From Candidatus Gottesmanbacteria bacterium (lineage in GTDB: Bacteria > Patescibacteriota > Microgenomatia > UBA10105 > UBA927), in NCBI GenBank assembly GCA_963701185.1, contig OY969569.1:318268-382267 (forward strand): a DNA stretch of 64,000 nt, given 5' to 3'. The translations under genes and the position numbers were made by a program. Below the pieces are notes generated by a model. The model did not search any database. It saw only the letters and a program-made list of their open reading frames with translations, and had not been told where the DNA came from. This document shows, one piece after another, positions 1 through 64,000 of the stretch; position 1 is the first letter of the stretch; each line of letters starts with the position of its first letter.

Positions 1-1
1 A

Positions 2-985
2 GCGTCAATCAATCCAGCATTGTTGGTTGGAGGCAATAACGTAATTGCCGTGGAAATGCACCAATCGACTGCGGGAAGTTCTGATTTGAGCATGGATTTG
101 GAATTGATCGCCGATCTGGCCGGAACCACTCCTACCCCGACCCCAATCTCAGGACAATGCCAGTCGGCAATAGTCCCTGCTTATTTTTATCCACCCGGAT
201 ACTGGAATCAATTGACGATAAATCATACGACCCGGGACGTCGCCGTTATGAACCCCAATAGCGGTCCGGGGACGAGTGTTAATCAGGAATATGTCACAGC
301 AGTTAACCAGGCAAGAAATAACGGACTGGAAGTAAGCGGTTATGTGGCTACCGGTTATGGAGCCAAAGATATAAATTTGGTTAAAAATGAAATTAACAAT
401 TATGCGGCTTGGTACGGGGTTAACTCAATTTTCCTGGACGAAGCTGCATCTACCCAGTCGCTGTTAAGTTACTATCAAGAACTTTATACATATATAAAAA
501 CCAGGAACGGAAGTGTAACAATTAATCCCGGAACAGTACCGTACGAAGGATATATGAATGTGGCGGACCATGTGGTGATATTTGAAAATAATTACACCGC
601 CTATGCATCAACTACTTTTCCAAGTTGGATTACCAATTACAATGCGAATAAATTTGTCCATTTGGTATATAACACTCCTGAATCATTATTAACAGCCGCG
701 ATTAATAAGGCCAAAAGTGCCAATGCAGGATTTGTTTATATTACCAATGATGATTTACCCAATCCCTGGGATACATTGCCATCCTATTGGAACAGTGAAG
801 TAAATTTGAAATGTGCTACCACAAAACCGGATGCTAATGGTGATGGTTTGGTAAATGAAGCGGATTATAATATTTGGCTCAGTCATTACGGACAAACAGT
901 ATTAGGAATAAGTATGGGAGATTTTAATAATGACAATAAAGTTGACGGTATCGATTACGTAATATGGTTAAATAATTTACCGTAA
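2..985 (+). CDS. Secreted spherulin-4-like (YFYP...NPNSGPG) protein with a C-terminal type-I dockerin module. It is 5'-truncated by the window edge; the ORF-track start at 20 is a TTG.
   Basis: The frame is open from position 2. There is a Spherulin4-like N-terminal region (PAYFYPPGYWNQL). The C-terminus has two Ca-binding dockerin repeats, DANGDGLVNEADYNIWL and DFNNDNKVDGIDYVIWL. Confidence 0.5.
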   Translation, partial: ASINPALLVGGNNVIAVEMHQSTAGSSDLSMDLELIADLAGTTPTPTPISGQCQSAIVPAYFYPPGYWNQLTINHTTRDVAVMNPNSGPGTSVNQEYVTAVNQARNNGLEVSGYVATGYGAKDINLVKNEINNYAAWYGVNSIFLDEAASTQSLLSYYQELYTYIKTRNGSVTINPGTVPYEGYMNVADHVVIFENNYTAYASTTFPSWITNYNANKFVHLVYNTPESLLTAAINKAKSANAGFVYITNDDLPNPWDTLPSYWNSEVNLKCATTKPDANGDGLVNEADYNIWLSHYGQTVLGISMGDFNNDNKVDGIDYVIWLNNLP

Positions 986-1001
986 AGCACCAGTCAATTC
1001 G

Positions 1002-2465
1002 TTACCGGTGGTTCATTAGCCAAATAACATAATCCACTCCATCTACGAAACCGTTTGAATCAAAATCCCCATCACTCGGTCCATTCGCAGTTGAAGTTTT
1101 GTAATGATTAATCCACACCAAGTAATCAATCTCATTGACATATCCATCACCGTTAGCATCTCCCGGGAAAACTGGATTGGAAGACGGAGAGGGAGTTACG
1201 GTGGATGACGGCGGCTGCGATAAGAAGACACTGGTGCGGTCCGGCGCACCGGCTAATTTGCGGTATTCATCCCAACTAAATAATTGACCGGTGCTGTCAT
1301 ACATTAGATGAGTATTCGGATTGCCGTCGGTGTAATACGTATTACCGTCAATGGTGTTGTTGGCCGCAAATTCAGCCATAGATCCTCTTGCGGCGAGAAA
1401 TAAGTATTTCGGGGAGATCGCTCTGTCCTGAATGAATAAATTATTCGTAATGTAATTGCCGGTATTTAGTAATCCTCCTTGGAAAGCAAAGTTCGCACTG
1501 CCGGAAACATTTTTTACATTCTTTGAAATATTGGCGTAAATTTCGTTGTTATCCGCATCGGAATCCATCATGATGTTCGCATTTGTATTGTTGTAGACAT
1601 AGTTGCCAAAAATTTTTGCTTTGTTATGTCCGATGTAAATACCAACGTTATTCTCATAAGCGGTGTTATTTTTGAGCGTTGGAGAATATGGGCTGGTATA
1701 AATAGATTCGCTGTTAATTTTGAAACCGGCCGACGAATTGTAAGCGGCAACGCTATCTTGAATTGTCACCCCAAACTTAACGTAGAAACCGTGATGGGCA
1801 TAGATATCGTGTCCATTGTGGTGGGCATTACTATTCTTAATCAGGATATCATGAGGCCCTTTTGCTCCGGTATCTGACCCGATTAACGCACCATTCTTAT
1901 AATTGTAAGCAAACTCACTGGTGTCTAAGGTGATATTGTAGGATTCTTGACCTGCCCCCCAACCAGCGGCAAAACCAGATGCAATGGCAGAATTCCTAAA
2001 TATATCGTTATAAAAATACATACTGTGGGTATAAACCAAAGCAGTTGCCGTGCTGGCTGCTCCGGAAAAGTCAAGGTTTTCATAACGTAAATGATGGACA
2101 TATGGTCCATCTATATATAAAGCGTTGGATGCCGACCCATCGATAATCGGGCGTGCACCTGATCCGTAAGCTCCATATGTTATCCATGCAACGTCGGTTC
2201 CACTTCGCGTCGGTTTTAACTGACCCGCAAATGTTTCCCCACGTTTAAATAACACCTGATCTCCAGGATTTAAGAGCGCAGCATTAACCTTGGCAATTGT
2301 TTTCCAGGGAAGATCTGCGGACAGGCCGGTCTGACTATCAACTCCGTTTGATGAAACATAATACGTGGCAGCAAAGACGGCTTTTGGATTGGCTAATATG
2401 ACTAAGCTAACAAACAAAAATATACAAAAACGACTACTGACAATATTTTTAAAATATTTTTTCAC
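1002..2465 (-). CDS. Secreted right-handed beta-helix (pectate-lyase fold) protein with a C-terminal dockerin.
   Basis: There is an N-terminal signal peptide (MKKYFKNIVSS...AVFA). It is rich in N/G/T repeats typical of parallel beta-helix proteins. The C-terminus carries two dockerin repeats, DANGDGYVNEIDYLVWI and DFDSNGFVDGVDYVIWL. Confidence 0.55.
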   Translation of the reverse strand: MKKYFKNIVSSRFCIFLFVSLVILANPKAVFAATYYVSSNGVDSQTGLSADLPWKTIAKVNAALLNPGDQVLFKRGETFAGQLKPTRSGTDVAWITYGAYGSGARPIIDGSASNALYIDGPYVHHLRYENLDFSGAASTATALVYTHSMYFYNDIFRNSAIASGFAAGWGAGQESYNITLDTSEFAYNYKNGALIGSDTGAKGPHDILIKNSNAHHNGHDIYAHHGFYVKFGVTIQDSVAAYNSSAGFKINSESIYTSPYSPTLKNNTAYENNVGIYIGHNKAKIFGNYVYNNTNANIMMDSDADNNEIYANISKNVKNVSGSANFAFQGGLLNTGNYITNNLFIQDRAISPKYLFLAARGSMAEFAANNTIDGNTYYTDGNPNTHLMYDSTGQLFSWDEYRKLAGAPDRTSVFLSQPPSSTVTPSPSSNPVFPGDANGDGYVNEIDYLVWINHYKTSTANGPSDGDFDSNGFVDGVDYVIWLMNHR

Positions 2466-2628
2466 GTATACAATCCTCCACTTTTATTATAGACTAAAAC
2501 TAAACTTTTTGTTACAAGTATTGAATTGTTGCCGATTGGTGAAACATGATGTGTTAATTATAACCTAAAAAGACGCTGACCGCACAATTTTCATTGTCTC
2601 TCACAAATACAGGTGATATGCTGGGATT

Positions 2629-3774
2629 GTGAGATCTGTACTTATTGTCGTCGCTCTTCTGGGCGCCGCTTTTTTCATCGGACTGTCTTCAACGCTTTTG
2701 TCACCACGGCACACTACATCCACTCAGGAAGCGGCCGCACGGGAGTTTACTCTTGAGGGCTTATTAACCGTTCCTACCGGCACCACCGCTGCGGCTATTT
2801 TGGGATCTATCAGCGTCAACGGGGATATTCCTGCCGGTTCCACGATGAACGTGGAAGCAAGACAAACCGGAACTGCGCAATTTAGTACCGTCCTGCAAAA
2901 TATTCCGGCAAAATCAAATCAAACATTTTCTTATACCAAGGCAACACTTAGCGTTACTTATGACATGAAAGTCACGCTTCTTTCTCCGACAAGTAAAGTC
3001 ATCGGGTCATCAGAAATCCTTACGGTATCGGCCCCTTCTCTGAACGTCCAATTCAAACTGGATTCTGTGCTCCCACCCGCGACTCCCACCCCAAGCCCGG
3101 AAGCGATAACACCAACACCGGCTCTTACGCCTACTCTTACCCCTCCATCCACTCTTGCTCTTGCAACAATTTCAGGAAATATTAGCTTCTACGGCGTGAC
3201 ACCGATTAACTCGCGCATTGTTATCCTGCAAAAATTGGCGAATGCCTCTTCGTATCAGGTGGCGGTAGACAATGTGCTTCCCATCAACGGGACCATGTGG
3301 CAATGGGATCATTCCCTGCGTGGTACTTCCTATTCGGTTATCGCTGTACTTAAACAGAAACGTAGTGACGGGATGGATACGGATTTCGCCTCTTCCGCTC
3401 CGATTACCGTTACCGCACCTGCGGCATCTACTGTTTTGACCGTTAATTCTCATCATACGTTAACGAAACCATCAGAAATCTCAAGCGTCAGCTGTACAAC
3501 ATATAACGGCGGTCCAAATCAAAATACATGGAATGTTACCGTAAATTTCCCTTCTTTTACCGGCGCACAATCATATTGGCTTGAGATTGGTACGACCGAC
3601 GGTGGATATGATATCGCTAACACGTATGGAAGCGCGACTGCGGTCTCGACTGTATTCAAAAATAATACTGCCTATTATGCGAGGTATGCGTATGCCGCAG
3701 TTTCAGGCGTGGATACCGGAAGCGGGCAGTACTCAATATTTTCGGATACAACCCGACTTATGTGCAGCAAATGA
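2629..3774 (+). CDS. Secreted hypothetical protein with a Pro/Thr-rich linker.
   Basis: It has a GTG start, an N-terminal TM/signal segment and a PATPTPSPEAITPTPALTPTLTPP linker. I recognise no catalytic motif. Confidence 0.4.
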   Translation: MRSVLIVVALLGAAFFIGLSSTLLSPRHTTSTQEAAAREFTLEGLLTVPTGTTAAAILGSISVNGDIPAGSTMNVEARQTGTAQFSTVLQNIPAKSNQTFSYTKATLSVTYDMKVTLLSPTSKVIGSSEILTVSAPSLNVQFKLDSVLPPATPTPSPEAITPTPALTPTLTPPSTLALATISGNISFYGVTPINSRIVILQKLANASSYQVAVDNVLPINGTMWQWDHSLRGTSYSVIAVLKQKRSDGMDTDFASSAPITVTAPAASTVLTVNSHHTLTKPSEISSVSCTTYNGGPNQNTWNVTVNFPSFTGAQSYWLEIGTTDGGYDIANTYGSATAVSTVFKNNTAYYARYAYAAVSGVDTGSGQYSIFSDTTRLMCSK

Positions 3775-3793
3775 TCAAGGTTCTTTTTGTATA

Positions 3794-4759
3794 TCAATAA
3801 ATAATAGTAGAATCTTTAACGATTTCCTTCATATAAAGAGCCCAGCCTTGGTCGTTGAAACTCTCACCTCTTTTTGCTAAAACGGCATATTTTTCGGCCA
3901 ACGGGATAAAGTTGGGAAAAATTTCAGCCGTTTTCTTTCCGTCTATCTTCATCATGCTTTCCACCACCGCAGCCAGATACCACGTCGCATAAAGCTCGGT
4001 TTGAGAGCCTTTTACTGCGGTTAAAAAAAAATCCGTTGGCGGCGAATTATTAACAGCTTCACTATATTCCCTCCAACTTTCTATATAGCGCTTTGCCTGA
4101 AAAAGGTGGGCCGCTTCGTGGCACATAATAAAAGCATCTGCCAGTAAATTTGGCTTATACTCCTCAAAACCCAGGTGCAAATCAGAATTGAAATTTATCG
4201 TGCTATGCATCCCGCGCTCCGGATTCCAGGAATAATGATAATCTGCCCCAGTCCGACCGCTATGTTTATCCGGATTTTGTGAAAAAGATTCTGCCTTAAT
4301 TTCCAATACACCCGCTCCCACTAAAGTATTCAACTGATTGGCCACATCACGAAACGGCGCAAACCCGGATTCAACCATCGCGGGAAGAAGAATGTTCCGG
4401 TAGTAGTCTCCAAGTACGGCATCTTTTGCTTCAAGATTCGGGATATTTACCGTAGGAAAATTATTTGGTGTTAAAAATTTTTCCGCAACATACGTTTTTA
4501 CCTGTTCATCGGGTTTGTAAGTAGGATCAGGGGAAGAAAGATCTGCGGACATCTTGGATAAAAAGATCTGCCAGCTGACGATATCATCACTGGCCAGCGC
4601 CTGATCGAAAAGCTCTTTTCGGGAAATGCCGGGAGTAGGGGTCGGTAATCGGGGGGCATCCGGCACACAACCGGTCAATAAAGCGGCAAGAGTCAAGCCG
4701 CTAAGTTTTAAAAAATTCTTCCGGGAAATTTGAGGGGGTTTTTCCAATTTTCGATCCAT
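3794..4759 (-). CDS. Lipoprotein with an HExxH motif (putative zinc metallopeptidase).
   Basis: There is a lipobox (LAALLTGC) and the motif MCHEAAHLF. The start is taken at the internal Met of the 329-aa ORF. Confidence 0.4.
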   Translation of the reverse strand: MDRKLEKPPQISRKNFLKLSGLTLAALLTGCVPDAPRLPTPTPGISRKELFDQALASDDIVSWQIFLSKMSADLSSPDPTYKPDEQVKTYVAEKFLTPNNFPTVNIPNLEAKDAVLGDYYRNILLPAMVESGFAPFRDVANQLNTLVGAGVLEIKAESFSQNPDKHSGRTGADYHYSWNPERGMHSTINFNSDLHLGFEEYKPNLLADAFIMCHEAAHLFQAKRYIESWREYSEAVNNSPPTDFFLTAVKGSQTELYATWYLAAVVESMMKIDGKKTAEIFPNFIPLAEKYAVLAKRGESFNDQGWALYMKEIVKDSTIIY

Positions 4760-4816
4760 GTAGACATGATACCATAAAAACAATAAAAATCAGTTTGTGA
4801 TGGGAAATAATACGAG

Positions 4817-5599
4817 TTACTGTATACAGAATAGGCTTCCGACCGGCGTGAGTTCGGAAAGATTCGTTTCTCCGTTATAAAACGCCGAGGCGCTGCCGCC
4901 GTCAAGATTGACTGCGTCCGCAATCCCAAGATTTTCTTTCCGGCTTATGGAAGAAACAATCGACGGAAGGGACGCCAGAAGCGGCCCTGAATACACGGAA
5001 TCTTTGGAATAGACCGCAAGAAATACAAATTGACCGTCTACTGTTTTTCCCACGACCATCCGTCTGGCATGTTCGTCCTTTTGAATAACAAGGGACAGGT
5101 CCGTGCTATTGAATAAAAGGAGTGGTCCTGTTTGCAGGGCAAAACGGTAGAATGTATGCGGCAGGTCCGATGAGATAATCGCATCGCCGCTTCCGTCTGC
5201 CCAAAAAAATCCGTTAACCAACGCGCTGGGTATTTTGGCTCCGAAGGTTTTTTTGTCCGTATAGAAAAACCCCAGCGGTTTGCCTGCCGTATCATAAAAT
5301 CCTCCGTTAACGGATTCTTTGCAGCTATTGTTCATTCCTAATGACTTCGCATCCTGTCTCCCGCTGAAATTAGGAATAAGAGTAATCGCGGATGCCGTCG
5401 CCGCACGTATAACTGCATAGGAATACACAGCATCGCCGGCCGGTATTGTCAGTTCGGATTGTGTGTTTTCCGGTGTGGGTGTCGGCGTATCAGCGAGTAG
5501 CGGAGGGTTCTCATTACGGGGGGTAGCGGCAAATTGAAACACCATCCATGCCAGGACAACAACACAGAGAGCCGTGACAATGATGAATACCCGCTTCAT
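4817..5599 (-). CDS. Membrane-anchored protein, possibly of the phosphodiester glycosidase (NAGPA-like) family.
   Basis: It has an N-terminal TM segment and an NLDGGSASAFY motif reminiscent of NAGPA-domain proteins. Its ATG overlaps the upstream stop in an ATGA arrangement at 5596-5599. Confidence 0.3.
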   Translation of the reverse strand: MKRVFIIVTALCVVVLAWMVFQFAATPRNENPPLLADTPTPTPENTQSELTIPAGDAVYSYAVIRAATASAITLIPNFSGRQDAKSLGMNNSCKESVNGGFYDTAGKPLGFFYTDKKTFGAKIPSALVNGFFWADGSGDAIISSDLPHTFYRFALQTGPLLLFNSTDLSLVIQKDEHARRMVVGKTVDGQFVFLAVYSKDSVYSGPLLASLPSIVSSISRKENLGIADAVNLDGGSASAFYNGETNLSELTPVGSLFCIQ

Positions 5600-6345
5600 G
5601 TCTGTCCGCCCTTTTTCCAAAGAGGGGAGTTAATCAGGGGAGAGAAAATATCCTCAGTTATGGAAATATGAAGAGCCTGTATTTCTTTTGCCGTCGGCGG
5701 CCGGTCGGCAAACCGGACAAAGGGCACACCGGAAATAACGGAAAGAGGCGTTTGTTCGTTTCCTTCTCCCATCACCAGGACTGCCGCAGCACTCAGTCCG
5801 TCCAAAACACTTGCCTTCGTAACGTGCAGAAGCCTTCCAAAAATATCCGGTTGGTCGATATAATTCTTAAGCGGCTCAAACCCGCAGAATCCGATGCCGA
5901 TTCCCGTCACGCCCCACCGCAGCGGCGTTGTATGGCTGTCGATGATGATGACCCCTACATGTTTCAGGTGGTGCGTTTCCCGCAGATGCCTCCACACATC
6001 CGCTGCCGTTTTTTCAATATTCACCGGCCAAAGAATAAAGTAGCCGTTTCCGTTGCTTTCATCGATGCCGGACGAGGCAATGAGCGTATCATTTTTTACC
6101 GTGAGCACGATGCCCCATTGACGGGAATTTTCTTCCTCCATGTAGAGCTGGGACTCCTTGTGAATAAGGTCGTGTTTATCGATGGTCCCGTCGTTTTTGA
6201 TAACGCGCCCCTGGCAGATGCTGACGATTTTTGACGTAACGGCCACCACGCTTCGTTCCGGAAGTTTCGGAAGGCATGCGTCGAGTGTTTCCAACAGCCG
6301 GTTTCCGACAACAATTTTTGGAGTCTTATACGCCGTGACGATCAT
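5596..6345 (-). CDS. CofE-like protein (F420-0:gamma-glutamyl ligase family fold).
   Basis: The N-terminal region MIVTAYKTP...VVAVTSKIVSICQGRV resembles the CofE signature. The fit is from memory, not from an alignment. Confidence 0.45.
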   Translation of the reverse strand: MIVTAYKTPKIVVGNRLLETLDACLPKLPERSVVAVTSKIVSICQGRVIKNDGTIDKHDLIHKESQLYMEEENSRQWGIVLTVKNDTLIASSGIDESNGNGYFILWPVNIEKTAADVWRHLRETHHLKHVGVIIIDSHTTPLRWGVTGIGIGFCGFEPLKNYIDQPDIFGRLLHVTKASVLDGLSAAAVLVMGEGNEQTPLSVISGVPFVRFADRPPTAKEIQALHISITEDIFSPLINSPLWKKGGQT

Positions 6346-6350
6346 AGGCG

Positions 6351-6761
6351 TTATCTGGGCCGGGCGGCCTTTTTTATCAATTTCGCAACGTAAATAATTT
6401 CCCGCACCTCACCGTCATCAGTTTCTATTTCGTTGGTCCCGCTCATCCGCATGTATTCCCGCAGGTAATCGGAAAGCGCGCCGTCGAGCTCTTTTGTTTG
6501 GACAGCCAAATCTTTCACTTTATCCGCCAGGCCGCGGTTTGCGGGCAGCTGCATGATCTGATATTTGGTGAGTGCCTTTGTTTTGGCGGCTTTCTTGGCT
6601 TCCTCCGTATGCAGACGGTACGTTTCATCGTTCAAAAGCGCACTTTCGAGCATTTCCCGCTGTTTTTTCAGCTCCGCCCTGTTTTTATCAATCAGAGAAA
6701 TATGATTCTTAATCGTGGCTTCCAACTCCAGAAGTACTGTTGCACCGTTATCGTCTGCCAT
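6351..6761 (-). CDS. Coiled-coil hypothetical protein.
   Basis: It is a 136-aa K/E/L-rich ORF. I recognise no domain. Confidence 0.35.
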   Translation of the reverse strand: MADDNGATVLLELEATIKNHISLIDKNRAELKKQREMLESALLNDETYRLHTEEAKKAAKTKALTKYQIMQLPANRGLADKVKDLAVQTKELDGALSDYLREYMRMSGTNEIETDDGEVREIIYVAKLIKKAARPR

Positions 6762-6827
6762 AGATACCTACTATACAAACAAGTCGAGTGGTAAATCAAG
6801 AGGGAAATAGTGTAAAATACACGTACG

Positions 6828-6901
6828 GCCCCCATCGTCTAGCGGCCTAGGACAGTGGGTTTTCAGCCCATTAATCTCCGGTTCGAATCCGGATGGGGGT
6901 A
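6828..6901 (+). tRNA. tRNA-Glu (anticodon TTC).
   Basis: A cloverleaf can be read directly. The acceptor GCCCCCA pairs with TGGGGGT. The anticodon loop is TTTTCAG with U33 and A37, and the T-arm is GGTTCGAATCC. CCA is not encoded. Confidence 0.85.
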
Positions 6902-6910
6902 CTCACATAA

Positions 6911-6928
6911 CCCGCCGTGGGCGGGTTT
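6911..6928 (+). terminator. Rho-independent terminator after tRNA-Glu.
   Basis: A cccgcc-gtg-ggcggg hairpin is followed by TTT. Confidence 0.45.
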
Positions 6929-6938
6929 ATTGGTCTCT

Positions 6939-7601
6939 ATGACACATGAATTTGATCAATCACTATTAACTGAATTTTATTCAAAATTATATGGCGGGAA
7001 CGCAAAGCATGATAGTCCGGAGTTTAGCCGAATACGCATGATCCGGTATCTCGCAAGCGAACTATCTGCCCGGGGAGAAAAAGTAAAAATATTGAATGTG
7101 GGCGCGGGCAGGCAATCTCTCGAAAAACAATTCCTTACTGCGTATCGACGGATGGGGTGGATAAAAAATCTATCGTTTGTCACCGTTGATATAGCGAATA
7201 TTATTCAGTATAAGCTACTTGCAGCACATTCATCTACGGTGAGGCACGTTCAAGCAAACGCTCTTCAATTACCCTATCCGGATGATACATTTGATTTCGT
7301 TATTAGCAATTTGGCAATCGATTTTCTTCCACACTCGGCAATCGGCGAAGCATCGAGAGTGCTAAAAAAAGAGGGAGACGCCGTGTTTCATTTTCATCAT
7401 CCAACTCTTACCGATAATCCGCCCGTTCATCCGAGCATCGTTGCATTTTGGAGCTATCTTCGCACCAATAACGTGTTGTTTCAAAATGAACAACAAATAC
7501 ATGAAACGTTGCAGCAATACGGCCTTCAAACACATTCTACGCATATAGCCACCGATGGCATTGACCGTTGGTGGGAAGTCCATGCGAAAAAATCGGCGTG
7601 A
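6939..7601 (+). CDS. Class I SAM-dependent methyltransferase.
   Basis: Motif I is ILNVGAGRQ and the post-I region is DFVISNLAIDFL. The track ORF start at 6855 lies inside the tRNA, so I take the ATG at 6939 (MTHEFDQ). Confidence 0.65.
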   Translation: MTHEFDQSLLTEFYSKLYGGNAKHDSPEFSRIRMIRYLASELSARGEKVKILNVGAGRQSLEKQFLTAYRRMGWIKNLSFVTVDIANIIQYKLLAAHSSTVRHVQANALQLPYPDDTFDFVISNLAIDFLPHSAIGEASRVLKKEGDAVFHFHHPTLTDNPPVHPSIVAFWSYLRTNNVLFQNEQQIHETLQQYGLQTHSTHIATDGIDRWWEVHAKKSA

Positions 7602-7624
7602 ACGTAGCATGACGGTAAAAACAT

Positions 7625-9223
7625 TTACTTCGCTACGCGATAAATCGCCATATAGCTGTTGGTATAAATCGGCGTGAGAGAGGCGGGCAGATTCTTCGTG
7701 AATGAATAGGCCACAACGCAGGAAATCCCGTTGGAAGAAAGAATCTGCAATTTTTGCGCCATTGGTGTCGCATCGGCAAAAAAGTCCGTCACTTGCCGCT
7801 CTTTGATCAAATAGTCTATCGTCGCATATTGATTGACAATAAATGCCCTGCGGCCGGTCAGTCCCGTAAACGAGATATGAAACGGCCAGATGACGAGGCA
7901 GGTCTCCTGGGGACCGATGCGTTTTTCGGCCTCCCGATACGCATCCAGCACCGTATTCGGCAGAAAATAATAGGCATTCCACTGTTGGAACGTGGCACGG
8001 GCAACCGCCTGCTGAACGGTCGGCGCAATGGTACATGCGAGAATGATTGCCGTTATCCCGACCCGAATCACATTGTAAAAAGATGGTTTGAAGCGTTTGC
8101 CAAACGCTTCGATGAGGACTGCGGCGGCACATGCCATCGTCAGCGTCGGAACAACGGAAAGGAACCGGACGTTGAGAACCGCGATAAGGGACGGAATGGG
8201 TGATAAAAAGAGCCCCCAGGAAATAAGCGTGAAGACGACAATCATCTGGCGGGCCCGGATGCGTGCGGATACAAAGAGCGGCAAACCGACGACTCCCAGA
8301 AGGACAACCGGGCCGTTGACCTGAAAGAATTTCAGGATGGTCATGTGGACCTGCTGTGTCGCTTCCCATGTAATGATCCAGCTAAACGGCGGATGAGACA
8401 ATAGTGTCCGTAAATATGCCGCGTACGGAACGGCTCCGGCTCCTATGAGGAGCAGTGCAGGGAAGAATTCTGAGTTCATGCCTTCCTTTACCCAAAACAC
8501 TGCGACCGTCGCAAGCACGACTAACACGAGCGGCGTCTGCGTGCTGGCAAGCAGGAATCCGGAAAGTACAAATAGTGCCCACGTCGTGAAGAAACGGGAA
8601 CGGGGGATACGAGTGGAACTCGCCAACAGAAGAAGCGTGCCGACTAGGACGGTTTGCGCCAAAAGATGATGCGGAATACTGGAAAATCGGGTAAACGGTT
8701 CACCGTAGTTATACCAGGACCAGTACGATTGCAGCGTCCATCCGTTGGGCGTGCGGTTCAGGTACGGCCACGCGTTGCTTGTCAGAAACAAAATATAGGC
8801 GATCGCGCTTCCTGATCGGGACGGTACAGCCATGCGTATGAGTCGATACGAAAAGAAAAGCAACAGGATGGTTAAACCGAGGATAAGAAGCTGATACCCG
8901 AGGATGTTGGAAATACCCAACACACTAAACACACGACCGGAAAGCACATAAAACCAGTGGTAAAACACCCGTGTCGTTGACTCCGGGGTGTTGATATCCA
9001 TCGATGTCAGCCAGCGGAGTTTCCCCTGAGCCATATAGGACAGGTAGTAATAGTAATCCAGAGAATAATGGACGGCTCCGGCGAATGTCGTTCCGGGAGC
9101 TTGCTTCCAGACGCCGGCGATGTAGGGGCTGAAGACAAGAAGCGCATACAATGCCGAAACGCCAATAATAAACATACGACTCAAGTATACTACAGAAGAA
9201 TTCCCCGAAGAGTGACTCCCCAT
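7625..9223 (-). CDS. Polytopic integral membrane protein (GT-C-like or unknown family).
   Basis: It is 532 aa with more than 10 hydrophobic helices. I recognise no soluble catalytic motif. Confidence 0.5.
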   Translation of the reverse strand: MGSHSSGNSSVVYLSRMFIIGVSALYALLVFSPYIAGVWKQAPGTTFAGAVHYSLDYYYYLSYMAQGKLRWLTSMDINTPESTTRVFYHWFYVLSGRVFSVLGISNILGYQLLILGLTILLLFFSYRLIRMAVPSRSGSAIAYILFLTSNAWPYLNRTPNGWTLQSYWSWYNYGEPFTRFSSIPHHLLAQTVLVGTLLLLASSTRIPRSRFFTTWALFVLSGFLLASTQTPLVLVVLATVAVFWVKEGMNSEFFPALLLIGAGAVPYAAYLRTLLSHPPFSWIITWEATQQVHMTILKFFQVNGPVVLLGVVGLPLFVSARIRARQMIVVFTLISWGLFLSPIPSLIAVLNVRFLSVVPTLTMACAAAVLIEAFGKRFKPSFYNVIRVGITAIILACTIAPTVQQAVARATFQQWNAYYFLPNTVLDAYREAEKRIGPQETCLVIWPFHISFTGLTGRRAFIVNQYATIDYLIKERQVTDFFADATPMAQKLQILSSNGISCVVAYSFTKNLPASLTPIYTNSYMAIYRVAK

Positions 9224-9540
9224 GTGAGCATATGACGTGCCCAGAGCTCGTGGTCGGTAATACCCAAGCGGTATTCCTTTTCCAGCCGGTCAAAAGAATG
9301 GTTGAATTTTTGAAAACCCGAATCGAAAGAAGGTGTTATGGGAAAACCCAGGAGAGCATTGAGATTTTTACGGGTAAGGCGGAGAAACAGCTCAATTCTT
9401 GGTTGTTCTTTGATAAAACTTTTTTGAGCCCAGGTGCCGATCTGCGTTAGATTTTCAGCCGTATCCAACACAAGATCACGCTGGTTTATGAGGGAATAAT
9501 TACTGGTTGCGGATTTTGGGATAATACCATCACTATACAC
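9190..9540 (-). CDS. Hypothetical protein.
   Basis: It is a 116-aa ORF between the membrane protein and the helicase, with no motif. Confidence 0.25.
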   Translation of the reverse strand: MYSDGIIPKSATSNYSLINQRDLVLDTAENLTQIGTWAQKSFIKEQPRIELFLRLTRKNLNALLGFPITPSFDSGFQKFNHSFDRLEKEYRLGITDHELWARHMLTWGVTLRGILL

Positions 9541-9542
9541 GG

Positions 9543-10703
9543 TTAGTCGATAAAGGTCAACGCAACACCGCGTTTAGCAGCCCGTCCCGTGCGTCCGATG
9601 CGGTGGATATAATCATCCATGGTTTCCGGAAGATCATAGTTAATAACATGCGATACATCCGGTATATCCAGGCCGCGGCTGGCCACGTCCGTTGCCAGTA
9701 AAATCTGTATTTCATTATGAATAAATTGGTTCAACACATGTTGACGCTGTCCCTGACGTTTGTTTCCGTGGATCGCGCCCGTTTTTACACCGCGGTTTGC
9801 AAGCTCATCGGCAACTTTCTGAACGCCGTGTTTGGTCCTGCCGAAAGCAAGCACTTTGGAAAACTCCCGTCTCTTTAATAGCTCGTGAAGTGTATCTATC
9901 TTCGTTGTGTTTTGTGAAACCCGAATGACATCCTGCGAGATCTGCGATTCCGTTTCCGCTGATTTTACTGAAATTCTGACGGGATTTTTTACAAAATCAG
10001 CAAGCAGCCCGCCAGCACTCCCGGAAATCGTTGCGGAAAAAAATAGAGACTGACGCGCCGGCGGCAGCAGAGAAATAAAATATTGAATCTCGCGGATAAA
10101 CCCGATATCGACCATCCTGTCCGCCTCATCCAAGACGACAGAGCGGAATCCGGACAGGCGGATAACCTTCGTTTCGATAAACTCTTTGAGTCTGCCGGGG
10201 GTAGCGATGACAAAATGCGGATCATCCTGCATGTCTTTCTTCTGCCTCCATTCGTTGGCGCCTCCGATAAGAAGAGCGCTGCGGATGGATAATCCGCGGG
10301 CAAAATCCCGCAGCTGGTTATGTATCTGAAACGCCAATTCACGGGTAGGCGCGATCACCAGGACCCGCTGTACACGGTCGCGTGTGATTTTTTGAATAAG
10401 CGGGATTAAAAACGCCGCAGTTTTACCCGTACCGGTGTTGGCGACGCCGATAACATCGCGTCCTGCCAAAACCGCAGGAATGACTTCGTTTTGAATAGCA
10501 GTAAGGGAGGAGAAGCCTTTGATCCGGATATTTTCAAAAAGAACGGGATCCAATGCAAAATCTGCAAACGTACCGGCCGCGGGTGCGGCTACGGCCGGCT
10601 GACGAGTGGCCCTCTCTTTGCTTTGGGCAATCGCTGCCATGAGCAGATGCTTCGGCACGCTTTTTATGACCCGTGATCGGTTAAATCTTTGATTATTTCT
10701 CAT
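9543..10703 (-). CDS. DEAD-box ATP-dependent RNA helicase.
   Basis: The motifs are AxTGTGKT, PTRELA, TPGRL, VLDEADRM, SAT and HRIGRTGR. Confidence 0.9.
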   Translation of the reverse strand: MRNNQRFNRSRVIKSVPKHLLMAAIAQSKERATRQPAVAAPAAGTFADFALDPVLFENIRIKGFSSLTAIQNEVIPAVLAGRDVIGVANTGTGKTAAFLIPLIQKITRDRVQRVLVIAPTRELAFQIHNQLRDFARGLSIRSALLIGGANEWRQKKDMQDDPHFVIATPGRLKEFIETKVIRLSGFRSVVLDEADRMVDIGFIREIQYFISLLPPARQSLFFSATISGSAGGLLADFVKNPVRISVKSAETESQISQDVIRVSQNTTKIDTLHELLKRREFSKVLAFGRTKHGVQKVADELANRGVKTGAIHGNKRQGQRQHVLNQFIHNEIQILLATDVASRGLDIPDVSHVINYDLPETMDDYIHRIGRTGRAAKRGVALTFID

Positions 10704-10872
10704 AGGATAGAAATATTAAAAAAATAAAACTGCTTAAAAAATGAATACAGAACTGAAATGGGGAAAAGACGCGGTAATAAATTTTGAGGCGTTTTTTCGC
10801 TTACACTTCGTAGATCTAACTCTATTAAGCAGATGTATTTCTTCAATACAACTGCAAAACGTATTATATCAT

Positions 10873-11451
10873 CTATTTCTTAAAATAGCAATTGCGGCAG
10901 CGGGGCTGGTAAGTGTCAATTTTCCCGACAAGCGATGGATCGGCCATATGGGGATCTACGGTTTTACCGCTCACAATCCGCTTATGGTACACCGCCTCAT
11001 CTCCGCACAGGACACAGACGGCAGACAGTTTGGTCACTTTATCCGCCATACTCATGAGGGTCGGAATCGGAGCAAACGGCTCGCGGTCGTAGGTCAGGGC
11101 AAGTCCCGCCACCACAACCTTTTTCCCTTTGGAAAGAAGCGTTTCTATAACCGGCACAAGGCTGTTGCCAAACCACTGTGCTTCATCTATTGCGATGATC
11201 TCTGTTTTCGGGTGAATTTTCGCCAGGATTTGTCGTGGTGAAGAAACAACATCCGATTCAAACGAGATGCCGGCGTGAGAAAAAAGTTTTTTGTCCCGCC
11301 CATAGCGCGTGTCAATGGCGTGCTTAAATACCTGAATTTTTTTCTTTGCAATCGCCGCGCGGCGGACCTGGCGGATAAGCTCTTCGGTTTTTCCGCAGAA
11401 CATCGGGCCGGCAATGACCTCTAAATATCCTAATTTGATATGTTTAGACAT
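10873..11451 (-). CDS. tdk: Thymidine kinase.
   Basis: There is a P-loop GPMFCGKTEEL and a C-terminal Cys zinc ribbon (CVLCG...CRNC). Confidence 0.9.
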   Translation of the reverse strand: MSKHIKLGYLEVIAGPMFCGKTEELIRQVRRAAIAKKKIQVFKHAIDTRYGRDKKLFSHAGISFESDVVSSPRQILAKIHPKTEIIAIDEAQWFGNSLVPVIETLLSKGKKVVVAGLALTYDREPFAPIPTLMSMADKVTKLSAVCVLCGDEAVYHKRIVSGKTVDPHMADPSLVGKIDTYQPRCRNCYFKK

Positions 11452-11488
11452 AATTGACGATATATATTTTCGGGTTTATTATGGATTC

Positions 11489-11743
11489 ATGGCAGAAGAA
11501 ATTAATGAATCCATTTCGGTTGCTCTGTGGAGCAATCATACCACAAACAAAATCCTCCCATATAGCCTCTATTGGCAGGGCCGCCGCTACCACATAACGA
11601 AAGTCGGATTTCATCATACCGTGCACGAGGGACGTGTGCTTACCCACATATTTTCGGTCACCGACGGAACGACGTTTTTTAAATTACGATTTGATACGGA
11701 AACGCTCTTATGGAAACTGCTGGAGGTAGCAGATGGAGTTTAA
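11489..11743 (+). CDS. Small hypothetical protein.
   Basis: The ORF lies between tdk and dinB. The track start at 11414 overlaps the tdk start, so an internal Met is more likely. I recognise no motif. Confidence 0.2.
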   Translation: MAEEINESISVALWSNHTTNKILPYSLYWQGRRYHITKVGFHHTVHEGRVLTHIFSVTDGTTFFKLRFDTETLLWKLLEVADGV

Positions 11744-12938
11744 TCCCGCGCTTCCCACCGTGATGCATATAGATCTCAATTCCTGTTTTGCTACCATTGA
11801 GCAACAGGCAAATCCTACTTACCGCGGGCACCCGCTTGTGGTCGCCGCCTACACGACCGATCGCGGATGCATCCTAGCCGCGTCCGTTGAGGCAAAACGG
11901 TTGGGGATCAAGACCGGCATGTATGTGGGGGACGGCAAACGTCTGTTTCCGAAGCTTATTATTCTCCCGTCCGACCCGCCGAAATACCGCTTTGTGAACC
12001 AAAAACTGTTTACACTGTTGTCGGCATACAGCTCGCTGGTTGAGGTGAAGTCTATAGATGAAATGGTTTTGAAAATGAATAGTGAATTAGGAATTATGAA
12101 TTATGCGAAAGAAATTAAAAAAAGAATTAAGGACGAAATCGGAGAGTGGCTGACGGTTTCAATCGGTATTGCTCCAAACCGGTATCTGGCAAAAATAGCC
12201 TCAAATCTCCATAAACCCGACGGACTGGATATAATTACTGCGCACAACATTGAACTTATTTTAAGTTCATTAAAACTTGAAGATTTAACGGGGATAAAAG
12301 AGGGATACGGAGGGAGAATGCGCAGGGCCGGCATCTATTCGCCTCTGGCTATGTACAAAGCCTCAGGAATGGTTTTAGCGGCTGCATTCGGCTCAAAAAT
12401 AGGCCATGACTGGTCCCTCATGCTCCACGGATGGGAGACTGACCTGTATGACCGGACCGAAACGAAATCCATCGGACACTCCTACGCATTACCGAGGGCG
12501 TACGCCACTGACGATGTCCGTTTGCACCAAATCCTCTCCCAGCTTGTCGAAAAAATGGGCAGGAGGCTGCGGGAAGGCCACTATACTGCCGGAGGAATCC
12601 GCATCGCAACCGCTTTTGCCGACCACACCTATTGGAATCACGGGGAAAAACTGCAAAACGCAATATTTGCAAGCCGGGATTTATATTATGCCGCGCTGAC
12701 TCTTTTGAACAAGGCACCGAAAAAACCAGTAAAATTACTTGCAGTCTCAAGTTATTTTTTATCCGATCACCATCAGGAACAACTGGCTCTGTTTGACCAG
12801 ACCGGTCGGAAACGGGCGCTTGCGGAAGCGCTTGACGCGATAGCCGACCGGTGGGGCGAGTTCACGGTCACTCCCGCCCGGATGCTTGCCATGGAACACA
12901 AGGTTCTTGACAGAATCGCATTCGGTGGGGTACGCTAG
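11733..12938 (+). CDS. dinB: Y-family DNA polymerase IV.
   Basis: The N-terminus HIDLNSCFATIEQQANP matches the DxD...FFAsVE motif and the overall Y-family layout. Confidence 0.85.
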   Translation: MEFNPALPTVMHIDLNSCFATIEQQANPTYRGHPLVVAAYTTDRGCILAASVEAKRLGIKTGMYVGDGKRLFPKLIILPSDPPKYRFVNQKLFTLLSAYSSLVEVKSIDEMVLKMNSELGIMNYAKEIKKRIKDEIGEWLTVSIGIAPNRYLAKIASNLHKPDGLDIITAHNIELILSSLKLEDLTGIKEGYGGRMRRAGIYSPLAMYKASGMVLAAAFGSKIGHDWSLMLHGWETDLYDRTETKSIGHSYALPRAYATDDVRLHQILSQLVEKMGRRLREGHYTAGGIRIATAFADHTYWNHGEKLQNAIFASRDLYYAALTLLNKAPKKPVKLLAVSSYFLSDHHQEQLALFDQTGRKRALAEALDAIADRWGEFTVTPARMLAMEHKVLDRIAFGGVR

Positions 12939-12940
12939 GA

Positions 12941-13035
12941 AAATAAATATCAAGAATGATGGGTAGTGATCTCGCACAATGATCCATCTGGCAACCGTTA
13001 CATTCGTAAAATTCATGACGGTGCCCCAGCGAGAA
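12941..13035 (+). ncRNA. Candidate SAM-responsive riboswitch (SAM-I or SAM-I/IV-like) in the metK 5' leader.
   Basis: The leader contains UAUCAAGA, AAUGAUCC, GGCAACC, GGUGCC and CAGCG elements in the same order as the SAM-I core. The 5' AUAUC can pair with GAUAU(G), which overlaps the metK start codon. Confidence 0.35.
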
Positions 13036-13041
13036 TACGAT

Positions 13042-14151
13042 ATGACGACCTATTTCACTTCTGAATCCGTTGCCGCCGGCCACCCCGATAAAATTTGCGA
13101 TCAGATATCCGATGCCGTGTTGGATGCGGCACTGGAGATTGATCCGATGTCACGGGTCGCCGTTGAAACGCTGGTAACCGTCAACCGCGTGGTTATGGCG
13201 GGAGAAGTGACATGCCCCAAAAAACTTGACTACGAAGCGATTGCCAGAGGAGTCATAAAATCTTTGGGATACACAAAGGCAATCTATAACTTTACCCACA
13301 AATCACCCGTTTCCGTCTATATCCACGAGCAGTCGCCGGATATTGCTGTGGGCGTCAACGACGGCGGTGCCGGGGATCAGGGTATGATGTTCGGATATGC
13401 CTCCCGCGAAACAAAAGAATACATGCCCCTGCCGATCATTCTTGCGCACCGTCTGGTGCAAAAAATGGATAAGGCACGCGAGAAATCCATTCTCCCATTC
13501 CTTCGGCCGGACGGCAAATCAGAGGTGAAAGTGCTGTATGAAAACGGAAAACCGAAAGAAATCACAAGTGTTGTTATTGCCGTACCGCACAACCCTGACA
13601 TAACAAACGAAGAGTTGACGAGCAAACTCATTGAGACGGTTATTACGCCGGTTTTATCCGCATATCACTTTAAAACACCTTCCCGGGATTCTATTATCGT
13701 CAACGGCAGTAAAGGAAAATGGGAGATTGGCGGACCCGCCTCGGATACCGGAGTCACCGGCCGGAAAATTATCGTTGATACGTACGGCGCATTCGCGCGT
13801 CATGGAGGCGGCGCGTTCAGCGGCAAGGACCCCACGAAGGTTGACCGCAGCGGCGCCTACGCCTGCCGATACATTGCCAAAAACATCGTGTCCGCGGGGC
13901 TGGCTGACCGCGCAGAGGTACGTGTGGCGTATGTCATCGGACAACGGGAACCGATTGACCGCGACATAGAAACATTCGGAACGGAAAAGAAGAAACTATC
14001 CGTGATCGAAGATTTTGCATGGAACCTTCTGGATATGTCGGTGCCGGGAATTTTACAAGGCCTGAATCTTCGGCGTCCCATTTACCGGGAGACAGCCCGT
14101 TACGGCCATTTCGGGCGTGATAGCTTCCCGTGGGAAACGGTGATAGAATAG
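13042..14151 (+). CDS. metK: S-adenosylmethionine synthetase.
   Basis: The N-terminus is MTTYFTSESVAAGHPDKICDQISDAVLD, and GGGAFSGKDPTKVDRS is present. The track ORF starts 63 nt upstream inside the leader. Confidence 0.92.
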   Translation: MTTYFTSESVAAGHPDKICDQISDAVLDAALEIDPMSRVAVETLVTVNRVVMAGEVTCPKKLDYEAIARGVIKSLGYTKAIYNFTHKSPVSVYIHEQSPDIAVGVNDGGAGDQGMMFGYASRETKEYMPLPIILAHRLVQKMDKAREKSILPFLRPDGKSEVKVLYENGKPKEITSVVIAVPHNPDITNEELTSKLIETVITPVLSAYHFKTPSRDSIIVNGSKGKWEIGGPASDTGVTGRKIIVDTYGAFARHGGGAFSGKDPTKVDRSGAYACRYIAKNIVSAGLADRAEVRVAYVIGQREPIDRDIETFGTEKKKLSVIEDFAWNLLDMSVPGILQGLNLRRPIYRETARYGHFGRDSFPWETVIE

Positions 14152-14156
14152 GTGCG

Positions 14157-15305
14157 ATGAGAGACGAGCGGCCGCTGGCGGATATTCTTCGTCCCGCAAC
14201 ACTCAATGATGTTATCGGGCAGGAACAGCTTGTTGGTGCCAACGGTATTATCCGCAAACTCCTTCACACGGGATTCCTCCCATCCATGATTTTCTGGGGG
14301 CCTCCCGGATGCGGCAAAACAACGCTGGCCCGCATACTTGCAAAAAAACTCAAGCGGACATTTTATGAATTTTCGGCGGTTAACACAAAAATTACCGATA
14401 TCACAGCGGTTGTCGATAAAAAACCACTTATTTTTTTAGATGAAATTCATAGGTTTAATAAAGCCCAACAGGACAAACTTCTTCCATACGTAGAACGCGG
14501 AGAAATACTATTAATCGGCGCTACAACGGAAAACCCGTCATTTGAGGTTATTTCGCCTCTTTTATCCCGTTGCCGCGTGCTTGTGTTAAAACCCCTGACT
14601 GAGGCAGAACTTTCAAAAATCATTGATCGTGGACTTCTTTATCTCAAAAAATCAATGGATACAAAAGGCCGCGAATTTTTATTGGAAGTCGCAAACGGTG
14701 ATGCCCGCGCCCTTTTAACTATTCTTGAAATTGCAGCCACACTTAACCTACGAGGAGAGTCCTTGCAGGTTAAAGATATTGAAGAGGCGGCCCAGCGGAA
14801 AATGCTTCAGTACGATCAAACCGGCGATGAGCACTACAATACCATTTCCGCATTTATCAAAAGCATGCGGGCAAGCGATACGGACGCCTCCCTGTATTAT
14901 CTGGCAAGAATGGTGGCGGCAGGAGAAGACCCGCTAGTAATCGCGCGGCGCATGGTGGTGTTTGCATCGGAAGATATCGGGATTGCGCAACCCACGGCTC
15001 TGGTCGTTGCAAACACGGTGTTTGACGCATGCAACAAAATCGGCTACCCGGAATGTCAGGAAAATCTTGCTCACGGCGTGGTGTATTTATGTTTGGCAAA
15101 AAAAGACCGGAGTGCCTACGACGCATATATGGCGGCACTCGCGGATGTACAAAGATACGGCAACCTCCCGATTCCGCTGGTTATCCGCAACGCGCCGACG
15201 AAGCTTATGAAGGGATTGGGATACGGAAAAGGGTATGATAAATATACGAAAGAAAGTTTACTGCCGGATACGCTAAAAGGAAAAAAATATTTTCAAAGGG
15301 GGTGA
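14157..15305 (+). CDS. rarA: Replication-associated recombination protein A (MgsA/RarA AAA+ ATPase).
   Basis: Walker A is GPPGCGKTTLARI and Walker B/sensor is FLDEIHRFNKAQQD. Confidence 0.85.
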   Translation: MRDERPLADILRPATLNDVIGQEQLVGANGIIRKLLHTGFLPSMIFWGPPGCGKTTLARILAKKLKRTFYEFSAVNTKITDITAVVDKKPLIFLDEIHRFNKAQQDKLLPYVERGEILLIGATTENPSFEVISPLLSRCRVLVLKPLTEAELSKIIDRGLLYLKKSMDTKGREFLLEVANGDARALLTILEIAATLNLRGESLQVKDIEEAAQRKMLQYDQTGDEHYNTISAFIKSMRASDTDASLYYLARMVAAGEDPLVIARRMVVFASEDIGIAQPTALVVANTVFDACNKIGYPECQENLAHGVVYLCLAKKDRSAYDAYMAALADVQRYGNLPIPLVIRNAPTKLMKGLGYGKGYDKYTKESLLPDTLKGKKYFQRG

Positions 15306-15313
15306 CAAAACAA

Positions 15314-15571
15314 ATGGATATTCAAATTGCCAAAATTACGCATTACTATGATAAAATCGGTGTCGCGGTTATTGAAGTTGCCAAACAGCCGCTCAAAGTC
15401 GGCGACGTCATAAAGATTTCGGGGCACGATAACGAATTTAACCAAACGGTTACGTCTCTTCAGGTCGAACACGAACAGGTGAAAGAAATTGATGCCGGAG
15501 AATCAGGGGCGCTCAAAACGGAGAAGCCGGTAAAAGAGGGGGACATGATATACTTGGTGACGAAAAAATGA
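15314..15571 (+). CDS. Small hypothetical protein.
   Basis: It is an 85-aa ORF in operonic position between rarA and the NUDIX gene. I recognise no motif. Confidence 0.3.
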   Translation: MDIQIAKITHYYDKIGVAVIEVAKQPLKVGDVIKISGHDNEFNQTVTSLQVEHEQVKEIDAGESGALKTEKPVKEGDMIYLVTKK

Positions 15572-15999
15572 AAACGGAACAGTCAGCAGGAGGCATTATC
15601 GTCCGGTCAGTCGGCGGCGCGTGGGAGGTGCTTATCGTTCAGGATATGCATGACGCGTGGACCTTTCCGAAAGGAAAAATCGACGGCGGTGAGACTTTGA
15701 AAGAAGCTGCCCGGCGGGAAATTCAGGAAGAAGTCGGGCTGACGGATCTGACCATACGGGAAACGCTTCCTGTCGTCCTGTATATGTACCGGCGGGACGG
15801 ACTCATCAGTAAAACAGTTCAGTATTATATTTTTGAATCAAACGGAAGTGAAAATCTTGTCAACCAAACGAATGAAGGAATTCATAATGCATCATGGACC
15901 CCAATAGAACGGGCAATAGAAATCATCGGATATCCGAAAACGAATGCGCCTTTATTACTCAAAGTAAAACAATGGACATTACACCAGCACCGGACATAA
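15568..15999 (+). CDS. NUDIX hydrolase.
   Basis: The Nudix box is GKIDGGETLKEAARREIQEEVGL. Confidence 0.85.
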   Translation: MKTEQSAGGIIVRSVGGAWEVLIVQDMHDAWTFPKGKIDGGETLKEAARREIQEEVGLTDLTIRETLPVVLYMYRRDGLISKTVQYYIFESNGSENLVNQTNEGIHNASWTPIERAIEIIGYPKTNAPLLLKVKQWTLHQHRT

Positions 16000-16358
16000 A
16001 AAAAATAGTCAACAAAATCGTGCCGAAGCTGCCGTTTTCGCAGTACGTTGATGCGAGACGGATTGTCTGCATGCGCAGTTTCAAAGCAACGAGCCGTGCA
16101 CGTGCCCGTATCTGGAGCTTTCCCAAAATCTGGCAGATGGCCCTGAAACTTCCCCCCTATTACGTGATAGAGGTGTTGTCACATCATTTTGACCATTTAT
16201 CGGATGATGATAAAACACGTGTGATCATCCACGAACTCATGCATATCCCGAAAAACTTTTCCGGCGCACTTGTGCCGCACAGCGGTCTCCATAAACGAAT
16301 TAATAATCACACGGTTGAAAATTTATTTAAACAATATAAAGAAAATTCTAAGTTTTAA
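15972..16358 (+). CDS. Putative zinc metallopeptidase (HExxH).
   Basis: The motif is IIHELMHIP. The start is taken at the internal Met (MDITPAP) to limit overlap with the NUDIX gene. Confidence 0.35.
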   Translation: MDITPAPDIKKIVNKIVPKLPFSQYVDARRIVCMRSFKATSRARARIWSFPKIWQMALKLPPYYVIEVLSHHFDHLSDDDKTRVIIHELMHIPKNFSGALVPHSGLHKRINNHTVENLFKQYKENSKF

Positions 16359-16439
16359 GTACTAAGTAAGTACTACTAATTAAATATTAAAAAATAGAAT
16401 TTGTTTAGAATTTAGTACTTAGTATTTAAAATTTATCAT

Positions 16440-17099
16440 ATGATTATTTTATTACACGGAAATTATAGCGAATTATCACGGAAAGAATTTATCCGTCTTA
16501 AAGAAGAGGCAAAAGCCAAAGATATCCGTGTATTGGACGGACGGACGATTGACGCGGCGTCATTGACGCAGGCTATCGAATCCAACTCGATGTTTGGGGG
16601 AGACACGATTGTTTTTATCGAAAATCTTTTCGGCAAATTGGGGAGGAAGATAAAACTGATTGAATCGTTGACCGCAATTATCAACGGAAGCTCCGCGGAT
16701 ATCGTTCTTTGGGAAGATAAAGAGGTAGGCGCGACAGTTCTGAAAAATTTACCTAAAGCAAAAATTACCCTGTTTAAAATTCCCACGGGAATTTTCCAGC
16801 TCTTAGACGGTATTGTGCCGGACTCGTCAATCCGTACGCTTCCGCCCGAGCCCCCGGAGCTTATTTTTTCCATGATTGTGAAACGCATCCGTCAGCTCAT
16901 TCAACTGCACGACGGTGTCGTACCGGCCGGTTTGCAGGGTTGGCAGGCCTCCCGTTTGACAAGACAGGCAAAGTTATTTACCATGAATAAACTCCTTACT
17001 ATGTACAAAAAATTACTCGATATGGAGTATTCCTTCAAAAACGGATCTTCGCCGTTTACCACGAGCCAACACATTGAACAGTTTTTACTGGATTTGTAA
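16440..17099 (+). CDS. DNA polymerase III delta-subunit-like protein.
   Basis: The N-terminus IILLHGNYSEL resembles the HolA clamp-loader delta start. The assignment is weak. Confidence 0.4.
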   Translation: MIILLHGNYSELSRKEFIRLKEEAKAKDIRVLDGRTIDAASLTQAIESNSMFGGDTIVFIENLFGKLGRKIKLIESLTAIINGSSADIVLWEDKEVGATVLKNLPKAKITLFKIPTGIFQLLDGIVPDSSIRTLPPEPPELIFSMIVKRIRQLIQLHDGVVPAGLQGWQASRLTRQAKLFTMNKLLTMYKKLLDMEYSFKNGSSPFTTSQHIEQFLLDL

Positions 17100-17110
17100 G
17101 AAAGGCCACT

Positions 17111-18466
17111 ATGGATCTCTCAATTTTTAAAGATTATGACATTCGCGGTATATATCCGACGCAGATAAATGGAGACGTTGCCGCTGCCATCGCGCATGGA
17201 ATTGTCCGGAAGTTTCAACCGAAAAGCGTTGTTATCGGCAGGGATATGCGATTATCAGGTCCGGAACTAAAAGAAGCTCTAACGAAAACGTTTAGCGAGT
17301 TGGGAATCGATGTTTATGATATGGGCCTCGTAGGCACCGAAATGATGTCATTTGTCGCCGGAGCTTATCCATATGATCTCGTTATACAAATTTCTGCTTC
17401 TCATAATCCTCCGGAATATAACGGAATGAAAATGACACGGGGGGGCGCGGTTCCCGTCAGCGCGGACACAGGGCTCCGAGAAATCAGAGACCTTACCGCT
17501 CAGGGACCACTTCCGGCAGCCGCTGCCCGGGGGAAAATCCAATCACTGGATATCTACCCCGCATGGAAAGAAAAAATCCTATCACTGGTGGATGTGTCAA
17601 CAATTAAGGCGCTCAATGTCGTCGTCGATGCAGGAAACGGAATGGCGGGAAAATTGGCGCCGGCACTCTATGCAGGTTTACCAATTCAATTAACAACACT
17701 CTTTATGGATCTTGACGGAAGCTTTCCTAATCACGTGCCAAACCCGCTCATTGAATCCAATAATAAAACACTCATAGAAACGGTGACAGCCAAACACGCC
17801 GATATCGGGCTGACATTTGATGGAGATGCAGACCGCATGTTTTTAATTGACGATAAAGGCCGGTTTATTTCCGGTACGATAACGGCGGCAATGCTTGCCA
17901 GGTATTACCTCAAACAATTTCCCGGGTCCATGATTTTATACAATGCCATTTGCGGCAGAATTGTCCCCGAAACAATCAAAAAATATGGAGGAACAAGTAA
18001 ACGTGTACGTGTTGGATACAGTTATATCAAAGCCGCAATGAAAGAAACAAGTGCGGTGTTTTGTGGTGAACATTCCGGTCACTATTTTCACCGCGACTTT
18101 TTTAATTCAGAAACCGGTGTCGGTACGGCCCTCATGGTCATGAGTTTGCTGAGTCTCGACGGAAGAAAACTCTCTGAACTAGTTGATGAGCTGAATATCT
18201 ATCCCGCAAGCGGAGAAATTAATTTTATCGTTTCCGATATCCCTGCGGTCACACAGGCGATTAAAACCGGATTCCCGGATGCCCAGTCCATTGATGAGTT
18301 GGACGGAGTCAGTGTATGGTATAAGGAGTATTGGTTCAACGTCCGCGCAAGCAAAACCGAGCCCTTGCTTCGTTTGAATGTTGAGGCCGATACAAAAGAA
18401 ATTCTTGATGCAAAAACAAGTGAACTCGTTACAAAAATAGTTACGCTCGGAGGGAAACGAAAATGA
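17111..18466 (+). CDS. Phosphomannomutase/phosphoglucomutase.
   Basis: The active-site Ser loop is SASHNPPEYNGMK and the Mg loop is FDGDADR. Confidence 0.9.
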   Translation: MDLSIFKDYDIRGIYPTQINGDVAAAIAHGIVRKFQPKSVVIGRDMRLSGPELKEALTKTFSELGIDVYDMGLVGTEMMSFVAGAYPYDLVIQISASHNPPEYNGMKMTRGGAVPVSADTGLREIRDLTAQGPLPAAAARGKIQSLDIYPAWKEKILSLVDVSTIKALNVVVDAGNGMAGKLAPALYAGLPIQLTTLFMDLDGSFPNHVPNPLIESNNKTLIETVTAKHADIGLTFDGDADRMFLIDDKGRFISGTITAAMLARYYLKQFPGSMILYNAICGRIVPETIKKYGGTSKRVRVGYSYIKAAMKETSAVFCGEHSGHYFHRDFFNSETGVGTALMVMSLLSLDGRKLSELVDELNIYPASGEINFIVSDIPAVTQAIKTGFPDAQSIDELDGVSVWYKEYWFNVRASKTEPLLRLNVEADTKEILDAKTSELVTKIVTLGGKRK

Positions 18467-19506
18467 ACAGTCTTGATGATGTTGCGGCGATGAAGAAACA
18501 GGATCCGTCGGGAGTTTTAGGATCGACGGCGCTGTTTGCCGATCAGTGTGCGGCGGCGTGGGAAGAAAGTCGGAAAACCCTGTTTCCGCAGGAATATAAA
18601 AAAGTAAAAAATATTGTTGTCGCAGGGATGGGAGGCTCACGCTTTACCCCGAAAACCATCGGCGCGCTGTTCCGGAAATATATTAGCGTCCCGTATGAAA
18701 TCTGCGAGGACTATACGGTACCCGGCTATGTCAATGCCGACTCGCTGGTCATTTTATCCTCCTATTCCGGTACGACAGCGGAAGTAATATCCGCCGGAGA
18801 AGACGCAAAGAAGAAAGGTGCAAAAATTGCGGCGATTACGAGCAAAAGGATGGATTATCCTGGGTATTATTTCAGCCCCACATTGAACCCCTGCGGGCAA
18901 CCCAGGATCGGCGGGGGGTATTTATTATTAGGACACCTCGGACTTCTTTCAGCGTTAGGATTTGTTACGGTTAAAGACGATGTGGCAGCGGCAATTGCAT
19001 TCGCCAAGGAAATCGGAAAAAAATATGCGGCAGAAATTCCTGAAACGAATAACCCCGCAAAACAGCTTGCAATATTTCTGAAAGACAAACATCCGTTTAT
19101 TATTACAGCCGAATTCTTGAAAGGGTTCGGCAATGCATTCGCCAATCAGATAAATGAAACGGCAAAAATGATATCGGACTACCGCTACATTTCCGAACTG
19201 AACCATCATTTGTTGGAAGGACTATCCCACCCGGATACCATCCACCAAAACGGAGTATTTATATTCCTCTTATCGCATTGCTATAGCGAGCCGGTGCAAA
19301 AACGGTTCGCGATAACCCGCGACGTGGTGGCAAAACAGCATGTGGGTACGTACGATATAACGCTCACCGGTGCAAATAAGCTTTCACAGACCCTTGAGGC
19401 ATATACGCTCGCGGGATTTACGACGTTTTATCTTGGCATGCTCTATGACGTGGATCCCGTCGCCATTCCGTGGGTCGACTACTTTAAAGCCGAACTCGCT
19501 AAATAA
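18463..19506 (+). CDS. Bifunctional phosphoglucose/phosphomannose isomerase (SIS-domain, archaeal type).
   Basis: The SIS motif is VVAGMGGSRF. The length (347 aa) matches PGI/PMI. Confidence 0.7.
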   Translation: MNSLDDVAAMKKQDPSGVLGSTALFADQCAAAWEESRKTLFPQEYKKVKNIVVAGMGGSRFTPKTIGALFRKYISVPYEICEDYTVPGYVNADSLVILSSYSGTTAEVISAGEDAKKKGAKIAAITSKRMDYPGYYFSPTLNPCGQPRIGGGYLLLGHLGLLSALGFVTVKDDVAAAIAFAKEIGKKYAAEIPETNNPAKQLAIFLKDKHPFIITAEFLKGFGNAFANQINETAKMISDYRYISELNHHLLEGLSHPDTIHQNGVFIFLLSHCYSEPVQKRFAITRDVVAKQHVGTYDITLTGANKLSQTLEAYTLAGFTTFYLGMLYDVDPVAIPWVDYFKAELAK

Positions 19507-19528
19507 CCTGCAAGGACTCTCCTCGCAG
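19506..19528. repeat. REP-like palindromic repeat, copy 1, immediately 3' of the transposase gene.
   Basis: The sequence is acctgcaaggactctcctcgcag, a roughly 10-bp stem with a CTC loop. Confidence 0.8.
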
Positions 19529-19529
19529 A

Positions 19530-20186
19530 TTACTCAAGATCGAGCGCCTCATTAAGGATAGGTTTTATATCATCGAAAAGACTTTGTTCAACAAATGATT
19601 CATACGATAACTGGTCGTACGTACGGGAAAAATAGAATAATATCGGTGCGGGTTGCACCCAGGATTGCGTAAAATGATGAAGATAATTGCCATAGGACGA
19701 ATAGGCATATTCCTTCAACCTGCGAGGACTCTCCTTGTAGGATGATAACGACAAAGGATTTCGATGGATATATTTTGAAAGATAAATAAATTGGTACTCA
19801 CTGAGAATTTTGACAGCTTTGTATGGACCTTGAAAGAGCGGACCGAGCCGATGATAGTGGGTATTAAAATATCGAACGTATTTTGTGAGGAGAGAACGTA
19901 AAAAGTGATCCATGCCATGCTCCGTAGTTTGCTTGATGAGTAAATGAAAATGGTTCGGCATCAAGCAATAACAAAGAAGTTCAATATCTCCGAAGTAGTT
20001 TTTTAATTTTTTAGAGGGCGCCACCTGCAAGGACTCTCCTTGCAGGCTGAGGTAGATCTTGAGAAAAGAAAGAAATGTTTTGTAATCCTTGTCTTCCCGG
20101 AAAATAACGCCTTTATCTACACCACGATTATAAATATGATAGTGCGCGCCCGGCTCATACTCTTTGATAACATTTTTTGCAGGCAT
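19530..20186 (-). CDS. IS200/IS605-family HuH tyrosine transposase of the REP-associated (RAYT-like) kind, with two in-frame REP insertions.
   Basis: The HuH motif is LMPNHFHLL, the catalytic Tyr motif is SKYIHRNP, and GPLFQGPY is present. The start is taken at the ATG (MPAKN); the TTG at 20219 lies inside a repeat copy. Confidence 0.7.
   Translation of the reverse strand: MPAKNVIKEYEPGAHYHIYNRGVDKGVIFREDKDYKTFLSFLKIYLSLQGESLQVAPSKKLKNYFGDIELLCYCLMPNHFHLLIKQTTEHGMDHFLRSLLTKYVRYFNTHYHRLGPLFQGPYKAVKILSEYQFIYLSKYIHRNPLSLSSYKESPRRLKEYAYSSYGNYLHHFTQSWVQPAPILFYFSRTYDQLSYESFVEQSLFDDIKPILNEALDLE
19718..19741. repeat. REP-like repeat, copy 2, inside the transposase ORF and in frame.
   Basis: The sequence is acctgcgaggactctccttgtagg. 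On the minus strand it translates to SYKESPRRL. Confidence 0.8.
20023..20046. repeat. REP-like repeat, copy 3, inside the transposase ORF and in frame.
   Basis: The sequence is acctgcaaggactctccttgcagg. It translates to LQGESLQV. Confidence 0.8.
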
Positions 20187-20211
20187 AGGATAAGTATACA
20201 ACCTCTTACAA

Positions 20212-20235
20212 ACCTGCAAGGACTCTCCTTGTAGG
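20212..20235. repeat. REP-like repeat, copy 4, at the 5' flank of the transposase gene.
   Basis: The sequence is acctgcaaggactctccttgtagg. Confidence 0.8.
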
Positions 20236-20280
20236 TTAAAGCCTCTTGCGCTTACCGTGTAAATTCCGCATACTCATTAT

Positions 20281-22545
20281 ATGACCATGACCAAAAAATA
20301 CGTTGTGTGGTTTAAGGACGTAGATAAAAATGATGTTTCCGTGGTCGGCGGGAAGGGGGCAAACCTCGGAGAGATGACAAGAGCGGGTTTCCCCGTGCCT
20401 CCGGGATTTATCGTGACAGTACACGCATATACAGAATTTATCGACCGGTCGCGCCTGAAGGAAAAAATATCCGCCCTTTTAAGCACGGTCGATGTCAACA
20501 ATTCCAAAAACCTTGATGAGGTGGCCAAAAAAGTACAGACACTTATTACCCGCGCGGAATTTCCGAAAGATATAGCACTGGAAATCATCCGTGCCTATTT
20601 TACGCTGGGCGGCTCACTCACGAAACATGCAGTTGTTGCGGTTCGTTCATCCGCTACCGCAGAAGACTTGCCCGGTGCGTCATTTGCCGGCCAGCAGGCG
20701 ACATTTCTCAACGTCCAGGGGGAAGCAAATCTTATTGAAAAAGTGAAGGAGGCATGGGCGTCGCTGTTTACCGCACGGGCAATTTTTTACCGCGCCACGA
20801 ATCATTTTGACCATTTTACAATAGGCATCGCAATTCCCATACAAAAAATGGTCGAATCGGAAAAATCCGGCATTATGTTCACGATCGACCCGGTGACCAA
20901 TGACAAATCCAAGATCGTTATTGAGGCCATTTACGGGCTCGGCGAAATGATTGTCCAGGGAGCCGTCACGCCCGATCATTATGAAGTAGGCAAAAAAACC
21001 GGCGCGATTACCAAAAAAGAGGCGCATATTCAGGAAAAGCTCATGCGGCGAAAGGGTGCGTCCAACGAAAATATACTCCTGAACAAGAAAGAGGGCGGGA
21101 AACAAAAACTGACGGATGCAGAAATCATATCGCTTGCAAAAATCGGACGGAAGCTGGAAACGCATTACTATTTTCCGCAGGATGCCGAGTGGGCGATTGA
21201 AAAAGGAAATATATATATCGTCCAAACACGGCCGGTCACCACGACGGGAAAAGACGAGCGAAAAACGTTTAGCCAAAATTCCGCTGCCGTTCTTATTGTT
21301 AAGGGAGATCCGGCCAGTCCCGGTGTCAAAACAGGACCGGTAAAAATACTGACGAGCGCAAAAGAAATAGGGAAAATTGTCCCCGGAGATATTCTTGTTG
21401 CCGAACAAACCAACCCCGACTACGTTCCTGCCATGCGCAAAGCCGTGGCCATTGTCACGGAACGGGGAGGAAGAACGTCACATGCGGCAATCGTCTCCCG
21501 CGAGCTGGGAATCCCTGCCGTTGTGGGGGCAAAAAACGTGAGGAGTCTCTTGAGGGACGGTCTCATCGTGACGGTCAACGGCTCTACAGGGCAAGTTTTT
21601 AAAGGGGCTATTCGCATCGCACAGACAAAAAATACCCGTTCAAAAGAACCTGTTCATACGGCGACCAAAGTCTACGTCAATTTGGCTGAACCAAGCCGCG
21701 CCGAAGCCGTTGCGATCATGGATGCAGACGGAGTGGGGCTGCTTCGGGCAGAATTTATGATTGCGGACATCGGCACGCATCCGAAAAAATTGATCGCTGA
21801 CAAAAAACAAAAACTTTTTGTTGACACACTCGCGGCACAGCTCGAAGTATTCTGCAGATCATTTGCTCCGCGGCCTGTCGTGTACCGGACGACCGACTTT
21901 AAAACGAATGAGTACAGGAATCTTAAAGGCGGCGCCGCATTCGAACCGGAGGAACCAAACCCGATGCTGGGATTCCGCGGAGCGGCCCGCTATATTGTCG
22001 ACCCGCGCGTATTTGAACTGGAACTTGCGGCCATTAAAACCGTCCGGAATAAAATGGGATATAAAAATCTCCACATGATGATCCCGTTTGTCCGCACGCC
22101 GAAAGAGCTGACGGACGTCAAAAAAATCATTGCCGCCAATGATCTCACACGCTCCGGCTCATTTAAACTCTGGCTCATGGTGGAAATTCCTACCAACGTT
22201 ATCCGCATTGATGACTTCCTCGACGCGGGCATAGACGGCGTTTCCATCGGCTCGAATGACCTCACCATGCTTATGCTGGGCACGGACCGCGATAACAGCG
22301 ACGTTGCCCATGATTTTTCGGAACTGGACCCCACACTTCTGTGGGCCTTTGAACACGTCATTAAAGCATGTGCCGCGCGCGGCGTTACAAGTTCCATGTG
22401 CGGGCAGGCGCCGTCCGACTATCCGCAGCTCGTCGATAAACTCGTCTCCTGGGGAATTACGAGTGTTTCAGTCAATCCTGACGCACTCAATCTCGTCCGG
22501 GAAACAATATATGAAGCCGAACAGAAATTGGTAAATAAAAAATAG
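20281..22545 (+). CDS. ppsA: Phosphoenolpyruvate synthase (pyruvate, water dikinase).
   Basis: It has an ATP-grasp N-terminus (GGKGANLGEM) and a phosphohistidine domain (GGRTSHAAIVSRELGIPAVVG). The length is 754 aa. Confidence 0.9.
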   Translation: MTMTKKYVVWFKDVDKNDVSVVGGKGANLGEMTRAGFPVPPGFIVTVHAYTEFIDRSRLKEKISALLSTVDVNNSKNLDEVAKKVQTLITRAEFPKDIALEIIRAYFTLGGSLTKHAVVAVRSSATAEDLPGASFAGQQATFLNVQGEANLIEKVKEAWASLFTARAIFYRATNHFDHFTIGIAIPIQKMVESEKSGIMFTIDPVTNDKSKIVIEAIYGLGEMIVQGAVTPDHYEVGKKTGAITKKEAHIQEKLMRRKGASNENILLNKKEGGKQKLTDAEIISLAKIGRKLETHYYFPQDAEWAIEKGNIYIVQTRPVTTTGKDERKTFSQNSAAVLIVKGDPASPGVKTGPVKILTSAKEIGKIVPGDILVAEQTNPDYVPAMRKAVAIVTERGGRTSHAAIVSRELGIPAVVGAKNVRSLLRDGLIVTVNGSTGQVFKGAIRIAQTKNTRSKEPVHTATKVYVNLAEPSRAEAVAIMDADGVGLLRAEFMIADIGTHPKKLIADKKQKLFVDTLAAQLEVFCRSFAPRPVVYRTTDFKTNEYRNLKGGAAFEPEEPNPMLGFRGAARYIVDPRVFELELAAIKTVRNKMGYKNLHMMIPFVRTPKELTDVKKIIAANDLTRSGSFKLWLMVEIPTNVIRIDDFLDAGIDGVSIGSNDLTMLMLGTDRDNSDVAHDFSELDPTLLWAFEHVIKACAARGVTSSMCGQAPSDYPQLVDKLVSWGITSVSVNPDALNLVRETIYEAEQKLVNKK

Positions 22546-22554
22546 TACATCGCT

Positions 22555-23823
22555 ATGGATCCAAAAATTTATTCCATAACAGCCCGGGAAATTCTTGATT
22601 CCCGCGGAGATCCGACGGTGGAAACGACGGTAGTTTTATCAAGCGGATATCGCGGGACCGTTTCGGTTCCGTCCGGAACATCCATCGGCAAGTACGAAGC
22701 CGTAGAACTGCGCGACATGGACGAAAAACGGTACGGCGGCATGGGAGTACTAAAAGCCATTGGAAACGTCAACAATACCCTCAACCAAAAACTCCACGGC
22801 ATGGACGGAGCCAATCAGGGACTTATTGATAAAACGATGGTGGACCTTGATGGCACGCCGAATAAAAGCAAACTCGGAGCCAACGCGATGTTAAGCGTAT
22901 CGCTCGCTGTTGCGCGGGCCGTCGCCAACCACCAAAAAATACCGCTGTATCAATATTTACATACCCTTGCAAACAACGGAAAAGCCGTCCCCATAACCCG
23001 TATACCCACACCGATATTTAATATCATAAACGGAGGAAAGCATGGGGCGGGAAACCTGGATTTTCAGGAGTTTCACCTTATCCCGGCATCCAACAAACCC
23101 TATCATCAGGCATTGGAAATCGGAGCTGTGGTATATCAGGCAGTCGAAAAAATTCTGGTATACCGGAATGCCGTTCACTCCGTCGGCTATGAGGGGGGAT
23201 TTGCACCGAATTTATTTACGAATATCGACGCGATGGAGATACTTCTCGAAGCGGTACGGACGACGCCATACCGGTTCGGCGTGGATGTCTTTTTCGGCCT
23301 TGACGTTGCGGCCTCCCATTTTAAATCAACACGCGGATATCAGATCAAAGACCGTTCCACGACATTCCAAACCGATGATTTCATCGAATATTTTAAAAAA
23401 CTCCACGAAAAATACCGCTTGCTTCTCTTGGAAGACCCACTGGGTGAAGACGATTGGGAGGGGTGGGTAAAGATCACGCGCGAATTAGGGACGGATGTCC
23501 TTATCGTCGGAGACGACCTGTTGGCAACAAATTCCCAACGCCTTCAGCGCGCCATCACGGAAAAAGCGTGCTCCGCAATCCTTGCCAAACCTAACCAGAT
23601 CGGAACGCTCTCGGAATTCCTCGCTGTTATCGTCCTGGCCAAACAGCACGATATCAAAACAGTGGTTTCCCATAGGAGCGGGGAAACCAATGACTCCTTT
23701 GTCGCGGATCTTGCCGTCGCCGTGCAGTCGGATTATGTAAAATTCGGTGCTCCCGCACGCGGAGAACGCGTTGCAAAATACAACCGGCTACTTCAAATTG
23801 AACAAGAATTAAAACCTCAATAA
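22555..23823 (+). CDS. eno: Enolase.
   Basis: The signature is SHRSGETNDSFVADLAV. Confidence 0.95.
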   Translation: MDPKIYSITAREILDSRGDPTVETTVVLSSGYRGTVSVPSGTSIGKYEAVELRDMDEKRYGGMGVLKAIGNVNNTLNQKLHGMDGANQGLIDKTMVDLDGTPNKSKLGANAMLSVSLAVARAVANHQKIPLYQYLHTLANNGKAVPITRIPTPIFNIINGGKHGAGNLDFQEFHLIPASNKPYHQALEIGAVVYQAVEKILVYRNAVHSVGYEGGFAPNLFTNIDAMEILLEAVRTTPYRFGVDVFFGLDVAASHFKSTRGYQIKDRSTTFQTDDFIEYFKKLHEKYRLLLLEDPLGEDDWEGWVKITRELGTDVLIVGDDLLATNSQRLQRAITEKACSAILAKPNQIGTLSEFLAVIVLAKQHDIKTVVSHRSGETNDSFVADLAVAVQSDYVKFGAPARGERVAKYNRLLQIEQELKPQ

Positions 23824-23829
23824 AAATAT

Positions 23830-25467
23830 ATGATTAAGCCTGTCGTGTTAATCGTTTTGGATGGGTGGGGTATTGCTCCTCCGGGACCCGGCAATGCCGT
23901 CTCGCTTTCACACCTCGTAAACATCCCTCATTATTGGAATACGTATCCGCATACCGAACTTTCGGCGTCGGGCACTTCTGTGGGTTTACCTGACGGAGAA
24001 GACGGAAACACGGAGACCGGACACATCAATATCGGAGCCGGACGCGTGGTGTATCAGGATTTACCGCGCATCAACATGTCCATAAGCGACGGGTCATTTT
24101 TTCAAAACGGCGCATTTTTAGGCGCCATCCGCTACGCTTCCCAACATCATTCCAACATCCACCTCATGGGACTCTTAAGCGATTCCGGCGTACACGCCAA
24201 CCGTGAGCATCTATACACACTCCTGACGCTCATCAAACAGCAGGGCGCGCAGTCTCCGGTGTATCTTCATCTGTTTACGGATGGCAGAGATTCCTCACCC
24301 ACCGCCGGCAGGCGCTTTGTCGCTGAAGTCGAAACAACATGCCATCGGCTCGGAATAGGAAAAATAGCAACAATCATGGGAAGGTACTTCGGCATGGACC
24401 GCGACAACCGCTGGGAACGTACGGAAAAAGCATATAGGGCGTTGACCGAACCGGTCGAACAGCAGGCCGCGTCGGCCCTGGAAGCCATAGAGAAAGCCTA
24501 TAAAGAAGGAAAGACAGATGAATTTGTCGAGCCGACAGCGATTACTGATGAGTCGGGGAATGTCCTGCCGAGAATCGGGAATCACGACGCCGTGATCTTT
24601 TACAATTACCGTATTGACCGCCCGAGACAACTTACCCGCGCATTTGTTCTCCCTAATTTTGAAGAACGGGGACTGGCTACATCATTCGATCCCTACGCCG
24701 TCAAATATTTCCATAAGCATCTAGTGGAAGCAGATAGCCGCGCTCATCCGTTTAAACGCGCAGTCATTCTTCCCAACATATTCTTTGTCACGATGACGGA
24801 ATATGAACGTGATCTTCCCTGCACCGTGGCGTTTCCCCCGCAACCAATTTATGAAACGATTTCATCAGTTTTTTCCGAATTAAATTTACGGCAACTGCAC
24901 GCGGCGGAAACGGAAAAAGAACGGTTCGTGACGTATTATTTCAACGGTTTAAAAGAAGCGGCATTCCCGGGCGAAGACCGGCTGATCATTCCCTCGCCGA
25001 AGGTGGCGTTGTATGACCTGAAGCCCGAAATGTCTTCGATAGAGCTCACGGATAAACTCCTGCAGCGGATATCCCTGGATATTTATTCGTTTATCATTGT
25101 CAATTTTGCCAACCCGGATATGGTTGCCCATACCGGCAATATTCAGGCTGCAATCCGCGCATGCGAGATAGCGGACGCGTGTATAAAAAGGTTGGTTTCT
25201 ACGATTCTTCCCATCGGAGGCACTTGCGTCATAACCGCAGACCATGGTAACGTAGAAGAAATGCTTGGTCCCAATGGAGAAATGGACACCGAGCATTCGA
25301 CGTATCCGGTACCGTTTATCATGATCGATCAAACCTTGTCTAATTATCCGCACAGTCTTCCGAAAGGCAAACTAGCCGACATTGCGCCGACGATTCTTTC
25401 GTTTCGCAAACTTGCCGTACCAATACCCATGAACGGGAAAAATTTACTGGCGGATCTGCCTATATAG
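23830..25467 (+). CDS. gpmI: 2,3-bisphosphoglycerate-independent phosphoglycerate mutase.
   Basis: The N-terminus is VLIVLDGWG. SDSGVHAN and the C-terminal TADHGN metal site are present. Confidence 0.9.
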   Translation: MIKPVVLIVLDGWGIAPPGPGNAVSLSHLVNIPHYWNTYPHTELSASGTSVGLPDGEDGNTETGHINIGAGRVVYQDLPRINMSISDGSFFQNGAFLGAIRYASQHHSNIHLMGLLSDSGVHANREHLYTLLTLIKQQGAQSPVYLHLFTDGRDSSPTAGRRFVAEVETTCHRLGIGKIATIMGRYFGMDRDNRWERTEKAYRALTEPVEQQAASALEAIEKAYKEGKTDEFVEPTAITDESGNVLPRIGNHDAVIFYNYRIDRPRQLTRAFVLPNFEERGLATSFDPYAVKYFHKHLVEADSRAHPFKRAVILPNIFFVTMTEYERDLPCTVAFPPQPIYETISSVFSELNLRQLHAAETEKERFVTYYFNGLKEAAFPGEDRLIIPSPKVALYDLKPEMSSIELTDKLLQRISLDIYSFIIVNFANPDMVAHTGNIQAAIRACEIADACIKRLVSTILPIGGTCVITADHGNVEEMLGPNGEMDTEHSTYPVPFIMIDQTLSNYPHSLPKGKLADIAPTILSFRKLAVPIPMNGKNLLADLPI

Positions 25468-25478
25468 AAAGGATATTT

Positions 25479-26597
25479 ATGAAAACAACTATTTCTGTCA
25501 TCAAAGCAGACACTGGTTCCGTTGGGGGTCATAACCGTCCGAGCGATGCGATGATTGCTAAGGCTAAAGAACGTGTGACGGGTGCAGTGAAGCAGGGCCT
25601 TCTTTCAGACGGATGCGTGACGTTTACCGGCGATGACATTGCACTTTTGATGATTCACGAAAGAGGCGCGGATAGTCCGGATATCCATAAATTCGCATGG
25701 GATACGTTTGTGGAAACGACAAAAATTGCAAAATCTCAGGGGTTGTACGGTGCAGGACAGGATCTTCTCAAAGACGCATTCTCGGGAAATGTCCGCGGCA
25801 TGGGTCCGGGATCGGCGGAAATGGAAATCGAAGAACGGGCAGCCGAACCCTTTATCGTATTTGCGGGAGACAAATGCGGACCGGGCGTATTTAACTATCC
25901 GCTGTTTTCCTGTTTTGCCGACCCGTATCACAATGCGGGGTTGCTGCTGGCACCGGAAATGCGGGCAGGATTCACCTACACCATTATGGACGTCAATCAC
26001 ACGGAGCACGATAAAGTCATTACGCTCAAAGTACCGGCCGATTATTATGATATTGCAACACTGTTGCGGGATCCAAACAGATATATCATCGAAAGCGTAA
26101 CGGAAAATGCAACAGGCCTTATTGCGGCAGTCGCATCAACAAGCAGATTGCATAATATCGCGGGAAAATATGTGGGCAAAGATGATCCGGTAGCCATTGT
26201 GCGCACGCAAAAGCAATTTCCGTCAACAGGAGAAATTCTCTCTCCATGGGCGCTCGCGCACTTCACCCTCGGGGATAATCGGGGAAGCCACCACGTTGCT
26301 GTGATGCCGGTTAAACAAAACAGCATCATTTCTTTCTTTGACGGGCCGACCATCATGTCTGCGGCAGGATACTGTGTCCACGAGGGGAAACTGACGGAAG
26401 CCGTGGATTATTTTGACCAGCCGTTCTGGGATGTCATCCGGGAGAAAGCATCCAATAAAACACTCGACATGCGCGCGCAGGGATTTTTCAACCCCGCCAT
26501 GGGTCCCCAGGATGAAATGGAATACACCGGCGTCATGGACAACCTGAAACGCTTGGACGCCAAGTTTGTAAAACGCGACGATAAACAGGCGGCATGA
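25479..26597 (+). CDS. fbp: Fructose-1,6-bisphosphate aldolase/phosphatase (class V FBPase, archaeal type).
   Basis: The N-terminus MKTTISVIKADTGSVGGH is characteristic of FBPA/P. The length is 372 aa. Confidence 0.85.
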   Translation: MKTTISVIKADTGSVGGHNRPSDAMIAKAKERVTGAVKQGLLSDGCVTFTGDDIALLMIHERGADSPDIHKFAWDTFVETTKIAKSQGLYGAGQDLLKDAFSGNVRGMGPGSAEMEIEERAAEPFIVFAGDKCGPGVFNYPLFSCFADPYHNAGLLLAPEMRAGFTYTIMDVNHTEHDKVITLKVPADYYDIATLLRDPNRYIIESVTENATGLIAAVASTSRLHNIAGKYVGKDDPVAIVRTQKQFPSTGEILSPWALAHFTLGDNRGSHHVAVMPVKQNSIISFFDGPTIMSAAGYCVHEGKLTEAVDYFDQPFWDVIREKASNKTLDMRAQGFFNPAMGPQDEMEYTGVMDNLKRLDAKFVKRDDKQAA

Positions 26598-28303
26598 AGG
26601 CAGATATATACAAAAAATCCGAAGGGGACTGGAAATTTCCGCCGAATCTCGAGGATTACGAGCACACACGGAAAATTTTTTCGTGGAACACCGCGCGTAA
26701 AGAGGTTGATTGGTTTGACGGGAAACTGAACGCCGCATACAATGCCGTAGACCGGCACACCCATACCTGGCGCAAAAACAAAGTCGCTCTGTATTGGGAA
26801 GACGAGGCGGGAAGCGAAAAAAAATATACGTTCGAGGAGTTGTCACTGCTGTCCAATAAAGTAGGCAACATTCTCAAGGAATTTGACGTTGGCCGCGGCG
26901 ACCGCGTGTTTCTGTTTCTGCCTCGCATACCGGAATTATATTTTTGCTTTTTAGGCATTTTAAAAATCGGAGCAATTGCCGGAACGCTTTTCAGCGCGTT
27001 CCAGGAACAGGCGCTTGCGGATAGACTGGCAAACAGCGAGGCGAAAATTCTTATCACAACGAAAGAATTAAAGCCGCGGGTTGATAAAATCCGCAAAAAA
27101 CTCCCGGCTCTCAAACATATCCTCATCGTTGACGAACCGTCGTTTACCAAAAGTCTCGATCATGCCGGCGACGAACTTCACATCGTCCAGATGAATCCGG
27201 ACGACTACGCATTTATGCTCTACACATCCGGCACGACCGGTAAACCGAAAGGCGTCATGCATGCGCACCGGGCGATCATTCAGGAACACGTAACGGCGCG
27301 TTGGGTGTTAGACCTTCGCGATGATGATACCTACTGGTGTACGGCAGACCCCGGCTGGGTCACCGGCATTGCCTATGAAATATTGGGAAGTTGGAGCAAC
27401 GGCGTCGCGGCCCTCGTCTATGCGGGCCGATTCGATCCGAAACGGTGGTACACGCTCCTTGCAAAATACCGCATTACCGTCTGGTATACGGCACCGACGG
27501 CCATCCGCATGCTTATGGCGGCAGGGTCAGCGCTCGTCAAAGAATTTGATTTAACGAACCTTCGTCATATGGGATCTGTCGGCGAACCGCTGAATCCCGA
27601 GGCCATCAAATGGGGCATCAAGGCATTCGGCAGACCGTTTCACGACAATTGGTGGCAAACGGAAACAGGCGCCATCTGCATCGCGAATTACCCGTGCATG
27701 GATATTAAAATCGGGTCCATGGGGAAACCTATCCCGGGGCTTACTGCAGATATTGTCGATGATGAAGGCCATGAACGTGGAACCCATAAAGAAGGCAACA
27801 TCGCACTGAAACCGAAATGGCCAAGTGAAATGCGCGCAATCTGGCGCAGGCCGCATAAATTCCAAAGTTATTTCGTCAACGGATGGTATATCTCCGGCGA
27901 CCGCGGTTGGAAAGATGAAGACGGATATTTCTGGTTTATCGGGCGGGCGGATGATGTCATCAAAACGTCAGGCGAACGGGTCGGCCCGTTTGAAGTGGAG
28001 TCCGCCCTTGTTGAACATCCTGCGGTCGTGGAGGCGGGTGTCATCGGCAAACCCGATGTCATGCGCGGAGAAATCATCAAAGCATTTGTCGTTTTGGAAC
28101 CGAATACAAAGCCGTCCGAAAAACTCAAAGCTGAACTGTCAGAATACGTCAAAAAACATCTGGCTGGCCACGCATATCCGCGCGAGATCGAATTTATCGA
28201 CAAACTTCCCAAAACCCGTTCCGGCAAAATCATGCGAAGGATTTTAAAAGCCAAAGAAATGGGCCTCCCCGTCGGCGACACCTCTACGCTTGAGGAATAT
28301 TGA
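26594..28303 (+). CDS. acs: Acetyl-CoA synthetase or AMP-forming acyl-CoA ligase.
   Basis: The AMP-binding motif is YTSGTTGKPKGV, and WWQTETG is present. Confidence 0.75.
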   Translation: MKADIYKKSEGDWKFPPNLEDYEHTRKIFSWNTARKEVDWFDGKLNAAYNAVDRHTHTWRKNKVALYWEDEAGSEKKYTFEELSLLSNKVGNILKEFDVGRGDRVFLFLPRIPELYFCFLGILKIGAIAGTLFSAFQEQALADRLANSEAKILITTKELKPRVDKIRKKLPALKHILIVDEPSFTKSLDHAGDELHIVQMNPDDYAFMLYTSGTTGKPKGVMHAHRAIIQEHVTARWVLDLRDDDTYWCTADPGWVTGIAYEILGSWSNGVAALVYAGRFDPKRWYTLLAKYRITVWYTAPTAIRMLMAAGSALVKEFDLTNLRHMGSVGEPLNPEAIKWGIKAFGRPFHDNWWQTETGAICIANYPCMDIKIGSMGKPIPGLTADIVDDEGHERGTHKEGNIALKPKWPSEMRAIWRRPHKFQSYFVNGWYISGDRGWKDEDGYFWFIGRADDVIKTSGERVGPFEVESALVEHPAVVEAGVIGKPDVMRGEIIKAFVVLEPNTKPSEKLKAELSEYVKKHLAGHAYPREIEFIDKLPKTRSGKIMRRILKAKEMGLPVGDTSTLEEY

Positions 28304-28955
28304 AGAGGAGAACAAATTCACCCTTCGGATTTGAAAAATGAGAGACTGTTTCTGAAATAGTTCCTTTCCATATTTCTTCATAAACTTTGGTTAATTCGCG
28401 GGCGACCACTATTTCAATATCTCCGAATGTCATTTTCATATCTTCAAGCGTTGTCACCAATTTATGCGGAGCGCAGTAGAAAATATATGTACTACTAATG
28501 AATCGATTCACTGATATGATATCGTTAAACAATTTCAAACGTTGCAGTTGTTTTTCCGGGGGATATCCCAAAAAACTGAATTTGTCCGGAGGTAATCCGG
28601 AGCTCGTGAGGGCACCCAAAACTGCCGAAGGGCCGGGGACACTTTCAACTTTTATCTCGCGTTTCACGCATTCACGGACTAGGCGGAATCCGGGATCGGA
28701 AATAAGCGGCGTCCCTGCATCAGACACGAGCGCGATATTTTTGCCGTTTTCCAGCCATTCAATGACTTCGGGGATCCGTTTATCCTCTATTTCATCATAA
28801 TAACTCACGAGTTTTGCTTTCGTTTGGATAAGCAGGCCGGTATGCCGCGTATCCTCACACAAAACCACATCAACGGATTGCAGTATTTTCACTGCACGAA
28901 GACTCATATCTTCTCTATTTCCTATCGGTGTTGAAACAATATATAATATTCCCAT
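28284..28955 (-). CDS. rsmI: 16S rRNA (cytidine1402-2'-O)-methyltransferase.
   Basis: The canonical start is MGILYIVSTPIGNREDMSLRAV...DVVLCEDTRHT. I reject the upstream 89-codon extension in the track because it overlaps dedA. Confidence 0.8.
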   Translation of the reverse strand: MGILYIVSTPIGNREDMSLRAVKILQSVDVVLCEDTRHTGLLIQTKAKLVSYYDEIEDKRIPEVIEWLENGKNIALVSDAGTPLISDPGFRLVRECVKREIKVESVPGPSAVLGALTSSGLPPDKFSFLGYPPEKQLQRLKLFNDIISVNRFISSTYIFYCAPHKLVTTLEDMKMTFGDIEIVVARELTKVYEEIWKGTISETVSHFSNPKGEFVLLFNIPQA

Positions 28956-29577
28956 GATCGAAGTTATTGGCTCCTGGATTATACACTTTATTTCTACCTT
29001 GGGATATTTCGGCGTTTTCATTCTGATGACTCTTGAGTCTGCGCTTATTCCCATTCCGTCAGAGGTGACGATGCCGTTTTCCGGATCGCTCATCGCATCC
29101 GGCCAGTTTAATTTCTGGGTACTCGTCATTGTGGGAACTGTAGGAAACCTCGTCGGATCACTGCTGGCGTATTGGCTGGGCGCATGGGGACAGGAGGCGG
29201 TCGTGCGAAAAGTCATCGTCAAATACGGAAAATATATTCTTGTCTCTGAACACGAATATGACCGGTCGGAGACGTGGTTTCGAAATCACGGAGAATTAAT
29301 GGTGTTCGCGTCACGGGTACTGCCTGTTCTGCGGACCTTTATTTCGCTTCCTGCGGGAGTTGCCAAAATGAATCTTCCGAGATTTATTATCTATACGACG
29401 GTCGGGTCCTTTATTTGGTCATTTATATTGACAAAAATCGGAGTGACGCTTGGCGCCAACTGGCAATCACTGGAAGGATATTTCAGAAAATTTGATGTCG
29501 TGATTGTCGTTTTCTGCGTGGGTGTTGTTGCGTGGTATATCTGGCACAAACTCAAGAAAGTCAAACGAATTTCCTAA
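28954..29577 (+). CDS. dedA: DedA/SNARE-associated (VTT-domain) membrane protein.
   Basis: It has the ESALIPIPSEV motif and 4-5 TM helices. Confidence 0.75.
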   Translation: MIEVIGSWIIHFISTLGYFGVFILMTLESALIPIPSEVTMPFSGSLIASGQFNFWVLVIVGTVGNLVGSLLAYWLGAWGQEAVVRKVIVKYGKYILVSEHEYDRSETWFRNHGELMVFASRVLPVLRTFISLPAGVAKMNLPRFIIYTTVGSFIWSFILTKIGVTLGANWQSLEGYFRKFDVVIVVFCVGVVAWYIWHKLKKVKRIS

Positions 29578-30184
29578 TGAGTCCGACAACTTTCCCCTGA
29601 ATTTTGACGTGCGTGGTGAATATCGGGGACATGGTGGCATTTGCCGGCATGAGCTTGATCCGCTCTTTTTCAAAATAAATGCGCTTGAGGGTGGCGAATC
29701 CGTTGGGCAGAAGCGCAACCACGATATCGCCGTTTTGCGCATCCTGCTGATGTTGGACGACCACAAAATCACCATCCATAATGCCGTCATCAATCATGGA
29801 TGTCCCCTTTACCTGCAATACATAGCTGGGTTTTGCGCCCGAGACCATATTGGGGGCCACGGAAATGTAATAATTCGGGTCTGTATAGGGCTCAAGCGGG
29901 CTCCCTGCGGCGATAAATCCGAGAACGGGGAGTTCGATTGCCGATTTTCCGGTTGCGGCCCGGGCATACGATTCCACTATTTCAAGCCCGCGCGCCGTAC
30001 CATCCAATTTCCGGATAAATCCTTTCTGGCGAAGTTTGTCCACGTGTTCATGGACAGTGGCCGGCGAGCCCATACCGAGCGCGTCACCGATCTCCTTCAG
30101 CGTGGGCGCATAGCCGTACCGCTGGATAAATTGCGCAATAAACTCGAGAAGTTGTCGTTCTCTGTTGTATAATGTAGCGGGCAT
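29561..30184 (-). CDS. lexA: LexA repressor (S24 peptidase).
   Basis: It has an N-terminal wHTH, a GTSMIDDGIMDGDFVVV Ser site and a downstream Lys (ATLKRIY). Confidence 0.85.
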   Translation of the reverse strand: MPATLYNRERQLLEFIAQFIQRYGYAPTLKEIGDALGMGSPATVHEHVDKLRQKGFIRKLDGTARGLEIVESYARAATGKSAIELPVLGFIAAGSPLEPYTDPNYYISVAPNMVSGAKPSYVLQVKGTSMIDDGIMDGDFVVVQHQQDAQNGDIVVALLPNGFATLKRIYFEKERIKLMPANATMSPIFTTHVKIQGKVVGLIRKFV

Positions 30185-30222
30185 ATAGTTAGTATTCCAA
30201 AATTTACCCGAAATGTCAAGAT

Positions 30223-32199
30223 ATGAAATTTACCCTGCATAGTGATTTTAAGCCGACAGGAGATCAGCCGGAGGCAATTGCCGCGCTTATCAAAAATCTG
30301 GAGAATAAAAAAGCCGAACAGGTGCTTCTGGGCGTAACGGGATCCGGAAAAACGTTTACCCTGGCAAACGTTATTGCAAAAGTGCAGAAACCCACGCTTA
30401 TCATTTCCCACAACAAGACGCTTGCGGCCCAGCTGTATCAGGAATTCCGCGATTTTTTCCCGAAAAACGCCGTCTCGTATTTCGTTTCGTATTACGATTA
30501 TTACCAGCCGGAGGCCTACATTCCGACAACGGACACCTATATTGAAAAAGAAACGGAGATCAACGAAGAAATCGATAAATTGCGGCTTGCGGCAACCACG
30601 AATATCCTCACGAGAAAAGATACCATCATCGTTGCCTCCGTTTCCTGCATCTACAACATCGGCTCGCCCAAGGAATACGGAAATTTTGTTCTGGAGCTCG
30701 CGCCCGGCATGAAAGTCGCCCGCAAAAGTATTTTTGACCGCCTGGTACAACTCCAGTATGAAAGAAACGACTACGGCTTCCATCGGAGCACATTCCGCGT
30801 ACGGGGAGACACGATAGATATTTTCCCTGCATACGAGGATACGGCGATACGGTTAATTTATACGTCAGATCAATTAAACCAAATTATAAAATTAGACCCG
30901 CTCACAGGTAAAACGATAGAGGTTCTCCCCGGCACCGTTATTTATCCTGCCAAACATTACATGACCAATCCCGCCTCCTATAAAAGCGTGTTTAAGCAAA
31001 TTGAGGCGGACATGCGGGCACAGGTTAAAAAATTCAAGTCCGAAGGAAAACTGATTGAGGCGCAGCGCATCGAGCAGAAAGTCACCTATGACCTCGAGAT
31101 GATCAATGAAATGGGGTACGTCAACGGCATCGAAAACTATTCCCGTTACTTTGACGGAAGACAGCCCGGCCAGCCGCCGTATTCTCTTATGGATTATTTT
31201 AAAGAAGCGGCCGGCGACGACTGGCTCCTGTGTATCGACGAGTCGCATATGACGGTTCCGCAGGTCCGCGGCATGTATAACGGCGACCGCACGCGCAAAC
31301 AGACGCTGATTGATTACGGATTCAGGCTTCCGGCGGCCCTGGATAACCGGCCGCTGCGATTTGATGAGTTTATGCGAAACATCCCCCAGACCATTTATGT
31401 CTCCGCCACCCCTGCCGACTGGGAAATGGATCGCGTTAAACGCGACGGGCTCGTAGAACAGCTCGTGAGGCCGACCGGATTATTGGATCCTATCGTCTCC
31501 GTGCGTCCTGTTTCGGGTCAAATTGATGATTTGTTTAAGGAAATTACGGTGCGGGTTGCAAGAAAAGAACGTGTGCTTGTTACCACGCTTACCAAACAGA
31601 TGGCAGAGGATTTATCTGAATTTTTAGCCGCGCGCGATATTAACGTTCACTATCTGCATTCAGAAGTTCTTACGCTGGACCGGTCAGATATTTTGGATGA
31701 CTTACGCAGCGGCAAATACGATGTCATCGTCGGTGTCAATCTGCTTCGAGAAGGGTTAGATCTCCCTGAAGTATCTCTTGTTGCCATTTTGGATGCCGAT
31801 AAAGAGGGATTTCTGCGGAGCAGAACAAGCCTCGTTCAGACGATGGGCAGGGCAGCCCGTCACGTCTCGGGTGAAGTTATTTTATACGCCGATACGATTA
31901 CGGATTCCATTGCCGCCGCCCTGGATGAAGTGAGACGCCGCCGCCAAGCGCAGGAAATCTACAATAAAAAACACGGCATTATGCCGGAAAGTATTCATAA
32001 GCCGATCCGGAACCGGTTAGTTGAAAAAAAGGAAGAACAGATAGAATTGTTGCCCGTCGAATCCATGACGCCGCTGGATAAAAAGAAATACATCGCACGC
32101 CTTACGAAAGAAATGCGCCAGGCGTCGCGTGATTTAAACTTCGAGCTGGCAGCCCAACTGCGGGACCATATCGGCACCCTACAAGGAGAGTCCTCGTAG
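30223..32199 (+). CDS. uvrB: Excinuclease ABC subunit B.
   Basis: There is a helicase fold (GVTGSGKT), a beta-hairpin region and a C-terminal UVR motif. The last 7 codons and the stop are supplied by a REP copy. Confidence 0.95.
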   Translation: MKFTLHSDFKPTGDQPEAIAALIKNLENKKAEQVLLGVTGSGKTFTLANVIAKVQKPTLIISHNKTLAAQLYQEFRDFFPKNAVSYFVSYYDYYQPEAYIPTTDTYIEKETEINEEIDKLRLAATTNILTRKDTIIVASVSCIYNIGSPKEYGNFVLELAPGMKVARKSIFDRLVQLQYERNDYGFHRSTFRVRGDTIDIFPAYEDTAIRLIYTSDQLNQIIKLDPLTGKTIEVLPGTVIYPAKHYMTNPASYKSVFKQIEADMRAQVKKFKSEGKLIEAQRIEQKVTYDLEMINEMGYVNGIENYSRYFDGRQPGQPPYSLMDYFKEAAGDDWLLCIDESHMTVPQVRGMYNGDRTRKQTLIDYGFRLPAALDNRPLRFDEFMRNIPQTIYVSATPADWEMDRVKRDGLVEQLVRPTGLLDPIVSVRPVSGQIDDLFKEITVRVARKERVLVTTLTKQMAEDLSEFLAARDINVHYLHSEVLTLDRSDILDDLRSGKYDVIVGVNLLREGLDLPEVSLVAILDADKEGFLRSRTSLVQTMGRAARHVSGEVILYADTITDSIAAALDEVRRRRQAQEIYNKKHGIMPESIHKPIRNRLVEKKEEQIELLPVESMTPLDKKKYIARLTKEMRQASRDLNFELAAQLRDHIGTLQGESS

Positions 32200-32202
32200 G
32201 GT
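32178..32202. repeat. REP-like repeat, copy 5 (opposite orientation), forming the 3' end of uvrB.
   Basis: The sequence is cctacaaggagagtcctcgtagg. It encodes TLQGESS and the stop. Confidence 0.8.
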
Positions 32203-32262
32203 ACTCGACTATCGTGTATAATACCAAAGCCCCGGGAACATCCGAGGGCGGTTTGGGGTTGT

Positions 32263-35175
32263 ATGGATACAATAATCATCAAAGGTGCGCGGCAGCATAA
32301 TTTAAAAAATATTAATCTTGAGCTTCCGAAGAATAAGCTCATCGTATTCACCGGCTTATCAGGATCCGGAAAGTCTTCTTTGGCTTTTGACACGATTTAT
32401 GCGGAAGGGCAGCGGAGATATGTTGAATCGTTAAGTTCGTACGCCCGGCAGTTTTTGGGCATCATGGACAAGCCCGATGTAGACAGCATCCAGGGGCTTT
32501 CCCCATCAATATCTATTGACCAGAAATCCGCATCGCACAACCCACGCTCCACCGTCGGCACAGTAACGGAAATATACGATTATCTGCGCCTCCTTTTTGC
32601 ACGCATCGGGCACCCTCACTGTCCCATCTGCGGCAGGGAAATAAGCAAACAGAGCAGCCAGCAGATCGTCGACCAGATTCTTGCGTGTGTACATAAATAT
32701 ACCGGGAAATATTACCGGTTTATGATATTTTCTCCCGTTGTCCGCGACCGGAAAGGGGAATTCCGCGGATTATTTGAAAATCTTCAGGCCAAAGGATACA
32801 GAGAAGTGCGCGTTGACCGCCATTTCTTCAGTTTAGACGAGGATCTCGTACTCATTAAAACCAATAAACATTCGATCGACGCCGTCATAGACAAAATTAG
32901 TTTAGACCATAAAACGGTAAAAGCTCCCGAACTTCGTTCCCGCATCACGGACGCGGTTGATCAGGCATTGGCGCTTTCAGAAGGCGTTGTCGTTATCGGA
33001 GAAATAGGAGACACGGGATTTGCGATTCCCGAGAAGCCCAAAAAAGTGCACGATCATATCTATTCGGAAAAATTTTCGTGTCCTGTCGATAATATCTCGC
33101 TTGCCGAAGTGGAACCGAGATCATTTTCATTCAATTCGCCGCAGGGAGCCTGTCCGACCTGCAGCGGCATCGGTACGATTCTGACTGTTGATCCGGACCT
33201 CGTTATCCGCCCGGAACTTTCCATCACTGAGGGCGGTATCCTCCCGTTCGCACGAATGTTTTTCCATGACACCTGGTTTTCCCGTGTAGTCTCTACGGTT
33301 GCCCAGCGTTCCGGCATAAACCCGCATGCGCCGCTCAAACATATGACCGCCAAACAAAAGGATGTGCTCCTTCACGGCACAGACAACACCAGGTACCGCG
33401 TCGTCGGGAAAAACCGCTTTGGAGACACGACCACAATTGAAGAGACATATCCCGGGATTATCGCGGAACTCAAACGCAGATACCTCGAATCCGAATCTGA
33501 TTTCGTACGCGCGGAAATTGAAAAATATATGCGCGAGGAAGTCTGCGCCACCTGTGCGGGGAGACGTCTTAAAAACGAATCCCTCACTGTCACGATCGAT
33601 AAATTTTCCATTGCTGATGTTACGGAACTCTCGATATCGGATTGTCTTGACTGGATAAGTACGCTCTTAACCAAAACATTGAGCGACACAGAAAAAACGA
33701 TTGCTGCACCTGTGGTCAAAGAAATCAAAGCCCGTCTCACGTTCCTGAACGCTGTGGGGCTTACCTACCTTACGCTCGGACGGGCGGCAATGACGCTGTC
33801 GGGGGGCGAGGCCCAAAGAATCCGTCTTGCATCCCAAATCGGATCGGGATTGTCGGGAGTCCTGTATGTACTCGACGAACCGTCTATCGGACTGCACCAG
33901 AAAGACAATTACGCACTCATCCAGACACTCAAGATGCTGCGGGATCTTGGCAATACCGTCATCGTGGTCGAGCATGACCGCGAAACCATGGAGGAAGCGG
34001 ACCACATCGTCGATTTCGGCCCGGGCGCAGGAGAACACGGAGGCGCCGTGGTTGCCCAGGGAACAGTAGATACTATTAAACAAACACGATCTTCTATTAC
34101 CGGACAGTTTTTGATCGGCAAACGGACAATTTCCCGCCCGCACCAGCCTCAAAGACTGTCTTTGATAAAGACAGTCTTTGAACAGCTCACGGTTGTACAG
34201 GCTTCACAAAACAATCTGAAACAGATTGACGTTTCGTTTCCGTTAGGTAAATTTATCTGCGTGACCGGCGTTTCGGGGTCGGGCAAATCAACGCTGGTTG
34301 TGGAAACCCTGTATCGGGCACTCCTCACCCACTTTTATCCGTTTACAAAAGAAAAACCGGGCAAACATACGGAAATGAAAGGATTGGAACATATTGATAA
34401 AGTCATCCTCATCGACCAGTCTCCGATCGGTCGGACTCCGCGCAGTAATGCCGCTACCTATACGGGCATTTTCTCCGTCATCCGTGATATTTTTGCCCAA
34501 ACCTCCGAATCGCGGCTGCGTGGATATAAAACGGGCAGGTTTTCTTTCAATGTAAAAGGCGGCCGGTGTGAGACCTGCGAAGGGGAAGGCCAGAAAAAAA
34601 TTGAAATGCAGTTTCTATCGGACATTTATGTAACCTGCGAAGTGTGTCAGGGTAAACGATATAACGCGGAAACACTTGAGATCGTCTATCACGGAAAAAA
34701 TATTGCGCAGGTTCTGGATATGACGGTTGAGGAAGCGCGTACGTTTTTTGCCCATTACCCGTCACTGTCGGATAAACTAAAAACTATTTTTGATGTCGGC
34801 CTCGGGTACGTCCATCTGGGACAACCCGCCCCCACCCTGTCCGGGGGCGAAGCCCAGCGCGTGAAACTTGCAACGGAATTGTCCAGGCGCGCCACCGGCA
34901 GAACCGTGTATATTCTGGACGAACCCACAACGGGGTTACATTTTGCGGATCTGGAAAAATTACTCTTAGTCCTACACCGGCTCACGGAGATGGGCAATAC
35001 CGTGATTGTTATCGAACACAATCTCGACATGGTGAAAAATGCGGATTGGATTATCGATTTGGGACCCGACGGCGGAGATCGCGGGGGAGAGATTATTGCT
35101 GAGGGTCCGCCCGCGGATATTGTGAAAAGCAAAAAATCGTATACGGGACAATTCCTCAAGAACTTAGTAGAATAA
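32263..35175 (+). CDS. uvrA: Excinuclease ABC subunit A.
   Basis: It has two ABC ATPase modules (GLSGSGKSSL and [10 protein letters not shown], plus LSGGEAQR twice) and CxxC zinc fingers. Confidence 0.95.
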   Translation: MDTIIIKGARQHNLKNINLELPKNKLIVFTGLSGSGKSSLAFDTIYAEGQRRYVESLSSYARQFLGIMDKPDVDSIQGLSPSISIDQKSASHNPRSTVGTVTEIYDYLRLLFARIGHPHCPICGREISKQSSQQIVDQILACVHKYTGKYYRFMIFSPVVRDRKGEFRGLFENLQAKGYREVRVDRHFFSLDEDLVLIKTNKHSIDAVIDKISLDHKTVKAPELRSRITDAVDQALALSEGVVVIGEIGDTGFAIPEKPKKVHDHIYSEKFSCPVDNISLAEVEPRSFSFNSPQGACPTCSGIGTILTVDPDLVIRPELSITEGGILPFARMFFHDTWFSRVVSTVAQRSGINPHAPLKHMTAKQKDVLLHGTDNTRYRVVGKNRFGDTTTIEETYPGIIAELKRRYLESESDFVRAEIEKYMREEVCATCAGRRLKNESLTVTIDKFSIADVTELSISDCLDWISTLLTKTLSDTEKTIAAPVVKEIKARLTFLNAVGLTYLTLGRAAMTLSGGEAQRIRLASQIGSGLSGVLYVLDEPSIGLHQKDNYALIQTLKMLRDLGNTVIVVEHDRETMEEADHIVDFGPGAGEHGGAVVAQGTVDTIKQTRSSITGQFLIGKRTISRPHQPQRLSLIKTVFEQLTVVQASQNNLKQIDVSFPLGKFICVTGVSGSGKSTLVVETLYRALLTHFYPFTKEKPGKHTEMKGLEHIDKVILIDQSPIGRTPRSNAATYTGIFSVIRDIFAQTSESRLRGYKTGRFSFNVKGGRCETCEGEGQKKIEMQFLSDIYVTCEVCQGKRYNAETLEIVYHGKNIAQVLDMTVEEARTFFAHYPSLSDKLKTIFDVGLGYVHLGQPAPTLSGGEAQRVKLATELSRRATGRTVYILDEPTTGLHFADLEKLLLVLHRLTEMGNTVIVIEHNLDMVKNADWIIDLGPDGGDRGGEIIAEGPPADIVKSKKSYTGQFLKNLVE

Positions 35176-35176
35176 A

Positions 35177-36979
35177 TTGATGAGAAAGATTTGGCTTTTG
35201 TTCATCTATTTTTTCTTTGCAACTCCAATCTTCGCAAGCGGGGAATTTCAGGCCGATTACAACGTACAATATGCAATCGCCCCGTCAGGCACCACCATCG
35301 TCACGCAGAATATCACCCTTACCAACAAACAGACCAACCTGTATCCGCAAAAATATTCGATCGTGATCGACAGCACAAACATAAAAAATGTCATCGCGTA
35401 CGACAGCAGCCAGATCGTGCCGGCCGATATTGCGCAAAAAGACGGCAAAACGGAAATTCTTCTTACGTTCAACGACAAGGTAGTCGGACTGGACAAACAA
35501 CTCTCGTTTACGCTTCGGTTTGAAAACGGTGATATTGCCCGGAAAAACGGCAGCATCTGGGAGGTTAACGTCCCGGGAATCGCCCCTGATGCTGATATCG
35601 CAAGCTATTTTGTATCGCTTTCTGTTCCGCAATCGTTCGGTCCGAACGCCTATATGACCCCGCTGCCGGCTGCGGGGGGGCGGTGGAACCGCCAGCAAAT
35701 GATGACCGGAGGGGTCAGTGCCGCTTATGGAACCAGTCAAACATTTGATATTCACCTGTCCTATTATTTGGAGAACCCGCGGATGACCCCGGAGCATGCT
35801 GAAATCGCTCTTCCGCCGGATACGGCCTATCAGACAGTGATCATTGAATCGCTTGACCCTAAACCCACAACCGTCACCCGCGACGCGGACGGAAATTGGC
35901 TCGCTCAGTATTCCTTGTTGCCGGGCGCGAAACTTTCCATAGAAGCATCGCTTCATATTGCCGTACTCCTGGATCCCAAGGACGGATATACCGATGAGGT
36001 TCCGGATCAGACACTCTACACCTCCACGCAAAAATACTGGGAGGCAAATAACCCCCAGATCCAGGAACTCGCGAAAAAATATACCACGCCGCGGGCCATC
36101 TATACGTATGTATCTCAAACGCTGGGCTATGACTATACGCGTGTTTCCCAGACACCCATAAGGAAAGGCGCCGTATTAAGCCTCGCGACACCGGAAAATT
36201 CCATCTGCATGGAATTTACCGATTTATTCATCGCGATTGCGCGGGCGGCAGGCATTCCCGCACGAGAGGCCGTGGGGTACGCCTACACCACAAACAGCCG
36301 TCTGCGGCCGTTATCGCTCGTTGCTGACGTATTGCACGCATGGCCTGAATATTATGACGGCGCACGGAAGCTGTGGGTGCCGGTTGACCCGACGTGGGCC
36401 AATACGACCGGCGGAGTCAATTATTTCGACAAGCTGGATTTTAACCATATCGTGTTTGCCATATACGGGAAATCAAGTGATTATCCGTATCCCGCAGGCT
36501 TCTACCGCAAAAACGGTAAAACAACGAAAGACGTCGCGGTTGTATTTGCCACAAGCCGATTCACCCAGCCCGTAAGCAAACTGAATACAGCAATCTCATT
36601 CCCGAAACTCGTGACGGCCGGCCTAAACTCACGCGGAGAAGTCACCGTGAAAAACACAACCGGAGCTGCCGTATCCCAGGTTTCCGTTGCCATACAATCA
36701 ACGCCTATCGATGTCGCAGTAGCAAAAACCGCAATGAATGTACCGCCGTTTTCTACTTTAACGTATCCCATTGTCATCGCCATTCCGAATTATTTTACAT
36801 CCGGAACCGGCAGGATCGTGACCAACGTAAACGGGCAGATACAACAGTATGTATTTACCATTCAGCCGATCACGGCATATTTCATCATTCCCATTCTTAG
36901 CTTTAGTGCTATACTAATCATTCTTCTTGTTCTGACACTACGAAGATCTCATATATGGAAACACCGCAAGAAACGTTAA
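35177..36979 (+). CDS. Secreted/membrane-anchored transglutaminase-like protein.
   Basis: There is a signal peptide and a transglutaminase core, SICMEFTDLFIAIARAAGIPAREAVGY. A C-terminal TM helix follows. Confidence 0.6.
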   Translation: MMRKIWLLFIYFFFATPIFASGEFQADYNVQYAIAPSGTTIVTQNITLTNKQTNLYPQKYSIVIDSTNIKNVIAYDSSQIVPADIAQKDGKTEILLTFNDKVVGLDKQLSFTLRFENGDIARKNGSIWEVNVPGIAPDADIASYFVSLSVPQSFGPNAYMTPLPAAGGRWNRQQMMTGGVSAAYGTSQTFDIHLSYYLENPRMTPEHAEIALPPDTAYQTVIIESLDPKPTTVTRDADGNWLAQYSLLPGAKLSIEASLHIAVLLDPKDGYTDEVPDQTLYTSTQKYWEANNPQIQELAKKYTTPRAIYTYVSQTLGYDYTRVSQTPIRKGAVLSLATPENSICMEFTDLFIAIARAAGIPAREAVGYAYTTNSRLRPLSLVADVLHAWPEYYDGARKLWVPVDPTWANTTGGVNYFDKLDFNHIVFAIYGKSSDYPYPAGFYRKNGKTTKDVAVVFATSRFTQPVSKLNTAISFPKLVTAGLNSRGEVTVKNTTGAAVSQVSVAIQSTPIDVAVAKTAMNVPPFSTLTYPIVIAIPNYFTSGTGRIVTNVNGQIQQYVFTIQPITAYFIIPILSFSAILIILLVLTLRRSHIWKHRKKR

Positions 36980-38196
36980 AAAAACTTCCACACGCCCCCG
37001 GCGTGTATCTCTACCGTGACCATAGCGGTACCATTCTCTACATCGGCAAAGCAAAAGACCTCAAAAAACGCATCTCCACAAGCGAGAAAACGAAACTTCT
37101 TATCTCTCAAATTTCCACCATTGAAACAATACGAACGGCGAGTGAATTTGATGCATTGCTGTTGGAGGCCAAACTTATCCATGACAACGCACCGAAATAT
37201 AATGTTGTACTTAAAGACGATAAAAGCCCGCTGTATATCCTCCTTACCATCTCGGAACCGCTCCCTCATGTCTACACGATGCGCAGAAGCGATTTGCCCA
37301 AACGTATTGACCGCCGGGACGCGCTGTTTGGACCATTCCAATCTGCAACTATGGTCCGTTCTATTTTAGGGCAACTCCGACATACTATCCCATTCTGTAC
37401 ACAAAAAAGACGGACGGGTAAACCTTGCTTTTATTCGCATATCGGGTTATGTAATCCCTGTCCGTCCGCTGCCGGCACGGATAAAGCTGCGTATCGTAGA
37501 AATATCTTCCGGTTAAAAAATATTCTGTCAGGCAAATCGGATGCTGTTATCCGCGATTTAGAAAAGGATATGGAGACGGACGCCCGCCAAAAAAGATTTG
37601 AAGACGCAGCCCTTCTTCGAAATCACTTACAAAATCTTCACAGTATGCTTTCCAAAAAGTATGACCCGATGGTGTATATGAATGCGACCTCGGCGGTCAA
37701 AGATATTTATGCAAACGAGCTTTCGGCTCTTGGCACAATCCTTGGCATTCCCGTCCCCCGCCGGATTGAATGTATCGACATCTCAAATACGGGAGGTATG
37801 CAGGCAACAGGATCATTAGTCGTTCTTACCGACGGGAGGCCGGACAGCAGTCAATATCGAAGATTCCGCATCCGACGGGAAAATACCCCGAATGATACCG
37901 CCATGATTGCAGAGGTTGTGGCGAGACGATTTTCCCATTCCGAGTGGCCGAAACCTGACTTGCTCGTTATTGATGGGGGAAAGGGACAAGTTCGTGCGGC
38001 GCAAAATGCGCCGGTCCCGGTCATCGGTTTAGCCAAGCACTTTGAATCGATCATTGTACCGCAGGGCCGAGATTTTAAAGTTATCAGGGTTCCGTACACC
38101 AGCGCCGCACTGCATGTGCTGGAGCGCATCCGTGACGAAGCCCACCGCTTTGCCGTCACCTACCACCGCCTCCTCAGAAAAAAATCCTTTTTATAA
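36955..38196 (+). CDS. uvrC: Excinuclease ABC subunit C, a compact form lacking the C-terminal (HhH)2 domain.
   Basis: It has GIY-YIG (GVYLYRDHSGTILYIGKAKDLKKR), a UVR motif (FEDAALLRNHLQNL), an RNase H-like endonuclease domain (IECIDISNTGG) and IRDEAHRFA. Confidence 0.8.
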   Translation: METPQETLKKLPHAPGVYLYRDHSGTILYIGKAKDLKKRISTSEKTKLLISQISTIETIRTASEFDALLLEAKLIHDNAPKYNVVLKDDKSPLYILLTISEPLPHVYTMRRSDLPKRIDRRDALFGPFQSATMVRSILGQLRHTIPFCTQKRRTGKPCFYSHIGLCNPCPSAAGTDKAAYRRNIFRLKNILSGKSDAVIRDLEKDMETDARQKRFEDAALLRNHLQNLHSMLSKKYDPMVYMNATSAVKDIYANELSALGTILGIPVPRRIECIDISNTGGMQATGSLVVLTDGRPDSSQYRRFRIRRENTPNDTAMIAEVVARRFSHSEWPKPDLLVIDGGKGQVRAAQNAPVPVIGLAKHFESIIVPQGRDFKVIRVPYTSAALHVLERIRDEAHRFAVTYHRLLRKKSFL

Positions 38197-38220
38197 ACCT
38201 ACGAGGACTCTCCTTGTAGG
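38197..38220. repeat. REP-like repeat, copy 6, directly after the uvrC stop.
   Basis: The sequence is acctacgaggactctccttgtagg. Confidence 0.8.
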
Positions 38221-38256
38221 CTTCGTAGGCACTAACGTTGACCATACTCATTTGTT

Positions 38257-38679
38257 TTGTTACCATTGAGGCTGATGAAGCACATCATCCGGGTGTTCCT
38301 CTTTAACGTATTTGCCCTTTGGCTTTCGAGCCAGATTCTTCCCACTCTCTACATCCCGCCGGGTTGGCAGACGGTCATCTTTGCAGGAGTAACCCTGTCA
38401 ATTCTTATGCTTATCGTCAAACCCATTTTAAAAATTCTCTTCATTCCTATCAATATTCTCACCTTCGGACTGTTAAATTGGGTCATCAATGTCATTGTCA
38501 TCTATCTCCTCACCGTCTTTGTCCCGGAAATCGCGATCCGACTTTGGATATTTCCGGGAGCCACATGGGCAGGATTTGTCATACCGTCTATCCATTTTAC
38601 CTATGTCACCGCTCTCATCGCCTCCAGCCTTCTTATCACGATCATCACTGATGTGCTACACTACGTCAGCGAAGACTAA
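38257..38679 (+). CDS. Small 4-TM membrane protein (DUF360/phage-holin-family-4-like).
   Basis: It is 140 aa with four hydrophobic helices and GW...TxGLLNW-type spacing. Confidence 0.4.
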   Translation: MLPLRLMKHIIRVFLFNVFALWLSSQILPTLYIPPGWQTVIFAGVTLSILMLIVKPILKILFIPINILTFGLLNWVINVIVIYLLTVFVPEIAIRLWIFPGATWAGFVIPSIHFTYVTALIASSLLITIITDVLHYVSED

Positions 38680-38684
38680 ACACC

Positions 38685-39692
38685 ATGCAAAATAACCGTA
38701 AACATATCGTGTGTATCGGCGGTGGGACCGGAACATTTGTCGCACTCAAAGGACTGAAACACTCACCCCACCATCTCTCCGCAATCGTCGCCATGAGCGA
38801 CTCCGGCGGCTCAAACAAGCGGATCCGCGATGAATTCGGGCTCCTGCCGACGTCGGACCTGCGTCAATGTCTCGTTGCCCTGTCGGATGAAAACGGCGGC
38901 GCCGGGATATTGCGGAAACTCTTCATGTACCGGTTTGAAAAAGGGCAGGGGATATCCGGCATGACATTTGGAAATCTTTTCATGGCAGCCCTCTCCGATA
39001 TTTTAGGTTCGCAGACGGAAGCAATCCGGGCTACCGGCAAGGTCCTGCGCATCCAGGGAACGGTCATTCCTGTTTCGTTCACCGATACGAATTTGGTCGC
39101 CGAATACGAAAACGGAAAAACCGTCACGGAAGAGCATCTCATTGATGAACCTCCCCATGACGGAACGGTAAAAATATCCCGCGTGTATCTTGCGCCCAAG
39201 GCTGAACCGAATCCTGAGGCATTGGAGGCAATCGCAAAGGCAGATCTTATTGTCCTTGGTCCCGGTGACCTGTACACGAGCGTTATTCCGAACCTCCTCG
39301 TTGCCGGTGTCCCACAGGCGATTGCGGCATCACGCGCCGTGAAAGTGTATGTTGTGAACCTTATGACAAAATTCGGCCAAACCTACGGGTTTACCGCCAA
39401 CGATCACCTACGGACCATCCGGCGGTATGTCGGCAACTGCGTCGACGCCGTCATCATCAATACCGCACCGCTTCATAAACCTGCACTCGCGGTGTATGCC
39501 AAATTTCACGAATTCCCGGTCGTTGATGATTTACTTGCCACGCCGTCACTCGCCATTATACGTGCTGACGTGGCAAGCCGTCAGGTTGCCGCAAAGTCCA
39601 AAAGCGATACCCTTGTACGCAGTCTCATCCGACACGACTCACAAAAACTTGCTACAATACTCCTTAACTATCTTAGTGGGGACACCGTATGA
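38685..39692 (+). CDS. YvcK/CofD-family protein (UPF0052, gluconeogenesis factor-like).
   Basis: The N-terminus is IVCIGGGTGTFVALKGLK and the length is 335 aa. Confidence 0.7.
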   Translation: MQNNRKHIVCIGGGTGTFVALKGLKHSPHHLSAIVAMSDSGGSNKRIRDEFGLLPTSDLRQCLVALSDENGGAGILRKLFMYRFEKGQGISGMTFGNLFMAALSDILGSQTEAIRATGKVLRIQGTVIPVSFTDTNLVAEYENGKTVTEEHLIDEPPHDGTVKISRVYLAPKAEPNPEALEAIAKADLIVLGPGDLYTSVIPNLLVAGVPQAIAASRAVKVYVVNLMTKFGQTYGFTANDHLRTIRRYVGNCVDAVIINTAPLHKPALAVYAKFHEFPVVDDLLATPSLAIIRADVASRQVAAKSKSDTLVRSLIRHDSQKLATILLNYLSGDTV

Positions 39693-39904
39693 AAATCATA
39701 TTACTAAGCCTGCATATCATTATTACCGTTATCCTTATCACGCTCATACTTCTCCAGAACAGCAAGGGGGGCCTGCAAAGCGGTATCGGCGACGGGCAAA
39801 TGTATCGTAGCCGACGGGGAGCGGAGCGCATCGTATTTGTCGGCACCATCCTATTCACAGTTTTGTTTTTCGTGACATCGATCATCAATCTGGTTATCCG
39901 CTAG
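39689..39904 (+). CDS. secG: Preprotein translocase subunit SecG.
   Basis: It is 71 aa with two TM helices and an LLQNSKGGLQSGIG motif. Confidence 0.7.
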   Translation: MKIILLSLHIIITVILITLILLQNSKGGLQSGIGDGQMYRSRRGAERIVFVGTILFTVLFFVTSIINLVIR

Positions 39905-39906
39905 GT

Positions 39907-41250
39907 ATGACACTACTTCGGAAAGGACGGCTGATATTTCTCATCGTACGGGAGTTAGGCCTCAAGTATACCAAGGCACTCGCGCTAGGGTTTGCCAGCG
40001 GCCTCGTTCTGTCACTCGCATTTTTTCGGCTTTTTCCCATTATCAGACAACAGTGGTTTATTCCTGTTGACCGCATCGGCGTGGTCGGGGATTTTACCCC
40101 GGCGACCCTGCCGCTTACCATCCAGGAATATATCAGTGAGGGCCTGACAAACGTGAGGCCGGACGGTACGCTCGGGCCCGGACTTGCAACCAGCTGGACG
40201 GCAACGGACAGCGCTAAAACGTTTATATTCACCCTGCGCCGCGATGCCGTCTGGCACAGCGGCAAAAAAGTCACTGCCGCGGATATCAATTACAACATCC
40301 GCAATGTTGCCTTTTCACCGATCGACCAGTTTACGCTGCGGGCGAATTTGACTGCTCCATACAGCGCATTTCCTGTTGTGGTCGCCAAACCGCTGTTTCT
40401 TAATGCCCTCACCGGATTCGGCGGATACAAGGTATCCAATATTCAGCTCAACGGGAACTCTATCGTGTATCTCAAACTGGTTCCCGTTGACGGCGCCAAC
40501 CAGCATGAACGGGAATACCGGTTCTATACTACCGAAGCCGAAGCTATTCTTGCCTACAAACTGGGAGAAATCAATGAGCTTGATGATTTAACTGCATCCG
40601 GGGATTTGATCGGCTGGGGAACATCCACGGTAACAACAGAGGTCAACTATAACCGGATTATTTCCGTCTATTTCAACGTGACGAACCGACAGCTGGCAGA
40701 TAAGTCCGTGCGTCAGGCGCTCGCGTACGCCATTCCCTATCGGACGGATATGACGCGCGCGTATTCCCCGATCTCAAAAGCCTCCTGGGCATACTCGGAC
40801 AACATTAAAAAATATACGTTTGATATGGCTGCTGCCAAAAAGATTACCGGCACGACCGACGAGGGGTCTCCATCCGCCCACCTGACCATTTCTACATTTG
40901 CCCCCTATCTGTCGGATGCCCAATCCATCGCCGCAAGCTGGACGACCCTTGGCTTCACAACTGACGTCCGTGTGGAAAACAGCATTCCCGACGATTATCA
41001 GGTGCTCTTAAGTGCGCAGGATGTCCCGCCGGACCCGGATCAATATCCCTTGTGGCACAGCACGCAAAAAGAAACCAACATTACCAATTATGCAAACGTC
41101 AAAATAGATAAGCTCCTTGAAGACGGACGGCAGGAAATGGACATCGCCAAAAGGAAAACTATTTACGCCGATTTCCAAAGGTATATCACGGAAGATATTC
41201 CCGCCGCATTTTTATACTACGCCAAATCCGAAACCATCAGACGGCGCTGA
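39907..41250 (+). CDS. ABC transporter substrate-binding protein, family 5 (peptide/nickel-like).
   Basis: There is an N-terminal TM anchor, and the FIFTLRRDAVWHSGKKVTAADINYNI region is typical of SBP_bac_5. Confidence 0.5.
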   Translation: MTLLRKGRLIFLIVRELGLKYTKALALGFASGLVLSLAFFRLFPIIRQQWFIPVDRIGVVGDFTPATLPLTIQEYISEGLTNVRPDGTLGPGLATSWTATDSAKTFIFTLRRDAVWHSGKKVTAADINYNIRNVAFSPIDQFTLRANLTAPYSAFPVVVAKPLFLNALTGFGGYKVSNIQLNGNSIVYLKLVPVDGANQHEREYRFYTTEAEAILAYKLGEINELDDLTASGDLIGWGTSTVTTEVNYNRIISVYFNVTNRQLADKSVRQALAYAIPYRTDMTRAYSPISKASWAYSDNIKKYTFDMAAAKKITGTTDEGSPSAHLTISTFAPYLSDAQSIAASWTTLGFTTDVRVENSIPDDYQVLLSAQDVPPDPDQYPLWHSTQKETNITNYANVKIDKLLEDGRQEMDIAKRKTIYADFQRYITEDIPAAFLYYAKSETIRRR

Positions 41251-41271
41251 CGTGATATACTGATATCGTAC

Positions 41272-42297
41272 ATGAAAACAAAGGCTGTCATTATAGCCAT
41301 TGCTGTTTTAGTGCTGTTAGGCATCGGGGTTGCCGTCCGGATGTCCAAAACGAATGCAACTCAACAACAGATTAAAGCGGCAACCGCCAGACGTGGAACG
41401 TTTACAAAATCTGTCCAGTCTTCCGGCAAAACAAAAGCAGATACATCCGCAGAGCTTAAATTCCAGACTTCCGGAAGATTAGTGTACCTTCCGTTTAAAG
41501 AAGGTGACAGAGTACTGCAGGGTCAGGTTGTTGCTCAGCTGGATCTGGAAAAACTGAAAGCAGATCTCCGGCAGGAAGAACAGGATTTTACAGCGGCGAA
41601 AGCGGCGTCTGAAAAACTCTATAATGATCAAGGAGCGAGTACTGCTGAATCATTTGATCAAAAAGTAAAACGGACAGCAGTCGATGCAACACAAAATAAA
41701 GCATACGACGAGGTGGTGAAAGCCAGGAAAGACATTGGGGACGCGACACTTGTTACGCCGATTACCGGCATTATTTCACATATTGATTCACCGATCGTAG
41801 GAGTTAATATCACGCCCTCAACCTCAACGATAGAAATCGTTGACCCGGAGAGTCTGGTATTTGAAGCCAATATTGATGAAGTCGATGTCGGTGTGTTATC
41901 TCTCGGTCAGAGTGCAAGAATCGCCCTCGATGCATTTCCTGATGCAACATTTTCCGGTACGGTATCCTACATTTCCTACATATCGGAAACATCCGCAGGC
42001 GGGGCAACGGTGTTTCCGGTAAAAGTTGCGTTTGACGAACCGCAAAAACTGCGGATAGGCCTGAACGGGGATGTCACCATTGAAATGACCGCCATACCCA
42101 ACGCGCTCGTGGTGCCCATTGAGGCCATCCGCGAACAGGATTCCGGTAAATTTGTCTACAAAAGAACCGGCGCGTCGTCGTACGCGCTCGTACCGGTTGC
42201 CGTGGGCGAACAGAATGATCGAGACATCGTTATTACCCAAGGACTTTCCGAAGGAGACGTAGTCGTAACCAAAGGTTTCTCTTATGTTGCCAAATGA
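41272..42297 (+). CDS. HlyD-family periplasmic adaptor (MacA-like).
   Basis: It has an N-terminal TM helix, a coiled-coil hairpin and a beta-barrel C-terminus. Confidence 0.7.
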   Translation: MKTKAVIIAIAVLVLLGIGVAVRMSKTNATQQQIKAATARRGTFTKSVQSSGKTKADTSAELKFQTSGRLVYLPFKEGDRVLQGQVVAQLDLEKLKADLRQEEQDFTAAKAASEKLYNDQGASTAESFDQKVKRTAVDATQNKAYDEVVKARKDIGDATLVTPITGIISHIDSPIVGVNITPSTSTIEIVDPESLVFEANIDEVDVGVLSLGQSARIALDAFPDATFSGTVSYISYISETSAGGATVFPVKVAFDEPQKLRIGLNGDVTIEMTAIPNALVVPIEAIREQDSGKFVYKRTGASSYALVPVAVGEQNDRDIVITQGLSEGDVVVTKGFSYVAK

Positions 42298-42973
42298 AAT
42301 ACTCCGGATTACGCATATATCGAAAGAATACCGGATGGACGGGGTTACGTTTACAGCCCTTTCTGACGTCTCTTTAACGATTCGAAAAGGCGAATTCGTC
42401 GCCATCATGGGTCCGTCGGGGTCGGGTAAATCCACGCTCATGCATATCATCGGATGCCTGGATAAACCGACCGCAGGCTCGGTATTTATAGAAGAACACA
42501 AAATATCCATGGCAAGCGAAAAAGAACTTGCCGCCATCCGCAATACGCATATCGGATTCGTGTTTCAGCAGTTTAATTTGCTCAGAAGAACTACCGCACT
42601 TGCGAATGTGGTATTGCCCCTCGTGTACGCGAAAATCCCTGCCAAGGAACGAATTCAGCGGGCCCGCGATATGCTTGCTGAAGTGGGACTTACGGATAAA
42701 TTAGAGAACTTTCCGTCGCAACTTTCAGGCGGCCAGCAGCAACGCGTCGCCATTGCCCGCGCGCTCGTCACCAATCCGACGATTGTTCTGGCTGACGAAC
42801 CGACCGGAAATCTTGACAGTAAATCCGGCGCAGAAATTATGAAGCTGTTGGAGGAATTAAGTAGAAACGGCCGTACTATTGTCGTCGTGACACATGATCC
42901 CGCCGTGGCGGGACACGCCAAACGGATCGTGAAAATTGCAGACGGAGCGATTCTTTCGGATAAAAAATCATGA
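42284..42973 (+). CDS. ABC transporter ATP-binding protein (MacB/LolD type).
   Basis: The motifs are [25 protein letters not shown] and the Walker [10 protein letters not shown]. Confidence 0.9.
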
Positions 42974-44175
42974 ATCTCTACGAATATATAAAACTGGCAT
43001 TTCAGGCTCTGCGGACCAATAAAGTCCGTTCAATCCTCACCATGCTGGGCATTATTATCGGCGTCTCATCTGTTATTCTCCTCGTGTCTATCGGGACGGG
43101 TTTACAAGAATACGTCACAACCCAATTTCAGGCGTTGGGCTCCAATACTATTTTTATCATGCCCGGCAAACTGGATCTGAAAAACATGCAAAGCGCGGGT
43201 GTCGCCATGATGACGGTCAGCAAACTGGAGATTTCCGATGTTGCAGACATCGAGCGCGGCAGTACCGCGATCGCACTTGCCTCACCTGCAGTGGCGGGAC
43301 CGGGCATTATCACCTACCGCGGAAAAACAATAAGCACAGAGCTGGCAGGTATCTGGGAAAATTATTTTCAGATTATGAACTTCACGCCGGTAAGCGGTGA
43401 TTTAATCCGCCAGAATGATGTGGAGCGCTCCCGTAAGGTCATTGTTCTGGGTGACAAACCGGCAACAGACCTTTTCGGAGATTCAGACCCGGTAGGTTCG
43501 TATGTTACGCTCGGCGGCGTCCGGTATCTGGTCAAGGGAAGGCTGACTCCGAAGGGAAGCGGCGGAGCCCTCGGTGCAAATATTGACGACCACGCGTTTA
43601 TCCCGTATACGACGGCTCTGCGGCAGTTTAACCAGACCAATCCGTATATGATCGCCGTAAAAACATTAAACCAGTCCGATGTGGAGCAGGCATCGGCGGA
43701 TATTAACCGCGTCTTACTGCGGCGGCTCAAAGCGGATGATTTTACCGTCATGAAGCAAACCGACCTTCTCAACACCATTACCCAATTTTTAAGTGTCATT
43801 ACCGTCGCCCTCGGCGGGATCGCGGCCATATCGCTTTTAGTCGGCGGCATCGGCATCATGAACATCATGTTGGTATCGGTGACGGAACGGACCCGCGAAA
43901 TAGGATTGCGCAAAGCCGTCGGGGCGACCCCGCAGGATATCATGGGACAATTCTTGATCGAAGCCGTCATTTTAAGCTTATTCGGAGGCATTATCGGCAT
44001 CACCATCGGCACACTTGGGTCACTGGCATTAAACGCCGTCATCAAAACGTATGTGACCGCATGGAGCATATTTCTGGCGTCCGGATTCTCTGCGCTTATC
44101 GGGATTATCTTCGGTGTTGCCCCGGCTGTCCGCGCCGCACGTCTGGACCCCATCGAGGCCCTGAGGTACGAATAA
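42970..44175 (+). CDS. ABC transporter permease, FtsX/MacB family.
   Basis: It has MacB_PCD-like N-terminal periplasmic domain followed by FtsX TM helices. The length is 401 aa. Confidence 0.85.
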
Positions 44176-44177
44176 TA

Positions 44178-44630
44178 TTACTTCACGATCTTTACAATAA
44201 TAATGGAGGTTAGCAGCAATACGACAAATGAGCTGATAAACCACCAGCCAAGGAGCGCCAGCGGCACGTTAAATAAGAGATAGACCGGCAGGGTAAAGAA
44301 TATAAACGATGTGGAGACTAAAACATCAGCAAAAAACGTCGACCGGTGCCAAAACCCCTTCGGCAAATAATCCTTGAGATAATAATAAATGATTGCAAGG
44401 GCCATGCCGCCGGCAAACGTAAGAATCATCGAGGTAACCATAAACTCAAACGGCGGCGGACCGGCTACGGGCATCAGACTCTTGCTCCACGCGCCGAAAT
44501 ATTGCGGCATCATATAATATTTCAGAGTCCACACAACCTCCATCTGCCGCACAACAGTCGCGATAATCGTATACAGAAAAGCAATAAGAAGCACTTTTCC
44601 CCAATGAATTTTGCTAATCCATTTAATCAT
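44178..44630 (-). CDS. Hypothetical membrane protein.
   Basis: It is 150 aa with about four TM helices and no motif. Confidence 0.35.
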   Translation of the reverse strand: MIKWISKIHWGKVLLIAFLYTIIATVVRQMEVVWTLKYYMMPQYFGAWSKSLMPVAGPPPFEFMVTSMILTFAGGMALAIIYYYLKDYLPKGFWHRSTFFADVLVSTSFIFFTLPVYLLFNVPLALLGWWFISSFVVLLLTSIIIVKIVK

Positions 44631-44881
44631 ATGCCCTCCTTCTTATCCTTCAGATGATAGGACTCTCGTATCCAACGGAGGAGTTCTTCATCTATTTCTT
44701 TTATTGTAGCGATATCAATACAATTTTTAAAGTATTTACTTGATATGGGGACGCATTGATTGATTCTGGGGGATCCCAGTTTCCTGTCAAAAGAAAATCT
44801 AATTTCCAGCCTGTCTTTTTTCGGGAGTGTTGCTAAAAAACGGTTCTCATCCAAAATCTCATTATGTTTCGTCAAACACAC
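44627..44881 (-). CDS. Hypothetical protein.
   Basis: It is an 84-aa ORF that contains a degenerate REP-like hairpin, gataggactctcgtatc, at 44656-44672. Confidence 0.2.
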   Translation of the reverse strand: MCLTKHNEILDENRFLATLPKKDRLEIRFSFDRKLGSPRINQCVPISSKYFKNCIDIATIKEIDEELLRWIRESYHLKDKKEGI

Positions 44882-44905
44882 AAAAGGTGTGTTTGCCGAA
44901 TCATG

Positions 44906-44976
44906 CTGGGAGACTAGGATTCGAACCTAGATTCCAAGATCCAAAGTCTTGTGTCCTACCGTTGAACGATCTCCCA
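44906..44976 (-). tRNA. tRNA-Gln (anticodon TTG).
   Basis: Reading the minus strand, the acceptor is TGGGAGA/TCTCCCA, the anticodon loop is CTTTGGA and the T-arm is GGTTCGAATCC. Confidence 0.8.
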
Positions 44977-44986
44977 AATTATTTTG

Positions 44987-45058
44987 AGCGGCGTACGGGA
45001 ATTGAACCCGTTACCTTCTCCTTGGCAAGGAGACATTCTACCGGTGAACTAACGCCGC
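44987..45058 (-). tRNA. tRNA-Gly (anticodon GCC).
   Basis: The acceptor is GCGGCGT/ACGCCGC, the anticodon loop is TTGCCAA and the T-arm is GGGTTCAATTCCC. Confidence 0.85.
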
Positions 45059-45072
45059 ACCATTAAACGCGG

Positions 45073-45145
45073 TGCCGAGACTAGGAGTTGCACCCAGATA
45101 ACATGTTTTTCAGACATGCGCCTTGACTACCTCGGCCATCTCGGC
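45073..45145 (-). tRNA. tRNA-Phe-like (anticodon GAA), atypical and possibly degenerate.
   Basis: The acceptor is GCCGAGA/TCTCGGC with discriminator A. The anticodon stem-loop is CATGT-CTGAAAA-ACATG. It has a non-canonical 3-bp D-stem with an 11-nt loop, and a T-loop TGCAACT with G at position 55. Confidence 0.45.
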
Positions 45146-45149
45146 AATC
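45124..45149. repeat. Direct repeat, copy A: the first 22 nt of the Phe-like tRNA plus 4 nt of leader.
   Basis: The sequence tgactacctcggccatctcggc+aatc recurs at 45218-45246 with a GGC insertion. Confidence 0.75.
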
Positions 45150-45217
45150 GAAAATCCATTGTTGTCTCTATTATTTAGTTGTATCTCGCGCAAGCTGCCG
45201 CTTCGCCTTGTCCCGCA

Positions 45218-45246
45218 AGGGGACTCGTGACTACCTCGGCCATCTC
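45218..45246. repeat. Direct repeat, copy B, of the Phe-like tRNA 5' segment.
   Basis: The sequence is tgactacctcggccatctcggcGGCaatc, 72 bp from copy A. Confidence 0.75.
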
Positions 45247-45289
45247 GGCGGCAATCCGTATTTTCTCGTATTTTACGATATTTAGCAAG

Positions 45290-45315
45290 CTGAACACATA
45301 AAGACCGGAGGTAAA
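45290..45315 (-). terminator. Hairpin terminator downstream of the minus-strand gene 45345-46028.
   Basis: It is an aaagaccgg/ccggtcttt stem with an 8-nt loop, U-rich on the minus strand. Confidence 0.4.
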
Positions 45316-45344
45316 TCCGGTCTTTATGGTAAAAAGCGCAACGG

Positions 45345-46028
45345 TTACGGATTTATTTGCGTCGAAATATCATAAAAACGCAATTGTACGAGCTTTAATC
45401 CACTATTATCGTAGTTCCAATAATAATCTTTCAAAGCATCGTTGAACAAATTGTACCGTTCAACCGCTCCGTCACCGTTTATGTCTGCATAGATATACAG
45501 CAGTATGCTGCTCACATTGGTAAATTTACTGCCACCGGTATTTCGTACCATCAACATGGATTGCACAGAACACCATAATTCACCTGTGGTCGGATCTGTG
45601 GCACAGGGCGTTGTTGTCGATTTCCCACCCGGCTTACCGAGAGCGCGCGCCCACACGGAATATGTCGTGACCCCGTCATTTGTGGGATCGGGATTGGGCA
45701 ACTGAAACGATGCGCCGTTGTCGTCAGTACAATTTCCGTCGATCACCGCAAAATCTCCTTCTTTCAGACCAATTTTACAGTTCCCCTGTAACGGAACAAA
45801 TATTCTGTGCCCCTGACTACCGGTCATATCAGCAGTTTTTCCTTTTGGTACACCTATAATATTTAAATTGTAATGCGCACCTGCAGGCGCGTTGTTGCCC
45901 GCTCTTGCCCGCATTTCCGTCGATTTAATATAGGCATTGAAGTACCAAATGAATCCGAGAATGACAAGAAGTGTGATTCCTAAGAAATACCATGTGCGAC
46001 TATCGTAACTTATTGTCTTACGAGCCAT
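45345..46028 (-). CDS. Membrane-anchored secreted hypothetical protein.
   Basis: It has an N-terminal TM helix and a Cys-containing extracellular domain, with no motif. Confidence 0.35.
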   Translation of the reverse strand: MARKTISYDSRTWYFLGITLLVILGFIWYFNAYIKSTEMRARAGNNAPAGAHYNLNIIGVPKGKTADMTGSQGHRIFVPLQGNCKIGLKEGDFAVIDGNCTDDNGASFQLPNPDPTNDGVTTYSVWARALGKPGGKSTTTPCATDPTTGELWCSVQSMLMVRNTGGSKFTNVSSILLYIYADINGDGAVERYNLFNDALKDYYWNYDNSGLKLVQLRFYDISTQINP

Positions 46029-46123
46029 TTGTATTCACCTCCTCTCCTATACTCTCTACTAGTAGTCTGAGAAATATATGAGAGAAAGTCAAGAGCAGCG
46101 TCTTCTGTTATAATCTGTTAATT

Positions 46124-47152
46124 ATGCACAATACATTGCATCCGCTTTCCGTTGCGATTTTATACTACGCCGGAACGCACGAAGATGATGAAGACACCAT
46201 TGCCGGCGTCAAAGGAATAGAGGAGTCTCTCAAACGCACAGGACATCCGGTTACAAAAATCATCGTTACAAAACAAAATTGGAAACAAGCTCTTACGACG
46301 CCGGGCGATGTTGTGTTTAACTTTGTTGAAGACGACACGTGGGAACTGTACGAAAAAGTGGCGTTCGGTTTGGAACGATTGGGGAGAGCCCAAGTCGGAC
46401 ATGATATTGCAGGTCTCCCGTATGCCGTCCGCAAATCTCCGATGAAACTCCTGATGCAAAAAATGCATATCGCGACGCCGGACTTTACAATTTTTTCCGC
46501 ACATTCCAAAACGATTGATCAGGGCAGTCTCCGATTTCCGATCATCATTAAACCATGCAATCAACACGCAGGAATCGGTATTTCCCAGGAATCAGTTGTC
46601 ACCAATAAAGACGACTTGGAAAAAAAGGTGAAGCAGAGTATTCGGATATACTCGGGTGAGGTGATTGCCGAAGAATATATACAGGGTCGGGAAATTCATG
46701 TCACGATACTCGGGAACGGCACCCGCCTCACCGTACTTCCATACTGTGAAGTAGCATTCAGCGGAAAATTTAAAAATCACTGGAACGTATATACGTATGA
46801 CGCCAAATGGGCCAAAAAAACATGGGAATATGCCGATGCCAGGGTGTGTGCGCCTGCAAAAATTTCTTCAGATCTTCAAAAAAAAATTAAAATGCTCGCC
46901 GTATTTGCGTACCGTACGTTCACATGCCGCGACATCGCGCGGTTTGATGTCCGGGTTGATGAAAAAGACACTCCGTTTCTCGTGGACATCAACATGAACC
47001 CCAGCATCAACGTTTATGATGATCAGGATGCCACAATCACCTCGATATACGCCCGCGGCTGGACGTACGATCAGTTCATCGAAAAACTTCTTGCCATAAC
47101 ATACGAACGCGTGTATGGCAGTCAATTGAAAGACAACCTGTTAAGGAAATAA
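46124..47152 (+). CDS. ATP-grasp enzyme of the D-alanine--D-alanine ligase family.
   Basis: The ATP-grasp motifs are PIIIKPCNQHAGIGIS and EEYIQGREIHVTILGN. Confidence 0.55.
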   Translation: MHNTLHPLSVAILYYAGTHEDDEDTIAGVKGIEESLKRTGHPVTKIIVTKQNWKQALTTPGDVVFNFVEDDTWELYEKVAFGLERLGRAQVGHDIAGLPYAVRKSPMKLLMQKMHIATPDFTIFSAHSKTIDQGSLRFPIIIKPCNQHAGIGISQESVVTNKDDLEKKVKQSIRIYSGEVIAEEYIQGREIHVTILGNGTRLTVLPYCEVAFSGKFKNHWNVYTYDAKWAKKTWEYADARVCAPAKISSDLQKKIKMLAVFAYRTFTCRDIARFDVRVDEKDTPFLVDINMNPSINVYDDQDATITSIYARGWTYDQFIEKLLAITYERVYGSQLKDNLLRK

Positions 47153-47469
47153 ATACCCACACTGATGACGAGCACCCAGAAAACTGCCTGAACATTGAGC
47201 AGTTCTTTTACCGGAGTTTTTGAGGCCAAACCGGCGACAAAATAGCCAAAAATCGCACTCCCGCCAGCCCAGATAGGGATAAACAACCGGAGCGTCTGTC
47301 CGCGGTCCTGAAGTTTAAAAATAAAAATCCACACAAGGACGGCAGCAACGACGGCATACACGAAAAACGCCGCATTTTTATGATGGCTCTCCACATACCG
47401 CTGGTAAAAAATATACGCCAGCGTGTCGGCAAAAAACGATGCGGCAAACAAAAGTATAGTATCTCGCAT
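47122..47469 (-). CDS. Small hypothetical membrane protein.
   Basis: It is 115 aa with four hydrophobic helices. Confidence 0.3.
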   Translation of the reverse strand: MRDTILLFAASFFADTLAYIFYQRYVESHHKNAAFFVYAVVAAVLVWIFIFKLQDRGQTLRLFIPIWAGGSAIFGYFVAGLASKTPVKELLNVQAVFWVLVISVGIYFLNRLSFN

Positions 47470-47472
47470 GGG

Positions 47473-47544
47473 TGCCCGCTGAGGGATTTGAACCCCCGAC
47501 CACTCGCATGTAAAGCGAATGCTCTACCGCTGAGCTAAGCGGGC
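47473..47544 (-). tRNA. tRNA-Val (anticodon TAC).
   Basis: The acceptor is GCCCGCT/AGCGGGC, the D-arm is TAGCTCAGCGGTAGAGC, the anticodon loop is TTTACAT and the T-arm is GGGTTCAAATCCC. Confidence 0.85.
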
Positions 47545-47704
47545 AGAAATCTTCTTGTGCACTCAATGATGTGCAGCTTGAACACATTATACACGGAATG
47601 GATGGGTTTAGACAAAGGTACTTAGCCTTGTTTGACCGTGTAGGGTAAACGACGATTCTATTGCTTTATGCCTCAAAACAGTATAAATTACCTATCGCTG
47701 CCCA

Positions 47705-48643
47705 TTGAACATGGTAATACAGTCAAAAAAGGTCTGGGCTAAGGTTTCTTCAGTTTTTCCTTTTGTTAAACGAAACGCCACGCTTGTTGGGGTTCTAGCG
47801 TTTATTAGCTTGATGCAAGCCTTTAATTTTTGGAATCCAATCTTGAATTGGATTGGTAATATCCTATTTGAATTCCAAAAGGTCATTATTGCTCCATGGA
47901 TATCACCATTTGGCATATGGTTTTTCGTTTTTGTAGTAATAGCGATATTAGTTTATCGTGTGTCTAAGGATCATGGGTATTTGAGAAAAGTCGCCGGAGA
48001 ATTTTACGATGATTTTGAAACTGGTCTATGCAAATGGGATTACAAAGGCGATTGGTTTGTAGAGGAGGAAAATGGTAAACGACTACTAAGCGTTGCTAAT
48101 TCTGGAATTGGAGGATTCACGAAGAAAGGATTTAACTGGACTGATTATGAATTTAGCTTTGAAACAAAGGTTATTAAAATTGCATCCGGTTGGGTAATAA
48201 GAGCAAATGCCAGCGATTATTTTATGGTGCAATTATATTTGAATGGTGATTCTGCCTACGTTTATAAACTAAGACCTCATTATCACAAACTTGAAGGAGG
48301 AACAGAAATTTGGCTACCTGAAGACAACAACTCCGTAGATTTGTCTAAAATAGCACTAGAAAAGGAAATAAAATTACTCCAATGGGTCAAAGTTAAAATT
48401 ACCGTTGAGGGCAATCAAGTAGATATTTATCTTGATGGAAAACACGCTTTACACTATTTAATTACTACGGTTGGGGTATCAATAAGCAAAAAATTTACGC
48501 TCAAAGACAATTTAGGAAAAGAATTTGAAGCCACCACAAGTGAAGTTGTCCTTTTGGGCAGCAATGCCGCAGGTAGGGTAGGTTTTAGATGTGGAGATGG
48601 AGAACATGCACATTTTAGAAATATAAAGGTTAAACCACTATAA
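47705..48643 (+). CDS. Membrane-anchored DUF1080 (3-keto-disaccharide hydrolase/LamG-like) domain protein.
   Basis: It has N-terminal TM helices, and the C-terminus ends ...GFRCGDGEHAHFRNIKVKPL as in DUF1080. Confidence 0.5.
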   Translation: MNMVIQSKKVWAKVSSVFPFVKRNATLVGVLAFISLMQAFNFWNPILNWIGNILFEFQKVIIAPWISPFGIWFFVFVVIAILVYRVSKDHGYLRKVAGEFYDDFETGLCKWDYKGDWFVEEENGKRLLSVANSGIGGFTKKGFNWTDYEFSFETKVIKIASGWVIRANASDYFMVQLYLNGDSAYVYKLRPHYHKLEGGTEIWLPEDNNSVDLSKIALEKEIKLLQWVKVKITVEGNQVDIYLDGKHALHYLITTVGVSISKKFTLKDNLGKEFEATTSEVVLLGSNAAGRVGFRCGDGEHAHFRNIKVKPL

Positions 48644-48672
48644 ATTCATCACAACAGCTTACGAAGAATTAG

Positions 48673-48885
48673 TCACTTCAACTTCATCAACTCATCCAGT
48701 CGGATGCCTAGCACACGAGCGATTTTGGCGATGATTTTCAGTGTTGGGTTCCGTTTACCGCCCTCAATCCGGTTAAGGTAGGAAAAATCAATCCCTGCTC
48801 TTTCAGCAAGTTTTTCTTGAGTTACCCCCTTGGACCTTCGGATTTTCCGGAGCTTCATTCCGAATTTTTGTACTACCGTAGCCAT
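48673..48885 (-). CDS. XRE-family helix-turn-helix transcriptional regulator.
   Basis: The HTH is GVTQEKLAERAGIDFSYLNRIEGGKRNPTL. Confidence 0.85.
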   Translation of the reverse strand: MATVVQKFGMKLRKIRRSKGVTQEKLAERAGIDFSYLNRIEGGKRNPTLKIIAKIARVLGIRLDELMKLK

Positions 48886-49003
48886 GACTTGATTATGGTC
48901 AATTGACGCCGCGGAGTTTATTGTTTATAGTCAATATTATGAGGCTATGGTATATTCAGATTATTGACTCTAATAGGATGTTTGTGTCTGACAACTAATT
49001 AAT

Positions 49004-50038
49004 ATGAAAGTAAAAGGGTTGATCTTGCAAGCGCTTAAGTTTGGTTTATTCCTATTGTTCTCTCCAATCATATTGCCCTTCATGTTACTCGGTAGTATTA
49101 TTCGGGATTTTAGAAAGCGTGGTAAAAAATCCCTCATAGTCAAGCTGACGTTCGTATTCTTTATCATTAGTACCATTTGGTTATTTATTTTTAGCACACC
49201 GCAAACAGATGGATCTTCAATGGAACCTGATCTTCACAATGGGGAGTATGTGATTCTTAACAAAATAGATTATAAATTCAAAACTCCTGCAAGAGGCGAC
49301 ATTATTGTATATAAAAATCCCCAAAAGGATAACTACCCAGACTATATGGGTAAAATTATTGCAATTTCTGGGGAAATACTTCAAATAAAAGAAGGTGATG
49401 TCTATTTGAACGGCGCATTACTTCATGAACCCTATGCCACCGGAGCAACAATGCCTTCTGGTGAAGAAGGGGAAATAAAAGAAGGAGAGGAATTGAAAAT
49501 CCCCACAGATATGGTTTTTGTTTTAATGAACAATCGCCAACACGCTATTGATAGTCGCTCCTTTGGCCCAGTACCAAAAGATCACATAATTGGTAAAGTC
49601 TATAAAATCCCCGGATTCTACTTTCTCTCTGGTGTATCAAAACCACCACGCACGGGGATGAGTGGTGATGATTTATTCAACGTAGGACTATACTTCCTAA
49701 ATTTGAAGAATACAACAAAAGCAGAGGAGTATTTTATCAAATCTGGAACTGAATTTAAGTATGTTCCTGCTTTCAATGAGCTTGGGTGGATATATTTTCA
49801 AAAGAAGGACTACGAAAAAGCGCGAATTTATTATAAAAACGCTTTGGATATTGAGCCGGAAAACCCGTATGCCCTACAGAGCATGGGTTACGCCTATTGG
49901 AATACTGGAGATACAAAGAAGGCAGAAGAATATCTTAAAAAAGCCTTGATTGCTTACGAAAAAGCAAATAACCCCGATTTAAAAACGAACTTTGAAGAAC
50001 TCAAGGCAATGATAAAGGAAAATGGTATAGTTCCATAA
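49004..50038 (+). CDS. lepB: Signal peptidase I fused to a C-terminal TPR repeat domain.
   Basis: The N-terminal TM is followed by the catalytic Ser box GSSMEPDL, GDIIVYKNP and the Lys box (KIIAISGE). Tandem TPRs follow, YFIKSGTEF...ALDIEPENPYALQSMGYAYWNTGDTKKAEEYLKKAL. Confidence 0.75.
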   Translation: MKVKGLILQALKFGLFLLFSPIILPFMLLGSIIRDFRKRGKKSLIVKLTFVFFIISTIWLFIFSTPQTDGSSMEPDLHNGEYVILNKIDYKFKTPARGDIIVYKNPQKDNYPDYMGKIIAISGEILQIKEGDVYLNGALLHEPYATGATMPSGEEGEIKEGEELKIPTDMVFVLMNNRQHAIDSRSFGPVPKDHIIGKVYKIPGFYFLSGVSKPPRTGMSGDDLFNVGLYFLNLKNTTKAEEYFIKSGTEFKYVPAFNELGWIYFQKKDYEKARIYYKNALDIEPENPYALQSMGYAYWNTGDTKKAEEYLKKALIAYEKANNPDLKTNFEELKAMIKENGIVP

Positions 50039-50176
50039 ACAATATAACATTGCTTTTGATAAAGAACAGTCACTTCAAAAACATATATAGCATGGATAAT
50101 TGACCGAGTAGATGTAGCTAGAATTGGAAGAAAATGGAAGTAGTTGAAGACAATCGGATGATATCATCAACCTTGC

Positions 50177-50434
50177 ATGAAAAATATCTTAAACCGGGAA
50201 ATTACACCCAAATTTATACGTTTGTTTTCGTATAGATTCTTTAAAGAAACGGCTTTAGTTGTTATTGTATTGCTTCTTTGTGTTTTGATATGGCAAAACC
50301 AAAACTCCTATGTTGATAATGGCTACTTTGTCTTGAGGATAAACAATATAACTGGTAGTGCTTGTATAATTGACACGGGTGAGTATGCTTTTCCTTACGA
50401 TGCAAATCTCATTTTTTCAAAATGCAAGAAGTAA
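50177..50434 (+). CDS. Small membrane protein.
   Basis: It is 85 aa with one TM helix, in an AT-rich setting. Confidence 0.25.
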   Translation: MKNILNREITPKFIRLFSYRFFKETALVVIVLLLCVLIWQNQNSYVDNGYFVLRINNITGSACIIDTGEYAFPYDANLIFSKCKK

Positions 50435-50670
50435 AAATACCTATGAAAAATAGTAAAAATAATTTCGCAACTATTGGCATAGTATTGGGTGTACTATCAA
50501 TATTTTTTGCATGGATTGGGATAATACCCCTTTCTGGATTGGTGGTGAATACGATAGGAATTGTTAAATCAAGGAAATTAGAAGGAAAAGGTAAGTGGAT
50601 GGCGATAATTGGATTAGTGCTATCAGCGTTGTACACACTCGTGTATCTTAATAGATATGGTTATATCTAA
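50422..50670 (+). CDS. Small 2-TM membrane protein (DUF4190-like).
   Basis: Its two TM helices are GIVLGVLSIFFAWIGIIP and MAIIGLVLSALYTLVYL. Confidence 0.3.
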   Translation: MQEVKIPMKNSKNNFATIGIVLGVLSIFFAWIGIIPLSGLVVNTIGIVKSRKLEGKGKWMAIIGLVLSALYTLVYLNRYGYI

Positions 50671-51235
50671 AAAAACTTCCAGAGTAATCATCGTTTTTCA
50701 GCTTGTCGTTATTCTATTTTTATCAGGTGTATGCTTTTTCCAGTGGAAAGCAACAAAAATACTCACTGAAAAGTGTCAGTCTCCAAATAGATACGGTGTA
50801 AGTCCAATGCAGAAACAGTCTACTGAAAGTGGTGATTTGACAGAAATAAATCCCCCTACTGCCATAGACCTTGATCCAAAACAACTTGAACAATACTACC
50901 AAGTTTATAAAAATAATTTCGTTTTGTATCTGCGCAAGGCGCTTGATGCATACCTTGCAAACGATAGCTCTGGAGTGAATATCTCCATGGCAGCAGTTCA
51001 GGAAGATCGTAGAGACGGTATCATTACAGGTTTAGATGCGTTTGACAAGAACTACTACAAAAGTAAATTCATCGTTTTAACGATTAATGACAGTATAGCC
51101 GGTGGCAAAGATATTCAGATAATCTTTCAGGATAAACCAGACAGAATTTTTTACGTTTGGGTATATCAGCTCGCTGATGAAAGTTATGAATTACGAGCAT
51201 TTAATTCAAAAGAGTACTTTGAAGAGAGAAGATGA
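50657..51235 (+). CDS. Hypothetical protein with an N-terminal TM anchor.
   Basis: It is 192 aa with no motif. Confidence 0.3.
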   Translation: MVISKKTSRVIIVFQLVVILFLSGVCFFQWKATKILTEKCQSPNRYGVSPMQKQSTESGDLTEINPPTAIDLDPKQLEQYYQVYKNNFVLYLRKALDAYLANDSSGVNISMAAVQEDRRDGIITGLDAFDKNYYKSKFIVLTINDSIAGGKDIQIIFQDKPDRIFYVWVYQLADESYELRAFNSKEYFEERR

Positions 51236-51520
51236 AGATGATATTTGAGGCGTATAAAAACTTTATCAATGATAAGGAACACGCACTCTAAACATCATTC
51301 AAATTTTAAGATATAGGCTACGGGCACTTCAACGTTGATAAACGTGATTGTGCGATTATATTATTACTTACATACTCATGATCGTATCTTCTATATGTCA
51401 CATAGATATATAGGACAACATACATACGTCTGATTGATTTGGTGTGTATAATCAAGTATTAGATAAAGAAACAGTATGTTTTTCTTAATCATGAAATAGG
51501 ATAAACGAAGGAGAAGAAGT

Positions 51521-51916
51521 ATGAATATACCAGTTCGTGTTATTGCTCAAGGACGTGAACCAGTCAGGGATAAGTACATTGGACTTCTTTTTGAGAATTT
51601 AAAAAAAGATGTTAAATTTGAGGCACTTATACGATCTGCACAGAAAACACTCGGGCTTGATGTATTACCCCATACCTCAAATGGTACTGAATATAAGAAA
51701 CACACAGCATTACTACGATCAAATGGTTTGCAGAGAAACACAAAGGGCAAACTTGGTTTTACGGGTTTTATTAAAATTCCCTTACTGGATGATGAAGTAG
51801 ACAAGATTCTACAAAAGTATCCGTTTATGAACGATTGGAGAGAGGGGTTAAAAGAGTTTGTGCTTGGCGGAAACTTATTATTCACGATGATAGTTCAAAC
51901 ATCAGGCTTCGCGTGA
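51521..51916 (+). CDS. Hypothetical protein (island cargo).
   Basis: It has a good RBS (aaggagaag) and an upstream TATAAT. It overlaps the next ORF in another frame. Confidence 0.3.
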   Translation: MNIPVRVIAQGREPVRDKYIGLLFENLKKDVKFEALIRSAQKTLGLDVLPHTSNGTEYKKHTALLRSNGLQRNTKGKLGFTGFIKIPLLDDEVDKILQKYPFMNDWREGLKEFVLGGNLLFTMIVQTSGFA

Positions 51917-52326
51917 GAAATAGCAAATATAATACGGGGTACGACACAGACAAGATTAGTCAAAATTGCGTTATGATTCAGATTTCCGGCAAGATCTCAT
52001 GGAACGAACTTGAAGCGTGGATAACCCAACATAAAAATCAGATAGCGTGGCATACCCAAAGATTGCCGAATTATTCACTACGAAGTTCAAGGAGAGCGAA
52101 CTACGAGCGGGACAGATTGGTTGTATATCTTTACTCTGATAAGTGGCAGTGGAAAAAGAGCTTTCCAAACATAGCTGATGAACTCAAGGATGGTTCGGAC
52201 AAAAACTCTTGAACAAGCATATAGAGACTTACACTGAAAATAGCCTACTAAAATTCCACAATTAAGGTAGTGGAGTACCGCTAATTACTGATACAGAATA
52301 GGGTCATATGCAGAAGGAGAAGCGTT

Positions 52327-52527
52327 ATGACCACTGAAACAACCTCACGATTCAAACCTCAATTTATCCCCTATAGGTGTACAAAGTGCAATGGCCACGG
52401 TTAAGTCAATTATGGCAGTCTTATATGCGAAGCCTGTGAAGGGACAGGAGTTTATAAAGTTCAGATTGCAGAAGCGGATGAAAAAGAAGAAGTAAAGGAG
52501 GATCATGGAATCACTTCGTAAAATCAA
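52327..52527 (+). pseudogene. DnaJ-type double CxxCxGxG zinc-finger mini-ORF interrupted by an in-frame TAA.
   Basis: The reading is MTTETTSRFKPQFIPYRCTKCNGHG-TAA-VNYGSLICEACEGTGVYKV..., with two CxxCxGxG repeats separated by a stop at 52402-52404. Confidence 0.3.
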
Positions 52528-52867
52528 TAAGCCTCTTACCTCGTTTGAGCTTATCACGATCCGCGGTGATCTTATCAAGGCAATAGATGAGTGTACTTAC
52601 TGGTTTGTGGAGTAACGGTGGGAGCGAGATAGAGATAAACGCCATATTTACAACGCAATTTGGGAAACGAAGAATAGGAAATATAAACAAGTCTTAGAGG
52701 AAGCCTATGCAAAACTTCATTGAACAGACACCAGAAGAAAAACTTATAGCGGAAGGACTAAGGGAAGTAGCAGAAACACTAAACAAGAATAATAGTGGGA
52801 CAGAAACTAAAGCGGGTGTATACACTTCGTTGAGATAGCAGAATAGGTAGAAAAATACCTACCAAAT

Positions 52868-53575
52868 ATGACAACAGCGCTTAAACTCGTTCTTGCAGTG
52901 GCTAAGTCAGGCAAACGAAAAAATAGGGTCATGTTATGGCTTTTGTTGGTAGGCGCTCACTCAAGCGGAAAAACAGATCTCGTACGGTTAATGAAGGACA
53001 ATTAGTCAGTATTAAGCTTTGATAATCTTACACTCAATTCTTTCATATCCGGTGAACGCACAACGGAAAAAGAAAAAGTACATGATTTGCTTCAGTTACT
53101 CAATAACAAGTGTCTGATAGTGAAGGATTGGACGGTTATATTTTCTCTTGATGAACGGATGACGAAAAAAATAATAGGCGATATGGTGGGGGCGTATGAC
53201 AAGTAGTTATCAAAGTTTTCCTCTCGCCGGGGCAATATCACCTATGATGCAGAGTTCTCTCACCTGGGGTGTATTACTCAGGCAACACTCAATAGACATC
53301 AAAATTATTTAAATATGATTGGGCCGCGTTTCTTATCTTATAGCATAGGAGAAATAACGTTAGATCAGGAAGAAAAGAGCTTCAAAGCAATATTTTCTAA
53401 TGAAGACAGAAGTGAAATAGAAAAATCAGTTGCCAAAAAAGTGAACGCCTATCTATCACAACTCAACAATGAGGATATATCGGCTGTAGGTGAATTATCA
53501 GAAGATGCGAAAAAATACCTACAGGTAGCTTCACGGATTATGGCTCGGGCAAGGGGAATTGTTATCATAAAATAG
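52868..53575 (+). pseudogene. Fragmented phage/plasmid primase-like (P4/D5/VirE-type) P-loop gene.
   Basis: Three consecutive frames give LWLLLVGAHSSGKTDLVRL, then ...LLNNKCLIVKDWTVIFSLDE..., then ...ITYDAEFSHLGCITQATLN... Stops and frameshifts separate them. Confidence 0.35.
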
Positions 53576-54072
53576 TACAAGTTTATCAACGATCTGAAAG
53601 AAGAAATATCCTACTACGAGCCACTTGATATACAGATAGAACAAACATGGCGAAGCGTACAACAGTTAATACTTCTGTCAAAATACCTTGCTTTTGTAAC
53701 AGGAAAATTACAAGTAGATCACGAAGAGCTATCAATTATCAGAGAAGTAGTTTTATCCTCTATGCGCGCAGACAGAGCGCAGGCGATCAAGGCTCTCGCC
53801 AGTCGGTCAGATGGAAGTATTACGGCAAAAGAATTATCGGATCAGATGGACAAATAGTCAAAAACTTACAGGCGGCTACTTGAAGAGCTTGTTTTTCTCA
53901 AATTGATAAAAAAGATTACCGGATCAGGTCAAATGGCAGCAACTTATACAGTTATTGATGAGTTTAGAAGTTTAGTTACAGTCAGCAAGCGGGAGTTTTT
54001 GTACTCCTATAGTCAACAGGGTAACGACGATAAAACAAGTGTATCTGGTATTGGATCAGAATAGGAGGCCGT

Positions 54073-54423
54073 ATGACACAATACCAGGATCTTGAATGGG
54101 TAGTAACTCGGTGTGAACACGAGTTTGCTAACAACAAAAACAGAAGGATCTCGGCACTGTTTAGAGATATACGAAGAAACAAAAACTATTCGCTCCTCGG
54201 AGATTATTTTCTTTTTTGGGCAATCGCACAAGCATTGAAAAACAAGAACATAAAACGTTCACGAGCAAATTTTTCATATGCACTCATGCAATCTGATGAA
54301 TACAAGGCCTTACAAAAGCGGGACAAGGTGGCATGGATAAGCACCTTTATGGAGATGGCTTCTGGCGAGATGAAAAATATATACCATGCCTCTAAAAGGG
54401 GCGAAAGGCCTGAAAAGGTATGA
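54073..54423 (+). CDS. Hypothetical protein (island cargo).
   Basis: It is 116 aa with no motif. Confidence 0.25.
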   Translation: MTQYQDLEWVVTRCEHEFANNKNRRISALFRDIRRNKNYSLLGDYFLFWAIAQALKNKNIKRSRANFSYALMQSDEYKALQKRDKVAWISTFMEMASGEMKNIYHASKRGERPEKV

Positions 54424-54578
54424 AGGGCTACCTATGACAGTTACTGAACTACGGAAAAAACATCCACAGGAAACGGAACACTGGCAAGATGAACAGTGCC
54501 AGCAGTATTGTCGGTCTTTAGAGGTGCTATCCAACGTGTTTATTGATTATGTAGAGAAGCAATTACAAAAGAAGACAG

Positions 54579-55880
54579 TTGACACGTATGCAAACTAATG
54601 CCAATAATGAAGTCATGGAGAAGAAAGCAGTTGCATATGTCCGTATAAGCACGGAAGAACAATCTACGTTTTCTATTGCTCAACAGACAGAAGCGGTGAA
54701 ACGCATGGCAAAGATGCAGGGATATACGCTTCCTGATTCAGCTATCTTCATTGATGAGGGGTTTTCCGCAAAAACGACAAACAGGCCAGCTCTCATCAAG
54801 ATGCTTTCATTCTGTTCCCAAAAGAAAAATGGCATTACCGCTCTTATAGCGTACAAAATTGACCGGATGAGCAGGGATACGGCTGATTACCTCGGTATCA
54901 TGAAGGCGCTTGCTTCGCACGGAGTGAGGTTTATTTCCTGTACCGAATCAATTGAAGATTCTCCTTCCGGTGAATTCCTTTCAACAATTCTTGCAGCCGC
55001 CGCCAGATATGACAATGCAGCGAAGGCTGAAAGGGTATCGGCAAGCATAATCCAAAGGATCAAATCCGGACTGCCTCATGGAAAGGCAAAAATCGGATAT
55101 CTAAACCAAACACTGTCAGACAGAAGACGAATCATTGTCAAAGACCTGAACGCTTTGAACGCATACAGGAAGCCTGGAAGCTCATGGAAACAGGGGCATA
55201 TACACTTGAGAGCATCGCGAAATTTTTGAATAGCTGGAAAATCACAACAAAAAAAGGAACGCATTTATTCAAACTCACTGAACAACAGGTGCAGCGTATC
55301 TTTGCCGAATAAGACATATTGCGGGTATGCGATAAGCAAAAAACATGGACTTGAAATAAAAAGCGACCAAGTGCCACAGATGATAAGTGAAGATACTTTT
55401 TTTAAAGTCAAATTGATTCTTGCCGGAAGAAGAACAACAACAGGACTGTATCAACGCTTACGGCCGGAGTTTCCTTTGCGTGGCTTTGTACGGTGTCCAA
55501 AATGCAACAGCCCTCTCCATGCTGGATTCAGCAAAGGTAAAGCCAAATATTATGGATACTATTTCTGTAAAACACCTGGTCACGTCACAATACCAGACGA
55601 GACTATTGATGAAACGTTTGTGGATTTGCTCAAAGTTCTTACCCCCTCGCCCATGTTCCGGCGGGATTTCCTGGATGAAGTAAAACGAAAATGGAACGAC
55701 AAGTACATGATGTTTGTGAAACAGCACGAGAATGTACAGGAGAAAATTGACATACTGAAAGCGTTCAAACATAAGATAGCAGAAAAGAATTTGTCCGGTA
55801 CCTATACCGACGAATTTACCAAAGAACAACTGGAGAAGGTAGATATGGAGATACTGGCTATAAAGACCAGTACAGAGTGA
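54579..55880 (+). pseudogene. Large serine recombinase (integrase) disrupted by two 1-nt frameshifts.
   Basis: Frame 1 holds the resolvase catalytic domain (VAYVRISTEEQ...IDEGFSAKTTNRPAL). Frame 2 continues the recombinase domain (ERFERIQEAWKLMETGAYTLESIAKFLNSW...QRIFAE). Frame 3 holds PNKTYCGYAI plus the zinc-ribbon CPKCNSPLH...YYFC. The shifts lie near 55145 and 55305; an A7 run occurs within frame 2 at about 55245-55251. Confidence 0.8.
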
Positions 55881-56108
55881 ATCCAAGCTCGCCCGCCTTG
55901 ATATAGAGGTCGTGGTGGCATTCATGAATAGCTTCCTAGAGGACATATCAAAAGCCTTTATTGAAGCAAAATCGTTGGAACAAAAGAGGGAGTTGGTGTG
56001 TTCAATTTTCCCTAACGGGCTTGTTTTTCAACAATCAAAACTTGAACACCTTGGATTGGTTGACTGGATGCTCTATACCCAAAAAGTACAGCCTCAAATT
56101 TCAATGAG

Positions 56109-56190
56109 TGCAGACGACAGGAGTTGAACCTGCACCCCTCACGGGATACGCACCTCAAGCGTACGCGTATGCCAATTCCGCCACGTCTGC
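56109..56190 (-). tRNA. tRNA-Leu (anticodon GAG).
   Basis: It is type II. The acceptor is GCAGACG/CGTCTGC, the anticodon loop is TTGAGGT, it has a long variable arm, and the T-arm is GGTTCAACTCC. Confidence 0.85.
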
Positions 56191-56256
56191 GTAAGAATGT
56201 ATTGTAGCATATTTGCACCTTACCCCTGATTCCTCTATAATCTATAGCCTATAGCT

Positions 56257-56622
56257 ATGAGTAGGGAGCATCCTGTCGCGCTAAATCCGATTACTATTGA
56301 TACTGACTCACACCGGTCAACGAAGGCGGGGTTTTGCACGGAAAGCGGATTGATGTCCAATCTGATTCTTGAAGAAGGCATTGATACAGACGATACATAT
56401 ACGTTCATATATCCCATGAAGCTCAACTATCCTGCCAGCATAATCGTAAAAGCTCAGGGAGTGTTTGAATTACGAAACGCGCAACCATGGCTCGAAAATG
56501 CAACTGTCTGGTACCAAGACAAGCCGCCACGATCAGGAGGTTCATTTTTTGTAACAATTATGGAGGGAGTCAAAGTGACAGCGCCGGACGGAACGGTAAC
56601 AATTGTTCAAATTCTGGACTGA
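56257..56622 (+). CDS. Hypothetical protein.
   Basis: It is 121 aa with no motif. Confidence 0.3.
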   Translation: MSREHPVALNPITIDTDSHRSTKAGFCTESGLMSNLILEEGIDTDDTYTFIYPMKLNYPASIIVKAQGVFELRNAQPWLENATVWYQDKPPRSGGSFFVTIMEGVKVTAPDGTVTIVQILD

Positions 56623-56632
56623 TCATCGGATA

Positions 56633-57607
56633 TCACCGGTACGCCGATCCCACAAATGTTATCTGTTCGTCCTTCACGGTTTCCAACCAGGAAAGCAAGC
56701 TGGCACCCGTTCTGCCTCCCGGCCGGAGACGGTAGAGGAAATATCTGTGTGTCTGGTACTGATCCGCGCCGGGAATGGTGGAAACCGCGCTGGTAAATCC
56801 TGCGGCCGCAATTGCCTGAATTGCCGGCACATCAAACGCACCATACGGATACGCAAACGACACAACCGGTTTGCCGATCAGGGCTTCTAGTGTTTTTTTA
56901 CTTTGATCAACCTGATACACAAGCTCCTTTTGCGATCTTCCTTTGAGCCATGCATGATTGACCGTATGCGCCCCGATTTCCACCAAACCTTCATCAGCAA
57001 TTTGACTCACTTGCCAGGCAAACATATTGTTGGGATAATCCAAAAACCCGGAAATAATATATGCTGTCGCTTTGGCATGATACTTTTTAAGAATCGGGTA
57101 CACGTCCGTGTAGAAATCCCGGTAGCCGTCATCAAACGTCAGGACAATCGGTTTGGCAGGCAACGGGATTTTCCCGTTTAATGCCTCGGCAAGCTCTGCA
57201 TTCGTCATAAACGTGTACCCGGCATCCGCAAGCGTTTTTACTTCCTCCTCAAACGTATACGGGGAGAGACTCAGCGACTGCCGGATCGTATCCCCTTTGT
57301 CCTTGACGTATTCTACATAGTGATACATAAGAATCGGCACGCGGATCATTTTCGGGAGAGTCTTAATCACAAAGGTATCTTTTGAATTTGCGCCCAAAAC
57401 GCCGCCTTCACTCATCCATTGGCGGACATCAGCAGGCACAGTATTTTGCTGTACTTCAATGCGCTCATCACCCAATAATTTCCGATACGCTATGTTCTGT
57501 TTATGGCCGGCGCCTATAGAGACAAATCCCAAAAATACCATGACAACGCCGGCTACTAGTGCCGTTTGCCAAGAAGTACTAAAAGAAATCCATTTTCGTC
57601 TCGCCAT
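56633..57607 (-). CDS. Polysaccharide deacetylase (NodB homology domain).
   Basis: The motifs are TFDDGY and HTVNH, with an N-terminal TM helix. The start is taken at the internal Met because the track start lies inside tRNA-Leu. Confidence 0.8.
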   Translation of the reverse strand: MARRKWISFSTSWQTALVAGVVMVFLGFVSIGAGHKQNIAYRKLLGDERIEVQQNTVPADVRQWMSEGGVLGANSKDTFVIKTLPKMIRVPILMYHYVEYVKDKGDTIRQSLSLSPYTFEEEVKTLADAGYTFMTNAELAEALNGKIPLPAKPIVLTFDDGYRDFYTDVYPILKKYHAKATAYIISGFLDYPNNMFAWQVSQIADEGLVEIGAHTVNHAWLKGRSQKELVYQVDQSKKTLEALIGKPVVSFAYPYGAFDVPAIQAIAAAGFTSAVSTIPGADQYQTHRYFLYRLRPGGRTGASLLSWLETVKDEQITFVGSAYR

Positions 57608-57610
57608 GTG

Positions 57611-57692
57611 TGCCCAGAGGGAGACTCGAACTCCCAAGGGTTTCCCCATACGCTCCTGAAGCGTACGCGTCTACCAATTTCGCCATCCGGGC
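57611..57692 (-). tRNA. tRNA-Leu (anticodon CAG).
   Basis: It is type II. The acceptor is GCCCGGA/TCTGGGC, the anticodon loop is TTCAGGA and the T-arm is GAGTTCGAGTCTC. Confidence 0.85.
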
Positions 57693-57734
57693 ATAAGGAA
57701 ATTATACCAGATATGCTGTACAATAGGGACAAAT

Positions 57735-57820
57735 GCCGAGGTGGTGGAATGGTAGACACTCGGGCCTTAAGAGCCCGTGAAGCTAATTACTTCGTGCGAG
57801 TCCGAGTCTCGCCCTCGGCA
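57735..57820 (+). tRNA. tRNA-Leu (anticodon TAA).
   Basis: It is type II. The acceptor is GCCGAGG/CCTCGGC, the anticodon loop is CTTAAGA, and it has a long variable arm. Confidence 0.85.
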
Positions 57821-57821
57821 C

Positions 57822-57895
57822 CGGGGTGTGGCGCAATTGGCTAGCGCGCATCGTTTGGGACGATGAGGTTGTGAGTTCAAGTCTCACCACCCCGA
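57822..57895 (+). tRNA. tRNA-Pro (anticodon TGG).
   Basis: The acceptor is CGGGGTG/CACCCCG, the anticodon loop is TTTGGGA and the T-arm is GAGTTCAAGTCTC. It starts 1 nt after tRNA-Leu(TAA). Confidence 0.85.
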
Positions 57896-57903
57896 CAAAA
57901 AGT

Positions 57904-58710
57904 ATGTTTCAGGACTACAAAAAACTCATTGATGCGTACCTGCTGAAATTTCTGTCGGAAAAAACGCCGGCGCTTGCGGACGTTAATTCGCTGGGAAGCG
58001 ATCTTATCGACCGGATAAAACCAATCGTCACGGCCGGAAAAACCATCCGCGGATCACTGGCCCTCCTCTCCTACTGTTTTACCAATGAAAAACCATCGGA
58101 AGATGCGGTAAAGCTCGCCGCCGCCATGGAACTTATGCAAACCGCCCTCGTCATCCATGATGACATCATGGATAAAGATAACGAGCGCCGCGGGATTGCG
58201 TCACTGCATATGCAATACCATAGTGAGGCGCTTGCAATGTGCGCGGGCGATATTCTCTTTTTCATGGCATTTGAACTGATCGGATCGATCAAAACCGATG
58301 CAACAACCCTGGGCAGGATCGTCCGTCTCATCGGGCGCGAATATCAATCCGCCGGCGTGGCTCAAATGGCGGATGTAGCAAAAACTGCAAAAACAAAATG
58401 GGAAATATTCAATCTTTACACATATAAAACCGCCCGATACACATTCGCGGTTCCGCTCATGCTAGGCGCAACACTGGCAGGAACAACAAAAGACATGCTG
58501 AAATATTTGGAATCATACGGTGTTGCAACCGGAATACTGTTCCAAATTCAGGACGACAAACTTGATCATGAACTGAATCCATTTACCGATCACGACATCG
58601 CGGGATATGCAAAAGCGGCGGAGGAATCGCTTAAGCGGTTACCCATCCAAAACAACCAGAAACCAATTCTTCTGGATCTGCTAGAATTCGTTCAGCATCG
58701 GAAAAAATGA
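57904..58710 (+). CDS. Polyprenyl (geranylgeranyl/farnesyl) diphosphate synthase.
   Basis: The first DDxxD is LVIHDDIMDKD and the second is FQIQDDKLD. The start is taken at MFQDYKK because the track start lies inside tRNA-Pro. Confidence 0.85.
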   Translation: MFQDYKKLIDAYLLKFLSEKTPALADVNSLGSDLIDRIKPIVTAGKTIRGSLALLSYCFTNEKPSEDAVKLAAAMELMQTALVIHDDIMDKDNERRGIASLHMQYHSEALAMCAGDILFFMAFELIGSIKTDATTLGRIVRLIGREYQSAGVAQMADVAKTAKTKWEIFNLYTYKTARYTFAVPLMLGATLAGTTKDMLKYLESYGVATGILFQIQDDKLDHELNPFTDHDIAGYAKAAEESLKRLPIQNNQKPILLDLLEFVQHRKK

Positions 58711-59129
58711 AAAAAATATTTATTATTTTCGCAGGTATTCTCCTACTATTTACTCTGTACTATTATTTCCGCCACCCGATAGGGAAAAGGGCGATGATAA
58801 ACGGACACACGATCAGGTTGCTCCTTGCGGTGACGGAATCGGAGAAAGAAAAAGGCTTGGGATACAGGGATTCGCTCGCCGAGGGCACCGGAATGCTTTT
58901 TATCTACGCCCGTCCGGAAAGGTACGGGTTCTGGATGAAAGGCATGCGGTTCCCGCTGGATTTTATCTGGATCAACGGCAATACCGTCGCGGATCTGACA
59001 GAAAACGTTCAAACCAGCGCTCCTGCATTTGCGCCGCGCGTTCCTGTCGATAAGGTGCTTGAGGTCAATGCCGGTGTCGTTGAATCCTTAGGTGTCCGCG
59101 TAGGCGACCCTGTCCGTTTTACCGACTAA
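58707..59129 (+). CDS. DUF192-domain protein.
   Basis: The motifs are GLGYRDSLAEGTGMLFIY and FWMKGMRFPLDFIWIN. Confidence 0.7.
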   Translation: MKKIFIIFAGILLLFTLYYYFRHPIGKRAMINGHTIRLLLAVTESEKEKGLGYRDSLAEGTGMLFIYARPERYGFWMKGMRFPLDFIWINGNTVADLTENVQTSAPAFAPRVPVDKVLEVNAGVVESLGVRVGDPVRFTD

Positions 59130-59131
59130 TG

Positions 59132-59203
59132 CGCCCTTGGAGGGAATTGAACCTTCATCTAACCCTTAGAAGGGGCTTGCTCTATCCGTTGAGCTACAAG
59201 GGC
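59132..59203 (-). tRNA. tRNA-Arg (anticodon TCT).
   Basis: The acceptor is GCCCTTG/CAAGGGC, the D-arm is TAGCTCAACGGATAGAGC, the anticodon loop is CTTCTAA and the T-arm is GGTTCAATTCC. Confidence 0.85.
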
Positions 59204-59252
59204 TTAACATTACTGATCAGCCATTTAATATATTTTTTACTCTTATACGATT

Positions 59253-59387
59253 TTAATTTCCTTTCTCTTTCTCTCGCTTGTTTTTCCGTACTATATACTT
59301 CTTTATAAACAAGCGCTCTAAATTATTCGTAGATCCTATATAAAATCTGTCATTTTGTTCATTATGCAATATATAAAGGAAAAACAT
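59253..59387 (-). pseudogene. GIY-YIG nuclease-domain fragment.
   Basis: It reads MFFLYILHNEQNDRFYIGSTNNLERL, the GIY-YIG core only (about 45 aa). The longer track ORF runs into tRNA-Gly. Confidence 0.35.
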
Positions 59388-59431
59388 AATGCCCCTCCGA
59401 TTACATCGGGGTTGAGCTACAGGAGCCGCTG

Positions 59432-59503
59432 AGCGGCATAGGGGAATCGAACCCCTCACATCAACTTTGGAAAAGTTGCGTTCTACCAATGAACTAATGC
59501 CGC
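59432..59503 (-). tRNA. tRNA-Gly (anticodon TCC).
   Basis: The acceptor is GCGGCAT/ATGCCGC, the anticodon loop is TTTCCAA and the T-arm is GGGTTCGATTCCC. Confidence 0.85.
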
Positions 59504-59524
59504 ACTCATGCTATTATACCAAAT

Positions 59525-61219
59525 ATGATCGCAGTCCTCTTATTTCTTTTTGCGTTTGTCTTTCCGCCCAAGGCCTATGCCCTCTATAACCCCACGAGTG
59601 TGCCGAATAACAAATACGGTATCCATATTGTCGATACCAATAACATTGCCGACGTCGTGCCGCTCGTCAACAGCACGGGCGGAAACTGGGGGTACGTCAC
59701 GATGGTCTTATCCGACTCCGAACGCGATCACGACCGCTGGCAGAATATGTTTAACCAGATGCGCCGCGCACATCTCATTCCGATTGTGCGCCTGGCGACA
59801 CACGTTGAGGGAAAAGCCTGGGTAAAGCCGAATAAAGACAGGTTCTACGAGCTTGTCAAGTTACTCAACAGTCTGAACTGGCCCACGGAAAACCGCTACG
59901 TCATCCTCTACAACGAGCCCAACCATGCCAATGAATGGGGAGGAGAAATCAATCCGGAAGAGTACGCAGATTACCTTGTGACATTTGCGTCCGCGCTTAA
60001 AAGCGCCAATAGTGATTTTTTCATCCTGCCGGCGGGACTTGATGCCTCGGCAGGTGACGACGAAGCCATGGATGAGGGTGAATATCTCAAGCGCATGATC
60101 GCAGCAAAACCGGAAATTCTTACGCTCATTGACGGCTGGACGAGCCACAGCTACCCCAATCCCGGTTTTTCCGGGTCGCCCTGGGCCCGCGGCCGCGGAA
60201 CGCTCACCACCTATCAATGGGAACTTTCCTACCTTTCTTCACTGGGACTCACGAGGCAATTGCCGGTATTTATCACGGAAACAGGCTGGCAGCACAGTGA
60301 AGGGAAATCGTACGCCGGGGGTTTACTTTCAACTGACCAGGTAGGCGCAAATTTACTCATCGCAGCCAAAAACGTCTGGAGCGACACGAATATTGCGGCT
60401 GTCACCCCGTTTCTTTTTAGCTATCAGGACGTACCGTTTGATCATTTCTCCTTTAAACAACTGGGCAGTGATTCTTTTTATAGCCAATATTATGCCTATC
60501 AGGCAATCGCAAAAATAAAAGGCACGCCCACACAGCGCGAGTCGTATACGCTGACAACGGATTTTCTGCCCAAAACGCTTGTATCCGGCTCCACCTATAC
60601 GCTGACGGGGTCTGTGAAAAACGAAGGGCAGGGGATACTCGATCCGAAAGATGGGTATGAACTTGTTCTATCTGATAACTTTCCTATATTTATCGACCCA
60701 TTACCTCTGGTTGAACCCGGTAGTTCAGGCGCGATATCAATCCATCTGAAAACCCCAAACCAAACCGGTACGTTTGCCGTAAACGTGGCACTGCGGCATA
60801 ACGGAAAGGATATGCTCCTTGAGCACAGGGATATTACCCTCCTGCCCCCGCCGTCGGTCGCGATTCATGCAAACCTCGGATGGAGAAAGACAAGCGACGC
60901 CGGAGACGTCACCGTGCTTCTCTATGACAACCATACCCTTCTGCAAAAATTTACCGGATTATCCATGAAAAACGGGGTTGTGCGGGCTGAAAAACTCACC
61001 AACGTTATTCCGGGCAATCCGTACCGCATCGTCACGCTCGTTCACGGATATTTGCCGCGGCAGACAATCACTGCACTCGGTCCGGAAATGACGACGCTGT
61101 ACCCGAATCGTTTTCTCCCCTTAGATTTCAACAATGACGGAGCATTTACACTTGCGGATCTCATAGCGCTATCCCTGGTTCCGCCATGGACGGCAACCCT
61201 TCGCTTCTTCGGCCCGTAA
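59525..61219 (+). CDS. Secreted clan GH-A glycoside hydrolase (GH5/GH39-like) with a C-terminal dockerin repeat.
   Basis: There is a signal peptide. The acid/base motif is ILYNEPNHANEW and the nucleophile is FITETGW. The C-terminus carries LDFNNDGAFTLADLIAL. Confidence 0.6.
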   Translation: MIAVLLFLFAFVFPPKAYALYNPTSVPNNKYGIHIVDTNNIADVVPLVNSTGGNWGYVTMVLSDSERDHDRWQNMFNQMRRAHLIPIVRLATHVEGKAWVKPNKDRFYELVKLLNSLNWPTENRYVILYNEPNHANEWGGEINPEEYADYLVTFASALKSANSDFFILPAGLDASAGDDEAMDEGEYLKRMIAAKPEILTLIDGWTSHSYPNPGFSGSPWARGRGTLTTYQWELSYLSSLGLTRQLPVFITETGWQHSEGKSYAGGLLSTDQVGANLLIAAKNVWSDTNIAAVTPFLFSYQDVPFDHFSFKQLGSDSFYSQYYAYQAIAKIKGTPTQRESYTLTTDFLPKTLVSGSTYTLTGSVKNEGQGILDPKDGYELVLSDNFPIFIDPLPLVEPGSSGAISIHLKTPNQTGTFAVNVALRHNGKDMLLEHRDITLLPPPSVAIHANLGWRKTSDAGDVTVLLYDNHTLLQKFTGLSMKNGVVRAEKLTNVIPGNPYRIVTLVHGYLPRQTITALGPEMTTLYPNRFLPLDFNNDGAFTLADLIALSLVPPWTATLRFFGP

Positions 61220-61245
61220 CACAAAAATGATATAATGTGCCTATT

Positions 61246-61318
61246 GGTGACGTGTGCCGGACGGTTAGGCACCTCCCTGTGGAGGAGGCCATAACGGGTT
61301 CAACTCCCGTACGTCACC
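61246..61318 (+). tRNA. tRNA-His (anticodon GTG) with an encoded G-1.
   Basis: The extra 5' G pairs with discriminator C. The acceptor is GTGACGT/ACGTCAC, the anticodon loop is CTGTGGA and the T-arm is GGGTTCAACTCCC. A TATAAT lies 10 nt upstream. Confidence 0.85.
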
Positions 61319-61407
61319 CAAAAATACAAATATACTAAATAGGCTTTTAGAACAACCTAAATAGCTATTGATTGTTGGTTAATAACCGTGTAATATAGAG
61401 ACATAAA

Positions 61408-61442
61408 CGCCTCGTCTATGCGTAAGCCCGACGAGGTTTTTT
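61408..61442 (+). terminator. Rho-independent terminator downstream of tRNA-His.
   Basis: A cctcgtc/gacgagg stem is followed by TTTTTT. Confidence 0.5.
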
Positions 61443-61535
61443 GATGCGCTTATTCAGCAGGGAATCGAGAAGTTGTGTCTATTTTAAAATAAACCAGACC
61501 ACTCCAGTGCGACGAATGTGACATGCTGTGGAATG

Positions 61536-61802
61536 TTATACTATCTCAGCGTCTTCAAATCCTGCGGGCGGAGTAGTTTCATGATAAGTAAATCTAACTT
61601 TATGAACGGGCGTTTCCTGCATACGTGGTCCTCCCATAGCTATAAAAGTTGCACTCGCAATATTTGCCGCCGTATTGAATGCCGTCCTAGCTTTATGAGC
61701 AGCTACGGCGTTAAGTAATTTATCCATTTCTCCGGGAGCTGCTGGTTCATGTCCAGTTTTCCACTGTGCTCCACATCCTTTACATTCTGCTGCTGGTGCC
61801 AT
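61536..61802 (-). CDS. Small Cys-containing hypothetical protein with atypical codon usage.
   Basis: It is 88 aa with an N-terminal ECKGCGAQW. Its codons are strongly A/T-ending (gca, cca, gga, aaa), unlike neighbouring genes. Confidence 0.3.
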   Translation of the reverse strand: MAPAAECKGCGAQWKTGHEPAAPGEMDKLLNAVAAHKARTAFNTAANIASATFIAMGGPRMQETPVHKVRFTYHETTPPAGFEDAEIV

Positions 61803-61931
61803 AGTTTTTTCTCCTTTAGGGTATTAAAGCGATCTTTCTGGAAAAAGCAACACAACCGGTTCTAACTGGCTATCACCGAGGACCCAAAATAATCCCTTGC
61901 CCGCCCTCACCCTCTGCCATACAATGGATAC

Positions 61932-63272
61932 GTGACGTGGCACACCCTGATTAAAATATTTCTTATCGCGCTTTTGGTGCGTATTTTGTATTCCCTTGCG
62001 GCGCCGGCAATATATTTTAACGTGGATACGGAGGGCTATTACAACATAGGCATGGCTTTGTTTACCCATCCTTCGCTAGGCACTCTGATCACACCATATC
62101 GGACTCCGGCATATCCGATATTTCTCAACACAATCATGTACATGTTTGGCATAGGCGGTGTTCCATTCGGGTCACCCGCGTTCGTATGGGGTGCACAGTT
62201 TATCGTTGCCATACAAATGGTGGTAGGTTCTGCCGCATTCACGGCTTTCTCTCATGTACTATCACGTCTAATTCCCAAACGCACAGCTTGGTTGTTTGCC
62301 GTTTTTTTATTGTTTGACGTATTTGTCATCGGATGGGAACGCACACTCTTAACACAGGGGTTAGCGATTTCCGTCTCTCTCTTTATTACCGCCACACTTT
62401 TTCATATTCTTCTGCGGCCCACGGGGAATAAATTCTTCCTGCTATTTTTCTTCAGTACGCTCGGATTTTTCGTTCGACCCCAGTTCTTTGTCTTCCCGGT
62501 TGTCTCCATTCCACTCGTGGCATGGTATTTCCGGAAAAACGGGCGTATTATTTTTTTTGCCTGCCTCACGCTCGCAGCGACTGCAGTCATTCCGCTTATG
62601 TATGCTCGTATCAACTACATACAGTATAAATATTTCGGCCTTCAATTCGGAGGAGACATTGCTATATTAGGCCGTATTCTTGAGTTTCATGTCCCGATAG
62701 ATTCTGCCAAAACCAATACATATTTTTATACGACGGTCAGCGATTCCCGGGCCACAAACCGCATCACCATGCCCTTCCGGTTTCTCGAACAGTATGATCC
62801 CGCAATCTACGGAAAACCAGAGCGGCTCGTTCAACTGCAGGCATTCAATCAGACCGTGATCTTCCACACCTTCCCGCTTTTCGCGATAAAGGCACTGGGG
62901 ACCATTCCGGAAATACTCTTGGAGGTGTGCGACTTTACACTCGTACCGGCTCATAGCACATATCTTCTCACGCGCATTGTGTGGCTATTACAACAAGCGT
63001 ACGGGTTAGGTCAATATACAACCCTCGCTGTGCCTTTTTTGTGGATACCCATGGGAATTCTTTTTTTGGTAAAGCCGACGCGATGGAACGCAGTTATTGC
63101 TATAACCGGCACCATTGCTATGACTCAAATAATCTTAACAGCATTGACAATGTATAAAGATATCGGCGGACAATATGCACGAATTATTTCCCTTATCCGC
63201 CCGCACCTGTTTCTCTTTCTTCTCTTGTGCGCGGTAACCTGCATACGGATGTATCGAAAACGTCAGATCTGA
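61932..63272 (+). CDS. Polytopic membrane protein (GT-C-like glycosyltransferase fold or unknown).
   Basis: It is 446 aa with more than 10 TM helices and no soluble motif. Confidence 0.45.
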   Translation: MTWHTLIKIFLIALLVRILYSLAAPAIYFNVDTEGYYNIGMALFTHPSLGTLITPYRTPAYPIFLNTIMYMFGIGGVPFGSPAFVWGAQFIVAIQMVVGSAAFTAFSHVLSRLIPKRTAWLFAVFLLFDVFVIGWERTLLTQGLAISVSLFITATLFHILLRPTGNKFFLLFFFSTLGFFVRPQFFVFPVVSIPLVAWYFRKNGRIIFFACLTLAATAVIPLMYARINYIQYKYFGLQFGGDIAILGRILEFHVPIDSAKTNTYFYTTVSDSRATNRITMPFRFLEQYDPAIYGKPERLVQLQAFNQTVIFHTFPLFAIKALGTIPEILLEVCDFTLVPAHSTYLLTRIVWLLQQAYGLGQYTTLAVPFLWIPMGILFLVKPTRWNAVIAITGTIAMTQIILTALTMYKDIGGQYARIISLIRPHLFLFLLLCAVTCIRMYRKRQI

Positions 63273-63284
63273 TATACTTAACGC

Positions 63285-64000
63285 ATGGAATTATCACCGG
63301 TCGTCAAAGCGCTCCTGGCTGCATTTGAAAAAAAGAATCCCTCTTCCCGCGAAGGGCATCATCTTAACGTCTCTAAAACAATTTCGATTTTGGCGCGTAT
63401 TTATGAAAAAGCCAGAAACGCTGTTGAATTCCGCGCGGAACATCTAGTACGGCGCGCTTCCATTGAACGGATTCTTAAGCGGCGGATTATGCTGGGCGGC
63501 GGGGACAATGACATGGCCGAAAACCTTGTCGTAGAACTCCTCTGGGCCAGGTATATCGACAGCGCGCTTATTGATAACGGAAAAATCGCTGAAATTGACG
63601 CGATCATCAAACGGTATTTGCTCCTTAAGCGGGATTCATTCCGTTCAGCAGGAAAAAACGGCGGGGTGGAATGGGAGACGATCATGGGGCTTCTATCCTC
63701 GGAAATCGAGGACGCCCTTGTATCCGGCAAAAAACGCGAGGCACTCAACAACTTTGTCTATCAGGCCCTGCGGCCGAAAGTGCATATTGCCGACGGGGAC
63801 GAACGCTATGTTAATATGCAGACGTATATTGCCGTGGAACGGGCGTTCGCCCAATCGGATGACGCACTGGTCACCTACGAGCTCATGAAGATGATCCAGC
63901 CGTCGTGGTTTGGCCTCGCTGCAGATAAGGCCGCAACGGAATTTCCGCTTCTCTTACAAAATATACGGCTGGTCAAAACAAGCCTGCGTGATCCGGCGGG
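63285..64000 (+). CDS. Hypothetical protein, 3'-truncated by the window edge.
   Basis: The ATG at 63285 opens a stop-free frame to the end of the window (more than 238 codons; MELSPVVKALLAAFEKK...). It is not in the ORF track because no stop falls in the window. Confidence 0.4.
   Translation, partial: MELSPVVKALLAAFEKKNPSSREGHHLNVSKTISILARIYEKARNAVEFRAEHLVRRASIERILKRRIMLGGGDNDMAENLVVELLWARYIDSALIDNGKIAEIDAIIKRYLLLKRDSFRSAGKNGGVEWETIMGLLSSEIEDALVSGKKREALNNFVYQALRPKVHIADGDERYVNMQTYIAVERAFAQSDDALVTYELMKMIQPSWFGLAADKAATEFPLLLQNIRLVKTSLRDPA

What the first reader, a model, noticed from the sequence alone, without database searches (positions are those of the whole stretch)
47545..56108. Decayed tRNA-associated integrative island (low GC) with a pseudogenised integrase and primase
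Between tRNA-Val (47473-47544) and tRNA-Leu-GAG (56109-56190) the composition drops to visibly AT-rich. The gene content changes to mobile-element cargo. It includes an XRE regulator, a DUF1080 protein, a signal-peptidase-TPR fusion and several tiny TM proteins. It also holds a DnaJ-type zinc-finger ORF with an in-frame TAA, a primase-like P-loop gene in three frames and a large serine recombinase in three frames that abuts the 3' end of tRNA-Leu. This is the classic architecture of an element integrated at a tRNA 3' end, but every mobility gene is broken. The element appears immobilised and eroding while its cargo ORFs remain intact. I could not find the expected distal direct repeat of the tRNA-Leu 3' end.
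Basis: partly seen in the sequence, partly recalled or inferred. Interest (0 to 1): 0.55.

Follow-up and report, generated by a model that had tools for sequence, protein, structure and literature searches.

The report
Hypermutated integrative element at tRNA-Leu
An 8.5-kb mobile element sits in a tRNA-Leu gene of a tiny groundwater-type bacterium, and it was disabled mainly by a burst of one-strand C-to-A changes at a three-base motif rather than by slow decay; an otherwise identical intact copy exists in the same metagenome.

Summary
The island is real. It spans window 47557-56112, has GC 0.38 against 0.48 in the host, and lies between tRNA-Val and tRNA-Leu(GAG) in a Gottesmanbacteria-like (Patescibacteria) genome. 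It carries an XRE regulator, a DUF1080 protein, an S26-TPR protein, an MCM-like AAA+ helicase and a 512-aa large serine recombinase whose 3' end overlaps the tRNA. Relatives with a recombinase at least 90% identical occupy the same tRNA-Leu(GAG) site. All share a 5-bp core, GTGCA, at both ends. This is why no long direct repeat exists.

The breakage is not ordinary erosion. Two independent assemblies from public metagenomes hold an intact copy. Against it the window differs by C>A 59, C>T 7, C>G 6, four C deletions and only seven other changes. Every cytosine change is on the + strand. About half of all YCS motifs in 52231-54383 are hit, and almost none elsewhere. All six in-frame stops in the helicase are TCG>TAG, and the zinc-finger TAA is TCC>TAA.

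My best reading is an enzyme-made lesion on one exposed DNA strand, fixed by error-prone bypass. This would be a kataegis-like event in a bacterial mobile element. The main rival is an artefact or DNA modification in the single long-read assembly that carries the mutated allele.

The parts
47469..47545 (-). tRNA-Val(TAC). It flanks the element on the left and was 11 nt from tRNA-Leu before insertion.
   Evidence: ARAGORN, Rfam, junction reading
47557..47561 (+). attL core GTGCA. Similarity to related elements starts exactly here.
   Evidence: window, L066, L068 and L070 all start GTGCACTCAATGATG..., with unrelated DNA to the left
47557..47631 (+). Conserved left arm of the element (the P' arm).
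   Evidence: blastn 80-83% to internal positions of L066, L068 and L070
47705..48643 (+). Membrane-anchored DUF1080 / 3-keto-disaccharide-hydrolase-fold protein (cargo, intact).
   Evidence: Pfam PF06439, E 1.4e-8. No window-specific difference in 47561-49627 in the three-way alignment with the Logan contig L005; the 310-aa form is on record in Logan.
48673..48885 (-). XRE-type HTH regulator. It is shared at 83-85% nt identity with related elements.
   Evidence: Pfam HTH_3, E 2e-18; blastn
49004..50038 (+). Signal peptidase S26-TPR fusion (cargo). The ORF is intact but carries two cytosine changes (49628 C>T, 49650 C>G).
   Evidence: Pfam; three-way alignment
50177..50670 (+). Two small membrane ORFs (85 aa, and 82 aa with DUF4190), both intact.
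50657..51235 (+). ORF truncated to 192 aa. It is 211 aa in the intact copy. The cause is CCC > -AG at 51222-51224.
51421..51498 (+). Non-coding piece conserved with L068 and L070, upstream of their replication genes.
   Evidence: blastn 81%
51521..52212 (+). Unknown-function gene, about 248 aa when intact, split by a C deletion at 51876.
52231..54383 (+). Dense hypermutated tract. There are 55 C>A plus a few C>T and C>G on the + strand, and 43-61% of YCS motifs are hit per 500-nt bin between 52000 and 54000 (29% in 54000-54500).
52327..52521 (+). DnaJ-like CxxC zinc-finger ORF (64 aa when intact). TCC>TAA at 52402-52404.
52505..52723 (+). 72-aa ORF truncated at codon 37 (TCC>TAA, 52613-52615).
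52707..54076 (+). MCM-like AAA+ helicase with a C-terminal winged helix (456 aa when intact). Damage: C deletion at 52824; TCG>TAG at codon starts 52844, 53003, 53204, 53573, 53855 and 54062; Walker-A Pro>His.
54073..54423 (+). 116-aa ORF of unknown function. Reading frame intact, four cytosine changes.
54588..56127 (+). Large serine recombinase (512 aa when repaired; Resolvase + Recombinase + Zn-ribbon). Frameshifts: C deletion at 55144, A insertion at 55308, G insertion at 55870. The stop codon lies inside tRNA-Leu.
56108..56112 (+). attR core GTGCA, which forms the 3' end of tRNA-Leu.
56108..56190 (-). tRNA-Leu(GAG), the integration target. It is intact.

Best explanation
**What it is.** This is an 8.55-kb integrative element of Microgenomates (Patescibacteria). 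A large serine recombinase inserted it into the last bases of tRNA-Leu(GAG) at a GTGCA core. The element carries its own MCM-like helicase replication module.

**What happened.** The copy in this chromosome was not worn down gradually. One DNA strand of its replication module (52231-54383, with thin shoulders from 49.6 to 55.3 kb) suffered a burst of lesions at cytosines in the motif Y-C-S. Equivalently, these are guanines in S-G-R on the other strand. About half of those sites became A, a few became T or G, and a few were deleted. The burst created eight premature stop codons and destroyed invariant residues of the helicase. Single-base indels also broke the recombinase, so the copy can no longer excise or replicate on its own.

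**Inferred mechanism.** A sequence-selective enzyme acted on that strand while it was single-stranded, during transcription, replication or repair of the element. Candidates are a cytosine deaminase followed by uracil excision, a glycosylase, or a base ADP-ribosyltransferase. Translesion synthesis then fixed the lesions, mostly as C>A.

**Status of each step.** Shown: the element, its ends, the mutation spectrum, the strand, the motif and the tract. Inferred: that the differences are real DNA changes, and that an enzyme working on single-stranded DNA caused them.
For: **The element**
- tRNAs, low GC and gene content are confirmed.
- The repaired recombinase has all three large-serine-recombinase domains.
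- Recombinases at least 90% identical overlap tRNA-Leu(GAG) by 20 nt in L066 and L068-L070.
- Similarity between elements begins and ends exactly at GTGCA.
- More distant relatives place the recombinase against tRNA-His or tRNA-Gln.

**The burst**
- The Logan contigs L005 and L001, and the independent ENA contig L004, agree with each other at every site that is specific to the window.
- Spectrum, intact copy to window: C>A 59, C>T 7, C>G 6, G>A 3, T>A 2, and no G>T.
- Strand asymmetry has p = 4e-18, and clustering has p = 9e-25.
- Motif hit rates: CCC 57%, CCG 60%, TCC 48%, TCG 45%, GCN 0 of 94, all others 10% or less. The odds ratio is 24, p = 1e-25.
- The host flank (2.4 kb) and the first 2 kb of the island show no differences.

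**Polarity.** The window has stop, His, Gln or Thr where 38 homologues have invariant Ser or Pro: P85, P192, P314 and S384.

**No selection.** The synonymous: nonsynonymous: stop counts are 21:36:6, against 47:59:13 possible. Hit and unhit motif sites are randomly interspersed.

**Localisation.** A motif index picks out only 51-54 kb in the whole 64-kb window. The window copy is the only outlier among about 60 related helicase genes.

**Plausibility of the C>A outcome.** Fusions of a deaminase with uracil-DNA glycosylase give C-to-A in E. coli (PMC10717943, citing Zhao et al. 2021).

**Against a routine nanopore artefact.** Methylation-induced miscalls are C>T and G>A, and they follow a motif genome-wide (PMC11610603).
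Against: - The mutated allele rests on one deposited assembly, the 995-kb contig in NCBI/ENA. None of its broken ORFs occurs in the Logan assembly of the run that holds the identical host flanks. I could not see any reads.
- No deaminase, glycosylase or ADP-ribosyltransferase was found in the island (Pfam and PADLOC). The rest of the genome is outside the window.
- Known natural deaminase hypermutation gives C>T, not C>A. Known bacterial DNA deaminases do not show a YCS preference: SsdA is context-independent and DddA prefers 5'-TC (PMC12494967, PMC13346905).
- None of about 60 related elements shows the signature, so recurrence is unproven.
- The tract does not start at the likely start of the operon (about 51.5 kb), so the link to transcription is only suggestive.
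Confidence: 0.55

Rival explanations
1. Assembly or base-calling artefact, or a DNA modification. On this view the chromosomal copy is really intact, and the A calls come from systematic miscalls in the long-read data behind the 995-kb contig. A strand-specific base modification or damage in this tract could cause such miscalls.
For: - The mutated allele exists only in one assembly.
- Two other assemblies give the intact allele. One of them comes from a run whose contigs match the host flanks 100%.
- Several of the indels lie in short C or A runs.
- Nanopore modification errors are known to be strand-specific (PMC11610603).
- A hit rate of about 50% at motif sites could reflect a consensus torn between two read orientations.
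Against: - The errors are confined to about 3 kb of a 64-kb window in which long host ORFs are intact.
- Reported methylation miscalls are transitions (C>T, G>A), and they follow a motif across the whole genome (PMC11610603).
- The noisy contig L004 shows what low-coverage noise looks like in these data: random substitutions and many indels, not 93% cytosine changes.
- L004 also calls C correctly in the same sequence contexts.
- A consensus built from both read orientations should not fix 70 miscalls that arise on one strand.
- A tract-limited, strand-specific modification would itself be unusual biology.
Confidence: 0.27
2. Oxidative guanine damage (8-oxoG or hydantoins) on the - strand, in a lineage with weak MutY/MutM repair, gave G>T on that strand. 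This reads as C>A on the + strand.
For: - G:C>T:A is the classic 8-oxoG outcome (established knowledge).
- A purine 3' of the target G (GG at 29%, GA at 22%, GT at 5%, GC at 0%) resembles the known preference for oxidation of the 5' G.
- The minor G>C and G>A outcomes fit hydantoin lesions.
Against: - TGG and AGG on the - strand (CCA and CCT on the + strand) are hit at only 6% and 3%, against 60% for CGG. The GG rule does not predict this.
- Damage to duplex DNA should affect both strands, yet no G>T occurs among 497 + strand G positions.
- Loss of half of all target guanines in 2 kb, with none in the flanks, is hard to reach chemically.
Confidence: 0.07
3. Ordinary slow pseudogenisation of an old immobilised island.
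For: The island has broken mobility genes, low GC, and some intact cargo ORFs.
Against: - An otherwise identical intact copy exists, with 5 substitutions (and 2 single-base insertions) that do not target cytosine in 8.1 kb.
- 94% of substitutions are cytosine changes on one strand at one motif.
- There is no excess of synonymous changes.
- The flanks show zero divergence.
Confidence: 0.03
4. Mutagenic copying of one strand by an error-prone polymerase or reverse transcriptase, followed by replacement of the genomic tract. This would resemble a diversity-generating retroelement, but with cytosine rather than adenine as the mutated base.
For: - The tract is bounded and covers four co-oriented genes (zinc finger, p72, helicase, p116).
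- Only the sense strand is affected.
- About 50% substitution at one template base recalls DGR adenine mutagenesis (established knowledge of DGRs).
Against: - No reverse transcriptase, template/variable repeat pair or accessory gene is present in the island.
- The changes create stop codons and destroy invariant residues, so they do not diversify a binding protein.
- The strong dependence on neighbouring bases is not a DGR trait.
Confidence: 0.04
5. Stop-codon reassignment. On this view the element reads TAG as an amino acid and the helicase gene is functional.
For: All six in-frame stops of the helicase gene are TAG, and five of them lie in one frame.
Against: - The intact sibling has TCG at each position.
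- The same gene also has a frameshift (C deletion at 52824) and Pro>His/Gln/Thr at invariant positions.
- Neighbouring genes are stopped by TAA.
- The recombinase is frameshifted.
Confidence: 0.01

Closest known systems
SCC-type elements (staphylococcal cassette chromosome) and SaPI-like islands
   Same: - A small integrative element that combines a large serine recombinase with an MCM-like (Cch/Rep-type) AAA+ helicase.
- Site-specific insertion at the 3' end of a conserved gene, with only a few shared bases at the ends.
   Different: - The host is a Patescibacteria lineage.
- The target is tRNA-Leu(GAG), not rlmH.
- The helicase has no detectable sequence similarity to known families: no Pfam family above threshold and no match to solved structures.
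- There is one recombinase gene, not a ccrAB pair.
APOBEC3/AID hypermutation and kataegis
   Same: - Strand-coordinated, clustered changes at cytosines that follow a pyrimidine.
- A large share of motif sites hit within a tract of a few kb.
- No sign of selection, and the result inactivates a mobile element.
   Different: - The outcome is 82% C>A rather than C>T or C>G.
- There is an extra requirement for C or G at +1.
- The organism is a bacterium, and no deaminase has been identified.
Glycosylase base editors in E. coli (cytidine deaminase + UDG)
   Same: They convert cytosine on one exposed strand mainly to A in a bacterium, with C>T, C>G and indels as by-products (PMC10717943 citing Zhao et al. 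2021; PMC9122597).
   Different: They are an engineered, Cas9-targeted tool with a window of a few bases. Here the event is natural, about 2 kb long and not guided.
Bacterial DNA-modifying toxins and defences (DddA, SsdA, DarT1/DarT2)
   Same: These are enzymes that damage bases of DNA, often single-stranded DNA. They can mutagenise survivors or block phage DNA (PMC7901873, PMC11825919, PMC12170906).
   Different: DddA prefers 5'-TC in duplex DNA and gives C>T, and SsdA has no context preference (PMC13346905, PMC12494967). A YCS/SGR motif with a C>A outcome has not been described for any of them, to my knowledge.
Repeat-induced point mutation (RIP) in fungi
   Same: One copy of a duplicated mobile sequence is riddled with one type of cytosine mutation and gains stop codons, while flanking unique DNA is untouched.
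   Different: RIP gives C>T on both strands, acts on repeats during the sexual cycle, and is eukaryotic. Here a single strand is affected and the outcome is C>A.

Membership tests
Integrative element with a large serine recombinase | Recombinase with Resolvase, Recombinase and Zn-ribbon domains | tested here: met
   Pfam on the frame-repaired 512-aa protein: PF00239 at 2e-30, PF07508 at 9e-7, PF13408 at 2e-6. In the window the gene is split by three indels.
Integrative element with a large serine recombinase | Defined ends with a short common core instead of a long direct repeat | tested here: met
   GTGCA lies at 47557-47561 and 56108-56112. Similarity to L066, L068 and L070 starts and stops exactly there.
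Integrative element with a large serine recombinase | Same target site used by independent relatives | tested here: met
   tRNA-Leu(GAG) is overlapped by 20 nt by the recombinase gene in L066 and L068-L070.
Integrative element with a large serine recombinase | Functional recombinase, so the element can move | tested here: not met
   Three frameshifts at 55144, 55308 and 55870.
SCC/SaPI-like replicating islands | MCM/Cch-like AAA+ helicase | tested here: met
SCC/SaPI-like replicating islands | Integration at rlmH (SCC), or phage-dependent packaging genes (SaPI) | tested here: not met
   The target is tRNA-Leu(GAG). No terminase, capsid or packaging family was found.
   No primase domain is present in the 456-aa protein. 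Primase domains occur only as N-terminal fusions in some homologues.
Deaminase-type hypermutation (APOBEC/kataegis-like) | Strand-coordinated, clustered cytosine changes | tested here: met
   72 cytosine-site against 3 guanine-site substitutions, p = 4e-18. 61 of the 72 fall in 2.15 kb, p = 9e-25.
Deaminase-type hypermutation (APOBEC/kataegis-like) | Preference for a pyrimidine 5' of the target C | tested here: met
   Base at -1: C 29%, T 22%, A 5%, G 0%.
Deaminase-type hypermutation (APOBEC/kataegis-like) | C>T (or C>G) as the main outcome | tested here: not met
   C>A 59, C>T 7, C>G 6.
Deaminase-type hypermutation (APOBEC/kataegis-like) | A DNA cytosine deaminase encoded by the host or a competitor | not testable with these tools
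   Only 64 kb of the roughly 1-Mb genome is available. None was found in the island.
Diversity-generating retroelement | Adenine-specific changes, a template/variable repeat pair and a reverse transcriptase | tested here: not met
   The changes are at cytosine. No repeat pair was found. No reverse-transcriptase family was found in island ORFs.
Stop-codon-recoded mobile element (TAG read as an amino acid) | In-frame TAG in otherwise intact, conserved genes | tested here: not met
   The TAGs replace TCG of the intact sibling. The same gene has a frameshift and has lost invariant Pro residues.
Nanopore methylation-induced consensus errors | Transition miscalls (C>T, G>A) at a methylation motif throughout the genome | tested here: not met
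   82% of the cytosine changes are transversions to A. The signature is confined to 51-54.4 kb of the 64 kb. Reference behaviour is taken from PMC11610603. Reads were not available, so an unusual artefact is not excluded.
8-oxoG / MutY-type mutagenesis | G:C>T:A on both strands, with preference for the 5' G of any GG | tested here: not met
   No G>T on the + strand. TGG and AGG contexts are hit at 6% and 3%, against 60% for CGG.

The most novel reading that the evidence does not exclude
A Patescibacteria cell, or a neighbour attacking it, has an activity that marks cytosines in Y-C-S (or guanines in S-G-R) on exposed single-stranded DNA of a replicating or transcribed mobile element. This converts about half of the marked sites to A in one pass. 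It would be a prokaryotic counterpart of APOBEC or RIP genome defence, with a new motif and a new outcome, caught here because the intact sibling element is still present in the same community.
Probability: 0.3. Interest if true: 0.85.

Novelty: new variant of a known kind. Interest (0 to 1): 0.64.

Why it matters
If the changes are real, this is a natural, dated snapshot of editing-type inactivation of a mobile element in bacteria. The unedited copy is available as a built-in control, and the event lies in a phylum with tiny genomes and little known about DNA repair or defence.

It gives a concrete motif (YCS>YAS), a strand and a tract length. With these, thousands of metagenome-assembled genomes can be searched for the same signature. 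Candidate enzymes such as deaminases, glycosylases and ADP-ribosyltransferases can be tested against it.

It also defines a family of small helicase-plus-serine-recombinase elements that target tRNA-Leu(GAG) in Microgenomates, with an exact attachment core.

If it turns out to be an artefact, it is a useful warning. A long-read consensus would then have fabricated stop codons and 'pseudogenes' in a localised, motif-specific way.

Tried and rejected
- **Sequence families for the helicase.** Pfam, PHROGs and PADLOC gave nothing above threshold, and a profile search of solved structures found nothing. Only the fold search was informative.
- **Promoter and terminator scan of 51-55 kb.** The counts were no better than in shuffled sequence, so there is no evidence for tract boundaries set by transcription signals.
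- **Repeats and iterons in the island.** Only short, chance-level pairs turned up. There is no origin-like array and no DGR-like repeat pair.
- **Rfam on the whole window.** It found tRNAs only.
- **Exact search for the tract.** A pattern allowing either allele found no hits in JGI metagenomes or IMG/VR.
- **Survey of about 60 related helicase loci.** I looked for in-frame stops or motif depletion and found no second case.
- **Source record of the 995-kb contig.** I tried to retrieve it to learn the sample and the sequencing technology. Those three look-ups returned nothing. Literature searches for the accessions also returned nothing.
- **A long direct repeat of the tRNA-Leu 3' end.** The 7-mer TCAATGA occurs near both ends. 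It is better read as the two near-palindromic arms of attP around GTGCAC than as a target duplication.
- **TAG recoding.** I considered this first, because of the four TAGs in one frame. I dropped it after the alignment to the intact copy.

Full report
**1. The observation**

ARAGORN and Rfam place tRNA-Val(TAC) at 47469-47545 and tRNA-Leu(GAG) at 56108-56190, both on the - strand. GC drops from about 0.48 in the host to 0.34-0.42 between them. The island as a whole has GC 0.383, against 0.480 and 0.482 for the flanks.

Pfam confirms three of the cargo genes:
- an XRE HTH protein (48673-48885, - strand);
- a DUF1080/PF06439 protein (47705-48643);
- an S26 signal-peptidase-TPR fusion (49004-50038).

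The Resolvase domain lies at 54579-55229 and the recombinase zinc ribbon at 55302-55880. Three-frame translation shows the recombinase spread over three frames. It also shows a zinc-finger ORF with an in-frame TAA.

The exception is the 'primase-like gene in three frames'. From 52868 to 54063 it is a single frame interrupted by four TAG codons.

**2. Host and element family**

UvrB from the window is 75-82% identical to its closest named relatives, which are Candidatus Gottesmanbacteria proteins. The window comes from a 995,214-nt contig held by NCBI and ENA. Long host ORFs are intact across the window.

- a C-terminal winged helix.

The gene is therefore a replicative MCM-like helicase, not a primase.

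After frame repair the recombinase is 512 aa and has Resolvase, Recombinase and Zn-ribbon domains. Its stop codon (56125-56127) lies 20 nt inside tRNA-Leu.

Recombinases at least 90% identical occur in four other contigs: L066, L068, L069 and L070. Each overlaps tRNA-Leu(GAG) by the same 20 nt, within the same array of tRNA-Gln/Gly/Phe/Val … Leu(GAG)/Leu(CAG)/Leu(TAA). These islands share the following with the window; their cargo and replication genes differ:
- the recombinase, at 84% nt identity;
- the XRE gene, at 83-85%;
- a 78-nt non-coding piece;
- the left end.

More distant relatives place the helicase-recombinase pair against tRNA-His or tRNA-Gln.

**3. The ends**

Alignment of the left ends shows that similarity between elements begins exactly at GTGCAC. 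This is window 47557, and the DNA to its left is unrelated in each element. The right ends run …TTTCAWTKA|GTGCAGACGA… into the tRNA.

The shared core is GTGCA, at 47557-47561 and 56108-56112. The joined ends would give TCAATGA-GTGCAC-TCAATGA, a near-palindrome. Before insertion, tRNA-Leu(GAG) and tRNA-Val were 11 nt apart.

This behaviour is typical of a serine recombinase, and it explains why no 15-25 nt repeat of the tRNA end exists. The ENA contig L004 (8546 nt) matches window 47561-56109, which is the element and nothing else.

**4. The main result**

The best homologue of the helicase (P0001, 94% identity) lies on a Logan contig from run ERR10755943. That contig, L001, equals window 52201-55650 and carries intact genes. 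Two further contigs from the same run complete the picture:
- L003 matches the host flank 45131-47528 at 100%.
- L005 covers window 47532-52205.

L004 comes from a different assembly. It agrees with the Logan contigs at every site that is specific to the window. Its own differences are scattered substitutions and indels typical of a low-coverage long-read consensus.

Relative to this intact sequence, the window differs as follows:

| Change | Count |
|---|---|
| C>A | 59 |
| C>T | 7 |
| C>G | 6 |
| G>A | 3 |
| T>A | 2 |
| G>T | 0 |
| C deletions | 4 (51222, 51876, 52824, 55144) |
| A insertion | 1 (55308) |
| G insertion | 1 (55870) |

Ninety-four per cent of the substitutions remove a cytosine from the + strand. 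The strand asymmetry has p = 4e-18.

The changes are concentrated in one tract. There are 55 C>A in 52231-54383, thin shoulders at 49628-52200 and 54445-55308, and nothing in 47561-49627. Clustering has p = 9e-25.

The changes depend on a motif:

| Context on + strand | Fraction mutated |
|---|---|
| CCC | 57% |
| CCG | 60% |
| TCC | 48% |
| TCG | 45% |
| GCN | 0 of 94 |
| all other contexts | 10% or less |

The odds ratio for YCS against other cytosines is 24, with p = 1e-25. Inside the tract 47 of 92 YCS sites are changed, and changed and unchanged sites are randomly interspersed (runs test z = 0.6). A YCS/YAS index computed along the 64 kb singles out only 51-54 kb. Among about 60 related helicase genes, only the window copy is an outlier or carries internal stops.

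**5. Polarity and consequences**

The window state is the derived one. It has stop, His, Gln or Thr where 38 homologues have invariant residues: Walker-A P85, P192, P314 and S384.

- All six in-frame stops in the helicase are TCG>TAG.
- The TAA in the zinc-finger ORF, and another in the 72-aa ORF, are double hits TCC>TAA.
- Synonymous: nonsynonymous: stop counts are 21:36:6, against 47:59:13 for all possible YCS>YAS changes. Codon positions are hit evenly.

There has therefore been no purifying selection since the event.

Apart from the cytosine changes, the two copies differ by five substitutions in 8.1 kb, and the host flank by none. The event is very recent.

The hypermutation explains only a small part of the low GC. 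It lowers island GC from 0.392 to 0.383, and tract GC from 0.421 to 0.393.

**6. Interpretation**

I considered TAG recoding first and rejected it. The intact sibling has TCG at those positions, and the same gene carries a frameshift and has lost invariant prolines.

*Oxidative G>T damage.* This fits the transversion type and the purine 3' of the target G. It does not explain three things:
- the complete strand asymmetry;
- the near-absence of hits at TGG and AGG;
- the loss of half the targets in 2 kb with none outside.

*A DGR-like copying error.* This lacks a reverse transcriptase and a repeat pair.

*Best fit.* A sequence-selective enzymatic lesion on one strand while it was single-stranded, fixed by translesion synthesis, fits best.
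- The pyrimidine at -1 is typical of DNA cytosine deaminases.
- Deaminase plus uracil glycosylase yields mainly C>A in E. coli, with C>T, C>G and indels as by-products (PMC10717943 citing Zhao et al. 2021; PMC9122597).
- Guanine ADP-ribosylation of phage DNA by DarT1 is another known route to strand-specific base lesions (PMC11825919, PMC11125620).
- Known bacterial deaminase toxins do not match the motif. SsdA has no context preference, and DddA prefers 5'-TC (PMC12494967, PMC13346905).

The tract covers the co-oriented genes for the zinc finger, p72, the helicase and p116, and the coding strand is the one hit. This is compatible with exposure during transcription or element replication. However, promoter scans were uninformative, and the upstream gene of the module is largely spared. 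This step is therefore inference.

**7. The main caveat**

The mutated allele is supported by one deposited assembly only. All of its broken ORFs are found in NCBI/ENA on the 995-kb contig and never in Logan. I could not access reads or learn the sequencing platform.

Points against a routine artefact:
- Strand-specific miscalls caused by DNA modification are documented for nanopore data, but they are transitions at motifs spread over the whole genome (PMC11610603).
- The signature here is confined to about 3 kb.
- The noisy contig L004 calls the same contexts correctly.
- A consensus built from both read orientations should not fix some 70 miscalls that arise on one strand.

I put the probability of an artefact or modification at about one quarter. 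A tract-limited, strand-specific modification would itself be unusual.

**8. Verdict**

The element is a new member of a known kind. It is a small island with a serine recombinase and an MCM-like helicase, SCC/SaPI-like in logic, targeting tRNA-Leu(GAG) in Microgenomates.

Its mode of inactivation is a localised, one-strand, YCS-specific burst dominated by C>A. That is a new variant of editing-type hypermutation if it is real. Read-level verification would settle the question.

Noticed in passing
window 45071-47545; L003 1-320; L068 3113-3483: The Logan contig from the same run diverges from the window inside tRNA-Phe, left of 45130. In L068, tRNA-Phe and tRNA-Val are adjacent and the D-Ala-D-Ala ligase gene lies after tRNA-Leu(GAG). 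In the window, the ligase and two ORFs sit between tRNA-Phe and tRNA-Val. The whole tRNA array looks like a hotspot for insertion and rearrangement.
   Followed up: partly
L066 413-3743: In L066 the related element's true left end (GTGCAC) lies 3.3 kb from tRNA-Val. The DNA in between carries glycosyltransferase and CmpB-like genes. It may be host DNA or the remnant of an earlier insertion.
   Followed up: no
window 51421-51498: A 78-nt non-coding stretch is 81% identical to a stretch upstream of the replication genes in L068 and L070. It may be a shared regulatory site or origin.
   Followed up: no
L004 (ENA ERZ25039513 contig_14625), equal to window 47561-56109: A separate 8546-nt contig corresponds to the element and nothing else, and it carries the unmutated allele. 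This suggests an excised circular form, or copies in other contexts. The contig ends do not overlap, so circularity is unproven.
   Followed up: partly
window 52201-52205: An A-run has 5 A in the window and 6 A in L004, and the two Logan contigs break exactly here. With 6 A the upstream gene reads 248 aa. This hints that both alleles, or a length polymorphism, exist in the reads.
   Followed up: partly
window 52220-54400: Within the tract, changed YCS sites show further context effects. C is disfavoured at -2 (4 of 22) and at +2 (6 of 20), A is favoured at +2 (12 of 13), and G is favoured at -2 (13 of 17).
   Followed up: partly
L024 5315-6637: A related, intact helicase gene from Hainich groundwater has the second-highest YCS-depletion index (1.87, against 2.64 for the window). 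This may be compositional, or it may be an older, selected trace of the same process.
   Followed up: no
window 7362-9223: Two long overlapping ORFs lie on the - strand (335 and 532 aa). The 532-aa ORF has no Pfam hit (the 335-aa ORF was not scanned), and the AT skew is strong (0.25) at 8-9 kb.
   Followed up: no
window 1002-2465: A 487-aa protein with a C-terminal dockerin type I domain is encoded in a Patescibacteria genome.
   Followed up: no
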